In this document: positions 1-19,310 of the stretch, piece after piece
How positions within the stretch are numbered: position 1 is the stretch's first letter
How the letters are laid out: each line of letters starts with the position of its first letter
DNA from: a virus
Virus genome (UHGV): UHGV-0366180
Direction: 5' to 3' (one strand)
DNA length: 19,310 nucleotides
Program-made: the position numbers and the translations under genes
The notes under the pieces: model-generated
What the model was told of the DNA's origin: nothing
Databases searched by the model: none
The model's input: the letters and a program-made list of their open reading frames with translations, nothing else

Positions 1-671
1 CCACCAAATTGCTGTGCAGTTGCTGAAAGAACTACGTCACCTATAACCTGTAAGGCCGACAGTACAGACTTTGGTTCACAATATTCGATGCCAGACATTT
101 CAAAGCCACCTTTCAGGACTTTACCAATGTCAAACAGGCAACAGTTGATACCACCAAAAATTAGGTCTCTTAAATCATGGATATAGATAAATCCTTTTTC
201 AATGGCTTCAAGTTCCTCTGGTGTTAGATGATACTGTTTAAAGATTTCTTTAGTCAGGTAACCACGGATAATTGAACCTTTCGTAGAAATTAAACTGCTG
301 TCAAAGTTAGCATTTTCACGGTCACCTAAGAAGAGTGTATCTTTAGTCTTCTGGTAGAGTTCATCCCAATTTTGAGCAACCTCTTTACGGTAATTTCTAT
401 ATGTTGAGTAAGACTCATAAATCTCGTGATTGACTTCTGCCAAAGCACCCTCAACAATACTGTGAATATCATTTACCGAAATTAGCAAATTATTCTGCTT
501 AGTGGACTTTACCAGAATCCTCATAAATGCTGACTCAAGAGCTTGAGTAACATCTGGTGGAAGCTCTTTATAACCAACTCTGTTAGCTGACTTTGTGACT
601 GCTGCTAAAACTTTTTTGATATCAGGTTCTTCAAGTGAGCCATTCTTTTTAATAATCTGTACTTTGTTCAT
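1..671 (-). CDS. nrdD: Anaerobic (class III) ribonucleoside-triphosphate reductase, N-terminal part; gene continues beyond the window start
   Basis: Not in the ORF track because it is truncated. Hand translation from ATG at 671..669 gives MNKVQIIKKNGSLEEPDIKKVLAA (ATP-cone-like) and further in IYIHDLRDLIFGGINCCLFDIGK, which matches the T4 NrdD N-terminal region as I recall it (HVHDIDYSPALPFTNCCLVDLKG). SD AAGGGG about 7 nt upstream. Confidence 0.7.
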   Translation of the reverse strand, partial: MNKVQIIKKNGSLEEPDIKKVLAAVTKSANRVGYKELPPDVTQALESAFMRILVKSTKQNNLLISVNDIHSIVEGALAEVNHEIYESYSTYRNYRKEVAQNWDELYQKTKDTLFLGDRENANFDSSLISTKGSIIRGYLTKEIFKQYHLTPEELEAIEKGFIYIHDLRDLIFGGINCCLFDIGKVLKGGFEMSGIEYCEPKSVLSALQVIGDVVLSATAQQFG

Positions 672-690
672 TATTGCCCCTTTACATGCT

Positions 691-716
691 AAAAAGGTCT
701 CCGAAGAGACCCTTTC
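691..716 (-). terminator. Intrinsic terminator-like hairpin between the small membrane ORF and nrdD
   Basis: Minus-strand RNA reads AAAG-GGUCUC-UUCG-GAGACC-UUUUU: 6-bp GC-rich stem, extendable by G.U and three A-U pairs, UUCG tetraloop, then a U5 run. Confidence 0.45.
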
Positions 717-719
717 ATT

Positions 720-926
720 TTAAATCTTTTTAGAAAACTTCGCAAAGAGTTCTCTTAGTTTTTCAGTGATACCTAACTGTATCTCTAATATTTCGAAGAT
801 AACCCATAGTAACATGGCTCCAAACAATGAACCTTGTTCAAAGTCAGTAAATAGGTTAACGATAAGCATACCAATCACAATAGCTGGTGCATCAACAACC
901 AAACCTTCCCAAATGCGTTTAAGCAT
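720..926 (-). CDS. Small hydrophobic protein, probable membrane protein (68 aa)
   Basis: ATG at 926..924 with SD GAGGTGA 5 nt upstream; long hydrophobic stretches (AIVIGMLIVNLF, LFGAMLLWVIFEIL); overlaps the upstream gene's stop by 8 nt. Confidence 0.4.
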   Translation of the reverse strand: MLKRIWEGLVVDAPAIVIGMLIVNLFTDFEQGSLFGAMLLWVIFEILEIQLGITEKLRELFAKFSKKI

Positions 927-1161
927 TATTCACCTCTGCCATAAAATTCTGTAGCGTACCAACAGGTTTTAGGTTTTGCCCATCAGTTTTCATGATGAAT
1001 GGCATCTGACGAACTGGCATCTGTGCAATATCAATCAGGTCTGATAGTTCATAGTCCTGCCCTAACATTCTCACAACATGGTCAATACCACGAGCTTTTG
1101 CAAAATTCTTTGCAGTCTCGCACTGAGGGCATCCAGTTTTGGAGTAAATTACATAAGTCAT
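919..1161 (-). CDS. Glutaredoxin/NrdH-like redoxin (80 aa)
   Basis: CPQC active-site motif near the N-terminus (YSKTGCPQCETAK); typical size; sits immediately downstream of nrdB with its ATG overlapping the nrdB stop (TAATG); SD GAGG. Confidence 0.65.
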   Translation of the reverse strand: MTYVIYSKTGCPQCETAKNFAKARGIDHVVRMLGQDYELSDLIDIAQMPVRQMPFIMKTDGQNLKPVGTLQNFMAEVNNA

Positions 1162-2234
1162 TAAGGAACCTCTAAAAATCCACTATTCAAATCATCTACA
1201 ACAGTATTCAATAGGTACGCACCGTTCTGTTGCTCCTGATTAGCATTCTGCTCTTTATCAATTTCCATCTTCTTAATCATGTACTTCAAAGGTGGTTCTT
1301 TAGGAGCTACAAAATCTCTGGGAATGCCAAACATATCATACAGTGGGGCAGCATTATAGTAAACCCACTCATGAAGAAGCTTTGTATTTAACCCAACTAC
1401 AGCACGTCCTTCGGAGAAGATATAATACGACCATTTCTCTTCACTTTCAACTACTTCATCTAAGATTACTTTAATCTCTGGAAGAATTTGTTGGAAAGCT
1501 TTTTGCCACTCATCATCTCTTAAAGTTTCTTTTAAAACTTCAATATCAATTTTAGTGTGAAGGATTTCGTCAAGCATAATTTTCTGGACAGCTTGAGCAA
1601 TACCTTGAAATTTATCTTGAGCATCAAGTGCAAAAGTACATGCAAAAGATGCCATAAAAGAAATACCTTCAAGTGCAGTCACTGCAAATAGACCTTTTAG
1701 AATCACTTTATGGAAGTGTAAAGGGTCTTTGTCCAGAAGTGAGTCACGCACATAACTCAGACGATAGTTTATACCTTCATCCAGTAATTCTTCAAGAACA
1801 CGATTCACAGTTTTTAATCGGTCTTGCACAGCAACATTCTGGTTAATCTCATCTAAGATTGTTTCAGGGTTTTTAATACATTGCCTTACAATCTCTGAGT
1901 AAGTAAGGGCATGTAGGTTTTCAATCTCAGACTGCTTCATAATTGCAGTTGCATAGATGTCATCAGAGATGAATGGTGCAAAGGCAAACGCTAAACTCTT
2001 AGCAACTTGAGTATCTGCTTCCCATTGCCACTTAAGAATCTCAAGCATTACACCTGACATTGATGCTGGTACACTCTCAAAATCAAGACGTGATTGTTCA
2101 AAAGGGAACTCATCTTCTGACCAGTCTTGTGCTTTTTGTTGTTTATATAGCTCAAAGATTTTTGGGTAGTGCTTATTAAGTGAGTCGAATGTTTTTCTCT
2201 CACCACCTAAAAAGATTGGGTGTTGGTTAATCAT
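1161..2234 (-). CDS. nrdB: Ribonucleotide reductase class I small subunit (357 aa from the re-placed start)
   Basis: Ferritin-like R2 features (LEGISFMASFACTFAL and surrounding helices). Start moved from the ORF-track 2294 to ATG 2234..2232, which has SD AAGGAG 10 nt upstream and forms an ATGA overlap with the upstream ORF's stop. Confidence 0.85.
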   Translation of the reverse strand: MINQHPIFLGGERKTFDSLNKHYPKIFELYKQQKAQDWSEDEFPFEQSRLDFESVPASMSGVMLEILKWQWEADTQVAKSLAFAFAPFISDDIYATAIMKQSEIENLHALTYSEIVRQCIKNPETILDEINQNVAVQDRLKTVNRVLEELLDEGINYRLSYVRDSLLDKDPLHFHKVILKGLFAVTALEGISFMASFACTFALDAQDKFQGIAQAVQKIMLDEILHTKIDIEVLKETLRDDEWQKAFQQILPEIKVILDEVVESEEKWSYYIFSEGRAVVGLNTKLLHEWVYYNAAPLYDMFGIPRDFVAPKEPPLKYMIKKMEIDKEQNANQEQQNGAYLLNTVVDDLNSGFLEVP

Positions 2235-2488
2235 AGCGTGATTTCTCCTTTCTTTATCATCTCTAAGGCTTGTTTTCTGTCTAAAACTTCCCAATTTTCT
2301 TTGTTAAACATGTCATAAGGTCTTGCATAGATTTTACCATCTGCTGTAGGGATGTAAGAGACACCATCGACCCATGAGTCATCATTTTGTTTTATCATCA
2401 TATCTGTGCTACTTACATAGTACAGTGTTTTCCGAGGTTTGTGGAGCAAGTATATGGGTCTCTCATGTTTTTCTATTAAGTCTTTCAT
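2231..2488 (-). CDS. Hypothetical protein (85 aa) between nrdA and nrdB
   Basis: ATG at 2488..2486 with SD GGAG; ATGA-coupled to nrdB; no recognisable motif. Confidence 0.45.
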   Translation of the reverse strand: MKDLIEKHERPIYLLHKPRKTLYYVSSTDMMIKQNDDSWVDGVSYIPTADGKIYARPYDMFNKENWEVLDRKQALEMIKKGEITL

Positions 2489-2510
2489 AGTTTCTCCAAA
2501 GTTAATTTTA

Positions 2511-2530
2511 GAGGGTCTTTTACGACCCTC
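2511..2530 (-). other. Perfect GC-rich hairpin just downstream of the nrdA stop, without a U-tract
   Basis: GAGGGTC-TTTTAC-GACCCTC: 7-bp stem, 6-nt loop. No U-run follows on either strand, so it is not a canonical terminator. Confidence 0.4.
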
Positions 2531-2543
2531 ATAGTTATTAAAA

Positions 2544-4778
2544 CTAAACACCACAACCCTCGCAATAAGCATCTTGTAGTGCAGATTTACCTACACCAAT
2601 GCGACTGTTAAGGTAGTACATGGTTTTCATACCTACTGAGTTGGCATAAATCATATACTTCAAAGCTTGAGCCAATGATACCTTCTTCGCTTTTGCGTAG
2701 TCAACATAGAAATCTGAAGAGATAGCTTGACCAGTGAACTTTTGAACAATTGCATAACAATCAATCAGGTCAAAGGTGTCAATATCCCAAGCAATTTCAT
2801 AGACATACTTCAACTCTTCGTAATCTGGAACAATAAACAGTACGTTACCAGTTGCAGACTTTTTAGTTAAAATAAAGTCACGAATTGGATACAAGCCATT
2901 TGTTGTATTAGTTGCCAGTGAAGAACTCTCATTAGGCATGTAAGCTTCTAATACGGAGTTACGGATTCCACCATTTTCTTTAATACGTTGTGCTAAGTCA
3001 TCCCAATCATAACGAAGTTTTGCATCATGCTTCTCATCAATCTTCTTGTTAGCTGTCTTTGGAGGAACCCACCCTTCAGGATACTTAGTGAACTTCATGT
3101 ATTCTGGAACACCACGCTCTTTAGCAAGTCTCAGAGAGGCTTCATGCAGATAGTAAGAGTGCATCTCTGCAAGTTCATGAAGTTTCGTTTTACCTGCTCG
3201 TGAAGAGTAGTTCACATAGTTCTTCGCAAGGTAATGAGCCACATTTGTAAGGCCAATCCCAACAGAACGACGCTTCTGAACATGGTTACGCATCGACGGA
3301 TACGGATAATCCATAAGGTCAATAACGGAGTCAACCATTGCAAGAGCATAATAAGCAACGTCAGCGTATTCATCTTCTGAAATTCTCCCTGCAACCAAAC
3401 TAGCTAGGAAGCAAAGAGCCACCTCACCATCCTCTTTCACAGCATCGTCTCTGTAAAGGTCTGTCTCTTTCTCAAAACCATACACTGGCAACACAATTTC
3501 CATGCAAAGATTTGACATCTTCAATGGCTCTTTAAATGGTGTATGTGTGTTTGCATTGTTAGTGAAGAATGGATACACACGACCTGTAGCATAACGCTGT
3601 TGAATAAACAGTTTAGCAATTTCACGAGCCTTGACTCGTCTGTGCTTGACTCCTGAATGTACTGCGTGACCAACTGCCATAGCAAACTCATCAGCAGATG
3701 CTGTGTAGAACATGTCATAGAGTTTTGGTGCATCTTTGTAAGAGAATAGCAACCAATCCGTATCATACTGAACACACTGCCAGAAATAATCATTTGTACC
3801 GAATGAGTAGTCCATCTCGTTAATACGTTTCGAAGGAACCGTTGTAGGGTGCTTCAAACGCAGTAAATCTTCAATCTGCGGGTCTAGAGCAGTGTAGAAG
3901 TTGTTAGCTGAACCACCACGGCTCTTCTGTTTGTTTGCCTCTACAGAGGAACGTACAAGCTTGTAATAAGGCAGTTTACCCATGTGCTCAATAGTATTTT
4001 GACGGATACCATCACCAATAGTACGAGTCTCCATCAGCATCCCAATGCCAGCTTGCTTTGTAGTCATATCATAAGCAACCTTTGCAGCAATACCAAGTGA
4101 CTCAGCAGTATCATTTGCTTTAATCAAACAACATGACGCATAACCTGACTTAGTAGCACGTAAACCATTCAGATAAGGTGTAGGAGCGTTAATCTTCAGG
4201 TCAGATAGGTAAGTGTATAGCTTAATAACATCTTGCAGTCTACGGTTCTTTGGTTGCTTCTCAAAGGCTTTCATAGCCATACCCATAAACATAAATTGTG
4301 GTGACTCAAAAAGTCTTCCCGTTTTAATATCACGGATTCCATATTTATCCCTGAACTGTTTCAACACTGCATAGCCGTAAGAGATATCTTTTGAGTGCAC
4401 AATATAACCTTGCAGATATTCAAGCTCTTCCTGAGAATAGTCCATCTTCTCCCAAAGTCCTGCTCTCTCCATATTTTTAACGAAGGTAACCAGCGTAGGA
4501 ACCTTAGTAAAGCCTCCAAAGGCTTCTTTGTAGATAATCCCCAGAAGTAGCCGTCCAGCCATGTCTGAGTACTCTTGAGTTTGTTTATCAACACAAACAT
4601 CAATCATAGCTTGGTGCATCTCTTTTGTGGTGCAACCTTCATAGACACGTTTCATGGCTTCCATAGTGACTTCTGACCAGATGATTCCACGCTTATCTGC
4701 CCATGATGCCCACTTATTCAGTCTTTCTGGGTCAAAGCTTACTACTGTACCGTTTGATTTTTTAATTGTCTTAATCAT
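2544..4778 (-). CDS. nrdA: Ribonucleotide reductase class I large subunit (744 aa)
   Basis: N-terminal ATP-cone-like region (KKSNGTVVSFDPERLNKW); catalytic motif SNLCMEIVLP (class Ia NxCxE); C-terminal CxxC tail (YCEGCGV); ATG at 4778..4776. Confidence 0.9.
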   Translation of the reverse strand: MIKTIKKSNGTVVSFDPERLNKWASWADKRGIIWSEVTMEAMKRVYEGCTTKEMHQAMIDVCVDKQTQEYSDMAGRLLLGIIYKEAFGGFTKVPTLVTFVKNMERAGLWEKMDYSQEELEYLQGYIVHSKDISYGYAVLKQFRDKYGIRDIKTGRLFESPQFMFMGMAMKAFEKQPKNRRLQDVIKLYTYLSDLKINAPTPYLNGLRATKSGYASCCLIKANDTAESLGIAAKVAYDMTTKQAGIGMLMETRTIGDGIRQNTIEHMGKLPYYKLVRSSVEANKQKSRGGSANNFYTALDPQIEDLLRLKHPTTVPSKRINEMDYSFGTNDYFWQCVQYDTDWLLFSYKDAPKLYDMFYTASADEFAMAVGHAVHSGVKHRRVKAREIAKLFIQQRYATGRVYPFFTNNANTHTPFKEPLKMSNLCMEIVLPVYGFEKETDLYRDDAVKEDGEVALCFLASLVAGRISEDEYADVAYYALAMVDSVIDLMDYPYPSMRNHVQKRRSVGIGLTNVAHYLAKNYVNYSSRAGKTKLHELAEMHSYYLHEASLRLAKERGVPEYMKFTKYPEGWVPPKTANKKIDEKHDAKLRYDWDDLAQRIKENGGIRNSVLEAYMPNESSSLATNTTNGLYPIRDFILTKKSATGNVLFIVPDYEELKYVYEIAWDIDTFDLIDCYAIVQKFTGQAISSDFYVDYAKAKKVSLAQALKYMIYANSVGMKTMYYLNSRIGVGKSALQDAYCEGCGV

Positions 4779-4798
4779 TTTTGAATCCTACAGATGAG

Positions 4799-4820
4799 AA
4801 GAGCCTCCGAAGAGGCTCCC
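4799..4820 (-). terminator. Hairpin with UUCG tetraloop upstream of nrdA; weak terminator or RNA processing/stability element
   Basis: Minus RNA GAGCCUC-UUCG-GAGGCUC (7-bp stem) followed by UUCUCAUCUG, a poor U-tract. Confidence 0.35.
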
Positions 4821-4824
4821 TAGT

Positions 4825-5157
4825 TTAAATCTTGAAAATTTGCTCATTCTGCCACATATCGTAAAACTTATCACTTACCTTTGTGACTGACGAAGTGTGC
4901 ATACAATTTACGAACCATGATATATTACTATTCATAATTATTTCAAGCTGTTTTGTGACATCCACATTCATGTCTTCAACAACATAATTACCTCGCATCT
5001 TGCAAACAATTCTTCCAAACAAGATTGCACTTCTACCTCTTCGGTCATCACAGTACATAACTGTGTCCCCGTGCTTAACATCTTGTCCGAGGCTGTCAAC
5101 GCCTAACTTAGCACCTGAGACAATATCATCATAAGATAGCTTTTTTGCTTTAGACAC
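4825..5157 (-). CDS. Hypothetical protein (110 aa), probable GTG start
   Basis: ORF-track start is GTG at 5157..5155, preceded by GGAG 7 nt upstream and overlapping the upstream stop; the first in-frame ATG is much further in (residue 34). Confidence 0.4.
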   Translation of the reverse strand: MSKAKKLSYDDIVSGAKLGVDSLGQDVKHGDTVMYCDDRRGRSAILFGRIVCKMRGNYVVEDMNVDVTKQLEIIMNSNISWFVNCMHTSSVTKVSDKFYDMWQNEQIFKI

Positions 5158-5473
5158 GGTATTTCTCCAAGTTTCTTTTTAGATATAACCAACCATAGTC
5201 AGTCCTTTCTACACCCATAAAGAGTGGAGCCATCACAACTTTACCGAAAGTATTCCTGTGTTGGCAGATTTCAAAGGAATATTCTTTCTCAATGTCAATC
5301 CCGTATTTGTACAGGACTGCTTTTAAAACTTGTTCATTATCCAGAAGTGTATCTGGAGTCTCACCATACTTTTCAAGTAACGGGTCATTCATAAACACCG
5401 TCATAGAAATATTGTAGTTTGAGAAGTGGCTCTTCTGAGCCACACCCTCTTTATTAATGTTCTGTGAATCCAT
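5150..5473 (-). CDS. Hypothetical protein (107 aa)
   Basis: ATG at 5473..5471 with AAGGGG 9 nt upstream; the ORF-track start at 5482 is TTG lying directly against the SD. Confidence 0.45.
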   Translation of the reverse strand: MDSQNINKEGVAQKSHFSNYNISMTVFMNDPLLEKYGETPDTLLDNEQVLKAVLYKYGIDIEKEYSFEICQHRNTFGKVVMAPLFMGVERTDYGWLYLKRNLEKYRV

Positions 5474-6209
5474 TATAACCAACCCCTTTTAACCAGCACT
5501 TCAGGTTATTAGCATCATAATTCAGTTTCGGGTATGAGGTTACATGGAACTGCTCACCATCATAGTAGACAATATCTGCAATCCATAGTCCATTCTCTTT
5601 ACAGAAGTCTTTATCTGCTTTAGAGGTAATTGGATTAACTTCTACAAAACCATCTACACCCAAATCCTTTAAGCTACCTACAATACCTTTGCAGATAACG
5701 CATGTCTCAGATACTACCACAAAAAGTTCTTGGCTTTCAAGCTCTACAATGTATTCACCAAGCTGTACTTTAGGGAGATTTGATTGCTTCATAATCTTCC
5801 CATCGGCTGCACGGACAATCGCATACCACTCTTTACCATCAACCACTGACATTCGAATAATACACTCTTGACCAGTACGCTTTTCAATGTCTGCAAGACG
5901 TTTTAAAGCTTCTTCATAGTCATCTGTGTACTTCAGGTCATTATTATGGCAAACAGCTTCCATAGCACCGTTGTGGTCATGTTGTGACAGGTAAATCAAA
6001 CCGTCAAGAACATATTGCAAATCTGCCTGAGCATCCAATGTCTCAATGGGGTCTTTCTCTTCAATTGCTTTTACAAGCTCTTTTGCTTCTTCAAGCATAC
6101 ACAGAGATTGAGATTTTAAAGATTCCCAATACTCATTACTGTAAGGTTGCTTTTGAGTGTTTCCACAACGAAGGTTCCAGTTTTTTACTGATTCTCTTGA
6201 GTTAAACAT
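5454..6209 (-). CDS. Two-domain protein: N-terminal MazG-like all-alpha NTP pyrophosphohydrolase domain (tentative) plus uncharacterised C-terminal domain (251 aa)
   Basis: Acidic helix pattern LEEAKELVKAIEEKDPIETLDAQADLQYVLDG resembles the MazG/HisE EExxE...ExxD metal-binding signature. The C-terminal ~125 aa carries CxxC (SETCVICKG) and no motif I can name. ATG 6209..6207 with SD AAGGAG. Confidence 0.5.
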   Translation of the reverse strand: MFNSRESVKNWNLRCGNTQKQPYSNEYWESLKSQSLCMLEEAKELVKAIEEKDPIETLDAQADLQYVLDGLIYLSQHDHNGAMEAVCHNNDLKYTDDYEEALKRLADIEKRTGQECIIRMSVVDGKEWYAIVRAADGKIMKQSNLPKVQLGEYIVELESQELFVVVSETCVICKGIVGSLKDLGVDGFVEVNPITSKADKDFCKENGLWIADIVYYDGEQFHVTSYPKLNYDANNLKCWLKGVGYNGFTEH

Positions 6210-6433
6210 TCGGACTCCTTAAAATATCTGTTAACTTTTAGCTCTCGTGTTTCAATATATTCTAGATGCTCACGTAGCTCTTGACGTTTAAGCATTAGGT
6301 GCTGCATTTGAGATTCAACAGCTTCAACTTCTTTGATTATTGACTCTCTAGCATTTGCAAGGATGCGCTCAAGTTCTTCAATCTTGCTGTCAACTTTTGC
6401 TACATGACTCACAGCTTTGCTTTTGTTAAACAT
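6185..6433 (-). CDS. Hypothetical coiled-coil protein (82 aa)
   Basis: ATG at 6433..6431 (the ORF-track start is TTG at 6448); heptad-like charged sequence (IEELERILANARESIIKEVEAVE); 3' end overlaps the next gene's start by 25 nt. Confidence 0.4.
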   Translation of the reverse strand: MFNKSKAVSHVAKVDSKIEELERILANARESIIKEVEAVESQMQHLMLKRQELREHLEYIETRELKVNRYFKESECLTQENQ

Positions 6434-6454
6434 TTTATTCTCTCTCAATAGTTA

Positions 6455-6952
6455 TCAAGCACAATTTGCTTTCATTACCTTATGGATTCTTTTTTCAGCA
6501 TCTTCATAAGTTTCTTTAGTAATAAACTTAATTGCTGCAATATTGGCATTGTAGAAGAGTCTGAGCTTAGAGTCAATCCTTTTTGTCATTACATCGAATT
6601 TATGTTGAAGGTTTGCTTCACCATAGACTAGGCCACCTTTTGTGTAGTAGGTCTGAATGATGTAAAAGTCAAAAAATTCTTTTCCAAAGCTCTCAATATC
6701 TTTTTTAATATACTCAGAAGAAGTCTCGTAAGTCATCCAATCACTCTCCTTAGTGACTACCTTCTTCCGAGTCTTCCCAGCAACTTTTCTTTTTGTCACA
6801 CTGTTAAGCTGTTTCTTTCCGATATAATATTGTCCAGTCTTCTTACAGTGTACTAAATAGACAAAGCCAAAATGTTTAGTGGGGTCAACTTCCCCACATA
6901 AAGATACCCAATGACCGTAGGTGGGGCAATTTCCAAATCCTTTAATCTTCAT
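6455..6952 (-). CDS. GIY-YIG-like nuclease (165 aa); free-standing homing endonuclease or EndoII/DenA-like host-DNA nuclease
   Basis: GFVYLVHCKKTGQYYIGKK has canonical GIY...(11 aa)...YIG spacing. The motif is internal (about residue 30), as in T4 endonuclease II from memory. ATGA-coupled to the upstream HNH gene. Confidence 0.5.
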   Translation of the reverse strand: MKIKGFGNCPTYGHWVSLCGEVDPTKHFGFVYLVHCKKTGQYYIGKKQLNSVTKRKVAGKTRKKVVTKESDWMTYETSSEYIKKDIESFGKEFFDFYIIQTYYTKGGLVYGEANLQHKFDVMTKRIDSKLRLFYNANIAAIKFITKETYEDAEKRIHKVMKANCA

Positions 6953-7449
6953 TCATAAGCTTCTCCGTGATTTGAAAACTCTTTATGTAGTTCTTCTCTT
7001 TTCTTTGTGACTGCATCTTTGGCATCTTCAATACTGTCAAAATACCCCAGAAAGTGAGATACTCCGTGTGTCATAACTCTGGCCTTCCATTTTTGGTTAG
7101 CCTTATAGAAAGATACACCCTTAACTCCAGATGTGTTGTTGGAGTGTGTTCTTCTATTCCAAGAGTTTTCAGCTTGTGTGCAAACCCTTAGATTTAATCT
7201 CCGATTATCATTAGTAATGCCGTTGCGATGGTCTACTCTGTTAGGTAGAAAACCGTCTGTGTACAGGATTGCTAAATCATGAGCCATATAGGGTTTTCTT
7301 TTAATTTTTATCCTAATATAACCTCGCTTATGTGGTGTACCTGCAATGGAACCTATAACTGTTCTGTTAGCTGATTTCTTTATCCACGTAAAGACCCCTG
7401 TTTCGGGGTCATAGTGTAGATATTCTTTAAGTATCTGCTGAGTCAACAT
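6949..7449 (-). CDS. HNH endonuclease with C-terminal AP2-type DNA-binding domain (copy A)
   Basis: HNH motif VDHRNGITNDNRRLNLRVCTQAEN; AP2-like tail GVKGVSFYKANQKWKARVMTHGVSHFLGYFDSIEDAKDA. Start is ambiguous: ATG 7449 or 7464, or TTG 7473; all overlap the flap exonuclease 3' end. Confidence 0.75.
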   Translation of the reverse strand: MLTQQILKEYLHYDPETGVFTWIKKSANRTVIGSIAGTPHKRGYIRIKIKRKPYMAHDLAILYTDGFLPNRVDHRNGITNDNRRLNLRVCTQAENSWNRRTHSNNTSGVKGVSFYKANQKWKARVMTHGVSHFLGYFDSIEDAKDAVTKKREELHKEFSNHGEAYE

Positions 7450-8473
7450 TTGGAGTCCAACCATACTTTTCAAATGAAAAAATATCTGATTTATTTCGCT
7501 CTTGATAAGCTAGGAAGAAATGCTGTTCCATTAACTCTAATGGTGTTTTGGTAACAGTCTGTCCATCCCATGACACATAGGTATAAGAATCTTTTTTAGC
7601 ATAAAGTTCATAGATAGCGTCAAGACACTCTTTGTAGGTCTCTTTACCCTCTAAAGCATTCATCACAGCTACTTTACCAGCACCTTTTAGGCCGAAGTAG
7701 TTGTCTGCATTATCTCCAGCAACAGCCTGATAACACAAGAATTTAAAACCTACGCCAACTGTTTTTGCAGCTTTTGGTTTTGATTTGATAGGGCAATCCC
7801 AGATATCACCAACATTATTGTCAGCAATAAAAATTAGTGGTGACTTTTCATAAGTCATATCAATACAATAAGTTCCTTCAGCTTGTCGAAGGTCTTTGTC
7901 AATACTCATAAGAGCAGCTTTCTTACCCATCTTTTCAGCTTTAGCGATTACGATTGAATCGGCTTCGAAGCCCCCCTTTAAGAGCTTAAACTCTGGTCTT
8001 GACAGAAGGTATTCACGACAAGCAACTAAGTGTGTTGGTGTGACAGCATCTTTACGGTTGCCTTGATATTGGTGCTCAAGACCTTTAACGTCTTTATGTT
8101 TATGCACACCTTTCTCTGTTAAATAGCCTACCCAAGTTCTCTCTTTCCCAACAACCTTAAGCCATTCCTGAAGCACCTGTTGAGTAGCCATGATAGCTTC
8201 TTTTTCACTCTTAGCTTCTTTCCAAGTCTGTCTTTCCCATTCATCTTCATCAAATGTCAGGCCAAGCTCTTCCACAAGGATTCTCTGGTCTGCTAACCAT
8301 CTTGCAGCATCTTTCGCATTATCAAATGGTTCAGATTCTTCTGCTGTGAGTTTATTAACGTATTTATACTTTGCTTTCTCAACTACACAAGCACCTTTAT
8401 AGGCAATGCTGTCAGAGTCAATAAAGACATGTGTAACTGAATCGGGAAGCTTTGTTAATGTGTACTTCTCCAT
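7427..8473 (-). CDS. 5'-3' exonuclease / flap endonuclease (FEN, RNase H-like; T7 gp6 / T4 RNase H class), 348 aa
   Basis: N-terminal PIN-like VFIDSDSIAYKGA; downstream AGDNADNYFGLKGAGKVAV resembling the GDxxDN helix-hairpin-helix region of phage FEN nucleases; ATG 8473..8471 with SD GGAG. Confidence 0.75.
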   Translation of the reverse strand: MEKYTLTKLPDSVTHVFIDSDSIAYKGACVVEKAKYKYVNKLTAEESEPFDNAKDAARWLADQRILVEELGLTFDEDEWERQTWKEAKSEKEAIMATQQVLQEWLKVVGKERTWVGYLTEKGVHKHKDVKGLEHQYQGNRKDAVTPTHLVACREYLLSRPEFKLLKGGFEADSIVIAKAEKMGKKAALMSIDKDLRQAEGTYCIDMTYEKSPLIFIADNNVGDIWDCPIKSKPKAAKTVGVGFKFLCYQAVAGDNADNYFGLKGAGKVAVMNALEGKETYKECLDAIYELYAKKDSYTYVSWDGQTVTKTPLELMEQHFFLAYQERNKSDIFSFEKYGWTPNVDSADT

Positions 8474-8491
8474 TATGGCTCTCCATATGAA

Positions 8492-8518
8492 AAAGCCCCA
8501 TACTAAGTACAGGGCTTT
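8492..8518 (-). terminator. Strong intrinsic terminator downstream of the SSB gene
   Basis: Minus RNA AAAGCCCUGUAC-UUA-GUAUGGGGCUUU followed by UUC: 12-bp stem including two G.U pairs, 3-nt loop, U5 run. Confidence 0.6.
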
Positions 8519-8535
8519 AAAGTAACTTTTAGAGA

Positions 8536-9393
8536 TTAGTCTTCTGTATCGAAGTCTTCATCTTCTTCGTCATCTGGGTCTGGCAAGTCTTCATCGTCAC
8601 CATCATCAGAATCATTCGAAGATTTATGGTCTGTTGCGTCTTCTTCAGTGATTTCACCGTTATCTTCGACACCATCAAGACCAAGCATAGCCAGTTCATC
8701 TTCATCCAGTTCAGGTTCACCGTTAGCACCGTTACCACCAGTGTAAGGTACAAGAGTATCAATGATAAACTGTTCCTGAATAGGCTTTGTCAAGACATTG
8801 TTCTCAAAAGTGTAGAAGTGAGTAGAAAGAATCACACTACCAAAAGAACCGTTACCAACTGCAATATCTGGATGAATTACATCATAGTTCTTATCATCTT
8901 CATGTTTGTCAGATGCTTGAGCTTTGATTTTCTTCATCGGCTGCTTAACAGCTACACGCTTACCATTTACTTCTTCAATCAGCATTACAGGGAATGACTG
9001 TTTAGCTGTCCATACAGCACCATCTTTATAAGCTGCTGCACGACTTACTTTCAAGATGTAGTAAGTGTCTGCTTCAAATGGTGGTTTGCAACCAAACTTC
9101 TCTTCGAAGTCATCTGCATCAACTGCTTCAGTGGTAACTTTATCCCAACCTTCTGGGTTTTTCTTAGACTTAGTAAACTCTTTAAACAGCTTGTTACCAT
9201 CTTCTGCCAGAATTGAAACGCTGTAGTTACAGTCTTTGCCTGGGAATTTCTTATCAATGGACTTGCCTTTTCCCGGACGTGGTGAAGTGTTCAGGTAATA
9301 AAACCAGACATCTTTCAGCAGGTAACGCAAAGTTTGACGCTCAGTACCATTGTACTTCTCTACCGGAGCTTTCATTTTAACAACTTTAGACAT
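8536..9393 (-). CDS. Single-stranded DNA-binding protein with acidic C-terminal tail (T7 gp2.5-like), 285 aa
   Basis: The final ~45 residues are almost entirely Asp/Glu and end ...DEEDEDFDTED, the hallmark of phage SSB tails. Position in a T7-type replisome cluster, with its own promoter and terminator. The OB-fold itself was not verifiable by eye. Confidence 0.6.
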   Translation of the reverse strand: MSKVVKMKAPVEKYNGTERQTLRYLLKDVWFYYLNTSPRPGKGKSIDKKFPGKDCNYSVSILAEDGNKLFKEFTKSKKNPEGWDKVTTEAVDADDFEEKFGCKPPFEADTYYILKVSRAAAYKDGAVWTAKQSFPVMLIEEVNGKRVAVKQPMKKIKAQASDKHEDDKNYDVIHPDIAVGNGSFGSVILSTHFYTFENNVLTKPIQEQFIIDTLVPYTGGNGANGEPELDEDELAMLGLDGVEDNGEITEEDATDHKSSNDSDDGDDEDLPDPDDEEDEDFDTED

Positions 9394-9429
9394 TATTTAA
9401 ACCTCTATCTCAATTTATGAAGAGTACCA

Positions 9430-9458
9430 ATTCTAATTTGTTGATACTCTATTGTCAA
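9430..9458 (-). promoter_or_regulatory. Sigma70-type promoter driving the SSB gene
   Basis: Minus strand TTGACA (9458..9453), 17-nt spacer, TAGAAT (9435..9430); about 35 nt upstream of the SSB ATG. Confidence 0.5.
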
Positions 9459-9465
9459 ACATTAA

Positions 9466-9615
9466 TTACTGGAAGTTGTGCTTATCTTTAGAAGCTGCTT
9501 TACGTGCAGTTTTTCCAGTTCTTACACGCTTCTCTTCATAGTATTTTGCTGGTTTACCAGCAGTGGCTTTTAAGGAATCCCCAAAAACTTTTTCAAATGC
9601 TTTAGAGTGTTTCAT
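9466..9615 (-). CDS. Small basic protein (49 aa), absent from the ORF track because it is under 60 aa
   Basis: ATG 9615..9613 with SD GGAG 7 nt upstream, ATGA-coupled to the upstream ORF; hand translation MKHSKAFEKVFGDSLKATAGKPAKYYEEKRVRTGKTARKAASKDKHNFQ, stop TAA 9468..9466. Confidence 0.35.
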   Translation of the reverse strand: MKHSKAFEKVFGDSLKATAGKPAKYYEEKRVRTGKTARKAASKDKHNFQ

Positions 9616-9893
9616 GATATTCTCCGATATACTTGATATTCAAACACATTTTCTTTAATTATAAAGAGCCAACCAATATTATGTTTAGGTATAGTAATGG
9701 TGACTGTGATTATGCTGTGATGGAACTTTTCTTCTGCCTCAACGCCTCCATCACATTTCATGTAGAGCATTCTATAGAACCTATCAACCTTTGTCAAACA
9801 CTCTTCCTGAAATTCATTTAAACTTTTTTCTTCAAAGAATGGTATGAACCCCTCTCTTTTATAACTGTCACTCAGTTTCAAACGGGCAGTCAT
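9612..9893 (-). CDS. Hypothetical protein (93 aa)
   Basis: ATG at 9893..9891 has GAGG 6 nt upstream; the ORF-track GTG at 9905 and the first ATG at 9899 lie too close to that SD. Overlaps the primase-helicase 3' end by 26 nt. Confidence 0.4.
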   Translation of the reverse strand: MTARLKLSDSYKREGFIPFFEEKSLNEFQEECLTKVDRFYRMLYMKCDGGVEAEEKFHHSIITVTITIPKHNIGWLFIIKENVFEYQVYRRIS

Positions 9894-11853
9894 CTGCATC
9901 CTCACTTAATACAGGTGGAATCGTTGAGCTTTGACGCTGTTCTTCAGTATAGACTTCACCAGTCTCACGGTCAAATACTTCATCCTCATAATGAGGTAAA
10001 GAGTCGTCATAATGGTCTTCATCTTCACCAATACCAAACTGTTGACGAATATTTTCTGCTGCACCATCAATGTCAACACCACATCCAGAAGCTTTGATGA
10101 GACGTCCTGTATCTGGATTGTACCAAGTATGACCAGCAATACCTGTTGACTTACCATGACGACGACACTTAGTTAACTTGATTTTTGTCAAGTTTTTCTT
10201 AACAGGGTCTGGGTCAACCTTGTTACGCATTAACAGAATGTTGTTCATAGAAATCTGGAAGTATGCACCAGAACCCTTAATATCCTCTTCAGAGATATCT
10301 CCACCTTCAGAGTTAGCTTTCTGACCACCTGCACTCTTACGAACGTGACATACGTTTACCTGCGCATACTGGTAGCGTTTGCAACGACGCAATAGCTCAG
10401 ACAAAACTTCTTCTTCATCCGTATCAGAACGTGACAGGGCTAACGTGATAGGGTCAAGAATGATAATCTTACAGTCTAAACTGTTAACAAGATAGTCAAC
10501 AAACTCTAGCAGGTTATCTTGGTCAATTGCCCCTTGATGGTCAACGATATGGATACGACGGCCTTTAGATAGTTCTGCGTGTGCTCCTTTTAATTCATCC
10601 CAATCCCGTTCATCATAAGGAATCTCAGAAATCTGCTTGCTCAGGTGGATTGCACAGAGCATCTCCATCAACTCTTCATAGGTATCTTCTACAGGAATTA
10701 CACCGATATTATAATCAGTTTCTTTCCAAGCTGAGTAAATCATCTCACGAGTGTAAGCTGACTTACCTACTGAAGATGGTGCTGCAATAGTTGTAATCTC
10801 ACCTAAACCGTAACCACCATAAGTCAGCCTGTTCAAATCTCCGAAAGATTCTGGGAAAGGAATCAATGGAATCTGACCACGATTCTTCATTGCCTCAAAA
10901 CCATCTGCGAAGTTCTTGATACCAGCAGGGCAGTAACGTGGTGCATTGTAGATACGCTGCTTAAATCCTTCCAGAACTGTATCTTTTTCTTTATAGAACT
11001 TTGTCCACCATTCGTTAAGGTCTTTTACACCTTCTGGATACTGGAATAAACGAACCTTCTCAATAGGTAGGATACCAGCAGCCTCTTTAGTGGCTTTAGC
11101 ACCTGCTTCATCGTTATCAAAGCACAAGTAAATCTCATCAAATGATGTAATGTACTGATAGTTATCCTTGATAGACTTGATGTTTGCACCTGATGGAACA
11201 GATACGTGACAGTAATTCTTACGACGAGATTTGTCCTTAATCGCAAGAGAAGTCATATAGATTGCTGTCGCACATTCCATCTCACCTTCCCAGATGAATA
11301 GACGGTTACCACCTTCTGGAGCAATCCATGAACCGAACATTGCCAGTTCACCTTTAATGTCTCCAACACCACCAGAAAAGTCTTTTAACTTACCTCGTAG
11401 GTGCTCTTTTGGGTGGTCTTCTGGGTAACGGTGACGAACACGGTATCCAACATGCTCTAGCTTGCCATCTTCATTGCGTTTGTAAGTTGGGTAGAAATGC
11501 GCGTCAATTTCACCATCACTGTCAATGTCAACCTTGATACCCAAACGCTCAAGAACTTTTGCAGGGATTTTCCTGTCTTTCAAGTCCATTGCTTCAAGGT
11601 TTTCTTTCACATCGTCTAAATCCATTCCACGGAAAGTACGGTTTTTATTGTCTGAACCAGTAGAATAAGTGCTCACGATTTGTCCTTTATCAAAATCCCA
11701 CTCTGGGAAACCTTTGTTACAGCTAAAGCAAGTCATCGAATAAGAATCATCGTCATGATGATAGATTGAACCAGCATCTGATGAACCACAACGTGGACAT
11801 GCACAATGACCAATAAACTGACCAGCCTCTTTCAATTTACGACCTTTAGACAT
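9868..11853 (-). CDS. Bifunctional DNA primase-helicase (T7 gp4-type), 661 aa
   Basis: N-terminal Cys4 zinc ribbon (CPRCGSSD...CFSCNK); TOPRIM motifs (IWEGEMECATA, CFDNDEAG); Walker A GxxxxGKS (IAAPSSVGKSAYT) and Walker B-like KIIILDPITL. ATG 11853..11851 with SD AGAGGTG; the ORF-track start at 11859 is GTG. Confidence 0.85.
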   Translation of the reverse strand: MSKGRKLKEAGQFIGHCACPRCGSSDAGSIYHHDDDSYSMTCFSCNKGFPEWDFDKGQIVSTYSTGSDNKNRTFRGMDLDDVKENLEAMDLKDRKIPAKVLERLGIKVDIDSDGEIDAHFYPTYKRNEDGKLEHVGYRVRHRYPEDHPKEHLRGKLKDFSGGVGDIKGELAMFGSWIAPEGGNRLFIWEGEMECATAIYMTSLAIKDKSRRKNYCHVSVPSGANIKSIKDNYQYITSFDEIYLCFDNDEAGAKATKEAAGILPIEKVRLFQYPEGVKDLNEWWTKFYKEKDTVLEGFKQRIYNAPRYCPAGIKNFADGFEAMKNRGQIPLIPFPESFGDLNRLTYGGYGLGEITTIAAPSSVGKSAYTREMIYSAWKETDYNIGVIPVEDTYEELMEMLCAIHLSKQISEIPYDERDWDELKGAHAELSKGRRIHIVDHQGAIDQDNLLEFVDYLVNSLDCKIIILDPITLALSRSDTDEEEVLSELLRRCKRYQYAQVNVCHVRKSAGGQKANSEGGDISEEDIKGSGAYFQISMNNILLMRNKVDPDPVKKNLTKIKLTKCRRHGKSTGIAGHTWYNPDTGRLIKASGCGVDIDGAAENIRQQFGIGEDEDHYDDSLPHYEDEVFDRETGEVYTEEQRQSSTIPPVLSEDADDCPFETE

Positions 11854-12040
11854 TAGCACCTCTTCGTTGTAGTTCTGCTTTTAATCCATTTTCAATCTTG
11901 TCCAGCTCATGAATTTCATCTGCAATCTCTTTCCTTCGTGATTCAACTCTCTTAAGACGTTCAATCATTACCTCATTGGAAAGAGATGAGAGTTCCACTA
12001 AACGGTGGTCAATAACTTTAAAATTGTCTTTTACTCTCAT
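11846..12040 (-). CDS. Hypothetical small coiled-coil protein (64 aa)
   Basis: ATG 12040..12038 with GAGAGG 6 nt upstream; overlaps the primase-helicase start by 8 nt. Confidence 0.4.
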   Translation of the reverse strand: MRVKDNFKVIDHRLVELSSLSNEVMIERLKRVESRRKEIADEIHELDKIENGLKAELQRRGANV

Positions 12041-12054
12041 CTTCATCCTCTCTT

Positions 12055-12798
12055 TTAAACTTTAATGATGGCTCTTAGCTTGTTCTCAAGGTCTGCAAGA
12101 GTACCATTATTATGAATAATGTCACGCTCATATTTTGTAGAAATCCCATTTTCTGAAACATGTGATGAAACTTTGTCCACATTGTCTCTTTTTACTTCAA
12201 TAGTTTGGTGTGCAAATCTACTCAGCCATTCAGCTTCAGAGTCAAATCTTAAATCACTGATTAAGACAAAACCATATTGGTTTCTAAGTGAGCACATTTC
12301 ATGGAATCTAACCATTCTTTTTTCAAGGTCTTTAGACCAGAACTTGTCGCCCATTACTTTACGGACAACTTCAGTACCCCAAACCTGTTGAATTTGTCTT
12401 GATGAGAATTTATACTTTTTACTAAACCCCAGACGTGTCAATAGAGTCGGTTTAGCAACCTTCTTAAGCTCCATGATTAATCGTCCAGTTAACTCTGACA
12501 TAAGCTTGAAGTCCATATGGTAACGTTCATCTCTGAAGGTGAACTCCATAGCTTCCGTAACTTTAAACATCAGTTCAGAGTATGATAAGTCAAAAACCTG
12601 TGGAGTCTCTTTAGTTTCACCGTACAGGTCATTCCAAGTCAAGTCAAATATCTTTGATGCAGATAGTTTAAGGTTGTCTGCAAAGGCCATTACAGCAACA
12701 TTGTAGCCATACTCATCCTCTAAGATGTTCTTCACAATAGAACATGAGGTGTCTTTTCCAGAACGTGCCTTTCCAGTAAATGCAATAATATTACTCAT
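12055..12798 (-). CDS. Deoxynucleoside monophosphate kinase (T4 gp1-like), 247 aa
   Basis: P-loop IIAFTGKARSGKDT closely matches the T4 dNMP kinase P-loop as I recall it (FLSGVKRSGKDT); ATG 12798..12796 with SD AAGGGAGA. Confidence 0.65.
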   Translation of the reverse strand: MSNIIAFTGKARSGKDTSCSIVKNILEDEYGYNVAVMAFADNLKLSASKIFDLTWNDLYGETKETPQVFDLSYSELMFKVTEAMEFTFRDERYHMDFKLMSELTGRLIMELKKVAKPTLLTRLGFSKKYKFSSRQIQQVWGTEVVRKVMGDKFWSKDLEKRMVRFHEMCSLRNQYGFVLISDLRFDSEAEWLSRFAHQTIEVKRDNVDKVSSHVSENGISTKYERDIIHNNGTLADLENKLRAIIKV

Positions 12799-12815
12799 TT
12801 TATCTCCCTTAATTA

Positions 12816-12842
12816 CTAAAAAGCCCCCAACTAAGGAGGCTT
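12816..12842 (-). terminator. Intrinsic terminator between the acidic protein gene and dNMP kinase
   Basis: Minus RNA AAGCCUCC-UUAGUU-GGGGGCUU followed by UUUAG: 8-bp stem with one G.U pair, 6-nt loop, U5 run. Confidence 0.5.
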
Positions 12843-12859
12843 GTAAGATTTATAAAGAC

Positions 12860-13660
12860 TTAGTGCAGTTGGTCAGCAGACTCTTTTTCAGCCATAGCTG
12901 AGATTTGCTTTACAAAATCATCACCGAAGTTAATGCGTAGCTTCTCTTCAATGATTGAAGCACCAATATTCACCAAAACATCATTGATTGCTTGCATACT
13001 AACGCCACCAGTCATTTCCTCAATGAACTCAATACTCACACCCATCATCTGTGACAGTTGGATTAGTGCAACGATATTCATCATCGTAGAGATAGCTGGA
13101 ATCATCAGTGCAACTTTCACCTGAAGTGGTTCAATGTCAGCTACAGAGTCATTTTCAACAGCTTCTTCCAAAGACTCTTTAGTTTGCTGGATAATCTCCT
13201 TGATTCGTGGGTTTAGCTCTTCTACACCCCAATCAAGTTTTTCATATCGTGACAACTTCTCTTCCATTCGCTTCTCAAGAGCAGCCATAACAGCACTGGT
13301 TGATGAAATTAACAGGTCAATTAGCTCATCATTACCTGCGAGTAGTAGCAAGTCTTTTTCTTCAGTGGTCATGGCAATATAGTCATTTTTCTGCATCTCA
13401 TAAAAAATGAACTCTGCAAGAGCATCAACACCTACAACGATAGATGCTAAAGCAAGTGTTTTGTCGCAAAGCATCATGTTGACCTGTTCTGCAAAAGCAC
13501 TGTTATCAGACTTGTCTTCAGGCAAGTTATAGCTTGCAGGCATAAACTGTTCTGTGTAGTTATTACCACGAAGAATCATAGCCATGCTTTCTACGGCATT
13601 GATTAAGAATGCTTCATCAACACCTTTTTCTTCAAGCATCTTTTCTACATCGATATTCAT
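12860..13660 (-). CDS. Hypothetical strongly acidic protein (266 aa)
   Basis: Asp/Glu-rich throughout with predicted helical character; no motif I recognise; start ATG 13660..13658 lies 1 nt after the upstream stop. Confidence 0.5.
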   Translation of the reverse strand: MNIDVEKMLEEKGVDEAFLINAVESMAMILRGNNYTEQFMPASYNLPEDKSDNSAFAEQVNMMLCDKTLALASIVVGVDALAEFIFYEMQKNDYIAMTTEEKDLLLLAGNDELIDLLISSTSAVMAALEKRMEEKLSRYEKLDWGVEELNPRIKEIIQQTKESLEEAVENDSVADIEPLQVKVALMIPAISTMMNIVALIQLSQMMGVSIEFIEEMTGGVSMQAINDVLVNIGASIIEEKLRINFGDDFVKQISAMAEKESADQLH

Positions 13661-13661
13661 A

Positions 13662-14084
13662 TTATTTCTCTCTCAGTTGGTTAAGTTTCTTTCTAGAACA
13701 TTTTAAGTTTTCGGATGAAGAAAAGTCAAGTGTCTTTTCAGAACGTGGATAATAGTGCCTATCCCAAGAAGTTTCAACATCGTTAATCAGTGACGCTAGA
13801 TTACACAGGTCTGTACCACTTTGCAACCTCTTTTTAAGAGAATCTAGTAAAGCAACTGTGTCTTTAGCTTTACGTCTTGCTGTAGCAACATCTTTCATAT
13901 GCTCAAATACAGAGCATTTTAAGTCATCTTCATAGTTTTCAGACAACTCTATTTCATGTTGTATATCAACCATTCTCCTGTGATGGTGAGCATATTCCCG
14001 TTGAGCAGCAATGTCAAGTTCTTCCAACTTCTGCAAAGCTCTAACAAAGTCAGCTATGTCTGGGTGAACAAACATTTTCTGCAT
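13662..14084 (-). CDS. Hypothetical protein (140 aa), first gene of the minus-strand train
   Basis: ATG 14084..14082 with SD GAGG 6 nt upstream; faces the divergent intergenic region. Confidence 0.5.
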   Translation of the reverse strand: MQKMFVHPDIADFVRALQKLEELDIAAQREYAHHHRRMVDIQHEIELSENYEDDLKCSVFEHMKDVATARRKAKDTVALLDSLKKRLQSGTDLCNLASLINDVETSWDRHYYPRSEKTLDFSSSENLKCSRKKLNQLREK

Positions 14085-14341
14085 GTAAGCCTCTTTTAAG
14101 TAACTATTAAGTTTTAATCTTTTATCTTAACGTATTCTATACGTTATACTTTAAAGCTTTTTAAAAGCTATTAAATAATCTTTTAAGAGTTTTAAAGTAT
14201 CTGTATAGTTAAACTGTTAAGTAACCTTTTAAGTAAAAACCCACTTCGCAAAGATTAACACCTTGTCAAGCGCATTGTCAACTTGCTTTTTATAATTTTT
14301 TGCAGTAATGTATGAGGTTAATGATTTTAGAGGGAGTAAAA
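14085..14341. promoter_or_regulatory. Divergent AT-rich control region between the minus-strand train and the polymerase gene, with repeated motifs
   Basis: About 257 bp non-coding. TTAAGTAA at 14096-14103, 14217-14224 and 14229-14236; tandem TTGTCA at 14263-14268 and 14275-14280; TATAAT at 14291-14296; SD AGGGAG at 14331-14336. Confidence 0.45.
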
Positions 14342-17041
14342 ATGGAAAACGTAGATTTTAAAAACTTACATTTAGTTGGTGATACAGAAACTGATGGTTT
14401 ACTCCTTGAGTTCACTAAAGTGCACGTAATGGCTTTCGCAGACTATAAATCTGACGATGAAGAGCCACCTGTATGGGTCTTTACAGATGAGCCTATCCTC
14501 GGTCACAAGTACACTAAGTACATCAAGGGTGGCTTACGTGAAGGTATTGAGTTTGCGTTAAAGGCAAAACGTCTTTGCATTCATAATGGTCTAGGTTATG
14601 ACTGGTGGGTTTTCAATCACATTGCACCGGATTTATGGAACTTTGATAACCCAAAGTGTAAGCCGTGGAGTAATTTCTTTCAGGATTCTCTTATCCAGTC
14701 TCGTGTTCAGTGGATGGATAGACCAACTCCAAAGGGTTATAAAGGTGCTCATGGTTTGGCTGCATGGGGTGCTCGTGTTGGTGTTCGTAAGCCAGAGATT
14801 GAGCATTGGGGTGTGTGGAATGCAGAAATCTTCACTCGTGTTGTAGAAGATATCCGTATTAACGCCAAAACTAAACGGGCACTTGATAATGAGTATCTCA
14901 AGCTTAAGAAGTGTGGCATCGACACTTATGAAACCTACATGCGAGCTAAAGAAACATCTTTCTGGATGAGTCAACAAGCTATCAATGGTTGGAAAGCTGA
15001 TAAAGAGCTTATGGAGTTCCATGTAAAGGAACTTGACAAGTTGACTAATGAACTTGCTTCAGAAGTTGAACCGCATCTACCTCCAACTATTAAGACCAAA
15101 GGTAAAGTCACTGGAGAAGAGTTTGCAAAAGCTTGGAATGAGTATGTTGAAGCATTTGGTCATGCAGATGGACTGAAGAGAATCACCAAGTACCCTAAGA
15201 CAAAGTATCGTCAGCAGGTACGTAATGGTGAGATGCAAACATATGAAATCAAGCCATTTGGTAAGCCAACTACAAAGATTTTTAACATTGAAAAAAGGAA
15301 TTGCTATACACCAACCAACACTGTAACTGGTGAAGAGTACAAGGAAGGCTTTGTAGCAATGAAGGATGCTCGTGCAATTTGCAATGAGTTGAACGCAAAG
15401 ATTGGTAAGAAATGCAAAGACTGGAAGCCAGTAAAAACAGTCAAAACTGTGAAGTACTATAACAGCCACGTTGTTAACCACTTTGAACTTGAGTCAAGTC
15501 GCTACACAGGTTTGATTGATGCACCATATACACCAATTGAGTTTGAAGTTTCTCGTATGACTCAGGTAGCAGTTGTTAAAGACTACTTGAAATCAGTTGG
15601 TTGGATTCCAGATGACTGGAACTACAAGAAAGACTCTGATGGTCGCCCTGTCAAAGTTTGTCGTTTCAAAGACAATAAAAAGATGATTACAAAGCATCCT
15701 AAGTGGCAGGAAATGGTTGAGCGGTGTGGTTTGAGTTATGTTGAACACGAAGGCGTCCAGTACATTGAGCATAACTGGTCTGTGAAGAAGTACACAGATT
15801 TGCTTGAGCCTTGCTTAATCCGTACTTCACCAAAACTTACTGAATCATCTTACGATACGATTGAAGGTGAGCTTGGACAGAAGATTGCTAAATACTACAC
15901 TTTGATGCACCGACGCAGAACTATTGAGAACTCAAAGGATGATGAAAAAGGTTGGTTGAACCAGATTCGTCCTGATGGTCGCCTTAGTGCTGGTGCAATG
16001 GTGTTTGGTACTTCAACTGGACGTATGACACAGTATGGTATTGTAAACGTACCGTCTGGTGCTGCTGTCTATGGGGAACCAATGAGGGCAGTGTGGATTT
16101 GTGAGGAAGGTACTAACGTTGTCTCTGTAGACATGAACTCAGCCCAGCTAGTTCTTCTTTGTAACTTTATGGGTGATAAAGACTTCACCAAAGCGGTAAC
16201 GCAAGGTAAAGAAGAAATTGAGTTCATTCGTCAAGAAGATGGACGCTATTACTGTAAACACTTTGATGAGTACCTCAACCCAGAGATTGATAAGTACCTT
16301 CGCTATGACTCTGAGAATGACCTGTACGTTGTCTATTCAGGGACTGATGCACATACACTGAACAGTATTTACTTTAACTTGAACGATGAGCAGGACATCT
16401 TGACTTGTCGAGCTACTCAGGATGAGAATCTTCTTCATGAGATTAGCAAGGGTCGTAAGAAAGCTAAGAATGGTATCTATGCACTGCTGTTCGGTGCAGG
16501 TGATGAGAAGTTTGCTAAGACGATTAAAGCTGCAACTACTCAGGAAGGTGCGCTGACTAAACAGACTTACTTTATTCGTTTGCCTAAAATTAAAAAGCTG
16601 CTAGATGACTTGGAAGCTGACTACAAAGCAACTAAAAAGGCACTTGAAGAGGTGTTTGGTAAGACTGCTGCAATTTCTAAAGGGGGCTTTGTAAAGGTTG
16701 CTGGAGCTTGGTTGTGGTGTAAATCTCCACATAAGTTATTGAATTATTTGCTCATGGGTTCGGAAAGTCAGATTCAAAATGAGGCAATTAACCTTGCTTG
16801 TAGAAGAGTATGTGAAGAAGGATTGACAAAATTAAATGGACGAAAACCAGCAATCGGTGCTAGGCTTTTGCTGGCATACCACGATGAAAACAGTTGGGAA
16901 TGCCCAGAAAGTATGACTCAAGAAGTTAAAGCCATAACTGACTGGATGTATGGTCAGGCATCTAAGAATTTAGGTTTGAAGAGTGAGACGCTTGTAACTG
17001 GCACAGGTAAGGTTGGTAAGAGCTGGTATGAGGTACATTGA
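14342..17041 (+). CDS. DNA polymerase, family A (T7 gp5-like) with 3'-5' exonuclease domain, 899 aa
   Basis: Exo I VGDTETDGL; Exo II HNGLGYDWWVF (compare T7 HNGHKYD); pre-motif-A TSTGRMTQYGIVNVPS; motif A SVDMNSAQLVLL; motif B RKKAKNGIYALLFGAG; motif C YHDE. Start moved from the ORF-track 14312 to ATG 14342, which has SD AGGGAG 5 nt upstream. Confidence 0.9.
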   Translation: MENVDFKNLHLVGDTETDGLLLEFTKVHVMAFADYKSDDEEPPVWVFTDEPILGHKYTKYIKGGLREGIEFALKAKRLCIHNGLGYDWWVFNHIAPDLWNFDNPKCKPWSNFFQDSLIQSRVQWMDRPTPKGYKGAHGLAAWGARVGVRKPEIEHWGVWNAEIFTRVVEDIRINAKTKRALDNEYLKLKKCGIDTYETYMRAKETSFWMSQQAINGWKADKELMEFHVKELDKLTNELASEVEPHLPPTIKTKGKVTGEEFAKAWNEYVEAFGHADGLKRITKYPKTKYRQQVRNGEMQTYEIKPFGKPTTKIFNIEKRNCYTPTNTVTGEEYKEGFVAMKDARAICNELNAKIGKKCKDWKPVKTVKTVKYYNSHVVNHFELESSRYTGLIDAPYTPIEFEVSRMTQVAVVKDYLKSVGWIPDDWNYKKDSDGRPVKVCRFKDNKKMITKHPKWQEMVERCGLSYVEHEGVQYIEHNWSVKKYTDLLEPCLIRTSPKLTESSYDTIEGELGQKIAKYYTLMHRRRTIENSKDDEKGWLNQIRPDGRLSAGAMVFGTSTGRMTQYGIVNVPSGAAVYGEPMRAVWICEEGTNVVSVDMNSAQLVLLCNFMGDKDFTKAVTQGKEEIEFIRQEDGRYYCKHFDEYLNPEIDKYLRYDSENDLYVVYSGTDAHTLNSIYFNLNDEQDILTCRATQDENLLHEISKGRKKAKNGIYALLFGAGDEKFAKTIKAATTQEGALTKQTYFIRLPKIKKLLDDLEADYKATKKALEEVFGKTAAISKGGFVKVAGAWLWCKSPHKLLNYLLMGSESQIQNEAINLACRRVCEEGLTKLNGRKPAIGARLLLAYHDENSWECPESMTQEVKAITDWMYGQASKNLGLKSETLVTGTGKVGKSWYEVH

Positions 17042-17051
17042 TGGTGTTGAA

Positions 17052-17564
17052 ATGATTACAGAAATTCGTCTTAAGGAGCTATTGGACTATGACCCCGAAA
17101 CAGGGGTCTTTACTTGGAAGTTTAGAGAAGGTAATGCAAACTTTAACTCTAGATTTGGAGGTAAGAGGGCTGGAAACTACAGAACAAATACTGATGGACA
17201 CAAGTCAGTTCAGTTGTTGATTGATGGAAGGAGTTACCAAGCAAATCGTTTAGTTATCTTGTATATGGATGGATATCTGCCTGATAAAACCTTACAGGTT
17301 GACCATCAGAATGGGGACGGTTGGGACAATAGGTACTTGAATTTAAGGGTTTGTACAGCTTCACAAAACTCTTGCAATCGGTCAAGAAAGTCTCCATCTG
17401 GGTTGCCAAAAGGTGTACAGAAGATAAGTAAAAGGTTTCGAGCAATGATACGTTTACAAGGTAAAAACTATCATCTTGGTATGTTTGACACACCTGAAGA
17501 AGCCCATAAAGCTTACTGTGAAGCTGCTATTAAACTCCACGGAGAGTTTGCAAAACTAAGTTGA
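17052..17564 (+). CDS. HNH endonuclease with C-terminal AP2-type domain (copy B)
   Basis: HNH motif VDHQNGDGWDNRYLNLRVCTASQN; AP2-like GVQKISKRFRAMIRLQGKNYHLGMFDTPEEAHKAY; shares the YDPETGVFTW block with copy A. An alternative start at ATG 17028 is possible. Confidence 0.75.
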   Translation: MITEIRLKELLDYDPETGVFTWKFREGNANFNSRFGGKRAGNYRTNTDGHKSVQLLIDGRSYQANRLVILYMDGYLPDKTLQVDHQNGDGWDNRYLNLRVCTASQNSCNRSRKSPSGLPKGVQKISKRFRAMIRLQGKNYHLGMFDTPEEAHKAYCEAAIKLHGEFAKLS

Positions 17565-17589
17565 CAAGGTGCTCAGGGAAGAGTACCTT
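17561..17589 (+). promoter_or_regulatory. Weak candidate sigma70 promoter overlapping the HNH stop
   Basis: Perfect -35 TTGACA at 17561-17566; the only -10-like hexamer at 17-nt spacing is TACCTT (17584-17589); TATACT sits at a 22-nt spacing, too far. Confidence 0.25.
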
Positions 17590-17615
17590 ATACTGTATCT
17601 TGTATAGGAGGACTT

Positions 17616-17726
17616 ATGAGCCACCGTGGAAGAACCCATGCAGCGATGATGAAAGGTGCTTCAAAGGAAACTATCAAGAATCGTACTGGAGTCCTTAAGG
17701 GCGAACGTATTAATATTGACTTCTGA
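17616..17726 (+). CDS. Small ORF (36 aa), basic
   Basis: Strong SD AGGAGG 4 nt before ATG 17616; hand translation MSHRGRTHAAMMKGASKETIKNRTGVLKGERINIDF; under the ORF-track size cut-off. Confidence 0.3.
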   Translation: MSHRGRTHAAMMKGASKETIKNRTGVLKGERINIDF

Positions 17727-17743
17727 ATATTGGGATACCGAAA

Positions 17744-17899
17744 ATGAAACGCAAAGTTAAGTTTTTTAATTTATATGGAAGAGTTGATAAAGGTTTTGAC
17801 TGGCAACTGTTACGTTCAAATGTTAAAAGCAATGAATTAGCACAACTTATCATTCATTATCGACGTATATACAGAGAAGTAGAGCATCGTGAACAGTAA
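17744..17899 (+). CDS. Small ORF (51 aa), basic
   Basis: ATG 17744 with weak SD (GGGATA); hand translation MKRKVKFFNLYGRVDKGFDWQLLRSNVKSNELAQLIIHYRRIYREVEHREQ; fills an otherwise non-coding gap. Confidence 0.3.
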   Translation: MKRKVKFFNLYGRVDKGFDWQLLRSNVKSNELAQLIIHYRRIYREVEHREQ

Positions 17900-17912
17900 T
17901 AGGAGAAGTGCT

Positions 17913-18149
17913 ATGTGGAAAGTAGTAATTGCGCTTGGTGTTATTTTTCTATCTGGCTGCAACCCTTCTTATGAAGATAAAAATGCTTCTTACAGTCTCC
18001 CACCAGAGATGCAAGATTGCAGAGTATACAAGTTACATGGTGATGCTATAAGCAGAGATATTGTTGTTGTAAGATGCCCAAATTCTCAAACAACAACATC
18101 TTACAGCTATGGCAAAAATGGACAATCACACACTACGGTTATTGAGTGA
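17913..18149 (+). CDS. Small lipoprotein precursor (78 aa)
   Basis: ATG 17913 with SD AGGAGA 6 nt upstream (the ORF-track start at 17889 is GTG); signal peptide MWKVVIALGVIFLSGC ending in a lipobox-like LSGC. Confidence 0.55.
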   Translation: MWKVVIALGVIFLSGCNPSYEDKNASYSLPPEMQDCRVYKLHGDAISRDIVVVRCPNSQTTTSYSYGKNGQSHTTVIE

Positions 18150-18159
18150 GGTTTTCACG

Positions 18160-18366
18160 ATGGAAGTCTTAGTAAACTACATCTATTGTTATGATGCTGT
18201 TCACTCCACTACAACCGTAGCTCAACGTAATCCAATCGTCCCACGAGAAGGTGAGTTGGTTCGCATTGATGGTTGGACTTACACTGTGGAGAGTATTACT
18301 CACAAGTTTGATGTTGCTGTCGGTGTTCAGGTTATCGACGTGGAAATTGGTGGTAAGAGAAAATGA
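18160..18366 (+). CDS. Hypothetical protein (68 aa)
   Basis: ATG 18160 with GAGG 8 nt upstream; the ORF-track upstream extension overlaps the lipoprotein gene and lacks an SD. Confidence 0.45.
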   Translation: MEVLVNYIYCYDAVHSTTTVAQRNPIVPREGELVRIDGWTYTVESITHKFDVAVGVQVIDVEIGGKRK

Positions 18367-18554
18367 GCAAAGAAGATAATCGTAAAAATGCTGTACGAAC
18401 TCCTGATGGAAAGGTTCAATCCTTCATATTGACAGTTGATGGAAAACCATTCCGTTGCCACTGTGGAGCGAACTGTTTTCATAAGCCAGATAAAAACGAC
18501 TTAGAGCTTTACGCATGTAATGCTTGTGACACTTGGTATCACTCGGAGGGTTAA
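18363..18554 (+). CDS. Small cysteine-rich zinc-ribbon-like protein (63 aa)
   Basis: Two Cys pairs, CHCGANCFH and CNAC, about 20 residues apart; ATGA overlap with the upstream ORF. Confidence 0.5.
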   Translation: MSKEDNRKNAVRTPDGKVQSFILTVDGKPFRCHCGANCFHKPDKNDLELYACNACDTWYHSEG

Positions 18555-18556
18555 TT

Positions 18557-19117
18557 ATGATATATACTAAACATCTTCATGATAAAATGATTGAACATAA
18601 CTTAAGATGTGTATACTTGAGGCTTAATGATAATAGCCTTCGCAGGTCTTGGTACAAAATAAAGAAGGAAGAATATTCAGATAAAGCACCTAAAAAGAGA
18701 GCTATACTTCAGTTTTGGTATGAGACAAATGCCACACCTTTCAATCATGAAGATTTCTATGGAGAGTATAAGGATATTTGTGAGAACCTGTGCATACCCC
18801 AATTTGACAGTATTGACGTACTTCTAAGTGACTTGTATGAAAGGTTTTCTAAATATGCTTTTAAAGAACAGTTTAAGGATTGTGTAAAATACTGTGATGG
18901 CTCTTTAAAGTTGTATAAATTTAGAATCACTGGTAAGCTTGCTTACAAGACCAAAGATGGTGACTTTATAGACTTCTATGATAGGGATGTTATCAACCTT
19001 CCTGAGCAGTGCTTCGAATTATACGGCGAGGCACTTTCAGAGACTGGCATTAAGATTCCTGTAAAAAGACATATGCTTCAAGGGGAGTTAAATGACAATT
19101 CTGTACAAACAAAATAA
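18557..19117 (+). CDS. Hypothetical protein (186 aa)
   Basis: ATG 18557 with SD GGAGGG 6 nt upstream (the ORF-track start at 18533 lacks one); no recognisable motif. Confidence 0.5.
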   Translation: MIYTKHLHDKMIEHNLRCVYLRLNDNSLRRSWYKIKKEEYSDKAPKKRAILQFWYETNATPFNHEDFYGEYKDICENLCIPQFDSIDVLLSDLYERFSKYAFKEQFKDCVKYCDGSLKLYKFRITGKLAYKTKDGDFIDFYDRDVINLPEQCFELYGEALSETGIKIPVKRHMLQGELNDNSVQTK

Positions 19118-19310
19118 AGATGGCTCTTTTAACGTCTGGTCATGTGTTGCTGTAGGTGACAAAGTTATCACAACCTATGGTAAAGAAAATGGCAAGATGA
19201 TGTTTGAAGAGTATACAGCAGAACCTAAAAACATCGGTAAAAAGAATGAGCGTAACGCTGAACAGCAAGCCCTCTTTGAAGTTGCTGCTAAGTATAAAAA
19301 GCAAGTTGAC
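19092..19310 (+). CDS. Hypothetical protein, N-terminal fragment running off the window end; possible WGR-like nucleic-acid-binding fold
   Basis: ATG 19092 with SD GGGGAG; open frame to the window end; hand translation MTILYKQNKDGSFNVWSCVAVGDKVITTYGKENGKMMFEEYTAEPKNIGKKNERNAEQQALFEVAAKYKKQVD. Overlaps the upstream gene by 26 nt. Confidence 0.35.
   Translation, partial: MTILYKQNKDGSFNVWSCVAVGDKVITTYGKENGKMMFEEYTAEPKNIGKKNERNAEQQALFEVAAKYKKQVD

What the first reader, a model, noticed from the sequence alone, without database searches (positions are those of the whole stretch)
691..12842. Family of GC-rich hairpins and intrinsic terminators punctuating the minus-strand gene train
In an AT-rich background there are discrete GC-rich stem-loops at gene junctions: 691-716 (UUCG loop plus U5), 2511-2530 (no U-tract), 4799-4820 (UUCG loop, weak U-tract), 8492-8518 (12-bp stem plus U5), 12816-12842 (8-bp stem plus U5). 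Several stems share related cores (GGTCTC/GAGACC, GAGCCTC/GAGGCTC, GAGGGTC/GACCCTC, and GACCCC/GGGGTC inside the HNH genes). Each sits immediately upstream of the next gene's Shine-Dalgarno, which suggests attenuation or mRNA processing and stability control rather than full stops, partitioning the replication genes into differently expressed units.
Basis: seen in the sequence. Interest (0 to 1): 0.5.

Follow-up and report, generated by a model that had tools for sequence, protein, structure and literature searches.

The report
Known terminator hairpins of a Felix-O1-like phage
The GC-rich hairpins between the replication genes are real and conserved, but they are the ordinary predicted transcription terminators already tabulated for phage Felix O1 and its relatives, so the finding is sound but not new.

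Summary
The window is the replication and nucleotide-metabolism module of a Felixounavirus, about 96% identical to Escherichia phage ekra. All five hairpins exist as described. They are the five most stable simple hairpins on the sense strand of 1-14084 (shuffles give 0.56), and all lie in the 2.7% of that stretch that is intergenic. Each ends 18-22 nt before the next start codon. They fold better on the sense strand. Orthologous hairpins sit at the same junctions in four Ounavirinae genera (three junctions in the Erwinia phage) and, for one junction, a Yersinia relative, with compensatory stem changes, variable loops and one non-homologous replacement.

They are already on record. The Felix O1 paper lists three as rho-independent terminators (t116, t111, t104), and the Michonne record annotates four as terminators. 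Three are canonical. One (4799-4820) has a U-tract weakened by a T-to-C change in this lineage. One (2511-2530) never has an adjacent U-tract.

Because no promoter fits between hairpin and start codon, nrdD, nrdA, the exonuclease and the dNMP kinase need read-through. The "leaky stop" reading is therefore a sound inference, but it is untested.

The GACCCC/GGGGTC hairpin inside the HNH genes is held by rare synonymous codons. It resembles the terminators inside T4 mobE and segF.

The parts
691..717 (-). H1: A-tract, GGGUCUC-UUCG-GAGACC(U) stem-loop and U5. It starts 2 nt after the stop of the small membrane-protein gene and ends 19 nt before the nrdD ATG (671). Equals Felix O1 terminator t116.
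   Evidence: -15.8 kcal/mol, z -4.6; t116 ggtctcttcggagaccttttt; Michonne 'terminator' feature; identical stem in Felixouna-, Moogle- and Suspvirus; antisense only -8.8.
2511..2530 (-). H2: GAGGGUC-GUAAAA-GACCCUC, with no adjacent U-tract. It starts 13 nt after the nrdA stop and ends 22 nt before the likely true ATG (2488) of a small ORF that precedes nrdB.
   Evidence: (-14.4, z -4.4). It is conserved in three genera. The Erwinia phage has a different stem (GGGUCGG/CCGACCC) after nrdA. Two Suspvirus-like contigs (L027, L028) have an unrelated GGGGCU-GAAA-AGCCCC hairpin there. It is not annotated as a terminator in any record seen.
4799..4820 (-). H3: GGGAGCCUC-UUCG-GAGGCUCUU. It starts 4 nt after the upstream stop and ends 20 nt before the nrdA ATG. 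The U-tract is weakened here (UUCUCAUC). Equals Felix O1 t111.
   Evidence: -14.8; t111; terminator features; most relatives have UUUUCAUC; the T-to-C change is in 2 of 29 loci; 100% pairing in 6 distinct sequences, 2 pairs with compensatory changes.
8492..8518 (-). H4: 12-bp stem AAAGCCCUGUAC-UUA-GUAUGGGGCUUU and a U-tract, ending 18 nt before the exonuclease ATG. Equals Felix O1 t104. It closes a unit that starts at the promoter at 9458-9430.
   Evidence: -15.2; t104; Yersinia and Erwinia orthologous hairpins with other sequences; stem variable in 1 of 24 columns against 28 of 41 for loop and other intergenic columns, p = 2.5e-7; antisense -10.9.
12816..12842 (-). H5: AAGCCUCC-UUAGUU-GGGGGCUU and U5, ending 22 nt before the dNMP-kinase ATG. 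It is not in the Felix O1 table but is annotated as a terminator in Moogle and Michonne.
   Evidence: -13.9; Erwinia AGCCCC-UUAAUU-GGGGCU plus U5 at the same junction; near-duplicate at ekra 87085; antisense -9.6.
7393..7410 (-). Hairpin GACCCC-GAAACA-GGGGUC inside HNH gene 1 (codons DPETGV). It starts 16 nt after the exonuclease stop, at +39 of the likely HNH start (ATG 7449). The tail is UUUACGUG.
   Evidence: (-19.9 with an outer stem, z -5.4).
17091..17108 (+). The same hairpin inside HNH gene 2. It starts 49 nt after the DNA-polymerase stop, at +39 of the likely HNH start (ATG 17052). The tail is UUUACUUG.
   Evidence: (flagged as terminator-like).
9421..9458 (-). Sigma-70-like promoter TTGACA-N17-TAGAAT in the only long minus-strand intergenic gap without a strong hairpin. 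It carries a covarying dyad, AGAGTATC/GGTACTCT.
   Evidence: 11 of 12 match; TTGACA kept in Felixouna-, Moogle- and Suspvirus and in the Yersinia phage; the Erwinia phage has TATTGCA there; dyad arms change together.
17561..17589 (+). TTGACA followed by the dyad AAGGTGCTC-AGGGAA-GAGTACCTT, with no U-tract. This is a junction hairpin that is promoter-associated rather than a terminator.
   Evidence: -12.1; the same element lies directly after the polymerase stop in genomes without this HNH gene; TTGACAAGGTG recurs in ekra intergenic regions.

Best explanation
**What the hairpins are.** H1, H4 and H5 are canonical intrinsic (Rho-independent) terminator hairpins of a Felix-O1-like phage, transcribed by host RNA polymerase. 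Each has an A-tract, a GC-rich stem, a short loop and a U5 tract. H3 is the same kind with a U-tract degraded in this lineage.

**How they probably work.** They sit between cistrons of one long co-directional gene train, and no promoter fits between hairpin and next start codon. They must therefore let a fraction of polymerases through.
- They act as partial terminators that step transcript abundance down along the train.
- They leave the upstream message with a 3' stem-loop that resists 3'-5' exonucleases.
- H1 and H3 start only 2-4 nt after the upstream stop codon. A terminating ribosome could cover their 5' arm and lower termination further.

**H2.** It has no adjacent U-tract in any lineage. 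It is more likely an mRNA 3'-end or stability hairpin, or a very weak pause or terminator, placed between nrdA and nrdB.

**The HNH hairpin.** The GACCCC/GGGGTC hairpin at +39 of the HNH homing-endonuclease ORFs is a nucleotide-level element. It most likely plays the same role just downstream of the exonuclease and polymerase genes, while throttling endonuclease expression.

**Shown versus inferred.** Shown here: existence, non-randomness, strand specificity, positional conservation with compensatory change, and the obligate pass-through geometry. Inferred: termination itself, its efficiency, the stabilising role and the ribosome effect.
For: **Identity**
- The window is a Felixounavirus.

**Non-randomness**
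- These are the five strongest sense-strand hairpins, all intergenic, and far above shuffle expectation.

**Strand specificity**
- Sense-strand folds are more stable than antisense folds: -15.8 vs -8.8, -15.2 vs -10.9, -13.9 vs -9.6, -14.8 vs -12.6 and -14.4 vs -13.4 kcal/mol. G.U pairs account for the difference.

**Terminator anatomy**
- H1, H4 and H5 each have an A-tract, stem and U5 tract.

**Conservation**
- A hairpin sits at the same junction in Felixouna-, Moogle- and Suspvirus (all five), in Kolesnikvirus (H2-H5) and in Yersinia P778 (H4), with different stem sequences.
- H3 has 2 compensatory pairs and 100% pairing.
- The H4 stem varies in 1 of 24 columns while its loop varies in 5 of 5.
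- H2 is replaced by an unrelated hairpin in L027 and L028.

**Prior annotation as terminators**
- Felix O1 Table 2 lists t104, t111 and t116. The same paper states that how transcription gets past the many terminators is unknown.
- Moogle and Michonne carry 'terminator' features at these junctions.

**Genome-wide picture**
- In ekra, intergenic DNA is 9.8% of the genome but holds 23 of the 38 hairpin entries with dG <= -12 (each strand counted). I count about 25 co-oriented junction hairpin sites, mostly with U-tracts, including 5 cUUCGg loops.

**Read-through geometry**
- Only 18-22 nt separate each stem from the next ATG.

**T4 precedent**
- T4 uses the same architecture of GC stem, 4-nt loop and poly(U). 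T4 mobE and segF carry terminators in the 5' end of their ORFs, and about 30% of transcripts stop at the mobE one.

**HNH hairpin**
- Codons at shared residues inside the motif are identical in every pair of six diverged genes, against about 35-59% outside it in pairs of diverged genes.
- The codons used are the rarest in the window: CCC is 4% of Pro codons, GGG 8% of Gly and GTC 13% of Val.
- Loop codons vary between genes.
Against: - There is no transcript 3'-end, coverage or half-life data for any Felixounavirus in the library searched. Termination and leakiness are therefore not demonstrated.
- U-tracts are short. H1, H4 and H5 have five U, H3 has UUCUCAUC here, and H2 has none, so some may barely terminate.
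- The Felix O1 RT-PCR classes change at only two of the four junctions that can be compared, and the assay is coarse.
- Covariation counts are small: few independent lineages, and H1 is invariant.
- The peptide YDPETGVF is widespread, and elsewhere its codons are hairpin-compatible only at the chance rate, 7 of 113 contexts. The HNH hairpin is therefore lineage-specific and could partly reflect shared ancestry of a short patch.
Confidence: 0.72

Rival explanations
1. The hairpins do not terminate transcription. They act purely after transcription. They could block 3'-5' exonucleases after endonucleolytic cleavage, or protect the 5' end of the downstream cistron, so that segments of one polycistronic RNA have different half-lives.
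For: H2 and its replacements never have an adjacent U-tract, yet a hairpin is kept at that junction in every lineage examined. H3 tolerates loss of U-tract quality in this lineage. All downstream genes need transcripts that cross the hairpins. UUCG tetraloops give extra stability.
Against: H1, H4 and H5 keep an A-tract and a U5 tract directly after the stem in the genera where they occur, which a pure decay barrier does not need. The U5 tract after the H4 stem shows no variable column in the alignment of 24 distinct sequences. Termination and 3' protection are not mutually exclusive.
Confidence: 0.2
2. The hairpins are operators for an RNA-binding translational regulator, in the manner of T4 gp43 or RegA. 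They would sit just upstream of the Shine-Dalgarno sequence to control initiation of the next gene.
For: The spacing from stem to start codon is a constant 18-22 nt. T4 DNA polymerase binds a hairpin upstream of its own ribosome-binding site.
Against: Stem and loop sequences differ between junctions and between genera at the same junction. One was replaced by an unrelated hairpin. H4 loops vary freely. A sequence-specific operator would not tolerate this. The constant spacing is explained by a U-tract plus a Shine-Dalgarno sequence plus a spacer.
Confidence: 0.04
3. They are DNA-level elements, such as cruciforms or recombination or homing-endonuclease target sites, rather than RNA structures.
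For: Homing-endonuclease genes are numerous in this module. Other dyads in the window overlap promoter-like elements and probably act as DNA.
Against: G.U pairs make the structures markedly stronger on the sense strand than on the complement. U-tracts are oriented with transcription. Stems change by RNA-compatible substitutions such as G-C to G-U.
Confidence: 0.03
4. The HNH-internal palindrome is only a by-product of a conserved peptide (YDPETGVF) and a shared ancestral or gene-converted patch. It would have no function at the RNA level.
For: The peptide occurs in at least 113 distinct viral contexts with free codon choice, and 7 of 113 are hairpin-compatible, which is about the chance rate. 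All Ounavirinae copies are homologous genes.
Against: The genes are only 36-58% identical in protein. About 35-59% of codons at shared residues outside the motif are identical, but all are identical inside it. The stems use the rarest codons of the genome. The exact codon set GAC-CCC-GGG-GTC is expected at 1.7e-4 from the window's codon usage. The loop codons changed non-synonymously while both arms stayed the same. That pattern fits a selected hairpin, not a converted patch.
Confidence: 0.3

Closest known systems
Predicted rho-independent terminators of phage Felix O1 (t104, t111, t116; Whichard et al. 2010, Viruses 2:710, Table 2) and 'terminator' features in the Citrobacter phage Moogle and Michonne GenBank records
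   Same: These are the same elements. t116 ggtctcttcggagaccttttt is H1, t111 gagcctcttcggaggctctttt is H3, and t104 gccctgtacttagtatggggcttttt is H4. The Michonne record marks terminators at the H1, H3, H4 and H5 junctions, and Moogle at H3, H4 and H5.
   Different: H5 is absent from the Felix O1 table. H2 is not annotated anywhere I looked. The window's H3 has a T-to-C change in its U-tract. All published calls are predictions, and none has been tested.
E. coli-type intrinsic terminators as used by phage T4, including intercistronic C(UUCG)G tetraloop hairpins
   Same: [quoted passage not shown] The UUCG tetraloop closed by C-G was first found in T4 mRNA, and H1 and H3 have exactly this loop.
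   Different: Only 2 of the 5 have UUCG. The others have 3- or 6-nt loops. U-tracts are short (5 U). No experimental mapping exists for this phage group.
Intragenic 5' terminators of the free-standing homing-endonuclease genes mobE and segF in T4
   Same: A terminator-like hairpin lies in the 5' end of the coding region of a free-standing HNH endonuclease gene that sits just after a nucleotide-metabolism or replication gene. The weak poly(U) tract is also shared. In T4 mobE about 30% of transcripts stop there, and the proposed roles are limiting read-through and endonuclease expression.
   Different: Here the hairpin is built from the codons of a conserved peptide motif (DPxxGV). It is the same 6-bp stem in several diverged paralogues at different insertion sites. 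Its tail is only UUUAC. Function has not been tested.
Phage T7 RNase III processing sites and other long intercistronic stem-loops
   Same: They share an intercistronic position in a polycistronic phage transcript and a proposed effect on differential mRNA stability.
   Different: RNase III sites are stems of about 20 bp or more, often with an internal loop (my own knowledge). These stems are 6-12 bp, which is too short.

Membership tests
Intrinsic (Rho-independent) terminator | GC-rich stem of at least about 5-6 bp with a short loop (3-8 nt) | tested here: met
   All five qualify, with 7-12 bp stems and loops of 3-6 nt.
Intrinsic (Rho-independent) terminator | U-rich tract immediately 3' of the stem | tested here: inconclusive
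   Met for H1 (UUUUUAGC), H4 (UUUUUCAU) and H5 (UUUUUAGU). Marginal for H3 here (UUCUCAUC, against UUUUCAUC in most relatives). Not met for H2 (UAAAAUUA) in any lineage.
Intrinsic (Rho-independent) terminator | Lies downstream of a stop codon, co-oriented with the gene, and folds on the transcribed strand | tested here: met
   The hairpins start 2-17 nt after the stop codons. The sense strand is more stable than the antisense in all five.
Intrinsic (Rho-independent) terminator | RNA 3' ends or release of RNA polymerase at the U-tract | not testable with these tools
   No transcriptome for Felixounavirus was found in the paper library. This needs Term-seq or in vitro transcription.
C(UUCG)G tetraloop hairpin (T4 type) | UUCG loop closed by a C-G pair | tested here: met
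   Met by H1 and H3 only. The ekra genome has 5 such intergenic hairpins and one cUACGg. H2, H4 and H5 do not have it.
Homing-endonuclease intragenic 5' terminator (T4 mobE/segF type) | Stable hairpin with a (weak) U-tract in the 5' part of a free-standing endonuclease ORF | tested here: met
   GACCCC-N6-GGGGUC lies at +39 of both HNH ORFs, with tails UUUACUUG and UUUACGUG. Nucleotide-level conservation goes beyond what the protein needs.
Homing-endonuclease intragenic 5' terminator (T4 mobE/segF type) | A measurable fraction of transcripts ends there | not testable with these tools
   There are no transcript data.
RNase III processing site | Roughly 20 bp or more of double-stranded RNA | tested here: not met
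   The longest stem is 12 bp, including A-U and G.U pairs.
Classical attenuator (leader with alternative antiterminator) | A mutually exclusive alternative helix, or a leader peptide, that controls terminator formation | not tested
   Minimum-energy folds of the intergenic regions show only the terminator hairpin, but no dedicated search for alternative pairings was made.
Any curated RNA family (Rfam 15) | Match to a covariance model | tested here: not met
   The only match was one chance-level hit, E = 0.84. No tRNA genes were found.

The most novel reading that the evidence does not exclude
The invariant GACCCC-N6-GGGGTC hairpin may be a portable RNA element that travels inside the coding sequence of an HNH-AP2 homing-endonuclease family in Ounavirinae. 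It is written in the rarest codons of the genome, always at +39 of the ORF.

Wherever the endonuclease gene lands, directly after an essential gene (here the exonuclease and the DNA polymerase), it would do two things. It would give that gene a 3' hairpin or weak terminator, and it would throttle the endonuclease's own expression.

A related, less likely reading concerns the junction hairpins without U-tracts (2511-2530) and the promoter-embedded dyads (9421-9458, 17561-17589). These may be sites for an unidentified phage regulator.
Probability: 0.3. Interest if true: 0.45.

Novelty: already known. Interest (0 to 1): 0.2.

Why it matters
As it stands, the finding adds little. These hairpins are the predicted terminators already tabulated for Felix O1 and annotated in relatives.

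What this analysis adds is comparative evidence that they are under selection as sense-strand RNA structures across the subfamily. It also makes explicit that the essential genes behind them can only be expressed by read-through. The Felix O1 authors raised this question in 2010 and it remains open. Felix O1 and its relatives are used for Salmonella typing and biocontrol, so a transcript map with measured terminator strengths would help in engineering them.

The one point with some wider interest is the hairpin inside the homing-endonuclease genes. It is held by synonymous codons, and it would be a second, independent example of the mobE/segF arrangement known from T4.

Tried and rejected
- **Rfam scan of the whole window at E <= 1.** It returned only a chance snoRNA hit. 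There are no tRNA genes.
- **Literature search for a Felixounavirus or Felix O1 transcriptome.** Nothing usable was found. The Argonaute paper only uses Felix O1 as a challenge phage.
- **IMG/VR scans with the NrdA and exonuclease proteins.** These returned almost only close relatives from Felixouna-, Moogle- and Suspvirus. They added loop and flank variants but little deep covariation.
- **The idea that the hairpin in the HNH genes is a family-wide RNA feature.** Rejected. Among 113 distinct viral contexts that encode YDPETGVF, only 7 are hairpin-compatible, which is the chance rate. The element is specific to Ounavirinae.
- **H2 as a promoter.** A TAAAAT follows the stem, but there is no acceptable -35 element at 16-18 nt, so this was rejected by inspection.
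- **RNase III sites.** The stems are too short.
- **'Shared core' as evidence of common descent.** I did not pursue this statistically. Identical or near-identical terminators recur, but about 7 free GC-biased positions plus a selected UUCG loop make convergence plausible (my estimate).
- **Overall promoter-like matches in the window.** These equal shuffle expectation, 52 against 49.4. Only the 11-of-12 matches were considered.

Full report
**Source of the window.** The window is about 96% identical over 97% of its length to Felixounavirus genomes, for example Escherichia phage ekra MN850644.
- From ekra's annotation, bases 1-14084 are a minus-strand gene train. It runs nrdD, a small membrane protein, glutaredoxin, nrdB, a small ORF, nrdA, several small ORFs, a MazG-like gene, a GIY-YIG and an HNH homing endonuclease, a 5'-3' exonuclease, small ORFs, primase/helicase, dNMP kinase and two further ORFs.
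- From 14312 a plus-strand train starts with DNA polymerase and a second HNH gene.

**The observation.**
- Minimum free energies are -13.9 to -15.8 kcal/mol, with z-scores of -2.2 to -4.6 against dinucleotide shuffles of the same 41-49 nt.
- I enumerated every ungapped hairpin (stem of at least 5 bp, loop 3-8 nt) on the minus strand of 1-14084. The five are exactly the five with dG <= -12.5. Two hundred dinucleotide shuffles of that strand gave 0.56 +/- 0.73, never more than 3.
- All five lie in the 381 nt (2.7%) that is intergenic, which has a chance probability of about 1.4e-8.
- Of the six intergenic gaps longer than 40 nt, five hold one of these hairpins. The sixth (9394-9465) holds TTGACA-N17-TAGAAT, the best sigma-70-like match in the window.
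- Each stem ends 18-22 nt before the next start codon. The space between is filled by the U-tract and a Shine-Dalgarno sequence.
- The structures are strand-specific. Sense and antisense energies are -15.8/-8.8, -14.4/-13.4, -14.8/-12.6, -15.2/-10.9 and -13.9/-9.6 kcal/mol, because several pairs are G.U.

**What is already on record.** Table 2 of the Felix O1 genome paper lists t116 (ggtctcttcggagaccttttt), t111 (gagcctcttcggaggctctttt) and t104 (gccctgtacttagtatggggcttttt). These are H1, H3 and H4.
- The same paper says it is not known how transcription gets past the numerous rho-independent terminators, whether by read-through or by secondary promoters downstream.
- The GenBank record of Citrobacter phage Michonne carries 'terminator' features at the junctions before nrdD, nrdA, the exonuclease and the dNMP kinase. 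Moogle carries three of these.
- Only H2 is not annotated anywhere I looked.

**Comparative evidence.** I fetched the homologous module from Felix O1, ekra, Moogle, Michonne, Sf14, ESh19 (Mooglevirus), SUSP1 and EP1 (Suspvirus), Erwinia phage vEam_PM_27 (Kolesnikvirus) and Yersinia phage P778. I added about 60 loci from IMG/VR. A hairpin sits at the same junction wherever the junction exists.
- **H1** has the same core stem (GGGTCTC-TTCG-GAGACC) in the three genera where the junction exists, so it gives no covariation signal.
- **H3** is GAGCCTC/GAGGCTC in Felixounavirus, GGGTCTC/GAGACCC in Moogle- and Suspvirus, and GGACTC/GAGTCC in the Erwinia phage, always around cUUCGg. Six distinct sequences pair at 100% of cells, and two pairs show compensatory changes.
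- **H4** keeps its stem while the loop runs through UUA, UCC, UCA, UAU, AGAAC and AGAC. In 24 distinct sequences the stem varies in 1 of 24 columns, against 28 of 41 for loop plus other intergenic columns (p = 2.5e-7). The Yersinia and Erwinia phages have different stems at the same place.
- **H5** is AAGCCUCC/GGGGGCUU in three genera and AGCCCC/GGGGCU in the Erwinia phage, always with U5.
- **H2** is conserved in three genera. The Erwinia phage has another stem there (GGGUCGG/CCGACCC). Two Suspvirus-like contigs have an unrelated GGGGCU-GAAA-AGCCCC hairpin. None of these has a U-tract of five directly after the stem.
- These patterns show selection for a sense-strand RNA hairpin at each junction.

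**Genome-wide context.** Intergenic DNA is 9.8% of the ekra genome but holds 23 of the 38 hairpin entries with dG <= -12, counting each strand separately.
- I count about 25 co-oriented junction hairpin sites. Most have U-tracts.
- Five have cUUCGg loops and one has cUACGg, although the hexamer CTTCGG is not enriched overall.
- Near-identical terminators recur. AGGCTCC-TTCG-GGAGCCT occurs twice, and an H5-like AGCCTCC-TTAATT-GGGGGCT lies at the right end of the genome. H3 of Moogle equals H1.
With about seven free GC-biased positions and a favoured tetraloop, I cannot separate common descent from convergence.

**Mechanism.** H1, H4 and H5 have the full anatomy of an intrinsic terminator: an A-tract, a GC stem, a short loop and a U5 tract. 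H3 has it in most relatives (UUUUCAUC) but carries a T-to-C change here (UUCUCAUC), seen in 2 of 29 loci.
- No promoter can fit in the 18-22 nt before each start codon. Transcripts for nrdD, nrdA, the exonuclease and the dNMP kinase must therefore cross the hairpins. The hairpins cannot be full stops. This is an inference from geometry, not a measurement.
- H1 and H3 begin 2 and 4 nt after the upstream stop codon. A terminating ribosome could cover their 5' arm, which is also an inference.
- Felix O1 RT-PCR classes differ across t104 (gene 104 middle, 105 early) and t116 (115 middle, 117 late), but not across t111 or the H5 junction (my mapping of gene numbers).
- The T4 literature describes the same architecture and use.
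- H2 fails the U-tract criterion in every lineage. It is better read as a stability or 3'-end hairpin between nrdA and nrdB.
- No experiment on any of these sites was found.

**The hairpin inside the HNH genes.** GACCCC-GAAACA-GGGGTC encodes DPETGV of the motif YDPETGVF.
- That peptide is widespread. In 113 distinct viral contexts its codons vary freely, and only 7 are hairpin-compatible, about the chance rate.
- Within Ounavirinae the picture is different. Six HNH genes at two insertion sites share only 36-58% protein identity, apart from one orthologous pair. In every pair they use identical codons at all shared residues in the motif. Outside the motif, the figure for diverged genes is about 35-59%.
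- The codons are the rarest in the window: CCC is 4% of Pro, GGG 8% of Gly and GTC 13% of Val. The exact codon set GAC-CCC-GGG-GTC is expected at 1.7e-4.
- The loop codons changed the protein (GAAACA, GAAATA, GATACA, TTAACA) while both arms stayed the same. The Michonne version even extends the stem to 7 bp.
- The hairpin starts at +39 of the likely true start codons (17052 and 7449). That places it 16 nt after the exonuclease stop and 49 nt after the polymerase stop, with UUUAC tails.
- T4 mobE and segF have intrinsic terminators in the 5' end of their ORFs, and about 30% of transcripts stop at the mobE one. That is the closest precedent. Function here is untested.

**Not every junction dyad is a terminator.**
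- The TGA within that TTGACA is the HNH stop codon.
- In genomes that lack this HNH gene, the same element sits directly after the polymerase stop.
- The promoter at 9458-9430 also carries a dyad whose arms change together across genera.

**Verdict.** The elements are already published as predicted terminators of Felix O1-like phages and belong to a textbook class, so interest is low. The synonymous-codon hairpin in the homing-endonuclease genes is the only part that merits a small follow-up.

Noticed in passing
window 7393-7410 (-) and 17091-17108 (+): The GACCCC/GGGGTC arms inside the HNH genes are held by the genome's rarest synonymous codons in six diverged Ounavirinae HNH genes, while the loop codons change the protein. 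The hairpin always lies at +39 of the likely start codon.
   Followed up: yes
window 17561-17589 (+): TTGACA is followed by the dyad AAGGTGCTC/GAGTACCTT, and the TGA within TTGACA serves as the HNH stop codon. In Moogle, Sf14 and ESh19, which lack this HNH gene, the same element follows the polymerase stop directly. The endonuclease gene therefore appears to be inserted exactly between the polymerase stop and this promoter-like element. The Yersinia and Erwinia phages have TTGACG or TTGACA plus a different dyad at the same place.
   Followed up: partly
window 9421-9458 (-): The sigma-70-like promoter TTGACA-N17-TAGAAT carries an 8-bp dyad (AGAGTATC/GGTACTCT) that spans the spacer and the -10 element. 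The arms covary across genera: GGAGTAC/GTACTCC in Mooglevirus, GTGAGGGTA/TACTCTCAC in the Yersinia phage, GGTGGGTA/TACTCACC in the Erwinia phage. This could be a regulator site or a structure in read-through RNA.
   Followed up: partly
window 9419-9428 and 17578-17587 (+ strand): The exact 10-mer GAAGAGTACC occurs in both promoter-associated dyads. There are 5 hits with at most 1 mismatch in the window, against 0.97 expected.
   Followed up: partly
window 14259-14281 (-); ekra 37689, 80009, 40981, 21941: An extended -35-like motif, CTTGACAAGGTG, recurs in intergenic regions of the ekra genome. It includes two tandem TTGACA boxes in the divergent region between the minus-strand train and the polymerase. 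It may be the phage's early-promoter signature. The -10 elements are poor, and the simple scan missed them.
   Followed up: no
window 2231-2572, 17013-17564, 6949-7473: Three start codons are probably mis-set in some records. The small ORF after nrdA most likely starts at ATG 2488 (SD GGAG), not 2572, which would overlap nrdA and swallow H2. HNH gene 2 most likely starts at ATG 17052, not TTG 17013. HNH gene 1 most likely starts at ATG 7449.
   Followed up: partly
L006 11783-11848 (Erwinia phage) compared with window 8492-8518: The Erwinia H4 (GGGTATGGGG-GTTT-CCCTGTACCC) looks like an arm-swapped version of the Felixounavirus H4 (GCCCTGTAC-TTA-GTATGGGGC). Both keep a tandem U.G/G.U in mid-stem.
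   Followed up: no
ekra genome 2320-2340, 4408-4427, 7025-7045 (-), outside the window: Three copies of a junction hairpin without a U-tract, GGGGAGG(G)-AATGA-CC(T)TCCCC followed by ACTAAATAAA or ACTACATAAA, lie in the early small-ORF region. Two copies of GGGGCTTAAGA...TTTTAAGCCCC fold better on the antisense strand.
   Followed up: no
window 4799-4806: The H3 U-tract carries a T-to-C change (UUUUCAUC to UUCUCAUC). It is shared with only 2 of the 29 IMG/VR loci (variant first seen in L025), and would be expected to weaken termination before nrdA in this lineage.
   Followed up: partly

Follow-up and report, generated by a model that had tools for sequence, protein, structure and literature searches.

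The window, the 19,310-nt stretch of DNA analysed here, comes from a Felix O1-like myovirus and carries a complete open reading frame (ORF) of 756 nt (251 codons, beginning with ATG, in the window's ORF list) encoding a MazG-like module fused to a domain that is predicted to adopt a thioredoxin fold (Table 1). A preliminary description of this DNA had placed the ORF at exactly these coordinates, with the strand in need of correction, the gene lying on the minus strand; the two peptides that it quoted, ECIIRMSVVDGKEW and SETCVICKG, are both present in the translation. The neighbouring ORFs on either side overlap the fusion ORF by 20–30 nt, the genes being closely packed in an operon on the minus strand.

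Table 1. Features of the fusion gene and of the nearby glutaredoxin gene, in window coordinates (aa, residues of the encoded protein).
Feature	Position	Strand	Basis or remarks
Complete ORF, MazG-like/predicted thioredoxin-fold fusion	5454..6209	-	251 aa + stop; ORF list, PHROG 2144, phage records
Strong Shine-Dalgarno sequence AAGGAG	6215..6220	-	5 nt upstream of ATG; plus strand ctcctt, read from the sequence
DR2231-type all-alpha NTP pyrophosphohydrolase module, aa 1-155	5745..6209	-	Five helices + beta hairpin aa 116-133; Pfam, AF2, stand-alone homologues, PDB profile
Acidic metal-binding motif, aa 40-63: E40 E41 xx E44 ... E56 xx D59 xxx D63	6021..6092	-	39-member alignment
Basic motif R133-x-x-D136-G-K138-x-x-K141	5787..5813	-	Common to DR2231; putative triphosphate binding
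Flexible inter-domain linker, aa 151-157	5739..5759	-	pLDDT <50 at aa 156-158; whole-model pTM 0.52
Predicted C-terminal thioredoxin-fold domain, aa 158-245	5475..5738	-	AF2 beta/alpha elements
C170-V-I-C173, CxxC at N-terminus of helix a1	5691..5702	-	Both Cys in 39/39 members
Phage glutaredoxin, 80 aa	919-1161		Between nrdB and nrdD; PF00462, 29.9 bits

Nucleotide comparison finds the gene in 237 phage records, mostly at 95–99.6% identity, with at least 80% of its length covered in 236 of them, and with the phages KhF3 and ECML-1 reaching 99.6% identity to the 756-nt stretch. These records are nearly all Felixounavirus of Escherichia, Salmonella, Citrobacter or Shigella. Because 237 phage records have it, the ORF is not a chance reading frame; it is a real, expressed-looking and strongly conserved gene. 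The C-terminal domain is found in 303 records of the phage collection, from phages of Escherichia, Salmonella, Erwinia, Shigella, Citrobacter, Pectobacterium, and Hafnia, which are mostly 82–92 kb among the matches listed, with the four examined in detail belonging to the Ounavirinae. The fusion gene is a core gene of the Felix O1-like phages. Mean pairwise identity is 0.56 for the enzyme half and 0.51 for the C-terminal domain, which is thus conserved about as much as the enzyme half and is therefore under selection.

On the coding strand, the gene order in the window and in its relative VpaE1 runs from a dNMP kinase and a primase/helicase through, further on, an exonuclease, HNH and GIY-YIG endonucleases, and a small ORF to the fusion gene, followed by two small ORFs, NrdA, NrdB, glutaredoxin, and NrdD. 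The gene lies within an NrdA-NrdB-Grx-NrdD/dNMP kinase cluster, the preliminary description having given its setting as among ribonucleotide reductase (RNR) and dNMP kinase genes. Over its whole 88 kb VpaE1 also encodes DHFR, NrdG, PRPP synthetase, NAMPT and, away from this cluster, ThyA, and its whole-genome annotation includes no dUTPase, no dCMP deaminase, and no base-modification enzyme. The Felix O1 genome paper reports the same nucleotide gene set and lists no dUTPase (PMC3185647). A tblastn search of VpaE1 with E. coli Dut, which covers trimeric dUTPases only, also returned nothing.

Residues 1 to ~155 form an all-alpha NTP pyrophosphohydrolase of the DR2231/COG4696 type, in the superfamily that includes MazG, HisE, and the dimeric dUTPases. 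The MazG-like acidic signature that had been recognised earlier is borne out by the Pfam family PF01503 (PRA-PH), which scores 26.7 bits over residues 26–85 and so exceeds its curated cut-off (21.3), and by an alignment of 39 two-domain members in which E40, E41, E44, and D63 are invariant, with D59 kept in 38 and E56 in 36 of the sequences. The canonical, E. coli-type MazG family PF03819 does not match the fusion protein even at E ≤ 10, and is carried only by some distant stand-alone homologues of the N-terminal module. Also invariant across the 39 members are C87, N89, N90, K93, K138, K141, and P146, with R133 and D136 nearly so. The acidic and basic residues of the module are the set described for MazG and the dimeric dUTPases, in which the metal ligands EExx(E/D)...ExxD are accompanied by basic residues (PMC10014863). 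The AlphaFold2 (AF2) model places helices at residues 4–14, 25–50, 54–75, 79–91, and 98–112 with pLDDT values of 79–98, forming the all-helical bundle of the superfamily, with Foldseek matching the model to DR2231 (PDB 2yeu).

Whereas the module had been thought to end at ~120 aa, it continues to ~155. An iterated homology search returned two groups of proteins, the first of ~35 clusters of two-domain proteins of 246–259 aa, with identities down to 39% (e.g. Pectobacterium phage Arno162), and the second of many stand-alone proteins of ~155 aa that end just past HPKVDLxxF, equivalent to residue ~150 of the query. The stretch ECIIRMSV...KIMKQSNLPKVQL, which the preliminary description had counted as part of the unknown half, holds the beta hairpin and the basic motif (R133, D136, K138, K141, P146), and since the stand-alone homologues end right past this motif, and DR2231 has it too, the hairpin and the basic stretch belong to the pyrophosphatase. 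Judged by its residues, the module appears to lack nothing that a working enzyme would need.

DR2231 of Deinococcus radiodurans (PDB 2yeu, 5i0m and others) is also the best match of the module in a profile search of the PDB (hmmsearch with alignment A3, E = 2.4e-5, the aligned region taking in the acidic helix as well as the R..DGK..K(P) tail), the low sequence similarity making it only a distant relative. Both proteins have the acidic helix motif, an R/N-x-N-x-x-K motif, and a C-terminal R..DGK..K(P) motif; however, DR2231 is a single domain of ~150 aa, whereas the phage protein adds the C-terminal domain and also contains an insertion of ~35 residues, comprising a helix and the beta hairpin, at residues ~96–132. 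According to Goncalves 2011 and Mota 2016 (cited in PMC5122711 and PMC10014863), DR2231 hydrolyses dUTP specifically.

The N-terminal module is a regular member of phage deoxynucleotide-synthesis clusters. Three unrelated phage contigs encode a stand-alone homologue with a class I RNR and a small glutaredoxin within ~4 kb, and one of these homologues sits between NT5C and ThyX. This recurrence fits a role in converting dUTP or dCTP to dUMP or dCMP, as in the nearest characterised relative. The dCTPase-dUTPase gp56 of T4 and the dimeric dUTPases belong to the same all-alpha superfamily (Moroz et al. 2005), with no direct sequence match obtained between them and the phage module, and remove dUTP/dCTP whilst feeding dUMP/dCMP to pyrimidine pathways, a role that is proposed for the phage fusion too. 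T4 gp56 differs in serving hydroxymethyl-C DNA, whereas no base-modification genes are annotated in the phage group of the fusion. The link to nucleotide modification raised in the preliminary description finds nothing to support it, no such genes being annotated in VpaE1; its observation of a MazG-like fusion is partly confirmed, and its interpretation partly supported.

The C-terminal ~95 residues are predicted to form a minimal thioredoxin fold of glutaredoxin/NrdH size, very divergent in sequence. In the AF2 model of the full protein, built with a 13-sequence alignment (mean pLDDT 88.1, pTM 0.52), the two domains are confidently modelled and their relative orientation is not predicted, as the pTM indicates. 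Modelling the C-terminal domain alone with 22 sequences, a check that the preliminary description had proposed, gives a pLDDT of 88.9, a pTM of 0.80, and the same thioredoxin-fold elements: b1 (160–165), a1 (171–182), b2 (189–191), a2 (197–206), b3 (212–217), b4 (221–225), and a3 (233–242). The resulting four-stranded mixed sheet with three helices resembles solved members of the fold, and Foldseek searches of the PDB and BFVD give the same answer, with the top BFVD match being a member of this family from Pectobacterium phage Wc4, followed by phage glutaredoxins and thioredoxins. The CxxC reported earlier is real, and occupies the canonical position in the model, with C170 the residue before helix 171–182 and C173 in its first turn; the Cys-Cys distance, surface exposure, and residue at the cis-proline site derive from DSSP strings only.

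The preliminary description had found this half unrecognisable. Its predicted fold is a familiar one; its sequence belongs to no curated family. Neither the query nor any of 22 family members matches PF00462 (Glutaredoxin), the query has no match to Pfam Thioredoxin, and NCBIfam returns no match for the domain. Glrx-like DUF836 (PF05768) is sub-threshold in 7 of the 22 members, with a best E-value of 0.004 and no match for the query, and Thioredoxin_2 is likewise sub-threshold only in the Pfam search of the 22 members. Searches of the PDB by phmmer and by profile hmmsearch give only matches with E ≥ 0.07. Comparisons by hhalign with E. coli NrdH, the phage glutaredoxin, and a six-sequence Grx/NrdH alignment align only the b1-CxxC-a1 segment, with probabilities of 1–34%, the lowest of 1% being for E. 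coli NrdH. As the sequence links to the glutaredoxin and thioredoxin families are all sub-threshold, the fold assignment rests on predicted structures, and homology to a named redoxin family is not claimed.

The domain differs from the glutaredoxins and NrdH in several respects. Its alignment has none of the glutaredoxin motifs CP[YF]C, TVP, and GG, and none of the NrdH motifs C[VM]QC (CVQC) and WSGFRP. No proline is present at residues 207–217 in any of the 39 members, Ala or Gly taking the place of the near-universal cis-proline with which b3 normally begins; just ahead of b3 stands Gly in 21 members, Ala in 17, and Ser in one. In a control alignment of the phage glutaredoxin, three other phage glutaredoxins, E. 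coli NrdH, and Grx1 (A5), by comparison, the only invariant columns are the two cysteines and the cis-proline. In a survey of thioredoxin-fold groups the cis-proline is more conserved than the CxxC itself (PMC2757866). Invariant or nearly so in the C-terminal domain are both cysteines of the CxxC, S196, A198, D199, W239, and L240. The dipeptide between the cysteines occurs in 15 variants (VI, II, AI, TI, PI, PV, PL, PM, AL, EI, SF, FI, SM, TQ, and SL), with CVIC confined to the Felix-like members. In real redoxins this dipeptide tunes the redox potential; that it varies freely here means that ordinary dithiol-disulfide chemistry is not assured.

These peculiarities bear on the proposal that the CxxC is a metal site, holding Zn or an Fe-S cluster that bridges two protomers, or that the domain is a purely structural or docking module, its fold serving oligomerisation or recruitment and not thiol-disulfide exchange, which we consider doubtful. 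The missing cis-proline would be consistent with a metal site, since, on one proposal, this residue keeps the CxxC from binding metal (Su et al. 2007, as related in PMC2757866). The freely varying dipeptide points the same way, as does a related lineage, P0037, with a Cys-free C-terminal extension in the same place. All-alpha NTP pyrophosphohydrolases, moreover, act as dimers or tetramers. However, only two cysteines are invariant, C203 being lost in 5 of the 39 members, so that metal binding would need a dimer or an external ligand. The P0037 extension, for its part, has no demonstrable homology to the domain; considered as a possible degenerate copy of the thioredoxin-fold domain, it shows no detectable similarity to it.

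When 1.84 billion representative proteins were searched exhaustively with a profile of the domain, about seven real clusters were recovered, all of 244–251 aa and all with the domain following a MazG-like module at the same C-terminal site, and no free-standing or otherwise fused copies. The additional matches P0124 and P0126-P0130 are repeat proteins that match the YYDG stretch and were discarded. The domain thus appears as an orphan sequence family of predicted thioredoxin-fold domains, without a cis-proline and present only as a fusion to the DR2231-type module.

An obvious idea is that the domain might be a hydrogen donor for RNR, as a second NrdH- or glutaredoxin-like redoxin whose fusion to a dUTPase would physically couple nucleotide reduction to dUMP/dTMP synthesis. 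We find this quite unlikely. A bona fide glutaredoxin is already encoded between nrdB and nrdD (Table 1), and the authors of the Felix O1 genome paper credit the phage glutaredoxin with reducing RNR (PMC3185647). The absence of the Grx and NrdH motifs and of the cis-proline from the domain also speaks against such a donor. Furthermore, Pectobacterium phage Arno162, whose genome is complete, still encodes the fusion, at 39% identity, with only a class III RNR annotated and no NrdA, NrdB, or Grx found by tblastn at E ≤ 1, and a 16-kb part of the metagenomic contig L004 likewise contains the fusion with NrdA, NrdB, and Grx not detected. Because Arno162 keeps the fusion without detectable NrdA, NrdB, and Grx, the domain is unlikely to serve the phage class I RNR as a dedicated hydrogen donor. 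It tracks the pyrophosphatase and not the class I reductase, and since it is also found only fused to the N-terminal module, a role in cis, acting with the enzyme and not with NrdAB, is favoured.

The ORF directly downstream of the fusion gene (window 5150-5482) is an orthologue of EP1 (PDB 9w3d chain G, E = 7e-59, ~88% identical), an RNA polymerase inhibitor that clamps the beta' subunit's N-terminal helix and displaces sigma region 4, as described in a December 2025 preprint. An EP1-like gene follows a MazG-like gene in seven further loci besides the window (VpaE1, Arno162, Erwinia PM27 (L009), L004, L005, L007, and L008). With an experimentally shown RNA polymerase inhibitor alongside, and with counter-defence or (p)ppGpp hydrolysis under discussion for phage MazG-like genes (PMC13155118), the pyrophosphatase could be imagined to target not dNTP-pool contaminants but a host regulatory or defence nucleotide, such as (p)ppGpp or a cyclic or defence signal, and to take part with its neighbour in host take-over. 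This seems to us very unlikely: the nearest characterised relative, DR2231, is a dUTPase, no defence-related family was found, and PP1, the homologue of EP1 in Pseudomonas phage Ab03, is flanked by ThyX and NrdA and has no MazG next to it. The Ab03 context weakens the case for a functional MazG/RNA polymerase-inhibitor gene pair, which we do not propose; as PP1 sits there in a dNTP cluster without MazG, the adjacency of the MazG-like and EP1-like genes probably reflects shared membership of dNTP clusters.

We therefore favour, with slightly more confidence than doubt, a two-domain enzyme of the early/replication module in which a dUTP/dNTP sanitiser acts together with a tethered dithiol module. 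The N-terminal module would hydrolyse a (deoxy)nucleoside triphosphate to the monophosphate and pyrophosphate, with dUTP the most likely substrate and dCTP a possible one, specificity not being readable from sequence. Hydrolysis of dUTP would keep uracil out of the phage DNA and would supply dUMP to the phage thymidylate synthase, and the fusion protein could plausibly be the dUTPase otherwise missing from these phages. The thioredoxin-fold domain may in turn work with the pyrophosphatase itself as a tethered dithiol/disulfide module, through redox control, protection, or assembly. If the cysteines are functional, this would be a dNTP-pool sanitising enzyme with a redox or metal link.

A bolder version holds that a tethered CxxC domain without a cis-proline is no ordinary redoxin and constitutes a new functional class of thioredoxin-fold domain, gating or protecting the pyrophosphatase either as a redox- or metal-sensing switch or by repairing an active-site cysteine, for instance the invariant C87, after its oxidation; we put this forward as speculation that is unlikely to prove right. 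As a switch, the domain would adjust dUTP/dNTP hydrolysis to redox conditions in the infected cell, and either gating or repair would make the protein a redox-controlled dNTP-pool enzyme specific to the Ounavirinae. Both folds are nonetheless familiar, and the context is ordinary phage nucleotide metabolism, with no unusual chemistry or base modification indicated.

The protein family is already catalogued, with PHROG 2144 ('MazG-like pyrophosphatase') matching the fusion protein over its full length (E = 7.8e-102) and representing the same family, under a name that reflects the N-terminal half; Felixounavirus records also call the gene a 'phosphoribosyl-ATP pyrophosphohydrolase-like protein'. 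The thioredoxin-fold half is not mentioned in the record names among the matches listed, and a literature search found no description of the two-domain architecture. What is new is this half, previously without an assignment and now predicted to be a thioredoxin fold, and with it an undescribed fusion of two familiar folds. The annotation of a core gene is thereby corrected and extended for 300 or more sequenced phages of the Felix O1 type, a good many of which are used in biocontrol or therapy. The name 'histidine biosynthesis bifunctional protein', given to the gene in one record, finds no support in this analysis. Additionally, what RefSeq relatives annotate upstream of the gene as 'NAD synthetase' is a GIY-YIG endonuclease of the SegE type.

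The ORF lying directly downstream of the fusion gene shows ~88% identity (E 7e-59) to chain G of PDB 9w3d, the phage protein EP1, which binds the RNA polymerase beta' subunit at its N-terminal helix and displaces sigma region 4 (bioRxiv 10.64898/2025.12.17.695035). The ORF belongs to phrog_4007 and also matches phrog_3506, whose "thymidylate synthase" label looks like an annotation error that has spread from the gene neighbourhood. The same arrangement recurs in diverse phages, with a MazG-like gene followed at once by an EP1-like gene, with or without the fused thioredoxin-fold domain; in Pseudomonas phage Ab03 the EP1 homologue PP1 is instead flanked by ThyX and NrdA. An RNA polymerase inhibitor is therefore conserved as a member of the dNTP-synthesis clusters of phages, for a reason that is not obvious.

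Features of the window and of the comparison loci (L004–L013)
Feature	Location	Strand	Remarks
EP1-orthologue ORF	window 5150-5482	-	start annotated in relatives maps to 5473
EP1-like gene	L004 8054-8377		metagenomic contig
EP1-like gene	L005 8698-8991
EP1-like gene	L007 6455-6727
EP1-like gene	L008 6500-6916
EP1-like gene	L009 ~9266-9535		Erwinia phage PM27
EP1-like gene	L012 ~33728-33985		Pectobacterium phage Arno162
EP1-like gene	L013 4911-5285
P0037, MazG-like homologue	L005 8001-8693		230 aa
C87 codon, fusion protein	window 5949-5951	-
NrdA	window 2544-4778	-	C-terminus ...DAYCEGCGV
GIY-YIG ORF	window 6455-6952	-	165 aa; SegE_GIY-YIG (PF19835), E 9.4e-28
HNH ORF	window 6949-7473	-	174 aa; HNH_3 domain, weak AP2-like match

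The MazG-like protein P0037 carries, joined at the same junction as the CxxC domain, a distinct, cysteine-free C-terminal extension of ~75 aa, with no similarity to the CxxC domain demonstrable by hhalign (probability 0.6%). Judged by eye, this extension resembles a b-a-b-a-b-b unit with a proline preceding the third strand. In the complete genome of Pectobacterium phage Arno162 (Ounavirinae), neither NrdA, NrdB, nor glutaredoxin is detectable by tblastn, the only annotated RNR being class III. This phage retains the MazG/thioredoxin-fold fusion together with the EP1-like gene.

Residue C87 of the fusion protein sits in the AVCxNNDLKY helix, adjoining the invariant N89 and N90, and is itself invariant in all 39 two-domain proteins; stand-alone homologues have Cys at this position only sometimes, with M, L, or H in others. 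The tethered CxxC may have C87 as its partner or target. At its C-terminus the phage NrdA carries a cysteine pair of the type that accepts electrons from a redoxin, so this reductase does rely on an external dithiol donor.

Orthologues of the upstream GIY-YIG ORF are annotated as "NAD synthetase" in the RefSeq record of the 88-kb relative VpaE1 and in records of Erwinia phages, which appears wrong. The adjoining HNH ORF encodes a second homing-type endonuclease.

Follow-up and report, generated by a model that had tools for sequence, protein, structure and literature searches.

We found that two diverged homing endonuclease genes of a Felix O1-like phage carry the same GC-rich hairpin at the same place in their 5' coding regions, and that the two arms of its stem never vary among the endonuclease alleles of this phage genus. 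The most reasonable explanation, to which we give a probability of roughly 55%, appears to be that this hairpin serves as an RNA stem-loop of the gene-end or weak intrinsic terminator type, embedded in the endonuclease coding region, where it would limit expression of the nuclease and replace a gene-end hairpin displaced by the insertion.

The window, by which we mean the whole stretch of viral DNA that was analyzed (19,310 nucleotides), was 97-98% identical to Felix O1-like myophages of the genus Felixounavirus (for example, Salmonella phage SeKF_63 and the Escherichia phages wV8 and ekra). Its counterpart in ekra spans approximately 23.4-42.7 kb and represents a nucleotide-metabolism and replication region. 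The following genes are relevant here:

7427-8473, minus strand: 5'-3' exonuclease gene (annotation of ekra and wV8), whose 3' end precedes hairpin A
6949-7449, minus strand: HNH-A, a free-standing HNH_3 (+AP2-like) homing endonuclease gene that starts inside the exonuclease 3' end
14312-17041, plus strand: DNA polymerase gene, whose 3' end precedes hairpin B
17052-17564, plus strand: HNH-B, a free-standing gene for a homing endonuclease of the HNH_3 (+AP2-like) kind, located after the polymerase stop and before a native hairpin/TTGACA motif

In the two HNH ORFs, the HNH_3 domain (Pfam PF13392) scored 31.2 and 42.5 bits against a cut-off of 24.8, and the AP2 domain (PF00847) scored 17.7 and 26.8 bits, which is under its gathering score of 33.3. 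This domain architecture appears to match that of the HNH-AP2 homing endonucleases (HNH_3 + AP2), such as the 'IPA-HNH' of ICP1 (PMC10448857). Both genes are closely attached to the gene upstream: HNH-B starts 10 nt past the polymerase stop, and the start of HNH-A overlaps the exonuclease ORF. A scan limited to sigma-70-like promoters revealed no site upstream of the HNH-A and HNH-B starts. We also considered a sigma-70 promoter downstream of HNH-B, as in the mobE gene of T4; a TTGACA...TATACT pair is present after the stop, but its 22-nt spacer contains a hairpin and such a promoter is not claimed. The terminator annotated in wV8 is not the hairpin described here, as it sits upstream of the exonuclease gene.

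Direct sequence comparison revealed one block that is identical in the two HNH genes:

7388-7415, minus strand, and 17086-17113, plus strand: identical block of 28 nt, ACTATGACCCCGAAACAGGGGTCTTTAC

A previous sequence-only reading of this DNA had described the block as 27 nt that encode nine identical codons. Its presence in both genes was confirmed, but the actual length is 28 nt, and the codons that agree consecutively are eight of the nine (TAT GAC CCC GAA ACA GGG GTC TTT), the next codon, for Thr, being ACG in one gene and ACT in the other. Such identity is well above chance. None of 200 shuffles gave a match, and three of the stem codons are rarely used in the window (CCC 4%, GGG 7% and GTC 11%; GAC is used in 41% of cases). 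Under the codon usage of the window, a single gene would pick GAC-CCC-GGG-GTC with a probability of 1.3e-4, and two independent genes would have the same codon at all 8 positions with a probability of 1.7e-3. Shuffles and codon-usage probabilities together ruled out a chance origin of the block.

On the other hand, the two genes are strongly diverged elsewhere, in agreement with the same reading. The HNH-A and HNH-B proteins are only 43-45% identical (71/164 residues in the codon alignment), and another conserved peptide, NLRVCT, shows the synonymous differences that had been pointed out (CTA/TTA and TGC/TGT). Outside the block, the same codon was used at 27 of the 60 identical degenerate residues, compared with 24.9 expected from the codon usage of the window. 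Since silent sites are saturated and codon sharing outside the block is near expectation, a recent duplication of HNH-A and HNH-B, which would have left equally low synonymous divergence along the genes, could be excluded.

The core of the block is a perfect palindrome, present in two copies:

7393-7410, minus strand: hairpin copy A, GACCCC-GAAACA-GGGGTC, HNH-A codons 14-19 (DPETGV), 17 nt past the exonuclease stop and followed by TTTACGTGG
17091-17108, plus strand: hairpin copy B, the same 18 nt as copy A, HNH-B codons 14-19, 50 nt past the DNA polymerase stop and followed by TTTACTTGG

The 18-nt core has a folding energy of -11.4 kcal/mol, with a 6-bp stem in which five of the six pairs are G-C and a 6-nt loop, in agreement with the earlier description of a perfect hairpin. 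When 13 alleles were folded in 218-nt contexts, the six stem pairs formed with probabilities of 0.88-1.00; for copy A the value was 1.0. In these contexts, no pairing beyond the stem, or with the ribosome-binding site (RBS), was common to the alleles, and a larger conserved RNA structure or sequestration of the RBS was therefore rejected. As to its position, the hairpin lies 39 nt past the start codon in both HNH-A and HNH-B (39-51 nt across alleles), and 17 nt past the upstream stop behind the exonuclease or 47-51 nt behind the polymerase. Searches with the covariance models of Rfam 15 gave nothing at gathering score in the window, and around copy A, the sole copy searched at E<5, only chance-level matches were obtained.

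The geometry of the stem with respect to the codons deserves attention. Wherever the stem includes a synonymous third position, its pairing partner is the first position of a codon and is dictated by the amino acid (Asp, Pro, Gly or Val). A compensatory double change would thus need a change of the peptide, and the absence of covariation in the stem (the arms never vary among alleles, giving zero covariation) is uninformative. GAT, CCT and GTT, which are compatible with wobble pairing and preferred by the genome, are never used in the stem. Their absence points either to a stem that must be fully stable or to a site that is recognized as DNA.

To examine conservation within the genus, a first table of alleles was built by searching for the hairpin itself. 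As such a sample is biased, we repeated the sampling with loci anchored on the C-termini of the neighboring DNA polymerase and exonuclease, and the outcome was unchanged. Behind the polymerase (B site), the HNH gene was present in 17 of 29 related loci and absent from 12; behind the exonuclease (A site), it was present in 12 of 28 and absent from 16. The cassette borders are clean at both sites, and presence/absence is polymorphic at fixed positions, a feature shared with the HNH-AP2 family in general. Both stem arms were kept in 28 of the 29 HNH-carrying loci (B site, 17/17; A site, 11/12). The only exception, L233 at the A site, is a frameshifted pseudogene with a 1-nt deletion that removed one C of the C4 run.

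The HNH-carrying loci represent approximately 13 alleles (A1, A1m, A2 and A3 at the A site; B1, B1v, Bd, C, C2, G, D, E, F and H at the B site), whose proteins are 34-59% identical between classes. Codon sharing was at chance level in all comparisons between A-site and B-site alleles and between the main A-site classes. The B-site alleles shared codons above chance among themselves, an excess that we attributed to their conserved 3' end. In contrast with the invariant arms, the loop occurs in five variants within Felixounavirus (GAAACA, GATACA, GAAATA, TTAACA and GACAAA), with amino-acid changes among them, and synonymous variation is seen in the codons next to the stem (TAT/TAC, ACT/ACG/ACA and, on the upstream side, codons for Leu, Lys, Glu and His). 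Thus, the suggestion that a nucleotide-level constraint is specific to this site held across the approximately 13 alleles. A third HNH paralogue in ekra (YEPDTGLLIW) is without such a hairpin, which counts against the terminator reading.

The situation is quite different in distant phages. The N-terminal motif L-K-E-L-L-x-Y-D-P-E-T-G-x-F-T-W, which HNH-A and HNH-B share with the HNH-AP2 family, is widespread in phages, and a degenerate search for YDPETGVFT in any spelling found at least 120 viral contigs with approximately 95 different spellings. Among 101 non-Felix contexts, complete 6-pair stems showed no excess (4 versus 5.3 expected), and 5'-proximal hairpins were not enriched in 96 genes with the motif (p=0.096). 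Unlike the Felixounavirus alleles, the HNH-AP2 family at large thus has no nucleotide constraint or hairpin at the motif; with codon choice free and no excess of stems elsewhere, we rejected the hairpin as a general trait of the YDPETGVFT motif or of the HNH family. Freely spelled homologues, which the sequence-only reading had set against a constraint, were found in distant phages but not in Felixounavirus. Judging from free spelling in the former and an invariant stem in the latter, the constraint is lineage-specific, acts on nucleotides and is no trait of the protein family as such. Independent occurrences of the stem, with other loops, were found in HNH genes of Klebsiella phages unrelated to this genus and to each other's loop sequence, namely KpV52 (loop GTCACA) and NDO71 (7-bp stem with the tetraloop ACAC). 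In HNH genes of Jerseyvirus, the left arm is present, the right arm is not, and no hairpin forms.

We then asked where hairpins of this kind occur in the window. A scan for compact hairpins (-9.5 kcal/mol or lower within 22 nt) yielded ten, and all of them (10/10) sit 3-50 nt past a same-strand stop codon. Four are located between ORFs; three of these have a T run behind them and resemble classical terminators, and the fourth (4799-4820) is without a T run. In five of the ten, the hairpin falls within the first part of the following ORF (2510-2531, 5425-5446, 6878-6899, 7392-7413 and 17088-17109). Two hairpins near the HNH genes are of particular interest:

17567-17588, plus strand: native gene-end hairpin AGGTGCTC-N6-GAGTACCT, 3 nt past the HNH-B stop, one of the ten scanned
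6879-6897, minus strand: GTGGGG-N7-CCCCAC in a SegE-like GIY-YIG endonuclease gene (6455-6952), 55 nt past its ATG and approximately 50 nt past the HNH-A stop

In HNH-less genomes, the equivalent of the former is found 13 nt past the polymerase stop, and the GIY-YIG hairpin is found approximately 45 nt past the exonuclease stop. As another hairpin occupies the same gene end when the HNH gene is absent, each cassette displaces a native hairpin and supplies a replacement. The GIY-YIG hairpin shows one compensatory change (U-A to C-G) among relatives and is without a U tract. Stems with a CCCC/GGGG core occur at five places in ekra, namely the two HNH hairpins and three intergenic sites, of which two have a T run behind them and resemble terminators. 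The stability of the HNH hairpin is comparable with that of the Felix O1 terminator t23 (-11.7 kcal/mol), which is of the same type and was reported in a study whose terminator search was limited to intergenic sites (PMC3185647).

Analysis of the 3' flank gave a mixed picture. A scan with a terminator consensus flagged copy B as terminator-like, with the tail UUUACUUGG, and copy A fell one T short of the T-tract rule of the scan (tail UUUACGUGG, DNA TTTACGTGG); most A alleles have TTTACTTGG. The 3' tail is richer in T than its synonymous alternatives (z=2.7, based on 11 alleles that are not fully independent). The U tract is short (UUU) and not kept in allele C (UUAACA) or allele H (UUCUAC). 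A literature search for transcript-end mapping in Felixounavirus found none.

Given the constraint, fold, position and parallels observed here, we infer termination or attenuation at the hairpin as well as co-transcription of the cassette with its upstream gene. In the model that we prefer, a cis-acting RNA stem-loop would lie inside the first 60 nt of the free-standing HNH genes, each cassette immediately following an essential gene (that for the exonuclease or the DNA polymerase) with which it is most likely co-transcribed. With UUUACUUGG behind it, the hairpin would form 17-51 nt past the upstream stop and serve either as a 3'-end hairpin or as a weak intrinsic terminator, so that the transcript of the upstream gene would be ended or stabilized there. 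Only read-through transcripts would carry the full nuclease ORF, and nuclease expression would remain low. The gene-end hairpin displaced by the insertion would in this way be restored by the cassette's own hairpin. The peptide D-P-x-x-G-V can be written as the palindrome GAC CCC ... GGG GTC, in which selection holds four third positions on rare G/C-ending codons. Among the candidates listed by the sequence-only reading, an RNA structure controlling HNH expression fits best, although a gene-end or terminator-type element appears more suitable than classical translational control, as the hairpin lies 39-51 nt past the start.

Several observations argue against a terminator. The stem has only 6 bp, copy A fails the T-tract rule, and the U tract is missing in alleles C and H and in the GIY-YIG hairpin. 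Moreover, termination at the A site would have polar effects on later genes of the operon, and the absence of wobble codons would suit a DNA-level site equally well.

The closest parallel is provided by mobE of phage T4, a free-standing HNH gene between nrdA and nrdB. It has no promoter of its own and contains an intrinsic terminator 27 nt into the ORF with a poor U tract (CCUUUAUCC) and 30-50% termination, as tested by Wilson and Edgell, and the hairpin is conserved in mobE-carrying phages (PMC2790892). In the T4 sequence, we located this hairpin as TTCCCGAGC-TCAG-GCTCGGGAA followed by CCTTTATCC (-15.8 kcal/mol). Both systems have a GC-rich stem-loop near the start of the ORF (27 nt versus 39-51 nt here), a poor U tract (CCUUUAUCC versus UUUACUUGG), an endonuclease gene right behind an essential gene with no recognizable promoter of its own (judged here by sigma-70-like sites), and a hairpin kept in all phages that carry the endonuclease. 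A terminator was also predicted computationally in the 5' coding region of T4 segF (PMC2988022), which is paralleled by the 5' hairpin of the GIY-YIG neighbor in the window. However, the systems differ in several respects. MobE belongs to a distinct HNH subfamily and has no sequence homology to HNH-A or HNH-B, so that the likeness is functional only; its stem of 9 bp with a 4-nt loop contrasts with the 6 bp and 6-nt loop found here; and termination was measured for mobE, whereas here it is proposed. In our case, the hairpin is written into the deeply conserved DPxxGV, in approximately 13 alleles at two loci and in two unrelated Klebsiella phages. Furthermore, T-even phages lacking mobE have no hairpin at the gene end, whereas the endonuclease-less genomes examined here have another one.

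Other phage homing endonucleases are also restrained by RNA structure. Hairpins that sequester the RBS on polycistronic transcripts restrain I-TevI, I-TevII, I-TevIII, T4 segB and Aeh1 mobE (PMC2988022). The hairpin described here may play a comparable restraining role, but in those genes the RBS is covered and late promoters bypass the structure, whereas here the hairpin is located well within the ORF and forms no pairs with the RBS. A different kind of likeness is seen with the Promoter-early stem-loop (PeSL) cassettes of T4-type phages, which are also short conserved stem-loops recurring at the borders of variable gene cassettes. According to Arbiol et al. 2010, PeSLs are reportedly intergenic, contain a promoter and were proposed to mediate recombination. 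In contrast, the HNH element is part of a coding sequence, and its pattern speaks against homogenization by recombination.

The invariance of the stem could also be explained at the level of DNA. The 18 bp may be a double-stranded palindromic operator to which a protein dimer binds; the HNH-AP2 endonuclease itself might be this protein, through its AP2 domain. Binding would then block RNA polymerase inside the gene and result in auto- or cross-repression. In GACCCC-N6-GGGGTC, the invariant arms, fixed spacing and free spacer sequence correspond to the classical signature of an operator, and the missing G-U-compatible synonymous codons would agree with DNA recognition. The AP2 domain of Magnani et al. 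2004 reportedly binds poly(dG)/poly(dC). AP2 domains have been reported to favor GC-rich DNA (PMC10448857, citing Magnani et al. 2004), and I-TevI, which represses its own gene, provides a precedent for autoregulation (PMC2988022). However, the palindrome is confined to the two HNH ORFs of the 87-kb genome, with none at promoters, and over the whole genome the hexamer shows no enrichment or avoidance (11 observed versus 13.1 expected). The nucleases of the A and B sites must recognize different homing targets. The T-rich 3' tail and the gene-end position are strand-specific and would not be explained by a symmetric DNA site, and the longer stem and shorter loop of NDO71 keep the hairpin but alter the sequence between the half-sites. 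We therefore consider an operator unlikely, and the DNA recognition or nicking site named by the sequence-only reading is a possible but less favored candidate. An extended version, in which the palindrome would be an operator common to the HNH-AP2 guild of enterobacterial phages, bound by their own GC-preferring AP2 domains so that alleles at either locus, including those of a co-infecting phage, repress one another by a roadblock within the ORF (a 'truce' signal among competing selfish nucleases), appears very doubtful.

It is also conceivable that the block needs no function of its own and was homogenized as HNH paralogues and alleles, within one phage or between co-infecting phages, underwent gene conversion or recombination again and again, or that it represents a crossover point for the shuffling of nuclease modules. 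Co-conversion is intrinsic to homing, and HNH alleles at both sites are mosaic: A3 has the 5' end of A2 but the C-terminus of A1, the 3' end is identical among the B-site alleles, and strong divergence of the A-site classes starts just 3' of the block. On the other hand, the limits of the island are the same in every allele and match the stem arms, and loops differ where arms are identical, although a conversion tract would carry the loop too. Saturation is seen in both flanks, in B-site alleles as well as between the A and B copies; a homology of 18-28 nt does not exceed the minimum length that efficient homologous recombination requires; and a crossover between copies A and B, which are inverted and 10 kb apart, would invert essential genes. 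The gene-conversion candidate of the sequence-only reading is thus disfavored by the fixed island limits, differing loops and saturated flanks, and homogenization seems improbable. Another role at the RNA level, as an RNase processing or protection site or as a means of slowing the first ribosomes to tune HNH translation, would agree with a stable hairpin that always forms in silico, and with the GIY-YIG hairpin, which is conserved and shows a compensatory change yet has no U tract. In T4 and Aeh1, known means of controlling endonuclease genes include RNase E sites as well as hairpins that sequester the RBS (PMC2988022). Nevertheless, the hairpin begins at +40 to +52, past the initiation footprint, no allele has conserved pairing with the RBS region, and a stem of -11 kcal/mol is a minor obstacle for an elongating ribosome. 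Such a role appears quite unlikely.

Regardless of mechanism, the stem is a clean natural case of dual coding, in which DPxxGV is spelled as a palindrome and four silent positions are frozen on rare codons while other silent positions are saturated. If the hairpin indeed acts as a terminator or attenuator, the strategy of T4 mobE would extend to another phage genus and another HNH subfamily, and a selfish endonuclease would carry its own brake and at the same time repair the transcript architecture that it disrupted, which would point to a recurrent convergent solution. Annotation pipelines that are restricted to intergenic terminators, as was the search in the Felix O1 study, miss such elements. 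Finally, recoding or deleting the HNH genes in therapeutic Felix O1-like phages could alter expression of the DNA polymerase or exonuclease operon.

HNH-A (6949-7449), the endonuclease gene behind the exonuclease gene, and HNH-B (17052-17564), the one behind the DNA polymerase gene, were both polymorphic for presence or absence within the genus, and the borders of both cassettes were clean (loci L183-L242). Several deeply diverged and mosaic HNH alleles were found at each of the two sites: those behind the polymerase had in common a 3' end encoding CEAAIKLHGEFAKLS, and allele A3 of the exonuclease site combined the 5' end of allele A2 with the C-terminus of A1. In one phage (L233/L134, an IMG/VR contig of 84,419 bp), the C4 run in the left arm of the HNH-A hairpin was short by one C (GACCC-GAAACAGGGGTC), and the resulting frameshift made the gene a pseudogene. 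The homopolymer runs in the HNH hairpin are a mutational weak point.

Other strong hairpins of the window, and the module behind HNH-B, are as follows.

6879-6897, minus strand: GC hairpin GTGGGG-AAGTTGA-CCCCAC inside the SegE-like GIY-YIG gene (6455-6952)
2510-2531, minus strand: hairpin of -13.8 kcal/mol, 13 nt past the stop of the ribonucleotide reductase large-subunit gene
5425-5446, minus strand: hairpin of -12.6 kcal/mol, 8 nt past the stop of ORF 5454-6209
17563-17600, plus strand: TTGACA, hairpin AGGTGCTC-AGGGAA-GAGTACCT and TATACT, directly 3' of the HNH-B stop

The GIY-YIG gene is a second endonuclease gene with a 5'-proximal GC hairpin, located 55 nt past the ATG, and the rare codons GGG and CCC are used here too. 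Among relatives, this hairpin showed one compensatory change, from GTGGGG/CCCCAC to GCGGGG/CCCCGC (TGT to TGC and ACT to GCT), and a single mismatch in two variants; no U tract was found 3' of it. The hairpins at 2510-2531 and 5425-5446, neither of which is followed by a U tract, each fall inside the overlapping 5' end of a small ORF (2231-2572 for the first, 5150-5482 for the second). Outside the window, phage ekra carries five near-identical intergenic hairpins (GGGGAGGGAATGACCTTCCCC) between small early genes (about 1756, 2320-2340, 3543-3563, 4408-4427 and 7025-7045), a family similar to the promoter/stem-loop cassettes that recur in T4-type phages.

Phage ekra also has, outside the window, a third HNH paralogue belonging to the family of HNH-A and HNH-B (ekra_28, 17580-18071; motif YEPDTGLLIW). 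It had neither the block shared by those two genes nor a strong 5' hairpin of any kind; therefore, the element is not a feature of every endonuclease gene in the phage. A distant Ounavirinae-like contig (L244) possessed a different HNH allele (MNQEQVRHYLTYDYDTGKFYW) behind its exonuclease, in which the GACCCC hairpin was missing from the 5' end and another perfect 7-bp hairpin, GGTGAGA-CACTA-TCTCACC, occupied ORF positions +14 to +32.

In HNH-less genomes, the TTGACA/hairpin/TATACT module was located after the polymerase stop. Its spacer of 22 nt exceeds the sigma-70 length, and the module may combine a gene-end hairpin with a phage-specific promoter. At the other site (exonuclease 3' end, window 7427-7460; loci L215-L242), the last residues of the exonuclease were WTPNVDSADT* in the presence of HNH-A, whereas genomes without it encoded NWEPCMNED*. 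Therefore, the HNH-A cassette replaces the end of its host gene, and this difference may represent a homing target and immunity polymorphism.

Follow-up and report, generated by a model that had tools for sequence, protein, structure and literature searches.

The two open reading frames (ORFs) described here were shown to be the conserved leading genes of the Felix O1-like leftward replication operon. The second encodes a strongly acidic protein of 266 aa, which is probably neither an anti-restriction mimic of the Ocr/ArdA type nor a tail protein; we tentatively read it as an abundant early or middle protein-binding factor that may act in host takeover or replication licensing. The stretch of DNA analyzed, hereafter the window, is the 19,310-nucleotide viral sequence UHGV-0366180, and it is a Felixounavirus sequence, i.e., that of a Felix O1-like myophage. 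Both ORFs were found on the minus strand where an earlier note on this DNA had placed them. One, of 140 aa, lies at 13662 to 14084 and is the orthologue of Felix O1 ORF97, SUSP1 agp047 and Bas63 gp48. The other, of 266 aa, lies at 12860 to 13660 and is the orthologue of Felix O1 ORF98 (Felix01p181), SUSP1 agp048 and Bas63 gp49. As that note had claimed, they are the first genes read leftward from a divergent control region, on the other side of which a family-A DNA polymerase gene (14312 to 17041, plus strand) is read rightward. A single base separates the stop codon of the 140-aa gene from the ATG of the 266-aa gene (TAA-T-ATG). The proposed position at the head of the replication module also held: the pair is followed by a terminator and then by genes for a dNMP kinase, a 66-aa protein, a T7 gp4-like primase-helicase, a putative SSB and an exonuclease. 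Acidic C-terminal tails are present on two of these products, the primase-helicase and the SSB-like protein. Judged from sequence comparisons, both ORFs are real genes, since full-length homologues are present in phage records (about 260 for the 266-aa protein) and the 266-aa gene is under purifying selection within the genus, with a dN/dS of 0.04 to 0.12.

The control region, which includes the 5' leader, occupies the 227 AT-rich bp from 14085 to 14311, between the polymerase gene and the 140-aa gene, and the GC skew changes sign there. Its minus strand carries twin TTGACA hexamers (14281 to 14276 and 14269 to 14264) and a candidate extended -10 element, TGtTAATCT, at 14260 to 14252. The twin-TTGACA element is a putative promoter; a simple consensus promoter scan did not call it. 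The region also contains three copies of CTTTTAAGTAA, the palindromic motifs CTTTAAAG and GCTTTTTAAAAGC, and three of the four matches to CTTTTAAG in the window. Felix O1 has a nearly identical region, conservation is also strong in SUSP1 and Mordin, and distant relatives retain a TCTTTAAAG motif. An Rfam search of the window returned no match. At the other end of the pair, the terminator that had been proposed behind the 266-aa gene was recovered as an intrinsic-terminator-like hairpin with a U-run at about 12816 to 12842 on the minus strand, in the gap that separates the 266-aa gene from that for the dNMP kinase. The hairpin, AAGCCUCC-UUAGUU-GGGGGCUU, has an energy of -16.8 kcal/mol (z = -2.2). 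A terminator at the equivalent site is annotated in ASO1A and Mordin and was found in L005, a distant metagenomic relative. Given that the 266-aa gene is promoter-proximal and is followed by a conserved terminator, synthesis of its product probably falls in the early or middle period and exceeds that of the downstream enzymes. RT-PCR of Felix O1 placed ORF97 and ORF98 in one expression class with ORF96, ORF99 and ORF101; this timing is coarse, and many structural genes fall in the same class.

The strong acidity noticed earlier in the 266-aa protein was borne out by its computed pI of 4.19, the lowest among the 25 main ORFs of the window, and its net charge of -29. Asp and Glu make up 18.4% of the residues, a fraction exceeded in three other ORFs of the window, and Lys and Arg 7.5%; the scarcity of basic residues contributes as much to the acidity as the abundance of acidic ones. 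A helical protein had also been expected, and AlphaFold2 gave an all-helical model with 13 helices (pLDDT 89, pTM 0.88). The predicted protein is thus a compact, globular, all-helical bundle, in which two uniformly hydrophobic helices stand out from the amphipathic, acidic ones. The first, core helix 1 (aa 67 to 89; 13394 to 13462, minus strand), reaches a 19-residue Kyte-Doolittle mean of 1.94, with a hydrophobic moment of 0.10. The second, core helix 2 (aa 178 to 206; 13043 to 13129, minus strand), has a hydrophobic moment of 0.03, and its hydrophobic maximum is found at the same position in all lineages. The last block of the model, a C-terminal tail of aa 257 to 266 (12863 to 12892, minus strand), was of low confidence (pLDDT 55). 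The family nevertheless ends there in a nearly invariant hydrophobic-His sequence (..QLH, QIH, TIH, TLH or VLH), in which H266 is itself nearly invariant.

The two hydrophobic helices raise the question of whether the protein is membrane associated, for example as a replication anchor or in superinfection exclusion, with the helices as spans. Both segments exceed the Kyte-Doolittle threshold of 1.6 (1.94 and 1.84) and show almost no amphipathicity, and the GRAVY of the protein, +0.04, is unusually high for the window. Nevertheless, we regard this as very improbable. Core helix 1 contains D79 and E83 and is therefore more likely to be buried than to cross a membrane, and the E, K or H residues found within core helix 2 of homologues argue against a conserved span; in one homologue, the uncharged run is only about 12 residues long. 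Flanking sequence on either side of the segments is highly acidic and gives no positive-inside signal, and the confident, compact model is compatible with a soluble protein. The membrane-protein reading was provisionally rejected on account of the charged residues within the segments; the lack of amphipathicity suggests instead that both helices are buried in the model.

The absence of recognizable motifs reported earlier for both proteins stood for Pfam, NCBIfam, PADLOC and PDB sequences, where sequence and profile searches gave nothing significant; it did not stand for PHROG, in which both belong to catalogued families. The 266-aa protein matched phrog_4251, the Felix O1 gp98 family, with an E value of 7.7e-144 (residues 2 to 265 against positions 1 to 264 of a profile of 266). 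When its model was compared with PDB structures, no fold match was obtained, and a search of BFVD returned only members of its own family (a Moogle homologue, TM 0.94). The BFVD model of this homologue independently reproduces the all-alpha fold. The 266-aa protein therefore appears, on the predicted model, to be an orphan fold, unlike any solved structure. Family and structure searches assigned it no conventional enzymatic fold and no enzymatic or DNA-binding family. It was also considered as a T7 gp2.5-type SSB or replisome component, and the all-alpha model came with no family or structure match of this kind; a sigma-factor, anti-sigma or OB-fold SSB identity was ruled out by the fold. When 1.84 billion cluster representatives were searched exhaustively with HMMER, only 9 matches were obtained, all of them phage relatives, and no match came from IMG/VR when it was scanned with the most distant three homologues as queries. 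To the extent of these sequence searches, the family is confined to the Ounavirinae.

Identity to the 266-aa protein is 91.7% in Felix O1, 98% in Bas63 and 43.6% in SUSP1, and the position, length, fold and charge are alike in all of these. The three proteins are direct orthologues with no difference in kind. In a CRISPRi-ART screen in E. coli DH10B, SUSP1 agp048 was scored as Fit (score 1.58, p 0.029, 7 guides; PMC11879866), which showed that the orthologue is needed for normal growth of SUSP1 in this restriction-less host. The phenotype was moderate, as the p value of 0.029 indicates, and effects on neighboring genes may contribute to it. At 43.6% identity, agp048 may also behave differently from the protein of the window.

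Both phrog_4251 and RefSeq label the family "minor tail protein." The orthologue is absent from the mass spectrometry (MS) list of Felix O1 virion proteins (PMC3185647), from the 22 virion proteins of VpaE1 (PMC4690856) and from the MS/cryo-EM list of Sf14 virion parts (PMC11821841), and the Felix O1 genome paper does not mention a "minor tail" protein. This identity was rejected on the basis of the three virion inventories, the location of the gene in the replication module and the lack of a fold match to tail components. A wider role in morphogenesis, as a scaffolding protein or assembly chaperone as well as a minor tail protein, would agree with the label and with the Fit score, which structural genes also receive. 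Scaffolds and chaperones are likewise acidic helical proteins that evolve fast, are essential and are missing from mature virions; T7 gp9 and P22 gp8, with about 200 to 300 residues, resemble the 266-aa protein in size as well. Moreover, the Felix O1 structural genes gp23 and gp36 likewise lie outside the main morphogenesis block. However, scaffolds are elongated proteins with only partial order, and their genes adjoin those for the capsid and protease, whereas the 266-aa gene lies between those for the DNA polymerase and the dNMP kinase, in an operon whose promoter region also serves the polymerase, and the model of its product is a compact globular bundle without a fold match to tail or scaffold proteins. 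Together with its absence from the virion inventories, these differences make a morphogenetic role improbable. Among the matches listed, most related phage records have copied the "minor tail protein" label, which should go; through it, functional-genomics summaries counted the gene of this family as structural.

Comparison across lineages showed that the family keeps its position, size, fold and acidity. The position of the gene in the replication module is invariant in every lineage, down to 22% identity, and acidity is likewise kept in every lineage (pI 4.2 to 4.8, net charge -14 to -29); 25 of the 49 acidic positions are still acidic in at least four of six lineages. Across the same six lineages, only 10 residues are invariant. 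The amino-acid identity of the 266-aa protein to SUSP1 and Mordin is 44 and 38%, respectively, against 94 and 92% for the polymerase, 96 and 92% for the primase-helicase, and 95 and 88% for the SSB-like protein. The dN is 0.49 to 0.57, against 0.02 to 0.06 for its replication neighbors, so that the gene evolves about 10 times faster than those of the adjoining polymerase and primase-helicase and is the fastest-evolving sizeable gene in an otherwise very conserved module. Divergence from Felix O1 is concentrated in a hypervariable patch of about aa 74 to 123, mainly 90 to 120 (13292 to 13441, minus strand), where nucleotide identity is 72%, compared with 92 to 100% in the flanks; the protein alignment of the family varies in the same columns. 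At the corresponding position, Erwinia phage M7 and Pectobacterium phage Wc4-1 encode proteins of 284 and 273 aa, respectively, similar in size and acidity, and that of Wc4-1 also has a terminal His (..VQH). Given the hhalign probabilities of 0.04 to 0.27 and a weak co-linear match with hmmsearch, the homology of these two proteins to the family is unproven.

These rates also bear on whether the protein is an accessory subunit or assembly factor of the T7-like replisome, its acidic surface and tail docking on basic patches. Such a factor might couple the polymerase to the primase-helicase and SSB, or help to initiate replication in the neighboring AT-rich region with its many repeats. The invariant position within the replication module speaks for this, as do the Fit score that the SUSP1 orthologue shares with the polymerase, the SSB-like protein and the exonuclease, and the adjacent leader with its iteron-like repeats and change in GC skew. 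The acidic tails of the neighboring SSB-like protein and primase-helicase point the same way; in T7, acidic tails mediate replisome contacts. On the other hand, the would-be partners are 88 to 96% identical between the same genera in which the 266-aa gene has a dN about 10 times theirs, the six lineages have only 10 invariant residues in common, and a net charge of -29 makes direct binding to origin DNA unlikely. To our knowledge, T7-type replisomes require no such subunit. We consider a place in the replisome possible but rather unlikely.

The earlier note had suggested a DNA mimic or anti-defense protein of the Ocr or ArdA kind. T7 Ocr (gp0.3) and ArdA are early, acidic, largely helical, non-enzymatic proteins of phages or plasmids that bind stoichiometrically, and the 266-aa protein is likewise acidic, helical and early. 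Its fast divergence with conserved charge and its within-genus hypervariable patch are typical of arms-race genes. T4 dmd encodes an antitoxin to the RnlA toxin of K-12. Since dmd was scored as Fit in the same CRISPRi-ART study (PMC11879866), an anti-defense gene can receive this score in a K-12 background. Against the suggestion, no Pfam match to the Ocr, ArdA or Gam families and no PADLOC match was obtained, and comparison with DNA-mimic folds revealed no similarity of the model to Ocr, ArdA or any other mimic. Per residue, the protein carries a charge of about -0.11, and its relatives carry -0.05 to -0.09. The value for Ocr is about -0.24, so that the 266-aa protein has about half the charge density of classical mimics; it is also more than twice as large as Ocr and has a hydrophobic two-helix core. 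DH10B lacks EcoKI, and it has been described as being without type IV restriction systems present in other hosts. The need for the SUSP1 orthologue in this strain (PMC11879866) argues against a function in anti-restriction; Ocr is dispensable in such hosts according to T7 data. Bas63 was reported to be very sensitive to restriction systems despite carrying a 98% identical copy of the protein. Its named defense counters are g77, g79, g80, g84, g85 and g130, and gp49 is not included (PMC11482910). Thus, the specific Ocr/ArdA-type reading is not supported, and a dedicated anti-defense protein of any kind, which would matter only in a host with the matching defense, seems quite unlikely.

A broader role in host takeover or as an acidic decoy fits the promoter-proximal position of the gene and its fast evolution with conserved charge. 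From the conserved negative charge, the few basic residues, the flexible hydrophobic-His tail, the fast divergence and the hypervariable patch, we infer that the protein would work stoichiometrically through protein-protein binding. It may be an acidic decoy or adaptor that captures a basic protein with affinity for nucleic acids, most likely one of the host's nucleoid or DNA-metabolism proteins, and this capture would let phage DNA replication proceed, as with the small acidic takeover proteins of T7. Like the 266-aa gene, those for T7 gp2 (an RNA polymerase inhibitor), gp5.5 (an H-NS binder) and gp5.9 (a RecBCD inhibitor) are found among replication genes, and their products, as well as T4 Arn, are acidic and bind a host nucleic-acid-binding protein. 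Some T7 takeover proteins, e.g., gp2, are essential in ordinary hosts. All of these proteins differ from the 266-aa protein in having about 50 to 100 residues and unrelated folds, and the resemblance would be a functional analogy only. The model is structurally unlike any known decoy or DNA mimic, and its two uniformly hydrophobic helices could instead mean membrane association. Core proteins are nearly identical among E. coli, Salmonella, Shigella and Citrobacter hosts, so that adaptation to a conserved target alone does not explain the fast divergence. It is conceivable, although on balance somewhat doubtful, that the protein is the first member of a structurally novel class of phage factors for takeover or replication licensing, one indispensable to all Ounavirinae. 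If so, it would be abundant, acidic and all-alpha, built around two hydrophobic core helices and ending in a conserved hydrophobic-His docking tail, and it would neutralize or repurpose a host DNA-metabolism or nucleoid protein; the hypervariable patch would then be the mark of a continuing conflict with some variable factor of the host or of a prophage. Felix O1-like phages serve as workhorses in both diagnostics and therapy. The gene pair is a good entry point to their host takeover and expression timing, because transcription from the control region, which also serves the polymerase gene, reaches it first and because the larger protein combines a fitness phenotype, an orphan fold and the fastest evolution in the module.

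The 140-aa protein is far better conserved than its neighbor. It is highly charged, with a pI of 6.65, and matches phrog_4039, the Felix O1 gp97 family, over its full length (E value, 2.9e-83; 1 to 140 of 140). No significant profile match to Gam-like nuclease inhibitor families was found. The SUSP1 orthologue, agp047, was scored as Not Fit in the CRISPRi-ART screen (PMC11879866), and a homologue was not found at the equivalent position in L005; the protein therefore looks dispensable. Rather than being an obligate partner of the 266-aa protein, it is probably an accessory or regulatory factor in its own right. Homologues with 44 to 76% identity are present in every Ounavirinae genus examined, including Erwinia phage M7 and Pectobacterium phage Wc4-1, and hhalign links the protein to its Kolesnikvirus and Wc4-1 homologues with E values of 6e-41 and 3e-43, respectively. 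AlphaFold2 predicted a long helical hairpin (helices 8 to 50 and 53 to 88) and two short helices (pLDDT 71). The invariant columns of the alignment define a motif, H35-RRMVD-x-QHEIELSE-x-Y51 (13932 to 13982, minus strand), which in this model falls on the last part of helix 1 and the hairpin tip.

The two ORFs at the head of the leftward operon encoded a 140-aa protein (13662-14084, -) and an acidic 266-aa protein (12860-13660, -). As the earlier note had proposed, they were the first genes leftward of an AT-rich region of 227 bp, and the gene for a family-A DNA polymerase (14312-17041, +) came first rightward. A single base separated the stop codon of the 140-aa gene from the ATG of the 266-aa gene (TAA-T-ATG). 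The neighbors included an HNH endonuclease; a dNMP kinase, a T7 gp4-like primase-helicase and an exonuclease were encoded on the minus strand. The surrounding 1.7 kb was 96-98.5% identical to many Felixounavirus genomes, among them Salmonella phage Meda and E. coli phages ULIM9, ASO1A and Bas63/JohannRWettstein; the sequences were thus public before, at 99.6% identity in Meda. The 140-aa and 266-aa ORFs were orthologous to ORF97 and ORF98 of Felix O1, agp047 and agp048 of SUSP1, and gp48 and gp49 of Bas63, respectively. The expected terminator, a hairpin with a U-run, was found 3' of the 266-aa gene; it was annotated at the equivalent place in ASO1A and Mordin and was found also in a relative whose protein is only 22% identical. 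The promoter-adjacent position and the conserved terminator before the downstream enzymes suggest that the 266-aa gene is expressed more highly than they are. In a coarse RT-PCR dataset from Felix O1, ORF97 and ORF98 fell into one expression class with ORF96, ORF99 and ORF101.

The 266-aa protein had been described as strongly acidic and Asp/Glu-rich. Its pI of 4.19 was the lowest among the 25 main ORFs of the window and its net charge was -29, but its D+E content (18.4%) was only moderately high and its K+R content (7.5%) unusually low, so that the scarcity of basic residues counts as much as acidic richness. The GRAVY value was +0.04, with 7% Met. The predicted helical character was borne out by a confident AlphaFold2 model from an 11-sequence alignment (all-helical, 13 helices, pLDDT 89, pTM 0.88), on which an independent BFVD model of the Moogle homologue (38% identical) superposed with a TM score of 0.94. 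Two long helices (aa 67-89 and 178-206) were uniformly hydrophobic (hydrophobic moments, 0.10 and 0.03), the remaining eleven were amphipathic and mostly acidic, and confidence was low in the last ten residues, which terminate in a conserved hydrophobic-His. The hydrophobic segments contain charged residues, both here and in homologues, which speaks against conserved membrane spans. A membrane-associated protein is considered very improbable. The modelled fold is an orphan; the families had been catalogued already and a fitness phenotype published for one orthologue.

We next considered the DNA-mimic reading. In line with the lack of recognisable motifs noted before, the 266-aa protein gave no match in Pfam (Ocr, ArdA and Gam families included), NCBIfam or PADLOC, or in sequence and profile searches against the PDB. 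Its charge per residue was -0.11 (-0.05 to -0.09 in relatives), roughly half that of Ocr. When SUSP1 was screened genome-wide by CRISPRi-ART in E. coli DH10B, 19 genes were 'Fit', and these included agp048 (score, 1.58; p, 0.029; 7 guides), the polymerase, agp054 and the exonuclease (PMC11879866). The defence counters named by PhageMaP for Bas63 were g77, g79, g80, g84, g85 and g130, and did not include g48 or g49. The negative searches, the charge density, the DH10B fitness and the PhageMaP data thus leave a classical Ocr- or ArdA-like anti-restriction mimic unsupported. A dedicated anti-defence protein is unlikely. A broader takeover or decoy role is the reading that we favor, tentatively: the 266-aa protein may be a stoichiometric protein-binding factor, an acidic decoy or adaptor that would engage a basic, nucleic-acid-binding partner while the host is taken over or replication is licensed. 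It would be an early acidic non-enzymatic phage accessory protein, a kind already known.

RefSeq Felix O1, PHROG 4251 and most of the related phage records listed give the 266-aa protein the name 'minor tail protein'. No evidence for this identity was found. The Felix O1 genome paper nowhere uses the words 'minor tail', and the protein is not among the Felix O1 virion proteins (PMC3185647), the 22 virion proteins of VpaE1 (PMC4690856) or the Sf14 parts list from cryo-EM and MS (PMC11821841). Its model had no structural similarity to any tail protein. A morphogenesis role as scaffold, chaperone or tail component is considered improbable. In the CRISPRi-ART paper the annotation carries the flag 'Ambiguous', but the gene was tallied among the tail proteins all the same (PMC11879866); the unsupported label led to its being classed as structural in a functional-genomics paper.

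A word-indexed search recovered 266-aa relatives only among Felixounavirus proteins (at least 81% identity). When 1.84 billion cluster representatives were searched exhaustively with HMMER, 9 hits were obtained: those in Suspvirus and Mooglevirus had 43% identity, and three metagenomic relatives had 29, 25 and 22%. The order was constant in every lineage: divergent polymerase, control region, 140-aa gene where present, 266-aa gene, terminator, dNMP kinase, small ORF, primase-helicase, 285-aa gene and exonuclease. Amino acid identities to the SUSP1 and Mordin orthologues, respectively, were 94 and 92% for the polymerase (dN, 0.04-0.06), 96 and 92% for the primase-helicase (dN, 0.02-0.05), 95 and 88% for the SSB-like 285-aa protein, 76 and 62% for the 140-aa protein (dN, 0.15-0.26), and 44 and 38% for the 266-aa protein (dN, 0.49-0.57). 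Within the genus, the 266-aa gene was under purifying selection (dN/dS, 0.04-0.12); compared with Felix O1, it contained a 150-nt island at 72% identity (about aa 74-123) in surroundings of 92-100%. All lineages kept the protein's charge and length, its pattern of helices and the places of the two hydrophobic ones; only 10 residues were invariant across six lineages. This fast divergence with retained features suggests that overall shape and charge outweigh exact sequence, or a role in conflict. The pattern is not that expected of a tightly co-evolving subunit of the replisome. A true replisome or initiation accessory is a possible but less likely alternative to the decoy or adaptor.

The 140-aa protein was modelled as a highly charged helical hairpin (pLDDT 71), the end of which carries the invariant motif H-RRMVD-x-QHEIELSE-x-Y. 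It was conserved much better than its 266-aa neighbor and was clearly present in Kolesnikvirus (Erwinia phage M7) and Pectobacterium phage Wc4-1 (44-47% identity; hhalign E 1e-41 to 1e-43). Despite this conservation, agp047 was scored 'Not Fit' in SUSP1 (PMC11879866), a screen that has false negatives, since the primase-helicase was likewise 'Not Fit'. In an 87-kb metagenomic relative, L005, no 140-aa ORF lay at the equivalent position between the leader and a 277-aa homologue, and tblastn found none in the 16.8 kb searched. The 140-aa protein is probably a factor in its own right, regulatory or accessory, and it may act on the repeat-rich leader directly upstream. In M7 and Wc4-1, the slot of the 266-aa gene was filled by acidic proteins of 284 and 273 residues (pI 4.48 and 4.81), for which homology to the 266-aa family was not demonstrable; the Wc4-1 protein terminates in ..VQH, resembling the nearly invariant C-terminal His of the family. 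M7 also has an extra acidic 204-aa ORF, gp062 (5214-5828 of its sequence, -), which separates the 140-aa homologue from the positional analogue of 284 aa, so the operon head accepts insertions.

Between genera, the control region (14085-14311) was better conserved than the coding sequence of the 266-aa protein. It contained twin TTGACA hexamers spaced by 6 nt, CTTTTAAGTAA in three copies, the palindromic motifs CTTTAAAG and GCTTTTTAAAAGC and the palindrome AACGTAT-AGA-ATACGTT; the TCTTTAAAG motif was retained in L005, M7 and another distant relative, L009. The region, where the GC skew switches sign, might serve as an operator array or as an origin of replication. The remaining CTTTAAAG and CTTTTAAG matches, outside this region at 8515-8522 and 9567-9574, were intergenic and flanked the SSB-like gene. 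Motif counts were small (3 observed versus 0.7 expected, and 4 versus 1.7). The motif may flag several regulatory sites across the replication module.

The SSB-like 'hypothetical' protein of 285 aa (8536-9393, -; phrog_3877; pI 4.48, net charge -27) had no match among PDB sequences. Its C terminus is an acidic tail that includes an aromatic residue (..DSDDGDDEDLPDPDDEEDEDFDTED) and resembles that of the T7 gp2.5 SSB, and its SUSP1 orthologue, agp054, was strongly 'Fit' (2.8, p 3e-7) (PMC11879866). It is probably these phages' unannotated single-stranded DNA-binding protein. The primase-helicase (9868-11859, -) likewise ends, as does T7 gp4, in an acidic tail with Phe (..SEDADDCPFETE), which fits a replisome built as in T7, with acidic tails holding it together.

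An HNH/AP2 homing endonuclease ORF (17013-17564, +) overlapped the 3' end of the polymerase gene, the least conserved stretch relative to Felix O1 (16142-17041). In VSe102, REP5, REP8 and Si3, the polymerase match was split in two with an endonuclease in between, so homing endonucleases or introns appear to use the gene as a polymorphic insertion target. Over 9868-17041, gene-scale mosaicism relative to Felix O1 was seen within the genus: dS was 0.41 for the polymerase, 0.02 for the 140-aa gene, 0.42 for the 266-aa gene, 0.05 for the dNMP kinase and 0.27 for the primase-helicase, and identity dropped abruptly at 13292-13441 and 16142-17041. This unevenness points to frequent recombination with gene-sized patches.

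Follow-up and report, generated by a model that had tools for sequence, protein, structure and literature searches.

The 257 bp between a minus-strand gene (13662-14084) and the DNA polymerase gene probably act as a compact control region for early transcription in a Felix O1-type phage, made up of two back-to-back promoters of the host sigma70 type and a long conserved leftward leader. The window analyzed is the complete 19,310-nt stretch of UHGV-0366180, a Felixounavirus with 97%–99.7% identity to Felixounavirus genomes including Felix O1. The gap, 14085-14341, is the intergenic region between Felix O1 genes 96 and 97 (99.7% identity to Felix O1 63453-63753), and its description as a divergent control region in the first-pass annotation is supported. 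It is 79% A+T, and its mean identity among relatives was 0.82, whereas third codon positions in the genes on either side had 0.40–0.64. Divergent early promoters have been assumed at this locus in Felix O1 with none obvious found, transcripts of ORFs 96 and 97 are present by 5 min, no phage RNA polymerase has been reported in Felix O1 or its family, and the start and timing of transcription were stated to be unknown (Whichard 2010, PMC3185647). Given this early timing and the lack of any reported phage RNA polymerase, the host RNA polymerase must initiate at 14085-14341. The literature searched gave RT-PCR timing only and no mapped transcription starts or transcriptome for the family.

The first-pass annotation had noted a TTGTCA repeat (14263-14268 and 14275-14280) ahead of a TATAAT hexamer (14291-14296) and, from spacings wrong for sigma70, suggested activator-, phage-factor- or phage-polymerase-dependent promoters. 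All of its motifs are present at their coordinates (TTAAGTAA three times, TTGTCA twice and TATAAT), and the plus-strand spacers of 22 and 10 nt are indeed wrong for sigma70. A mis-spaced polymerase promoter made of these elements was not upheld. On the minus strand the repeat is TTGACAA-N5-TTGACAA, the distal copy being a perfect -35, and repeat and TATAAT together are the reverse complement of the upstream half of a good predicted leftward sigma70 promoter. The elements of the promoters and flanking genes are as follows.

13662-14084, minus strand: gp97-like gene from the ORF list, 140 aa, first of the leftward early operon
14090-14094, minus strand: Shine-Dalgarno AGAGG of this gene, from the sequence, overlapped by the box at 14093-14100
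14252-14260, minus strand: predicted extended -10, TG-t-TAATCT, from PWM scan, sequence and relatives (TAGTCT there)
14264-14269, minus strand: proximal (second) TTGACA, in the spacer, hexamer invariant in relatives
14276-14281, minus strand: -35 TTGACA of the predicted leftward early promoter, 6/6 positions, from PWM and sequence, equivalent to the second TTGTCA
14282-14303, minus strand: UP-like A-tract GCAAAAAATTATAAAAAGCAAG, upstream of the -35, holding TATAAT (14291-14296) on the other strand
14283-14311, plus strand: best-conserved candidate polymerase promoter, TTGCTT (14283-14288), N17, TAATGT (14306-14311), PWM 7.4 bits
14330-14344, plus strand: polymerase ribosome-binding site GAGGGAG and start ATG at 14342, from the sequence, start codon conserved

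The predicted leftward promoter runs from the A-tract (14303..14282) to the -35 (14281..14276) and across an 18-nt spacer to TGtTAATCT (14260..14252), and its transcript would start near 14245 and enter the gp97-like, dNMP kinase and primase/helicase genes. At 12.9 bits it ranked seventh in the 38.6 kb scanned by PWM (99.996th percentile). A consensus scan with a rule of at least 4/6 positions per hexamer did not list it; the -10, TAATCT, matches 3/6 positions with A2 and T6 present, and the TAATCT/TAGTCT variants retain TA...T. The site has what a sigma70 promoter calls for, a TTGACA-like -35 and, at 16–18 nt, a TAnnnT -10, here with the optional TGn. The -35 was invariant in all relatives compared, as was the second hexamer, and the 4–5 nt separating the two TTGACA hexamers varied. 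Within the A-tract AAAAAGCAAG was invariant and the distal part variable, and the TAAAAAG-N3-TTGACA context was also found at about 10 other promoters of a relative genome. The in silico annotation of GenBank MZ726791 (vB_EcoM_ASO1A) gives TTGACA-N16-GTTAAT leftward and TTAAGA-N15-TATAGT rightward; unlike that record we set the leftward -10 at N18 (TGtTAATCT) because this reading is conserved, and for the polymerase we favor another promoter than the rightward one annotated there. Strong sigma70 promoters with an UP element and an extended -10 are of the rrnB P1 type and include early promoters of T5 and T7. The leftward promoter resembles these in its perfect TTGACA, its A-tract at about -40 to -57 and the TGn ahead of the -10, and resembles the T5 and T7 early promoters in its predicted use by host RNA polymerase straight after infection, but it differs in the poor match of its -10 and in the invariant second TTGACA within the spacer.

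Exact TTGACAA-N5-TTGACAA occurs once in the window. A complete relative of 87.6 kb has no more than two copies, one at each of its divergent junctions. A 41-nt promoter cassette is shared by the two junctions (alignment score 43 against 21.5 ± 3.1 for shuffled sequence, reached by 0 of 1000 shuffles), and the conservation pattern at the other junction matches that at 14085-14341. The second perfect TTGACA, located in the spacer 12 bp downstream of the first, shows no variation across three genera and two loci, and may be a regulator site. A second promoter starting from it was rejected, as no -10 was found at 15–19 nt at either junction.

That the polymerase gene has no canonical promoter, as the first-pass annotation stated and as has been remarked for Felix O1 (PMC3185647), agrees with our scan, in which the best plus-strand sites for this gene scored 6–7.7 bits against 12–15 bits for good sites in the window. 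The most likely promoter for this gene is the weak TTGCTT-N17-TAATGT, with a predicted start near 14318. This candidate matches the consensus at 6/12 positions, and only 1 bp separates its -35 from that of the leftward promoter. Relatives all keep TTGCTT, have a divergent spacer of 17–18 nt, and show TAAGGT, TAATGT, TAGGGT or TAGTGT as the -10. Two other weak sites of similar score, TTATCT-N17-TATACT (14122/14145) and TTTAAG-N16-TATAGT (14182/14204), are also conserved. The equivalent position in Kolesnikvirus has a clear TTGACT-N17-TAATAT. A plus-strand promoter to the left of the palindrome described below, which would place the hairpin in the polymerase transcript, was rejected, there being no site above 6 bits in 13600-14120. 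The TATAAT at 14291-14296 was not conserved in Suspvirus or Mooglevirus relatives and was replaced by GTGTCG, GAAACT, GAAGAT or CATAAA in relatives which keep its surroundings; for this reason, and since the opposite-strand promoter accounts for the repeat, a TTGTCA/TATAAT polymerase promoter was rejected.

The repeated boxes noted in the first-pass annotation held up as a signal, although not in the form proposed. The octamer TTAAGTAA occurs in the window only at 14096-14103, 14217-14224 and 14229-14236; three copies compare with 1.43 expected, 35 of 200 shuffles reach three, and on shuffling the 257 bp some 8-mer had at least three copies in 11% of shuffles. A complete relative has eight copies, and its four noncoding copies are confined to this locus (three) and the other junction (one), so that the predicted occurrence upstream of other genes was not found. 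Being neither significant, conserved nor upstream of other genes, TTAAGTAA was rejected as the motif unit. The pattern CTNTWAAG has six copies on the plus strand of the gap against 0.20 expected (maximum of three in 5000 shuffles keeping local dinucleotide content), a local P value that is optimistic because the pattern was defined after inspecting this region. There were 28 copies in the whole window (9.0 ± 3.1 expected), and genome-wide the pattern was about 7-fold enriched in noncoding DNA, with 57 copies in all intergenic sequence against 8.0 expected. An independent 1.6-kb stretch without genes in a close relative has 28 copies (2.2 expected), arrayed at 10–12 bp. Boxes in the sense orientation of local transcription outnumbered antisense ones 43:8 in noncoding DNA, a bias that depends in part on where the strand switch is placed inside the 1.6-kb region, versus 41:39 in coding DNA. 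The boxes and the palindrome they surround are as follows.

14093-14111, minus strand: CTNTWAAG pair 11 bp apart, CTTTTAAG at 14093 and CTATTAAG at 14104, adjoining the ribosome-binding site and containing the first copy of TTAAGTAA
14122-14224, no strand assigned: imperfect AT-rich palindrome of about 100 bp centered near 14173 (inverted repeats I1 and I23), with the second copy of TTAAGTAA as its right outer arm
14128-14146, no strand assigned: local hairpin TAACGTAT-TCT-ATACGTTA within the palindrome, kept through compensatory changes
14214-14233, minus strand: tandem CTNTWAAG boxes 12 bp apart, CTGTTAAG at 14214 and CTTTTAAG at 14226, the tandem TTAAGTAA boxes of the first-pass annotation

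The remaining two boxes (14149-14156 and 14180-14187) lie inside the palindrome. Relatives mostly keep the 14093/14104 pair as CTNTWAAG while the TTAAGTAA octamer changes; the exceptions are CTTTATAG for the first box in the relative L021 and CTATAAAG or CTATTAAA for the second box elsewhere. CCTCT, the other strand of the Shine-Dalgarno of the leftward gene, is invariant. Read along the predicted leftward transcript the tandem boxes are CUUAAAAG...CUUAACAG, at about +10/+13 to +32. The same layout follows the leftward promoter at two Kolesnikvirus loci, L030 and L068, in relatives that can not be aligned here, and is found again at the other divergent junction (junction B) and at a third promoter of the relative ASO1A. 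CTNTWAAG is a real, conserved 8-base signal that has apparently gone undescribed so far. Against the papers searched, the locus and the in silico promoters of MZ726791 are known, and the CTNTWAAG family, the palindrome and the paralogy of the tandem cassette, for which no description was found, would be new.

The leftward leader of about 160 nt would carry all six boxes on the same strand (CUUWANAG in RNA), one pair after the start, one pair at the ribosome-binding site and the palindrome between. We infer that the boxes are sites for a putative factor acting on DNA or nascent RNA and modulating early expression, and that the palindrome with its unstable DNA may be a leader hairpin and/or an unwinding element. 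A putative regulator shared by both directions might have its sites at the conserved second TTGACAA in the spacer or at the CTNTWAAG boxes. A more specific proposal is put forward tentatively. CTNTWAAG might be a new strand-polar cis-element of the Ounavirinae, with pairs at 11–12 nt marking the first 35 nt or so of early transcripts that start from a tandem-TTGACAA cassette, and with arrays of about 30 copies filling the 1.6-kb gene-free region. A putative phage or host factor would through it time early transcription (shut-off or antitermination) or couple it to initiation of replication at the palindrome, and the second TTGACAA would serve as operator to, for instance, the small Cro-like HTH protein of the family, switching both divergent junctions together.

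It is possible, at a lower probability, that the signal acts at the RNA level, with CUUWANAG and the hairpin serving in the leftward early mRNA as a nut-like antitermination or processivity site, as a hairpin for RNase III processing or stabilization, or as an AU-rich translational enhancer by the ribosome-binding site. RNase III processing or stabilizing hairpins occur behind T7 early promoters, and lambda nut and rrn boxA are leader signals with a GCUC boxA core. The sense bias of the noncoding boxes, absent from coding DNA, would suit such a role, as would the fact that three predicted early transcripts, and also the Kolesnikvirus homologue, have the first pair in their initial ~35 nt, the overlap of one box with the Shine-Dalgarno, and the many intrinsic terminators in the early operons, read-through of which is unexplained. 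The likeness to nut and boxA lies in short sense-strand motifs rich in CUUUAA/CUUAAA soon after early promoters of operons with internal terminators. The differences are that the GCUC core is absent from the boxes or not conserved (as ahead of box 14180), that no boxB stem-loop follows and that multiple copies recur at 11–12 nt. A boxA/nut assignment (GCUCUUUA(ACAA) core plus boxB hairpin) failed, since the bases ahead of the boxes vary (14188-14190 is CTC, GTC, CCC or GAC), no conserved stem-loop follows and Rfam gave no match. At Rfam gathering scores there was no match in the whole window, and Rfam 15 at E<=1 over 13900-14500 gave nothing of note, its one sub-threshold snoRNA match (E=0.42) being within coding sequence. 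The phased 10–12 bp arrays of the 1.6-kb gene-free region also look more like a DNA–protein array than an RNA element.

The palindrome bears on this reading as well. Its fold z-scores were -2.4 and -2.7, and across relatives 88.8% of cells were paired versus 43%–56% in slid controls, with four pairs changed on both sides; the outer helix passes from CTTAAC/GTTAAG through CTTTAC/GTAAAG to CTTTAT/ATAAAG. It folded better as plus-strand RNA than as leftward leader RNA in 5/9 relatives and equally well in Mooglevirus, a preference that fits poorly with a simple leftward-leader hairpin. G.T mismatches outnumbered A.C mismatches 43 to 2, a strand test which is biased, the plus strand having been used to derive the structure. 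The palindrome was absent from the Kolesnikvirus relatives, which retain the boxes.

The palindrome also suggests a transcription-activated replication origin, in which the leftward promoter would fire into it as a DNA-unwinding element and the boxes would serve as sites for an initiator or the primosome. Our analysis gives this, too, a rather low probability, and it is compatible with the promoter reading. Origins of this kind are known from T7, whose primary origin combines promoters with an AT-rich region, and from T4, where ori(uvsY) and ori(34) combine a promoter, an unwinding element and an R-loop. Low helix stability beside a promoter, as looked for in an origin, was found at this locus; in the 87.6-kb relative genome no other 100- or 150-bp stretch is as unstable as the equivalent of 14091-14240 (GC 18%–21%, more than 4 SD from the mean). 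As in T7 and T4, a promoter would face the DNA of lowest helix stability in the genome, surrounded by replication genes, here between the polymerase and primase/helicase blocks at a switch of strand and GC skew. The compensatory changes which preserve the palindrome, and purifying selection stronger than promoters require, are also in keeping with an origin. The replisome of Felix O1 is T7-like, with a T7-like polymerase and primase-helicase (PMC3185647). GC skew was rejected as evidence for an origin and is uninformative, because it tracks gene orientation and the other junction shows just as clear an inversion. Unlike the T7 and T4 origins, this promoter is predicted to be of the host sigma70 type, and an unwinding element needs AT-richness and not the near-invariant sequence found here. 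The loss of the palindrome from Kolesnikvirus with retention of the boxes also speaks against an origin, and the family has no mapped origin to compare.

We consider it quite improbable that the TTGTCA repeats and TTAAGTAA boxes are recognized by an activator, a phage factor or a phage RNA polymerase so that the polymerase gene is driven from a non-canonical promoter with the TATAAT at 14291, with one shared site for both directions. The weakness of all plus-strand sigma70 sites would be explained in this way, and a bound protein would suit the conservation of the proximal TTGACAA in spite of its position in a spacer, the fact that TTGnCAA-N5-TTGnCAA is also a pseudo-palindrome, and the 99-aa Cro/C1-type HTH protein encoded in the polymerase-side operon of the phage family. 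Against it, TATAAT is replaced in relatives that keep everything near it, the repeat with its A-tract fits a leftward sigma70 plus UP promoter that recurs elsewhere in the genome, TTAAGTAA is neither conserved nor upstream of other genes, and the phage-polymerase-dependent promoter envisaged in the first-pass annotation would have no reported enzyme in this family (PMC3185647).

Several known signals were compared with the region. The Pho box bound by PhoB consists of two TGTCA-containing direct 7-bp repeats, recurring every 11 bp and lying 10 bp ahead of a conserved -10. The plus-strand TTGTCAA-N5-TTGTCAA is like it in stopping 9–10 bp before TATAAT, but its period is 12 bp, the TATAAT is lost in Suspvirus and Mooglevirus, and the opposite-strand promoter explains the element. 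A MotA box (TGCTT centered at -30, 11–13 bp from the -10) was not supported, as TGCTT at 14284-14288 is separated by 2 nt from TATAAT and by 17 nt from TAATGT. The T4 late promoter TATAAATA was absent from 14085-14341, and a single copy at junction B in a relative was not conserved. A LexA box (CTGT-N8-ACAG) was also rejected; 14201-14216 reads CTGT-N8-ACTG, which in relatives is a direct CTGT...CTGT repeat. That boxes and palindrome are nothing beyond low-complexity AT-rich spacer around the promoters, arisen by duplication and mutation bias, is very improbable: the A+T content, the ready recurrence of 8-mers on shuffling and the many weak repeats listed by a repeat finder would allow it, but conservation far exceeds that of synonymous sites, six boxes were found where 0.2 are expected with local dinucleotide content preserved, the motif is kept at homologous places in unalignable relatives, and the palindrome shows compensatory substitutions.

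The preferred reading, a compact early control region with two host-type promoters, supplies coordinates for a leftward host-type promoter, a weak back-to-back polymerase promoter and a cassette common to both divergent junctions, in a group of phages widely used in Salmonella typing, biocontrol and therapy. The conserved polar 8-mer and the palindrome make good candidates for regulatory or origin signals still missing. Binding of a phage factor to the boxes or to the second TTGACAA, if it occurs, would identify the early-to-middle switch of the whole subfamily; otherwise the region would be a normal sigma70 control region whose leader is structured.

The gp97-like gene is followed in the leftward operon by dNMP kinase and primase/helicase genes. 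Its product is annotated as hypothetical in relatives and belongs to phrog_4039, a family of unknown function. We rejected it as a regulator since it had no Pfam match, its PHROG is without function and a fold search with its all-helical model (pLDDT 72.5) returned only generic helical-hairpin matches. It is 43%–47% identical to its Kolesnikvirus counterparts.

The gap at 14085-14341 separates a gp97-like gene read leftward from the DNA polymerase gene read rightward. Over 13000-16000 the window is 95-99% identical to 260 phage records, nearly all of them from Felixounavirus, and the 301 bp around the gap are 99.7% identical to Felix O1 (AF320576, 63453-63753). In Felix O1, divergent promoters for early transcription were assumed between genes 96 and 97, transcripts of ORFs 96 and 97 were present by 5 min, no obvious promoter was found in the gap, and the phage encodes neither an RNA polymerase nor recognised sigma-modifying proteins (PMC3185647). 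In the literature searched, neither a transcriptome nor a mapping of start sites was found for the Felix O1-type family. The view of this gap as a divergent control region, proposed in the first-pass annotation, was supported, and all of the motifs which that annotation had placed in it were confirmed.

Features of the divergent region (window coordinates)
13662-14084, minus strand: gp97-like gene (140 aa), Felix O1 gp97-like, left neighbour of the gap
14096, 14217 and 14229: copies of TTAAGTAA
14122-14224, centre 14173: imperfect palindrome with inner perfect hairpin TAACGTAT-TCT-ATACGTTA
14122/14145, plus strand: weak candidate TTATCT-N17-TATACT (weight matrix)
14182/14204, plus strand: weak candidate TTTAAG-N16-TATAGT, close to the annotated rightward promoter of MZ726791
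14263 and 14275, plus strand reading: TTGTCA
14260..14252, minus strand: TG-t-TAATCT, 18-nt spacer from the distal TTGACA
14281..14276, minus strand: distal TTGACA, predicted -35 (sigma70 weight matrix, footprint)
Upstream of the distal TTGACA, minus strand: UP-like tract GCAAAAAATTATAAAAAGCAAG (sequence)
14283/14306, plus strand: weak candidate TTGCTT-N17-TAATGT (weight matrix, footprint)
14291: TATAAT, with spacers of 22 and 10 nt from the two TTGTCA copies
14342, plus strand: DNA polymerase start ATG behind a GAGGGAG Shine-Dalgarno (SD) sequence, kept in all relatives

Read on the minus strand the TTGTCA repeat becomes TTGACAA-tgcgc-TTGACAA, and the TTGTCA/TATAAT element is predicted to be a conventional sigma70 promoter with an UP element, serving the leftward operon. 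Using hexamer frequencies from published compilations, the sigma70 weight matrix gave this site 12.9 bits, the seventh best score of both window strands (99.996th percentile). A leftward promoter on the distal TTGACA is already annotated in the GenBank record of vB_EcoM_ASO1A (MZ726791; hereafter ASO1A), a complete relative at 97.5% identity, in which the context TAAAAAG-N3-TTGACA is common to about 10 other predicted promoters. Footprinting covered four loci from GenBank and 25 distinct ones from IMG/VR, with relatives in Suspvirus and Mooglevirus among them; third codon positions of the flanking genes show only 40-64% conservation in this set. The two TTGACA hexamers and AAAAGCAAG were invariant, the 4-5 nt between the hexamers varied freely, and the -10 alternated between TAATCT and TAGTCT. 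The first-pass annotation had thus read TTGTCA and TATAAT on the wrong strand; its TATAAT is what a portion of the leftward A-tract gives when reverse-complemented, and it is replaced by unrelated sequence in the relatives. Two other strong sigma70-like sites were seen on the sense strand of the gp97-like coding sequence, TTGACA-N17-TATGCT (13.3 bits, 13989-14017, minus strand), which sits in a 13-nt near-repeat of 14272-14284 (GCAATGTCAAGTT / GCATTGTCAACTT), and TTGACT-N18-TAAAAT (13700-13729, minus strand).

Exact TTGACAA-N5-TTGACAA occurs only twice in the 87.6 kb of ASO1A, once at each divergent junction, and both copies direct into operons on the plus strand of that record. Common to both junctions is a 41-nt cassette, AAAAAG-N2-3-GTTGACAA-N4-CTTGACAAGGTGT, with a local alignment score of 43 compared with 21.5 +/- 3.1 in shuffles (0 of 1000 reached 43), and ACTTAAAAGGTT follows 23-24 nt beyond it at both. 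This paralogous tandem -35 cassette is new with respect to the literature searched.

Further copies of the cassette in ASO1A (L032)
L032:24048-24125 and 23963-24211: junction B, the other divergent junction, between genes 043 and 044; same 41-nt cassette, box at about +13
ASO1A 13302 (L032:13290-13380): third, looser copy, TTGACAATACCCCTTGACAT, then TAACTT at 17 nt

In all three copies it is the distal hexamer that lies at a usable distance from a -10 and no -10 was found behind the proximal TTGACA, a second perfect TTGACA being conserved inside the promoter spacer. The conservation pattern of the gap recurs at junction B, with invariant boxes, a variable spacer, a TAnnnT placed 17 nt from the distal hexamer and a leader nearly 100% conserved across genera; back-to-back with the cassette, a TTGACT-N17-TACCAT promoter points in the opposite direction, and a T4-late-like TATAAATA is present and not conserved. 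Because TTGnCAA is itself palindromic, the TTGACAA pair could be an operator. In this phage family a 99-aa Cro/C1-type HTH protein is encoded in the polymerase-side operon, outside the window, and we mention its link to the pair purely as a hypothesis. Behind the third copy come CTAAAAGG, CTTAAAAG and CTTTATAG, spaced 11-12 nt apart. The word TTGACAAGGTG, found in the proximal box of both junction cassettes, was also present at 17561-17589 (plus strand; TTGACAAGGTG...-N17-TACCTT), beyond the HNH gene that lies downstream of the polymerase; as a promoter this site would be internal to the polymerase-side operon. At junction B two small ORFs on the minus strand, with good SDs and starts near 23818 and 23962, are apparently unannotated in the ASO1A record.

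The octamer TTAAGTAA was not beyond chance in the window (3 copies, 1.43 expected; 35 of 200 shuffles reached 3), and in dinucleotide-preserving shuffles of 257 bp some 8-mer occurred three times in 11%. Among eight copies in ASO1A the four noncoding ones lie in the gap (three) and at junction B (one), so that the exact word is not found upstream of other genes. The octamers are pieces of a broader motif, CTNTWAAG, which is conserved and polar and forms a family that, with its start-proximal pairs and large arrays, is new per the literature searched. The tandem boxes of the first-pass annotation are thus real, but their unit and strand logic differ from those it had proposed.

CTNTWAAG counts compared with dinucleotide-preserving shuffles (all but the first from sequence outside the pattern definition)
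Gap, plus strand, 14093, 14104, 14149, 14180, 14214 and 14226: 6 against 0.20 expected (maximum 3 in 5000), optimistic since the pattern was derived from the gap itself
Whole window, both strands: 28 against 9.0 +/- 3.1
All intergenic DNA of ASO1A: 57 against 8.0 +/- 3.0
1.6-kb gene-free region, ASO1A 14666-16311: 28 against 2.2 +/- 1.5

In relatives the octamer itself changes (at 14217, for example, to TAAAGGGA), and CTNTWAAG can still be read in most sequences at five of the six positions. At box 14104, CTATTAAG is confined to the window and the related locus L021, and the sequence drifts to CTATTAAA in Suspvirus relatives and CTATAAAG in Mooglevirus-type ones; the full motif is further missing from 14093 in L021 (CTTTATAG) and from 14214 in locus L065. 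It persists where the DNA is no longer alignable: the homologous gap of L030, a Kolesnikvirus-type locus with a 62% identical polymerase, has four plus-strand boxes in two pairs (9 matches overall, 1.9 expected), and in Erwinia phage Ep030 (Kolesnikvirus) the boxes pair up at 825/837 and 892/903 (10 matches, 1.9 expected). The first pair in Ep030 falls within about +9 to +27 of the start predicted for its leftward promoter, TTGACA-N17-TACATT, the window pair at 14233..14214 covers about +13 to +32 of the predicted leftward start, and at junction B and the 13302 promoter boxes spaced 11-14 nt apart lie directly past the predicted start. Boxes oriented with local transcription outnumbered the opposite orientation 43:8 in noncoding DNA, with the strand boundary inside the 1.6-kb region set by eye, and 13:5 outside that region and the gap, compared with 41:39 in coding DNA. 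T7 gene 10 has a leader made of an AU-rich enhancer and an SD, which the overlap of box 14093 with the SD of the leftward gene resembles. The 1.6-kb region (L032:14666-16311) lies between convergent operons and contains CTNTWAAG, TGTTAAG and TTGTTAG units in arrays that repeat every 10-12 bp, such as ten AACTGTTAAG-like units at 15557-15659; box orientation flips near 15.1 kb and no match to Rfam was found. It could be a protein-binding array, for instance in packaging, genome termini or replication.

The gp97-like protein is a candidate autoregulator as its gene is the first behind the conserved leader. It is basic and conserved across Ounavirinae (43-75% identity), and was modelled as a long helical hairpin with two further helices (pLDDT 72.5), for which no informative fold match was found.

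No plus-strand sigma70 site above 7.7 bits was found in the gap or the 500 bp to its left. The earlier remark that the polymerase lacks a canonical promoter was correct and had already been made for Felix O1 (PMC3185647). Among the three weak candidates we tentatively favour TTGCTT-N17-TAATGT as the possible polymerase promoter. TTGCTT is invariant in relatives, the 17-18 nt spacer, which holds the TATAAT, diverges, and the -10 is TAATGT, TAAGGT, TAGGGT or TAGTGT, with TA..GT kept; the predicted leader is 24 nt. The candidate stands back-to-back with the leftward -35, the same layout as the two junction B promoters, and Kolesnikvirus relatives have, in the equivalent place and before an inserted HNH gene and the polymerase, either a clear TTGACT-N17-TAATAT or an extended -10. 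Of the in-frame ATGs at 14312, 14321 and 14342, only the last, with GAGGGAG, is conserved in Suspvirus and Mooglevirus. Public records differ in the polymerase start, giving 906 aa (ATG 14321) or 899 aa (ATG 14342).

Across nine distinct relatives 88.8% of palindrome cells were paired, compared with 43-56% when partners were slid, and four pairs had changed on both sides. The outer helix passes from CTTAAC/GTTAAG through CTTTAC/GTAAAG to CTTTAT/ATAAAG and the inner hairpin co-varies with it. The interior is nearly invariant, which speaks for recognition of a specific sequence in addition to structure. The plus strand folded better than the minus in five of the nine relatives and equally in Mooglevirus; no plus-strand promoter was found upstream of the palindrome. 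In ASO1A no 100- or 150-bp segment of the genome is less stable than the stretch matching the palindrome region (GC 18-21%), and a compensated palindrome within the genome's least stable DNA is new per the literature searched. Because of these features and the position between the polymerase and primase-helicase genes of a T7-like replisome, a transcription-activated origin at the palindrome is a serious alternative, compatible with the promoter reading and not exclusive of it. GC skew is no test of an origin here because it merely tracks gene orientation at both junctions.

The record of L045 (IMG/VR contig 2974574300_000001, 84,419 bp) starts within the junction B leader, 118 nt upstream of the gene 044 homologue and just past the predicted promoter, which could mark a physical terminus or simply a break in the assembly. 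In the Kolesnikvirus-type loci the polymerase gene is separated from the divergent promoters by an inserted HNH/homing-endonuclease-like ORF (L030:2468-2944, L068:1036-1514). In Meda, PMBT20, REP10 and JLBYU28 (H31, H33-H35, L002) the polymerase gene (14342-17041 in the window) is split in two in the annotation or in the match, in one case together with an endonuclease VII gene, which suggests an intervening element, absent from the window.

Follow-up and report, generated by a model that had tools for sequence, protein, structure and literature searches.

Gene content of the region downstream of the polymerase

The window, i.e. the whole stretch of 19,310 nt analyzed here, represents a Felixounavirus replication module and contains the genes for RNR, MazG, an exonuclease, a primase-helicase, a dNMP kinase, the polymerase and the ligase. 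Five small ORFs of 36, 51, 78, 68 and 63 aa were found downstream of the polymerase and an HNH gene, in agreement with the initial annotation of this region. They are numbered ORF1 to ORF5 in this order and are listed here with their surroundings:

14312-17041: polymerase, upstream of the small-ORF cluster
upstream of the small ORFs, together with the polymerase: HNH-AP2 gene (Pfam HNH_3, 5.6e-11)
17616..17726, + strand: ORF1, 36-aa fusion ORF, pI 11.0, with a junction at about 17681-17685
17744..17899, + strand: ORF2, 51-aa basic protein, pI 10.2 (phrog_2381, E = 2.3e-18, full length)
17913..18149, + strand: ORF3, predicted 78-aa prolipoprotein, DUF4884/phrog_902 (phrog_902, E = 1.3e-16, residues 1-76)
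17958..17960, + strand: codon of the +1 cysteine, Cys16, which is predicted to be lipidated; an Asn codon (+2) follows, as read from the sequence
18160..18366, + strand: ORF4, 68-aa acidic cytoplasmic protein (phrog_4427, E = 3.2e-43, positions 1-68 of 68)
18363..18554, + strand: ORF5, 63-aa Cys-rich zinc-knuckle protein, ATGA-coupled to the 68-aa gene (phrog_5768, E = 2.1e-39)
18557..19117, + strand: 186-aa ORF, between the zinc-knuckle gene and the ligase, GC 0.34

ATGA coupling, which had been described for some of these tightly packed genes, is present between the 68-aa and the 63-aa gene (18363-18366), whereas the other genes are separated by gaps of 10-17 nt. The first two ORFs are indeed tiny and basic, but one of them, ORF1, is most probably a deletion scar, as detailed below.

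ORFs 2-5 occur in the same order (51, 78, 68 and 63 aa) in Felix O1 itself. Their dN/dS values are 0.13 for the 51-aa, 0.11 for the 78-aa, 0.11 for the 68-aa and 0.09 for the 63-aa gene, accompanied by an excess of third-position changes, and each of them matches a PHROG family. Thus, ORFs 2-5 are genuine genes under purifying selection and not chance ORFs. One might have suspected that the small ORFs have no function and either arose by chance or are in decay, as ORF1 is indeed a remnant and the 51-aa and lipoprotein genes are often skipped by automated annotators. For ORFs 2-5 this is refuted by the selection analysis and, with PHROG matches of 1e-16 to 1e-43 and hundreds of records carrying these ORFs, extremely improbable overall. 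Of the five ORFs in the stretch, four are genuine small genes, while ORF1 is a deletion scar. The stretch belongs to the Felixounavirus gene string that runs from polymerase to ligase, with which it appears to be co-transcribed.

Scanning the window for Rfam families and tRNAs gave no hits, and scans of all small proteins against Pfam, NCBIfam and PADLOC gave nothing significant. A DNA-level search of 5,426 E. coli genomes with the whole 939-bp stretch yielded no match.

The 36-aa ORF as a product of a deletion

ORF1 matches two PHROGs, one with each half. It consists of residues 1-23 of a 69-aa gene (phrog_5180) joined in frame to residues 58-70 of a 70-aa gene (phrog_4230). Window positions 17000-17685 correspond to positions 1501-2186 of the warpig locus L001, and positions 17682-18573 to its positions 2491-3382. 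Relative to this locus, 308 bp are missing between CCGTA repeats (microhomologies), and the reading frame was restored because the frames of the two parent genes differ by 2 nt. The 70-aa gene (p70) is kept in all 25 related loci and the 69-aa gene (p69) in 21 of them, while the junction is present in none. A search with a junction query gave 20 phage records covering it, each of them in two pieces spanning about 505 bp, and the junction was not found in any other record. These comparisons strongly suggest that ORF1 is not ancestral and was left behind by a 308-bp deletion that removed most of two conserved genes of about 70 aa.

The region is not a foreign islet

The initial annotation had considered the cluster a moron-like islet. 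This could not be upheld. The GC content is 0.38-0.39 in positions 17401-18600, as compared to 0.389 for the window. Consensus scans yielded 14 promoter-like sites against 13.9 expected from shuffles and three terminator-like sites against 3.9, none of which brackets the cluster. A moron is rejected on account of the undeviating GC content and the absence of own promoter or terminator signals, and the gene order is that of Felix O1.

An accessory character of the region holds only in part. HNH, 51-aa, lipoprotein, zinc-ribbon and 186-aa genes come and go among relatives, but most genes of the region are near-core for the genus. By tblastn, the 68-aa gene was found in 257 phage records and the zinc-knuckle gene in 225; the lipoprotein gene is present in at least 197 (at 60% identity or more), i.e. 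in about four fifths of the relatives. Single genes have nevertheless been lost or replaced in some relatives. In the gain, loss and replacement of small genes located between conserved replication genes, the stretch resembles plastic regions of large virulent phages (the 'hyperplastic' regions of T4-type phages) and morons; it differs from them in having no promoter, terminator or GC deviation of its own and in the near-core status of most of its genes. Overall, the region is mostly ordinary for Felix O1-like phages and not a foreign islet.

The only truly accessory gene in the stretch is the 186-aa ORF, a sporadic insertion. It is absent in warpig, Mushroom and Felix O1 and was detected in only 16 phage records (35-99% identity) and three homologous clusters. 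Searches of family libraries and the PDB with this ORF gave no match, and its AF2 model reaches a pLDDT of 45.

The 51-aa, 68-aa and 63-aa genes

The 51-aa gene (phrog_2381) is carried by 19 of 25 related loci. For the 68-aa gene an alternative start exists at ATG 18109, which would extend the product to 85 aa. The 63-aa gene occurs in Ounavirinae and some Chaseviridae and is missing from some close relatives (L017, L018 and L033-L037).

The 63-aa protein had been described as a zinc ribbon. Its two Cys knuckles, arranged as CxC...CxxC (C32-x-C34 and C52-x-x-C55), are conserved, with C32, C34, C38, H40, C52 and C55 invariant from Felixounavirus to an Erwinia Kolesnikvirus. An assignment to a defined zinc-finger family or fold did not follow: no zinc-finger family of Pfam or NCBIfam was matched, and a search of the PDB returned only non-significant PHD-finger-like matches (E = 0.2-0.3). 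In some records this gene is labeled "DNA ligase", which looks like annotation propagation; in the Erwinia phage Rouille the 63-aa gene does not adjoin the ligase.

The 51-aa, 68-aa and zinc-knuckle proteins are probably small, conserved, cytoplasmic factors that are directed at the host or at nucleic acids and act early, whereby "early" refers to gene position only.

The 78-aa gene encodes a predicted lipoprotein of the DUF4884 family

The 78-aa gene starts with ATG, preceded by AGGAG at a distance of 7 nt; a GTG at 17889 would give an 86-aa product. An ATG or GTG start with AGGA(G) upstream is conserved, and gene callers predict the same 78-aa product on four contigs. The N-terminus consists of M-W-K followed by a 10-residue uncharged hydrophobic stretch (V4-L13). 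Residues 1-15 form the signal peptide, with the lipobox L13-S14-G15-C16. A rule of the PROSITE PS51257 type calls for K or R within the first seven residues, where K3 is found (R5 and R6 in the GTG-start form), and for [LVI][ASTVI][GAS]C with the Cys at position 15-35, which corresponds to Cys16. The earlier call of a lipoprotein with an LSGC lipobox is thus borne out by signal peptide, lipobox and Asn at +2; by these sequence rules it is sound and well supported, and membrane anchoring is predicted. The mature protein would comprise 63 aa (7.1 kDa) with two further conserved cysteines, C36 and C55.

A profile of close homologues retrieved 656 DUF4884/phrog_902 clusters in a search of representatives, and the family was found in 586 phage records. 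The lipobox is present in 149 of 162 family members, C16, C36 and C55 are invariant in alignments of 62 and 37 members, and the family shares the motif LPxELxDC...VVRCPNSxTTT. In lipobox, length, the three invariant cysteines and this motif the 78-aa protein is a typical member of DUF4884 (PF16225)/phrog_902. The PF16225 label itself is precomputed, on proteins of 59-97% identity and on the exact 78-aa protein; in a local Pfam hmmscan of the lipoprotein, PF16225 did not appear even with a cutoff of E ≤ 10.

Asp at +2 in enterobacteria predicts retention in the inner membrane. As family members from Klebsiella, E. coli jumbo and Erwinia jumbo phages carry Asp at this position, an outer-membrane location is not constant across the family. 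The AF2 model of the lipoprotein has a pLDDT of only 62, which is too poor for a fold comparison to be informative, and the fold search revealed no similarity. No functional study was found in the literature on Felixounaviruses in connection with lipoproteins or superinfection, or on DUF4884.

Distribution, gene context and dispensability of the lipoprotein

Members of the family occur in Felixounavirus, T5-like vibriophages, T4-like phages of Acinetobacter and Pseudomonas, jumbo phages and Stephanstirmvirinae, and a nearly identical domain is found in phages of Vibrio, Acinetobacter, Pseudomonas, Klebsiella and Erwinia. The family is almost confined to virulent phages of Gram-negative bacteria. 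A search of 72,556 plasmids gave a single match, and a degenerate-pattern scan of representative bacterial genomes gave 92 matches, all of them due to chance. From this near-absence in bacterial genomes and plasmids, the family looks like a gene of virulent phages.

In all of these phages, the gene is located in an early, replication or nucleotide-metabolism region. A lipoprotein within a replication module, which had been regarded as unexpected, is thus not exceptional, since distant members occupy such regions in many virulent phages. The gene always stands alone: clustering of neighboring ORFs from 25 diverse DUF4884 loci identified no conserved neighbor, with only PNK-like and MazG-like enzymes recurring, in three loci each.

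The lipoprotein is dispensable. Phage Meda has no such gene, and in ph2-2 its slot is filled by an unrelated phrog_9065 gene, the loss being confirmed only for ph2-2 itself. Within the ph2-2 group, 12 records (≥ 80% identity) carry the phrog_9065 gene. Dispensability fits a competitive or accessory role.

Possible functions of the lipoprotein

Like o-spanins of the lambda Rz1 type, the 78-aa gene product is a predicted small outer-membrane lipoprotein, and it might accordingly serve as an outer-membrane spanin subunit (Rz1-like) or as another component of a lysis cassette. Several observations make this very improbable. Lambda Rz1 consists of Pro to about a quarter, whereas the 78-aa lipoprotein, with 4 Pro among 63 mature residues, is not Pro-rich. 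Its gene lies in the replication/nucleotide-metabolism module and outside the lysis cassette. No type-II membrane protein adjoins it, as the 51-aa and 68-aa products have no hydrophobic membrane-spanning stretch by inspection, and no partner is conserved in the 25 loci. Furthermore, Felixounaviruses have an embedded i-/o-spanin pair in their lysis module (PMC4392139; PMC8300805). An o-spanin is largely refuted by the missing i-spanin partner, by this separate spanin pair of the genus and by phage Meda, a lytic isolate without the gene.

For phage lipoproteins of this size, the initial annotation had pointed to superinfection exclusion or receptor masking as exerted by T5 Llp. As an analogy this is reasonable in view of the 63-aa mature form, the two extra cysteines and the position between polymerase and ligase; homology to Llp was not found. 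A role in exclusion has been proven for small periplasmic lipoproteins with disulfide bonds, namely for Llp acting with FhuA (PMC9586334) and Rtp45 acting with LptDE (PMC12685063). In a mechanism of the Llp/Cor/Rtp45 type, the lipoprotein would bind to an outer-membrane protein receptor from the periplasmic side, allosterically blocking adsorption of the same or related phages. The size class is the same (mature 63 aa as compared to 61 for Llp), as are the lipid anchor, the internal Cys pair and Asn at +2. Both Llp and the protein described here are virulent-phage lipoproteins of about 7 kDa in mature form, predicted to face the periplasm at the outer membrane, and one homologue is recorded as 'lytic conversion lipoprotein', a name given by the annotators of fEgEco12. 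The PDB copy was searched with the 78-aa protein alone and with the profile of its family, and was matched at the level of the signal peptide only: phmmer with the lipoprotein gave no match to Llp at E ≤ 10, the profile match to 8a60_B (E = 2) was confined to signal-peptide residues 1-18, and no other chain was matched past the signal peptide. Moreover, llp adjoins the receptor-binding gene pb5 (PMC9586334), whereas the neighbors of the lipoprotein gene are the polymerase, HNH, small ORFs and ligase. The reading as a Llp homologue is rejected. Felixounaviruses have been described as targeting LPS and not protein receptors (PMC8594841), and the domain is kept in phages of different host genera and with unrelated receptors, unlike receptor-specific exclusion proteins. 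Taken together, masking of a protein receptor in the manner of T5 Llp is unlikely.

Rtp45 and Cor of small siphophages, which bind LptDE or FhuA, are comparable by description as disulfide-bonded periplasmic lipoproteins of about 6-7 kDa that act alone (PMC12685063). Their genes adjoin the RBP gene in the structural module, in contrast to the lipoprotein gene between polymerase and ligase. The periplasmic or membrane superinfection-exclusion proteins Sp (spackle) and Imm of the virulent myophage T4, which are not lipoproteins, resemble it in being early, dispensable and located in the envelope. In Acj61, and in this one lineage only, the lipoprotein homologue lies directly upstream of a 'spackle periplasmic' gene, and on a 233-kb contig an Imm_superinfect gene is located 4 kb from the homologue. 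Together with the fEgEco12 name, these contexts are anecdotal support for an exclusion role, which is suggested, with low confidence, by analogy and by a weak guilt by association in one to two of 25 contexts.

As the best explanation for the lipoprotein in this polymerase-to-ligase string, we tentatively propose a periplasmic or envelope binder with an exclusion-type role. According to the sequence rules, the 78-aa precursor would be exported by Sec, receive its lipid at Cys16 and be processed by signal peptidase II. The low-confidence model suggests that in the mature 63-aa protein a tether of some 12 residues leads into a small beta-rich domain, which, given the two invariant cysteines, is probably closed by a C36-C55 disulfide. 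Acting alone, i.e. with no conserved partner gene, the protein would bind, in the course of infection, to some conserved component of the host periplasm or envelope. The infected cell could thus become refractory, in that incoming phages are excluded at or after adsorption or lysis from without is prevented. The likeness to Llp would be one of logic only, and the phage's own receptor would not be masked.

Binding of this kind might also serve a takeover of the host envelope instead of exclusion, the lipoprotein binding or inhibiting a conserved periplasmic host function such as peptidoglycan hydrolases, lipoprotein or LPS transport, or envelope-stress sensing. As a result, the infected cell might be stabilized, the timing of lysis tuned or an envelope-based defense blunted. 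The high conservation of the domain over phages with very different hosts and receptors points to a conserved host target and away from a phage-specific receptor, and the mixed +2 residues including Asp suggest a target that can be reached from either membrane. The stand-alone position and dispensability of the gene are also in line with a takeover, which we regard as somewhat less probable than the exclusion-type role.

In a more far-reaching reading, DUF4884 lipoproteins would be widespread envelope effectors of virulent phages that hit a single conserved periplasmic host target, and not the receptor of the respective phage, and thereby provide receptor-independent exclusion or anti-defense. 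This generalization is speculative; if true, it would constitute a generic mechanism that differs in kind from those of Llp, Cor and Rtp45.

Conclusions

For the window itself, the main yield of this work is a correct annotation, in which four of the small ORFs are true genes and one is a deletion scar. Neither a Llp-like nor a spanin label is appropriate for the conserved lipoprotein. The DUF4884 lipoproteins emerge as a strongly conserved, stand-alone and dispensable family. Felixounaviruses are used for the biocontrol of Salmonella and E. coli, and a lipoprotein that changes the envelope of the infected cell or excludes other phages would matter to the design of phage cocktails. Natural variants with and without the lipoprotein gene exist already.

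Gene content and genomic setting

The minus strand of the window encodes NrdB, NrdA, a MazG-like protein, an exonuclease, a primase-helicase and a dNMP kinase, and the plus strand a family-A polymerase, an HNH-AP2 endonuclease, the small ORFs and the beginning of an ATP-dependent ligase. Thus, the small-ORF cluster is located inside the replication module, within a same-strand string of genes running from polymerase to ligase. In a megablast search, positions 17000-19310 gave matches of 80-99% identity to 259 phage records, almost exclusively Felixounavirus (Ounavirinae) with Escherichia, Salmonella, Shigella and Citrobacter as hosts.

Features of the plus strand
14312-17041, +, DNA polymerase, one ORF of 909 aa without interruption, like that of Felix O1
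17013-17564, +, HNH-AP2 endonuclease gene, directly following the polymerase
17616-17726, +, ORF1, 36 aa
17744-17899, +, ORF2, 51 aa
17913-18149, +, ORF3, lipoprotein, 78 aa
18160-18366, +, ORF4, 68 aa
18363-18554, +, ORF5, Zn-knuckle protein, 63 aa
18557-19117, +, 186-aa ORF, an insertion that separates the Zn-knuckle gene from the ligase

The polymerase of warpig, Mushroom, SUT_S820 and contig L150 is interrupted by about 230-380 bp of inserted sequence, giving two or three CDS, and the Meda annotation joins two pieces. The difference between split and unsplit polymerases is a presence/absence polymorphism of the intervening element. The HNH-AP2 gene is absent from many close relatives or swapped for HNH genes only 40-52% identical, a variability compatible with a mobile free-standing homing endonuclease. 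Felixounavirus polymerase, lipoprotein or 68-aa gene sequences are also contained in GU169904.1 (Staphylococcus phage SA1) and MG065668.1 (Campylobacter phage A126), which are probably mislabelled or contaminated entries.

ORFs 2-5 are real genes

The five small ORFs of the initial annotation were all recovered with their coordinates and lengths. Their packing is indeed tight (gaps, 10-17 nt). ATGA coupling, described for some of the genes, was seen for one pair only (18363-18366). The two smallest products are basic as described (pI 11.0 for ORF1 and 10.2 for ORF2). A Shine-Dalgarno-like motif lies upstream of every start, the clearest being AGGAG, 7 nt 5' of the lipoprotein ATG. Selection was assessed by the Nei-Gojobori method using orthologues from 25 related loci. 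The median dN/dS was 0.13 for the 51-aa gene, 0.11 for both the lipoprotein and the 68-aa gene, and 0.09 for the 63-aa gene, and third-position changes were clearly in excess in each of them. As ORFs 2-5 moreover each match a PHROG family over their full length (E 1e-16 to 1e-43), they are real genes. For the 51-aa and 68-aa proteins, no similarity informative on their role was found.

ORF1 is the scar of a unique deletion

ORF1 matches two PHROGs, its residues 1-33 corresponding to the first half of phrog_5180 and residues 19-35 to the last residues of phrog_4230. At this position, relatives carry two genes of 69 and 70 aa. In the alignment to phage warpig, window positions 17000-17685 correspond to 1501-2186 and 17682-18573 to 2491-3382; relative to warpig, 308 bp are gone between two CCGTA repeats. 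As the reading frames of the two parents lie 2 nt apart, this loss joins residues 1-23 of the first gene in frame to residues 58-70 of the second. The 70-aa gene is present in 25/25 and the 69-aa gene in 21/25 related loci, and the fusion junction in 0/25. In the phage collection the intact junction was absent as well, a 201-nt junction query always being covered as two pieces with a span of about 505 bp. Only this genome carries the deletion; barring an assembly artefact, it implies that the phage can do without both parent genes.

A largely conserved small-gene block

The cluster had been regarded as an accessory or moron-like islet. Against this, the GC composition of the block is typical, promoter- and terminator-like sites occur at chance level without any excess, and the gene order is that of Felix O1 (HNH, 69 aa, about 70 aa, lipoprotein ORF213, 68-aa ORF211, Zn-knuckle ORF210, ligase). 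The phage collection contains the polymerase C-terminus in 301 records, the 68-aa gene in 257, the Zn-knuckle gene in 225 (including 39 Erwinia phages), the lipoprotein at 60% identity or more in at least 197, and the 186-aa ORF in 16. These counts indicate that the block is largely conserved, though plastic.

It is this plasticity of gene content that remains of the islet proposal. The lipoprotein gene is dispensable: it is absent together with the 51-aa gene from Meda (L151 1273-1501), and it is missing likewise from ph2-2 (L152 1237-1491), where its slot holds an unrelated 84-aa cytoplasmic phrog_9065 protein. The phrog_9065 gene was found at >=80% identity in 12 records (ph2-2 group), and Moogle- and Sf13-like phages carry it in tandem with the lipoprotein. 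Several close relatives lack the Zn-knuckle gene. Overall, the region is an ordinary, mostly conserved Felixounavirus small-gene block with one unique deletion scar.

In the 63-aa protein, C32, C34, C38, H40, C52 and C55 are kept across Ounavirinae, and PDB searches returned non-significant PHD-like similarities only. Several GenBank records (e.g. warpig_3, Rouille_00101) label it 'DNA ligase'. A ligase domain is absent and, since the gene is not beside the ligase in Erwinia phage Rouille, the label looks like a propagated misannotation.

The 186-aa ORF is the real sporadic accessory gene of the region, with a GC content of 0.34 and alleles 35-99% identical among its 16/50,697 phage records. 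It had no match in Pfam, PHROGs, NCBIfam, PADLOC or PDB, and its AF2 model was unusable (pLDDT 45). Possibly, it is a defence or counter-defence gene.

The lipoprotein belongs to a widespread phage family

The proposed LSGC lipobox was confirmed in the precursor (MWK-VVIALGVIFL-SG-C16-N), which has a positive n-region, an uncharged h-region, the Cys at 16 and Asn at +2. These features predict export and lipidation. By the established Lol-sorting rules, Asn at +2 would direct the protein to the outer membrane. The short start is conserved along with the AGGA motif (ATG, or GTG in Felix O1 and Mushroom), the alternative upstream GTG at 17889 is not, and gene callers predicted the identical 78-aa product on four independent contigs.

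By PHROG profile, the protein is a phrog_902 member; PF16225:DUF4884 is a precomputed label on near-identical proteins and was not among the hits of our local Pfam scan. When 1.84 billion representatives were searched with a profile, 656 clusters scored E <= 1e-3, almost all of them 75-90 aa long. The lipobox is canonical in 149/162 retrieved members, the lipid Cys, C36 and C55 are invariant, and the motif LPxELxDC...VVRCPNSxTTT...GK is common to the members. The protein is a convincing representative of this uncharacterised family. A disulfide bond is likely.

By tblastn, 586 phage records carry the family, including ~114-kb vibriophages with T5-like replication genes, T4-like Acinetobacter and Pseudomonas phages, Obolenskvirus, Stephanstirmvirinae and jumbo phages of 350-375 kb. 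Every context examined has early, replication or nucleotide-metabolism surroundings, and expression is probably early. Clustering of the neighbours at 25 diverse DUF4884 loci revealed no recurrent partner gene. The 939-bp stretch had a DNA-level match in 0 of 5,426 complete E. coli genomes, the lipoprotein one match among 72,556 plasmids, and a motif scan of bacterial genomes (one per species) gave chance matches only. Thus, the lipoprotein gene stands alone and is essentially confined to virulent phages.

Felixounavirus members have Asn at +2, and members from Klebsiella phage, E. coli jumbo and Erwinia jumbo phages (L006, L014, L038, L039) have Asp, the classical inner-membrane retention signal. 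Judging from these residues, the membrane of residence may differ within the family. A distant member (L054 3866-4207) has a hydrophobic N-terminal segment instead of a lipobox (FAALVIIAVFMVIAVYY), suggesting that the lipid anchor can be replaced by a transmembrane one.

Possible role of the lipoprotein

PDB sequence searches with the protein and the family profile gave signal-peptide matches only; T5 Llp (8a60_B) matched at E = 2 over residues 1-18, and no homology to Llp was detectable beyond the signal peptide. An o-spanin was rejected as well, as the Felixounavirus lysis module already has an embedded i-/o-spanin pair (PMC4392139; PMC8300805) and no i-spanin-like gene lies beside the lipoprotein. 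Llp-type masking of the phage's own receptor, suggested in the initial annotation, is probably not the role: Felixounaviruses are described as LPS binders rather than protein-receptor binders (PMC8594841), and their lipoprotein gene lies between polymerase and ligase, whereas T5 llp adjoins a receptor-binding gene (PMC9586334).

In the T4-like Acinetobacter phage Acj61 (L015 2459-3049), the DUF4884 gene Acj61p058 is located immediately 5' of the 'spackle periplasmic' gene Acj61p057, near primase gene 61. In T4, spackle is a known superinfection-exclusion locus. One contig has an Imm-family gene 4 kb from a family member, and in fEgEco12 the homologue is annotated as 'lytic conversion lipoprotein'. 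Together with the precedents of the exclusion lipoproteins Llp (PMC9586334) and Rtp45 (PMC12685063), these observations hint at an exclusion-type role. The Asp at +2 in some enterobacterial-phage members speaks against a target confined to the outer membrane. A role in host takeover, not tied to exclusion, is well below even odds in itself but has nearly the same probability as the exclusion-type reading. Tentatively, and at somewhat less than even chances, we favor a lipoprotein that, tethered to the membrane in the periplasm, would bind a conserved component of the envelope, leading to an exclusion-type effect.
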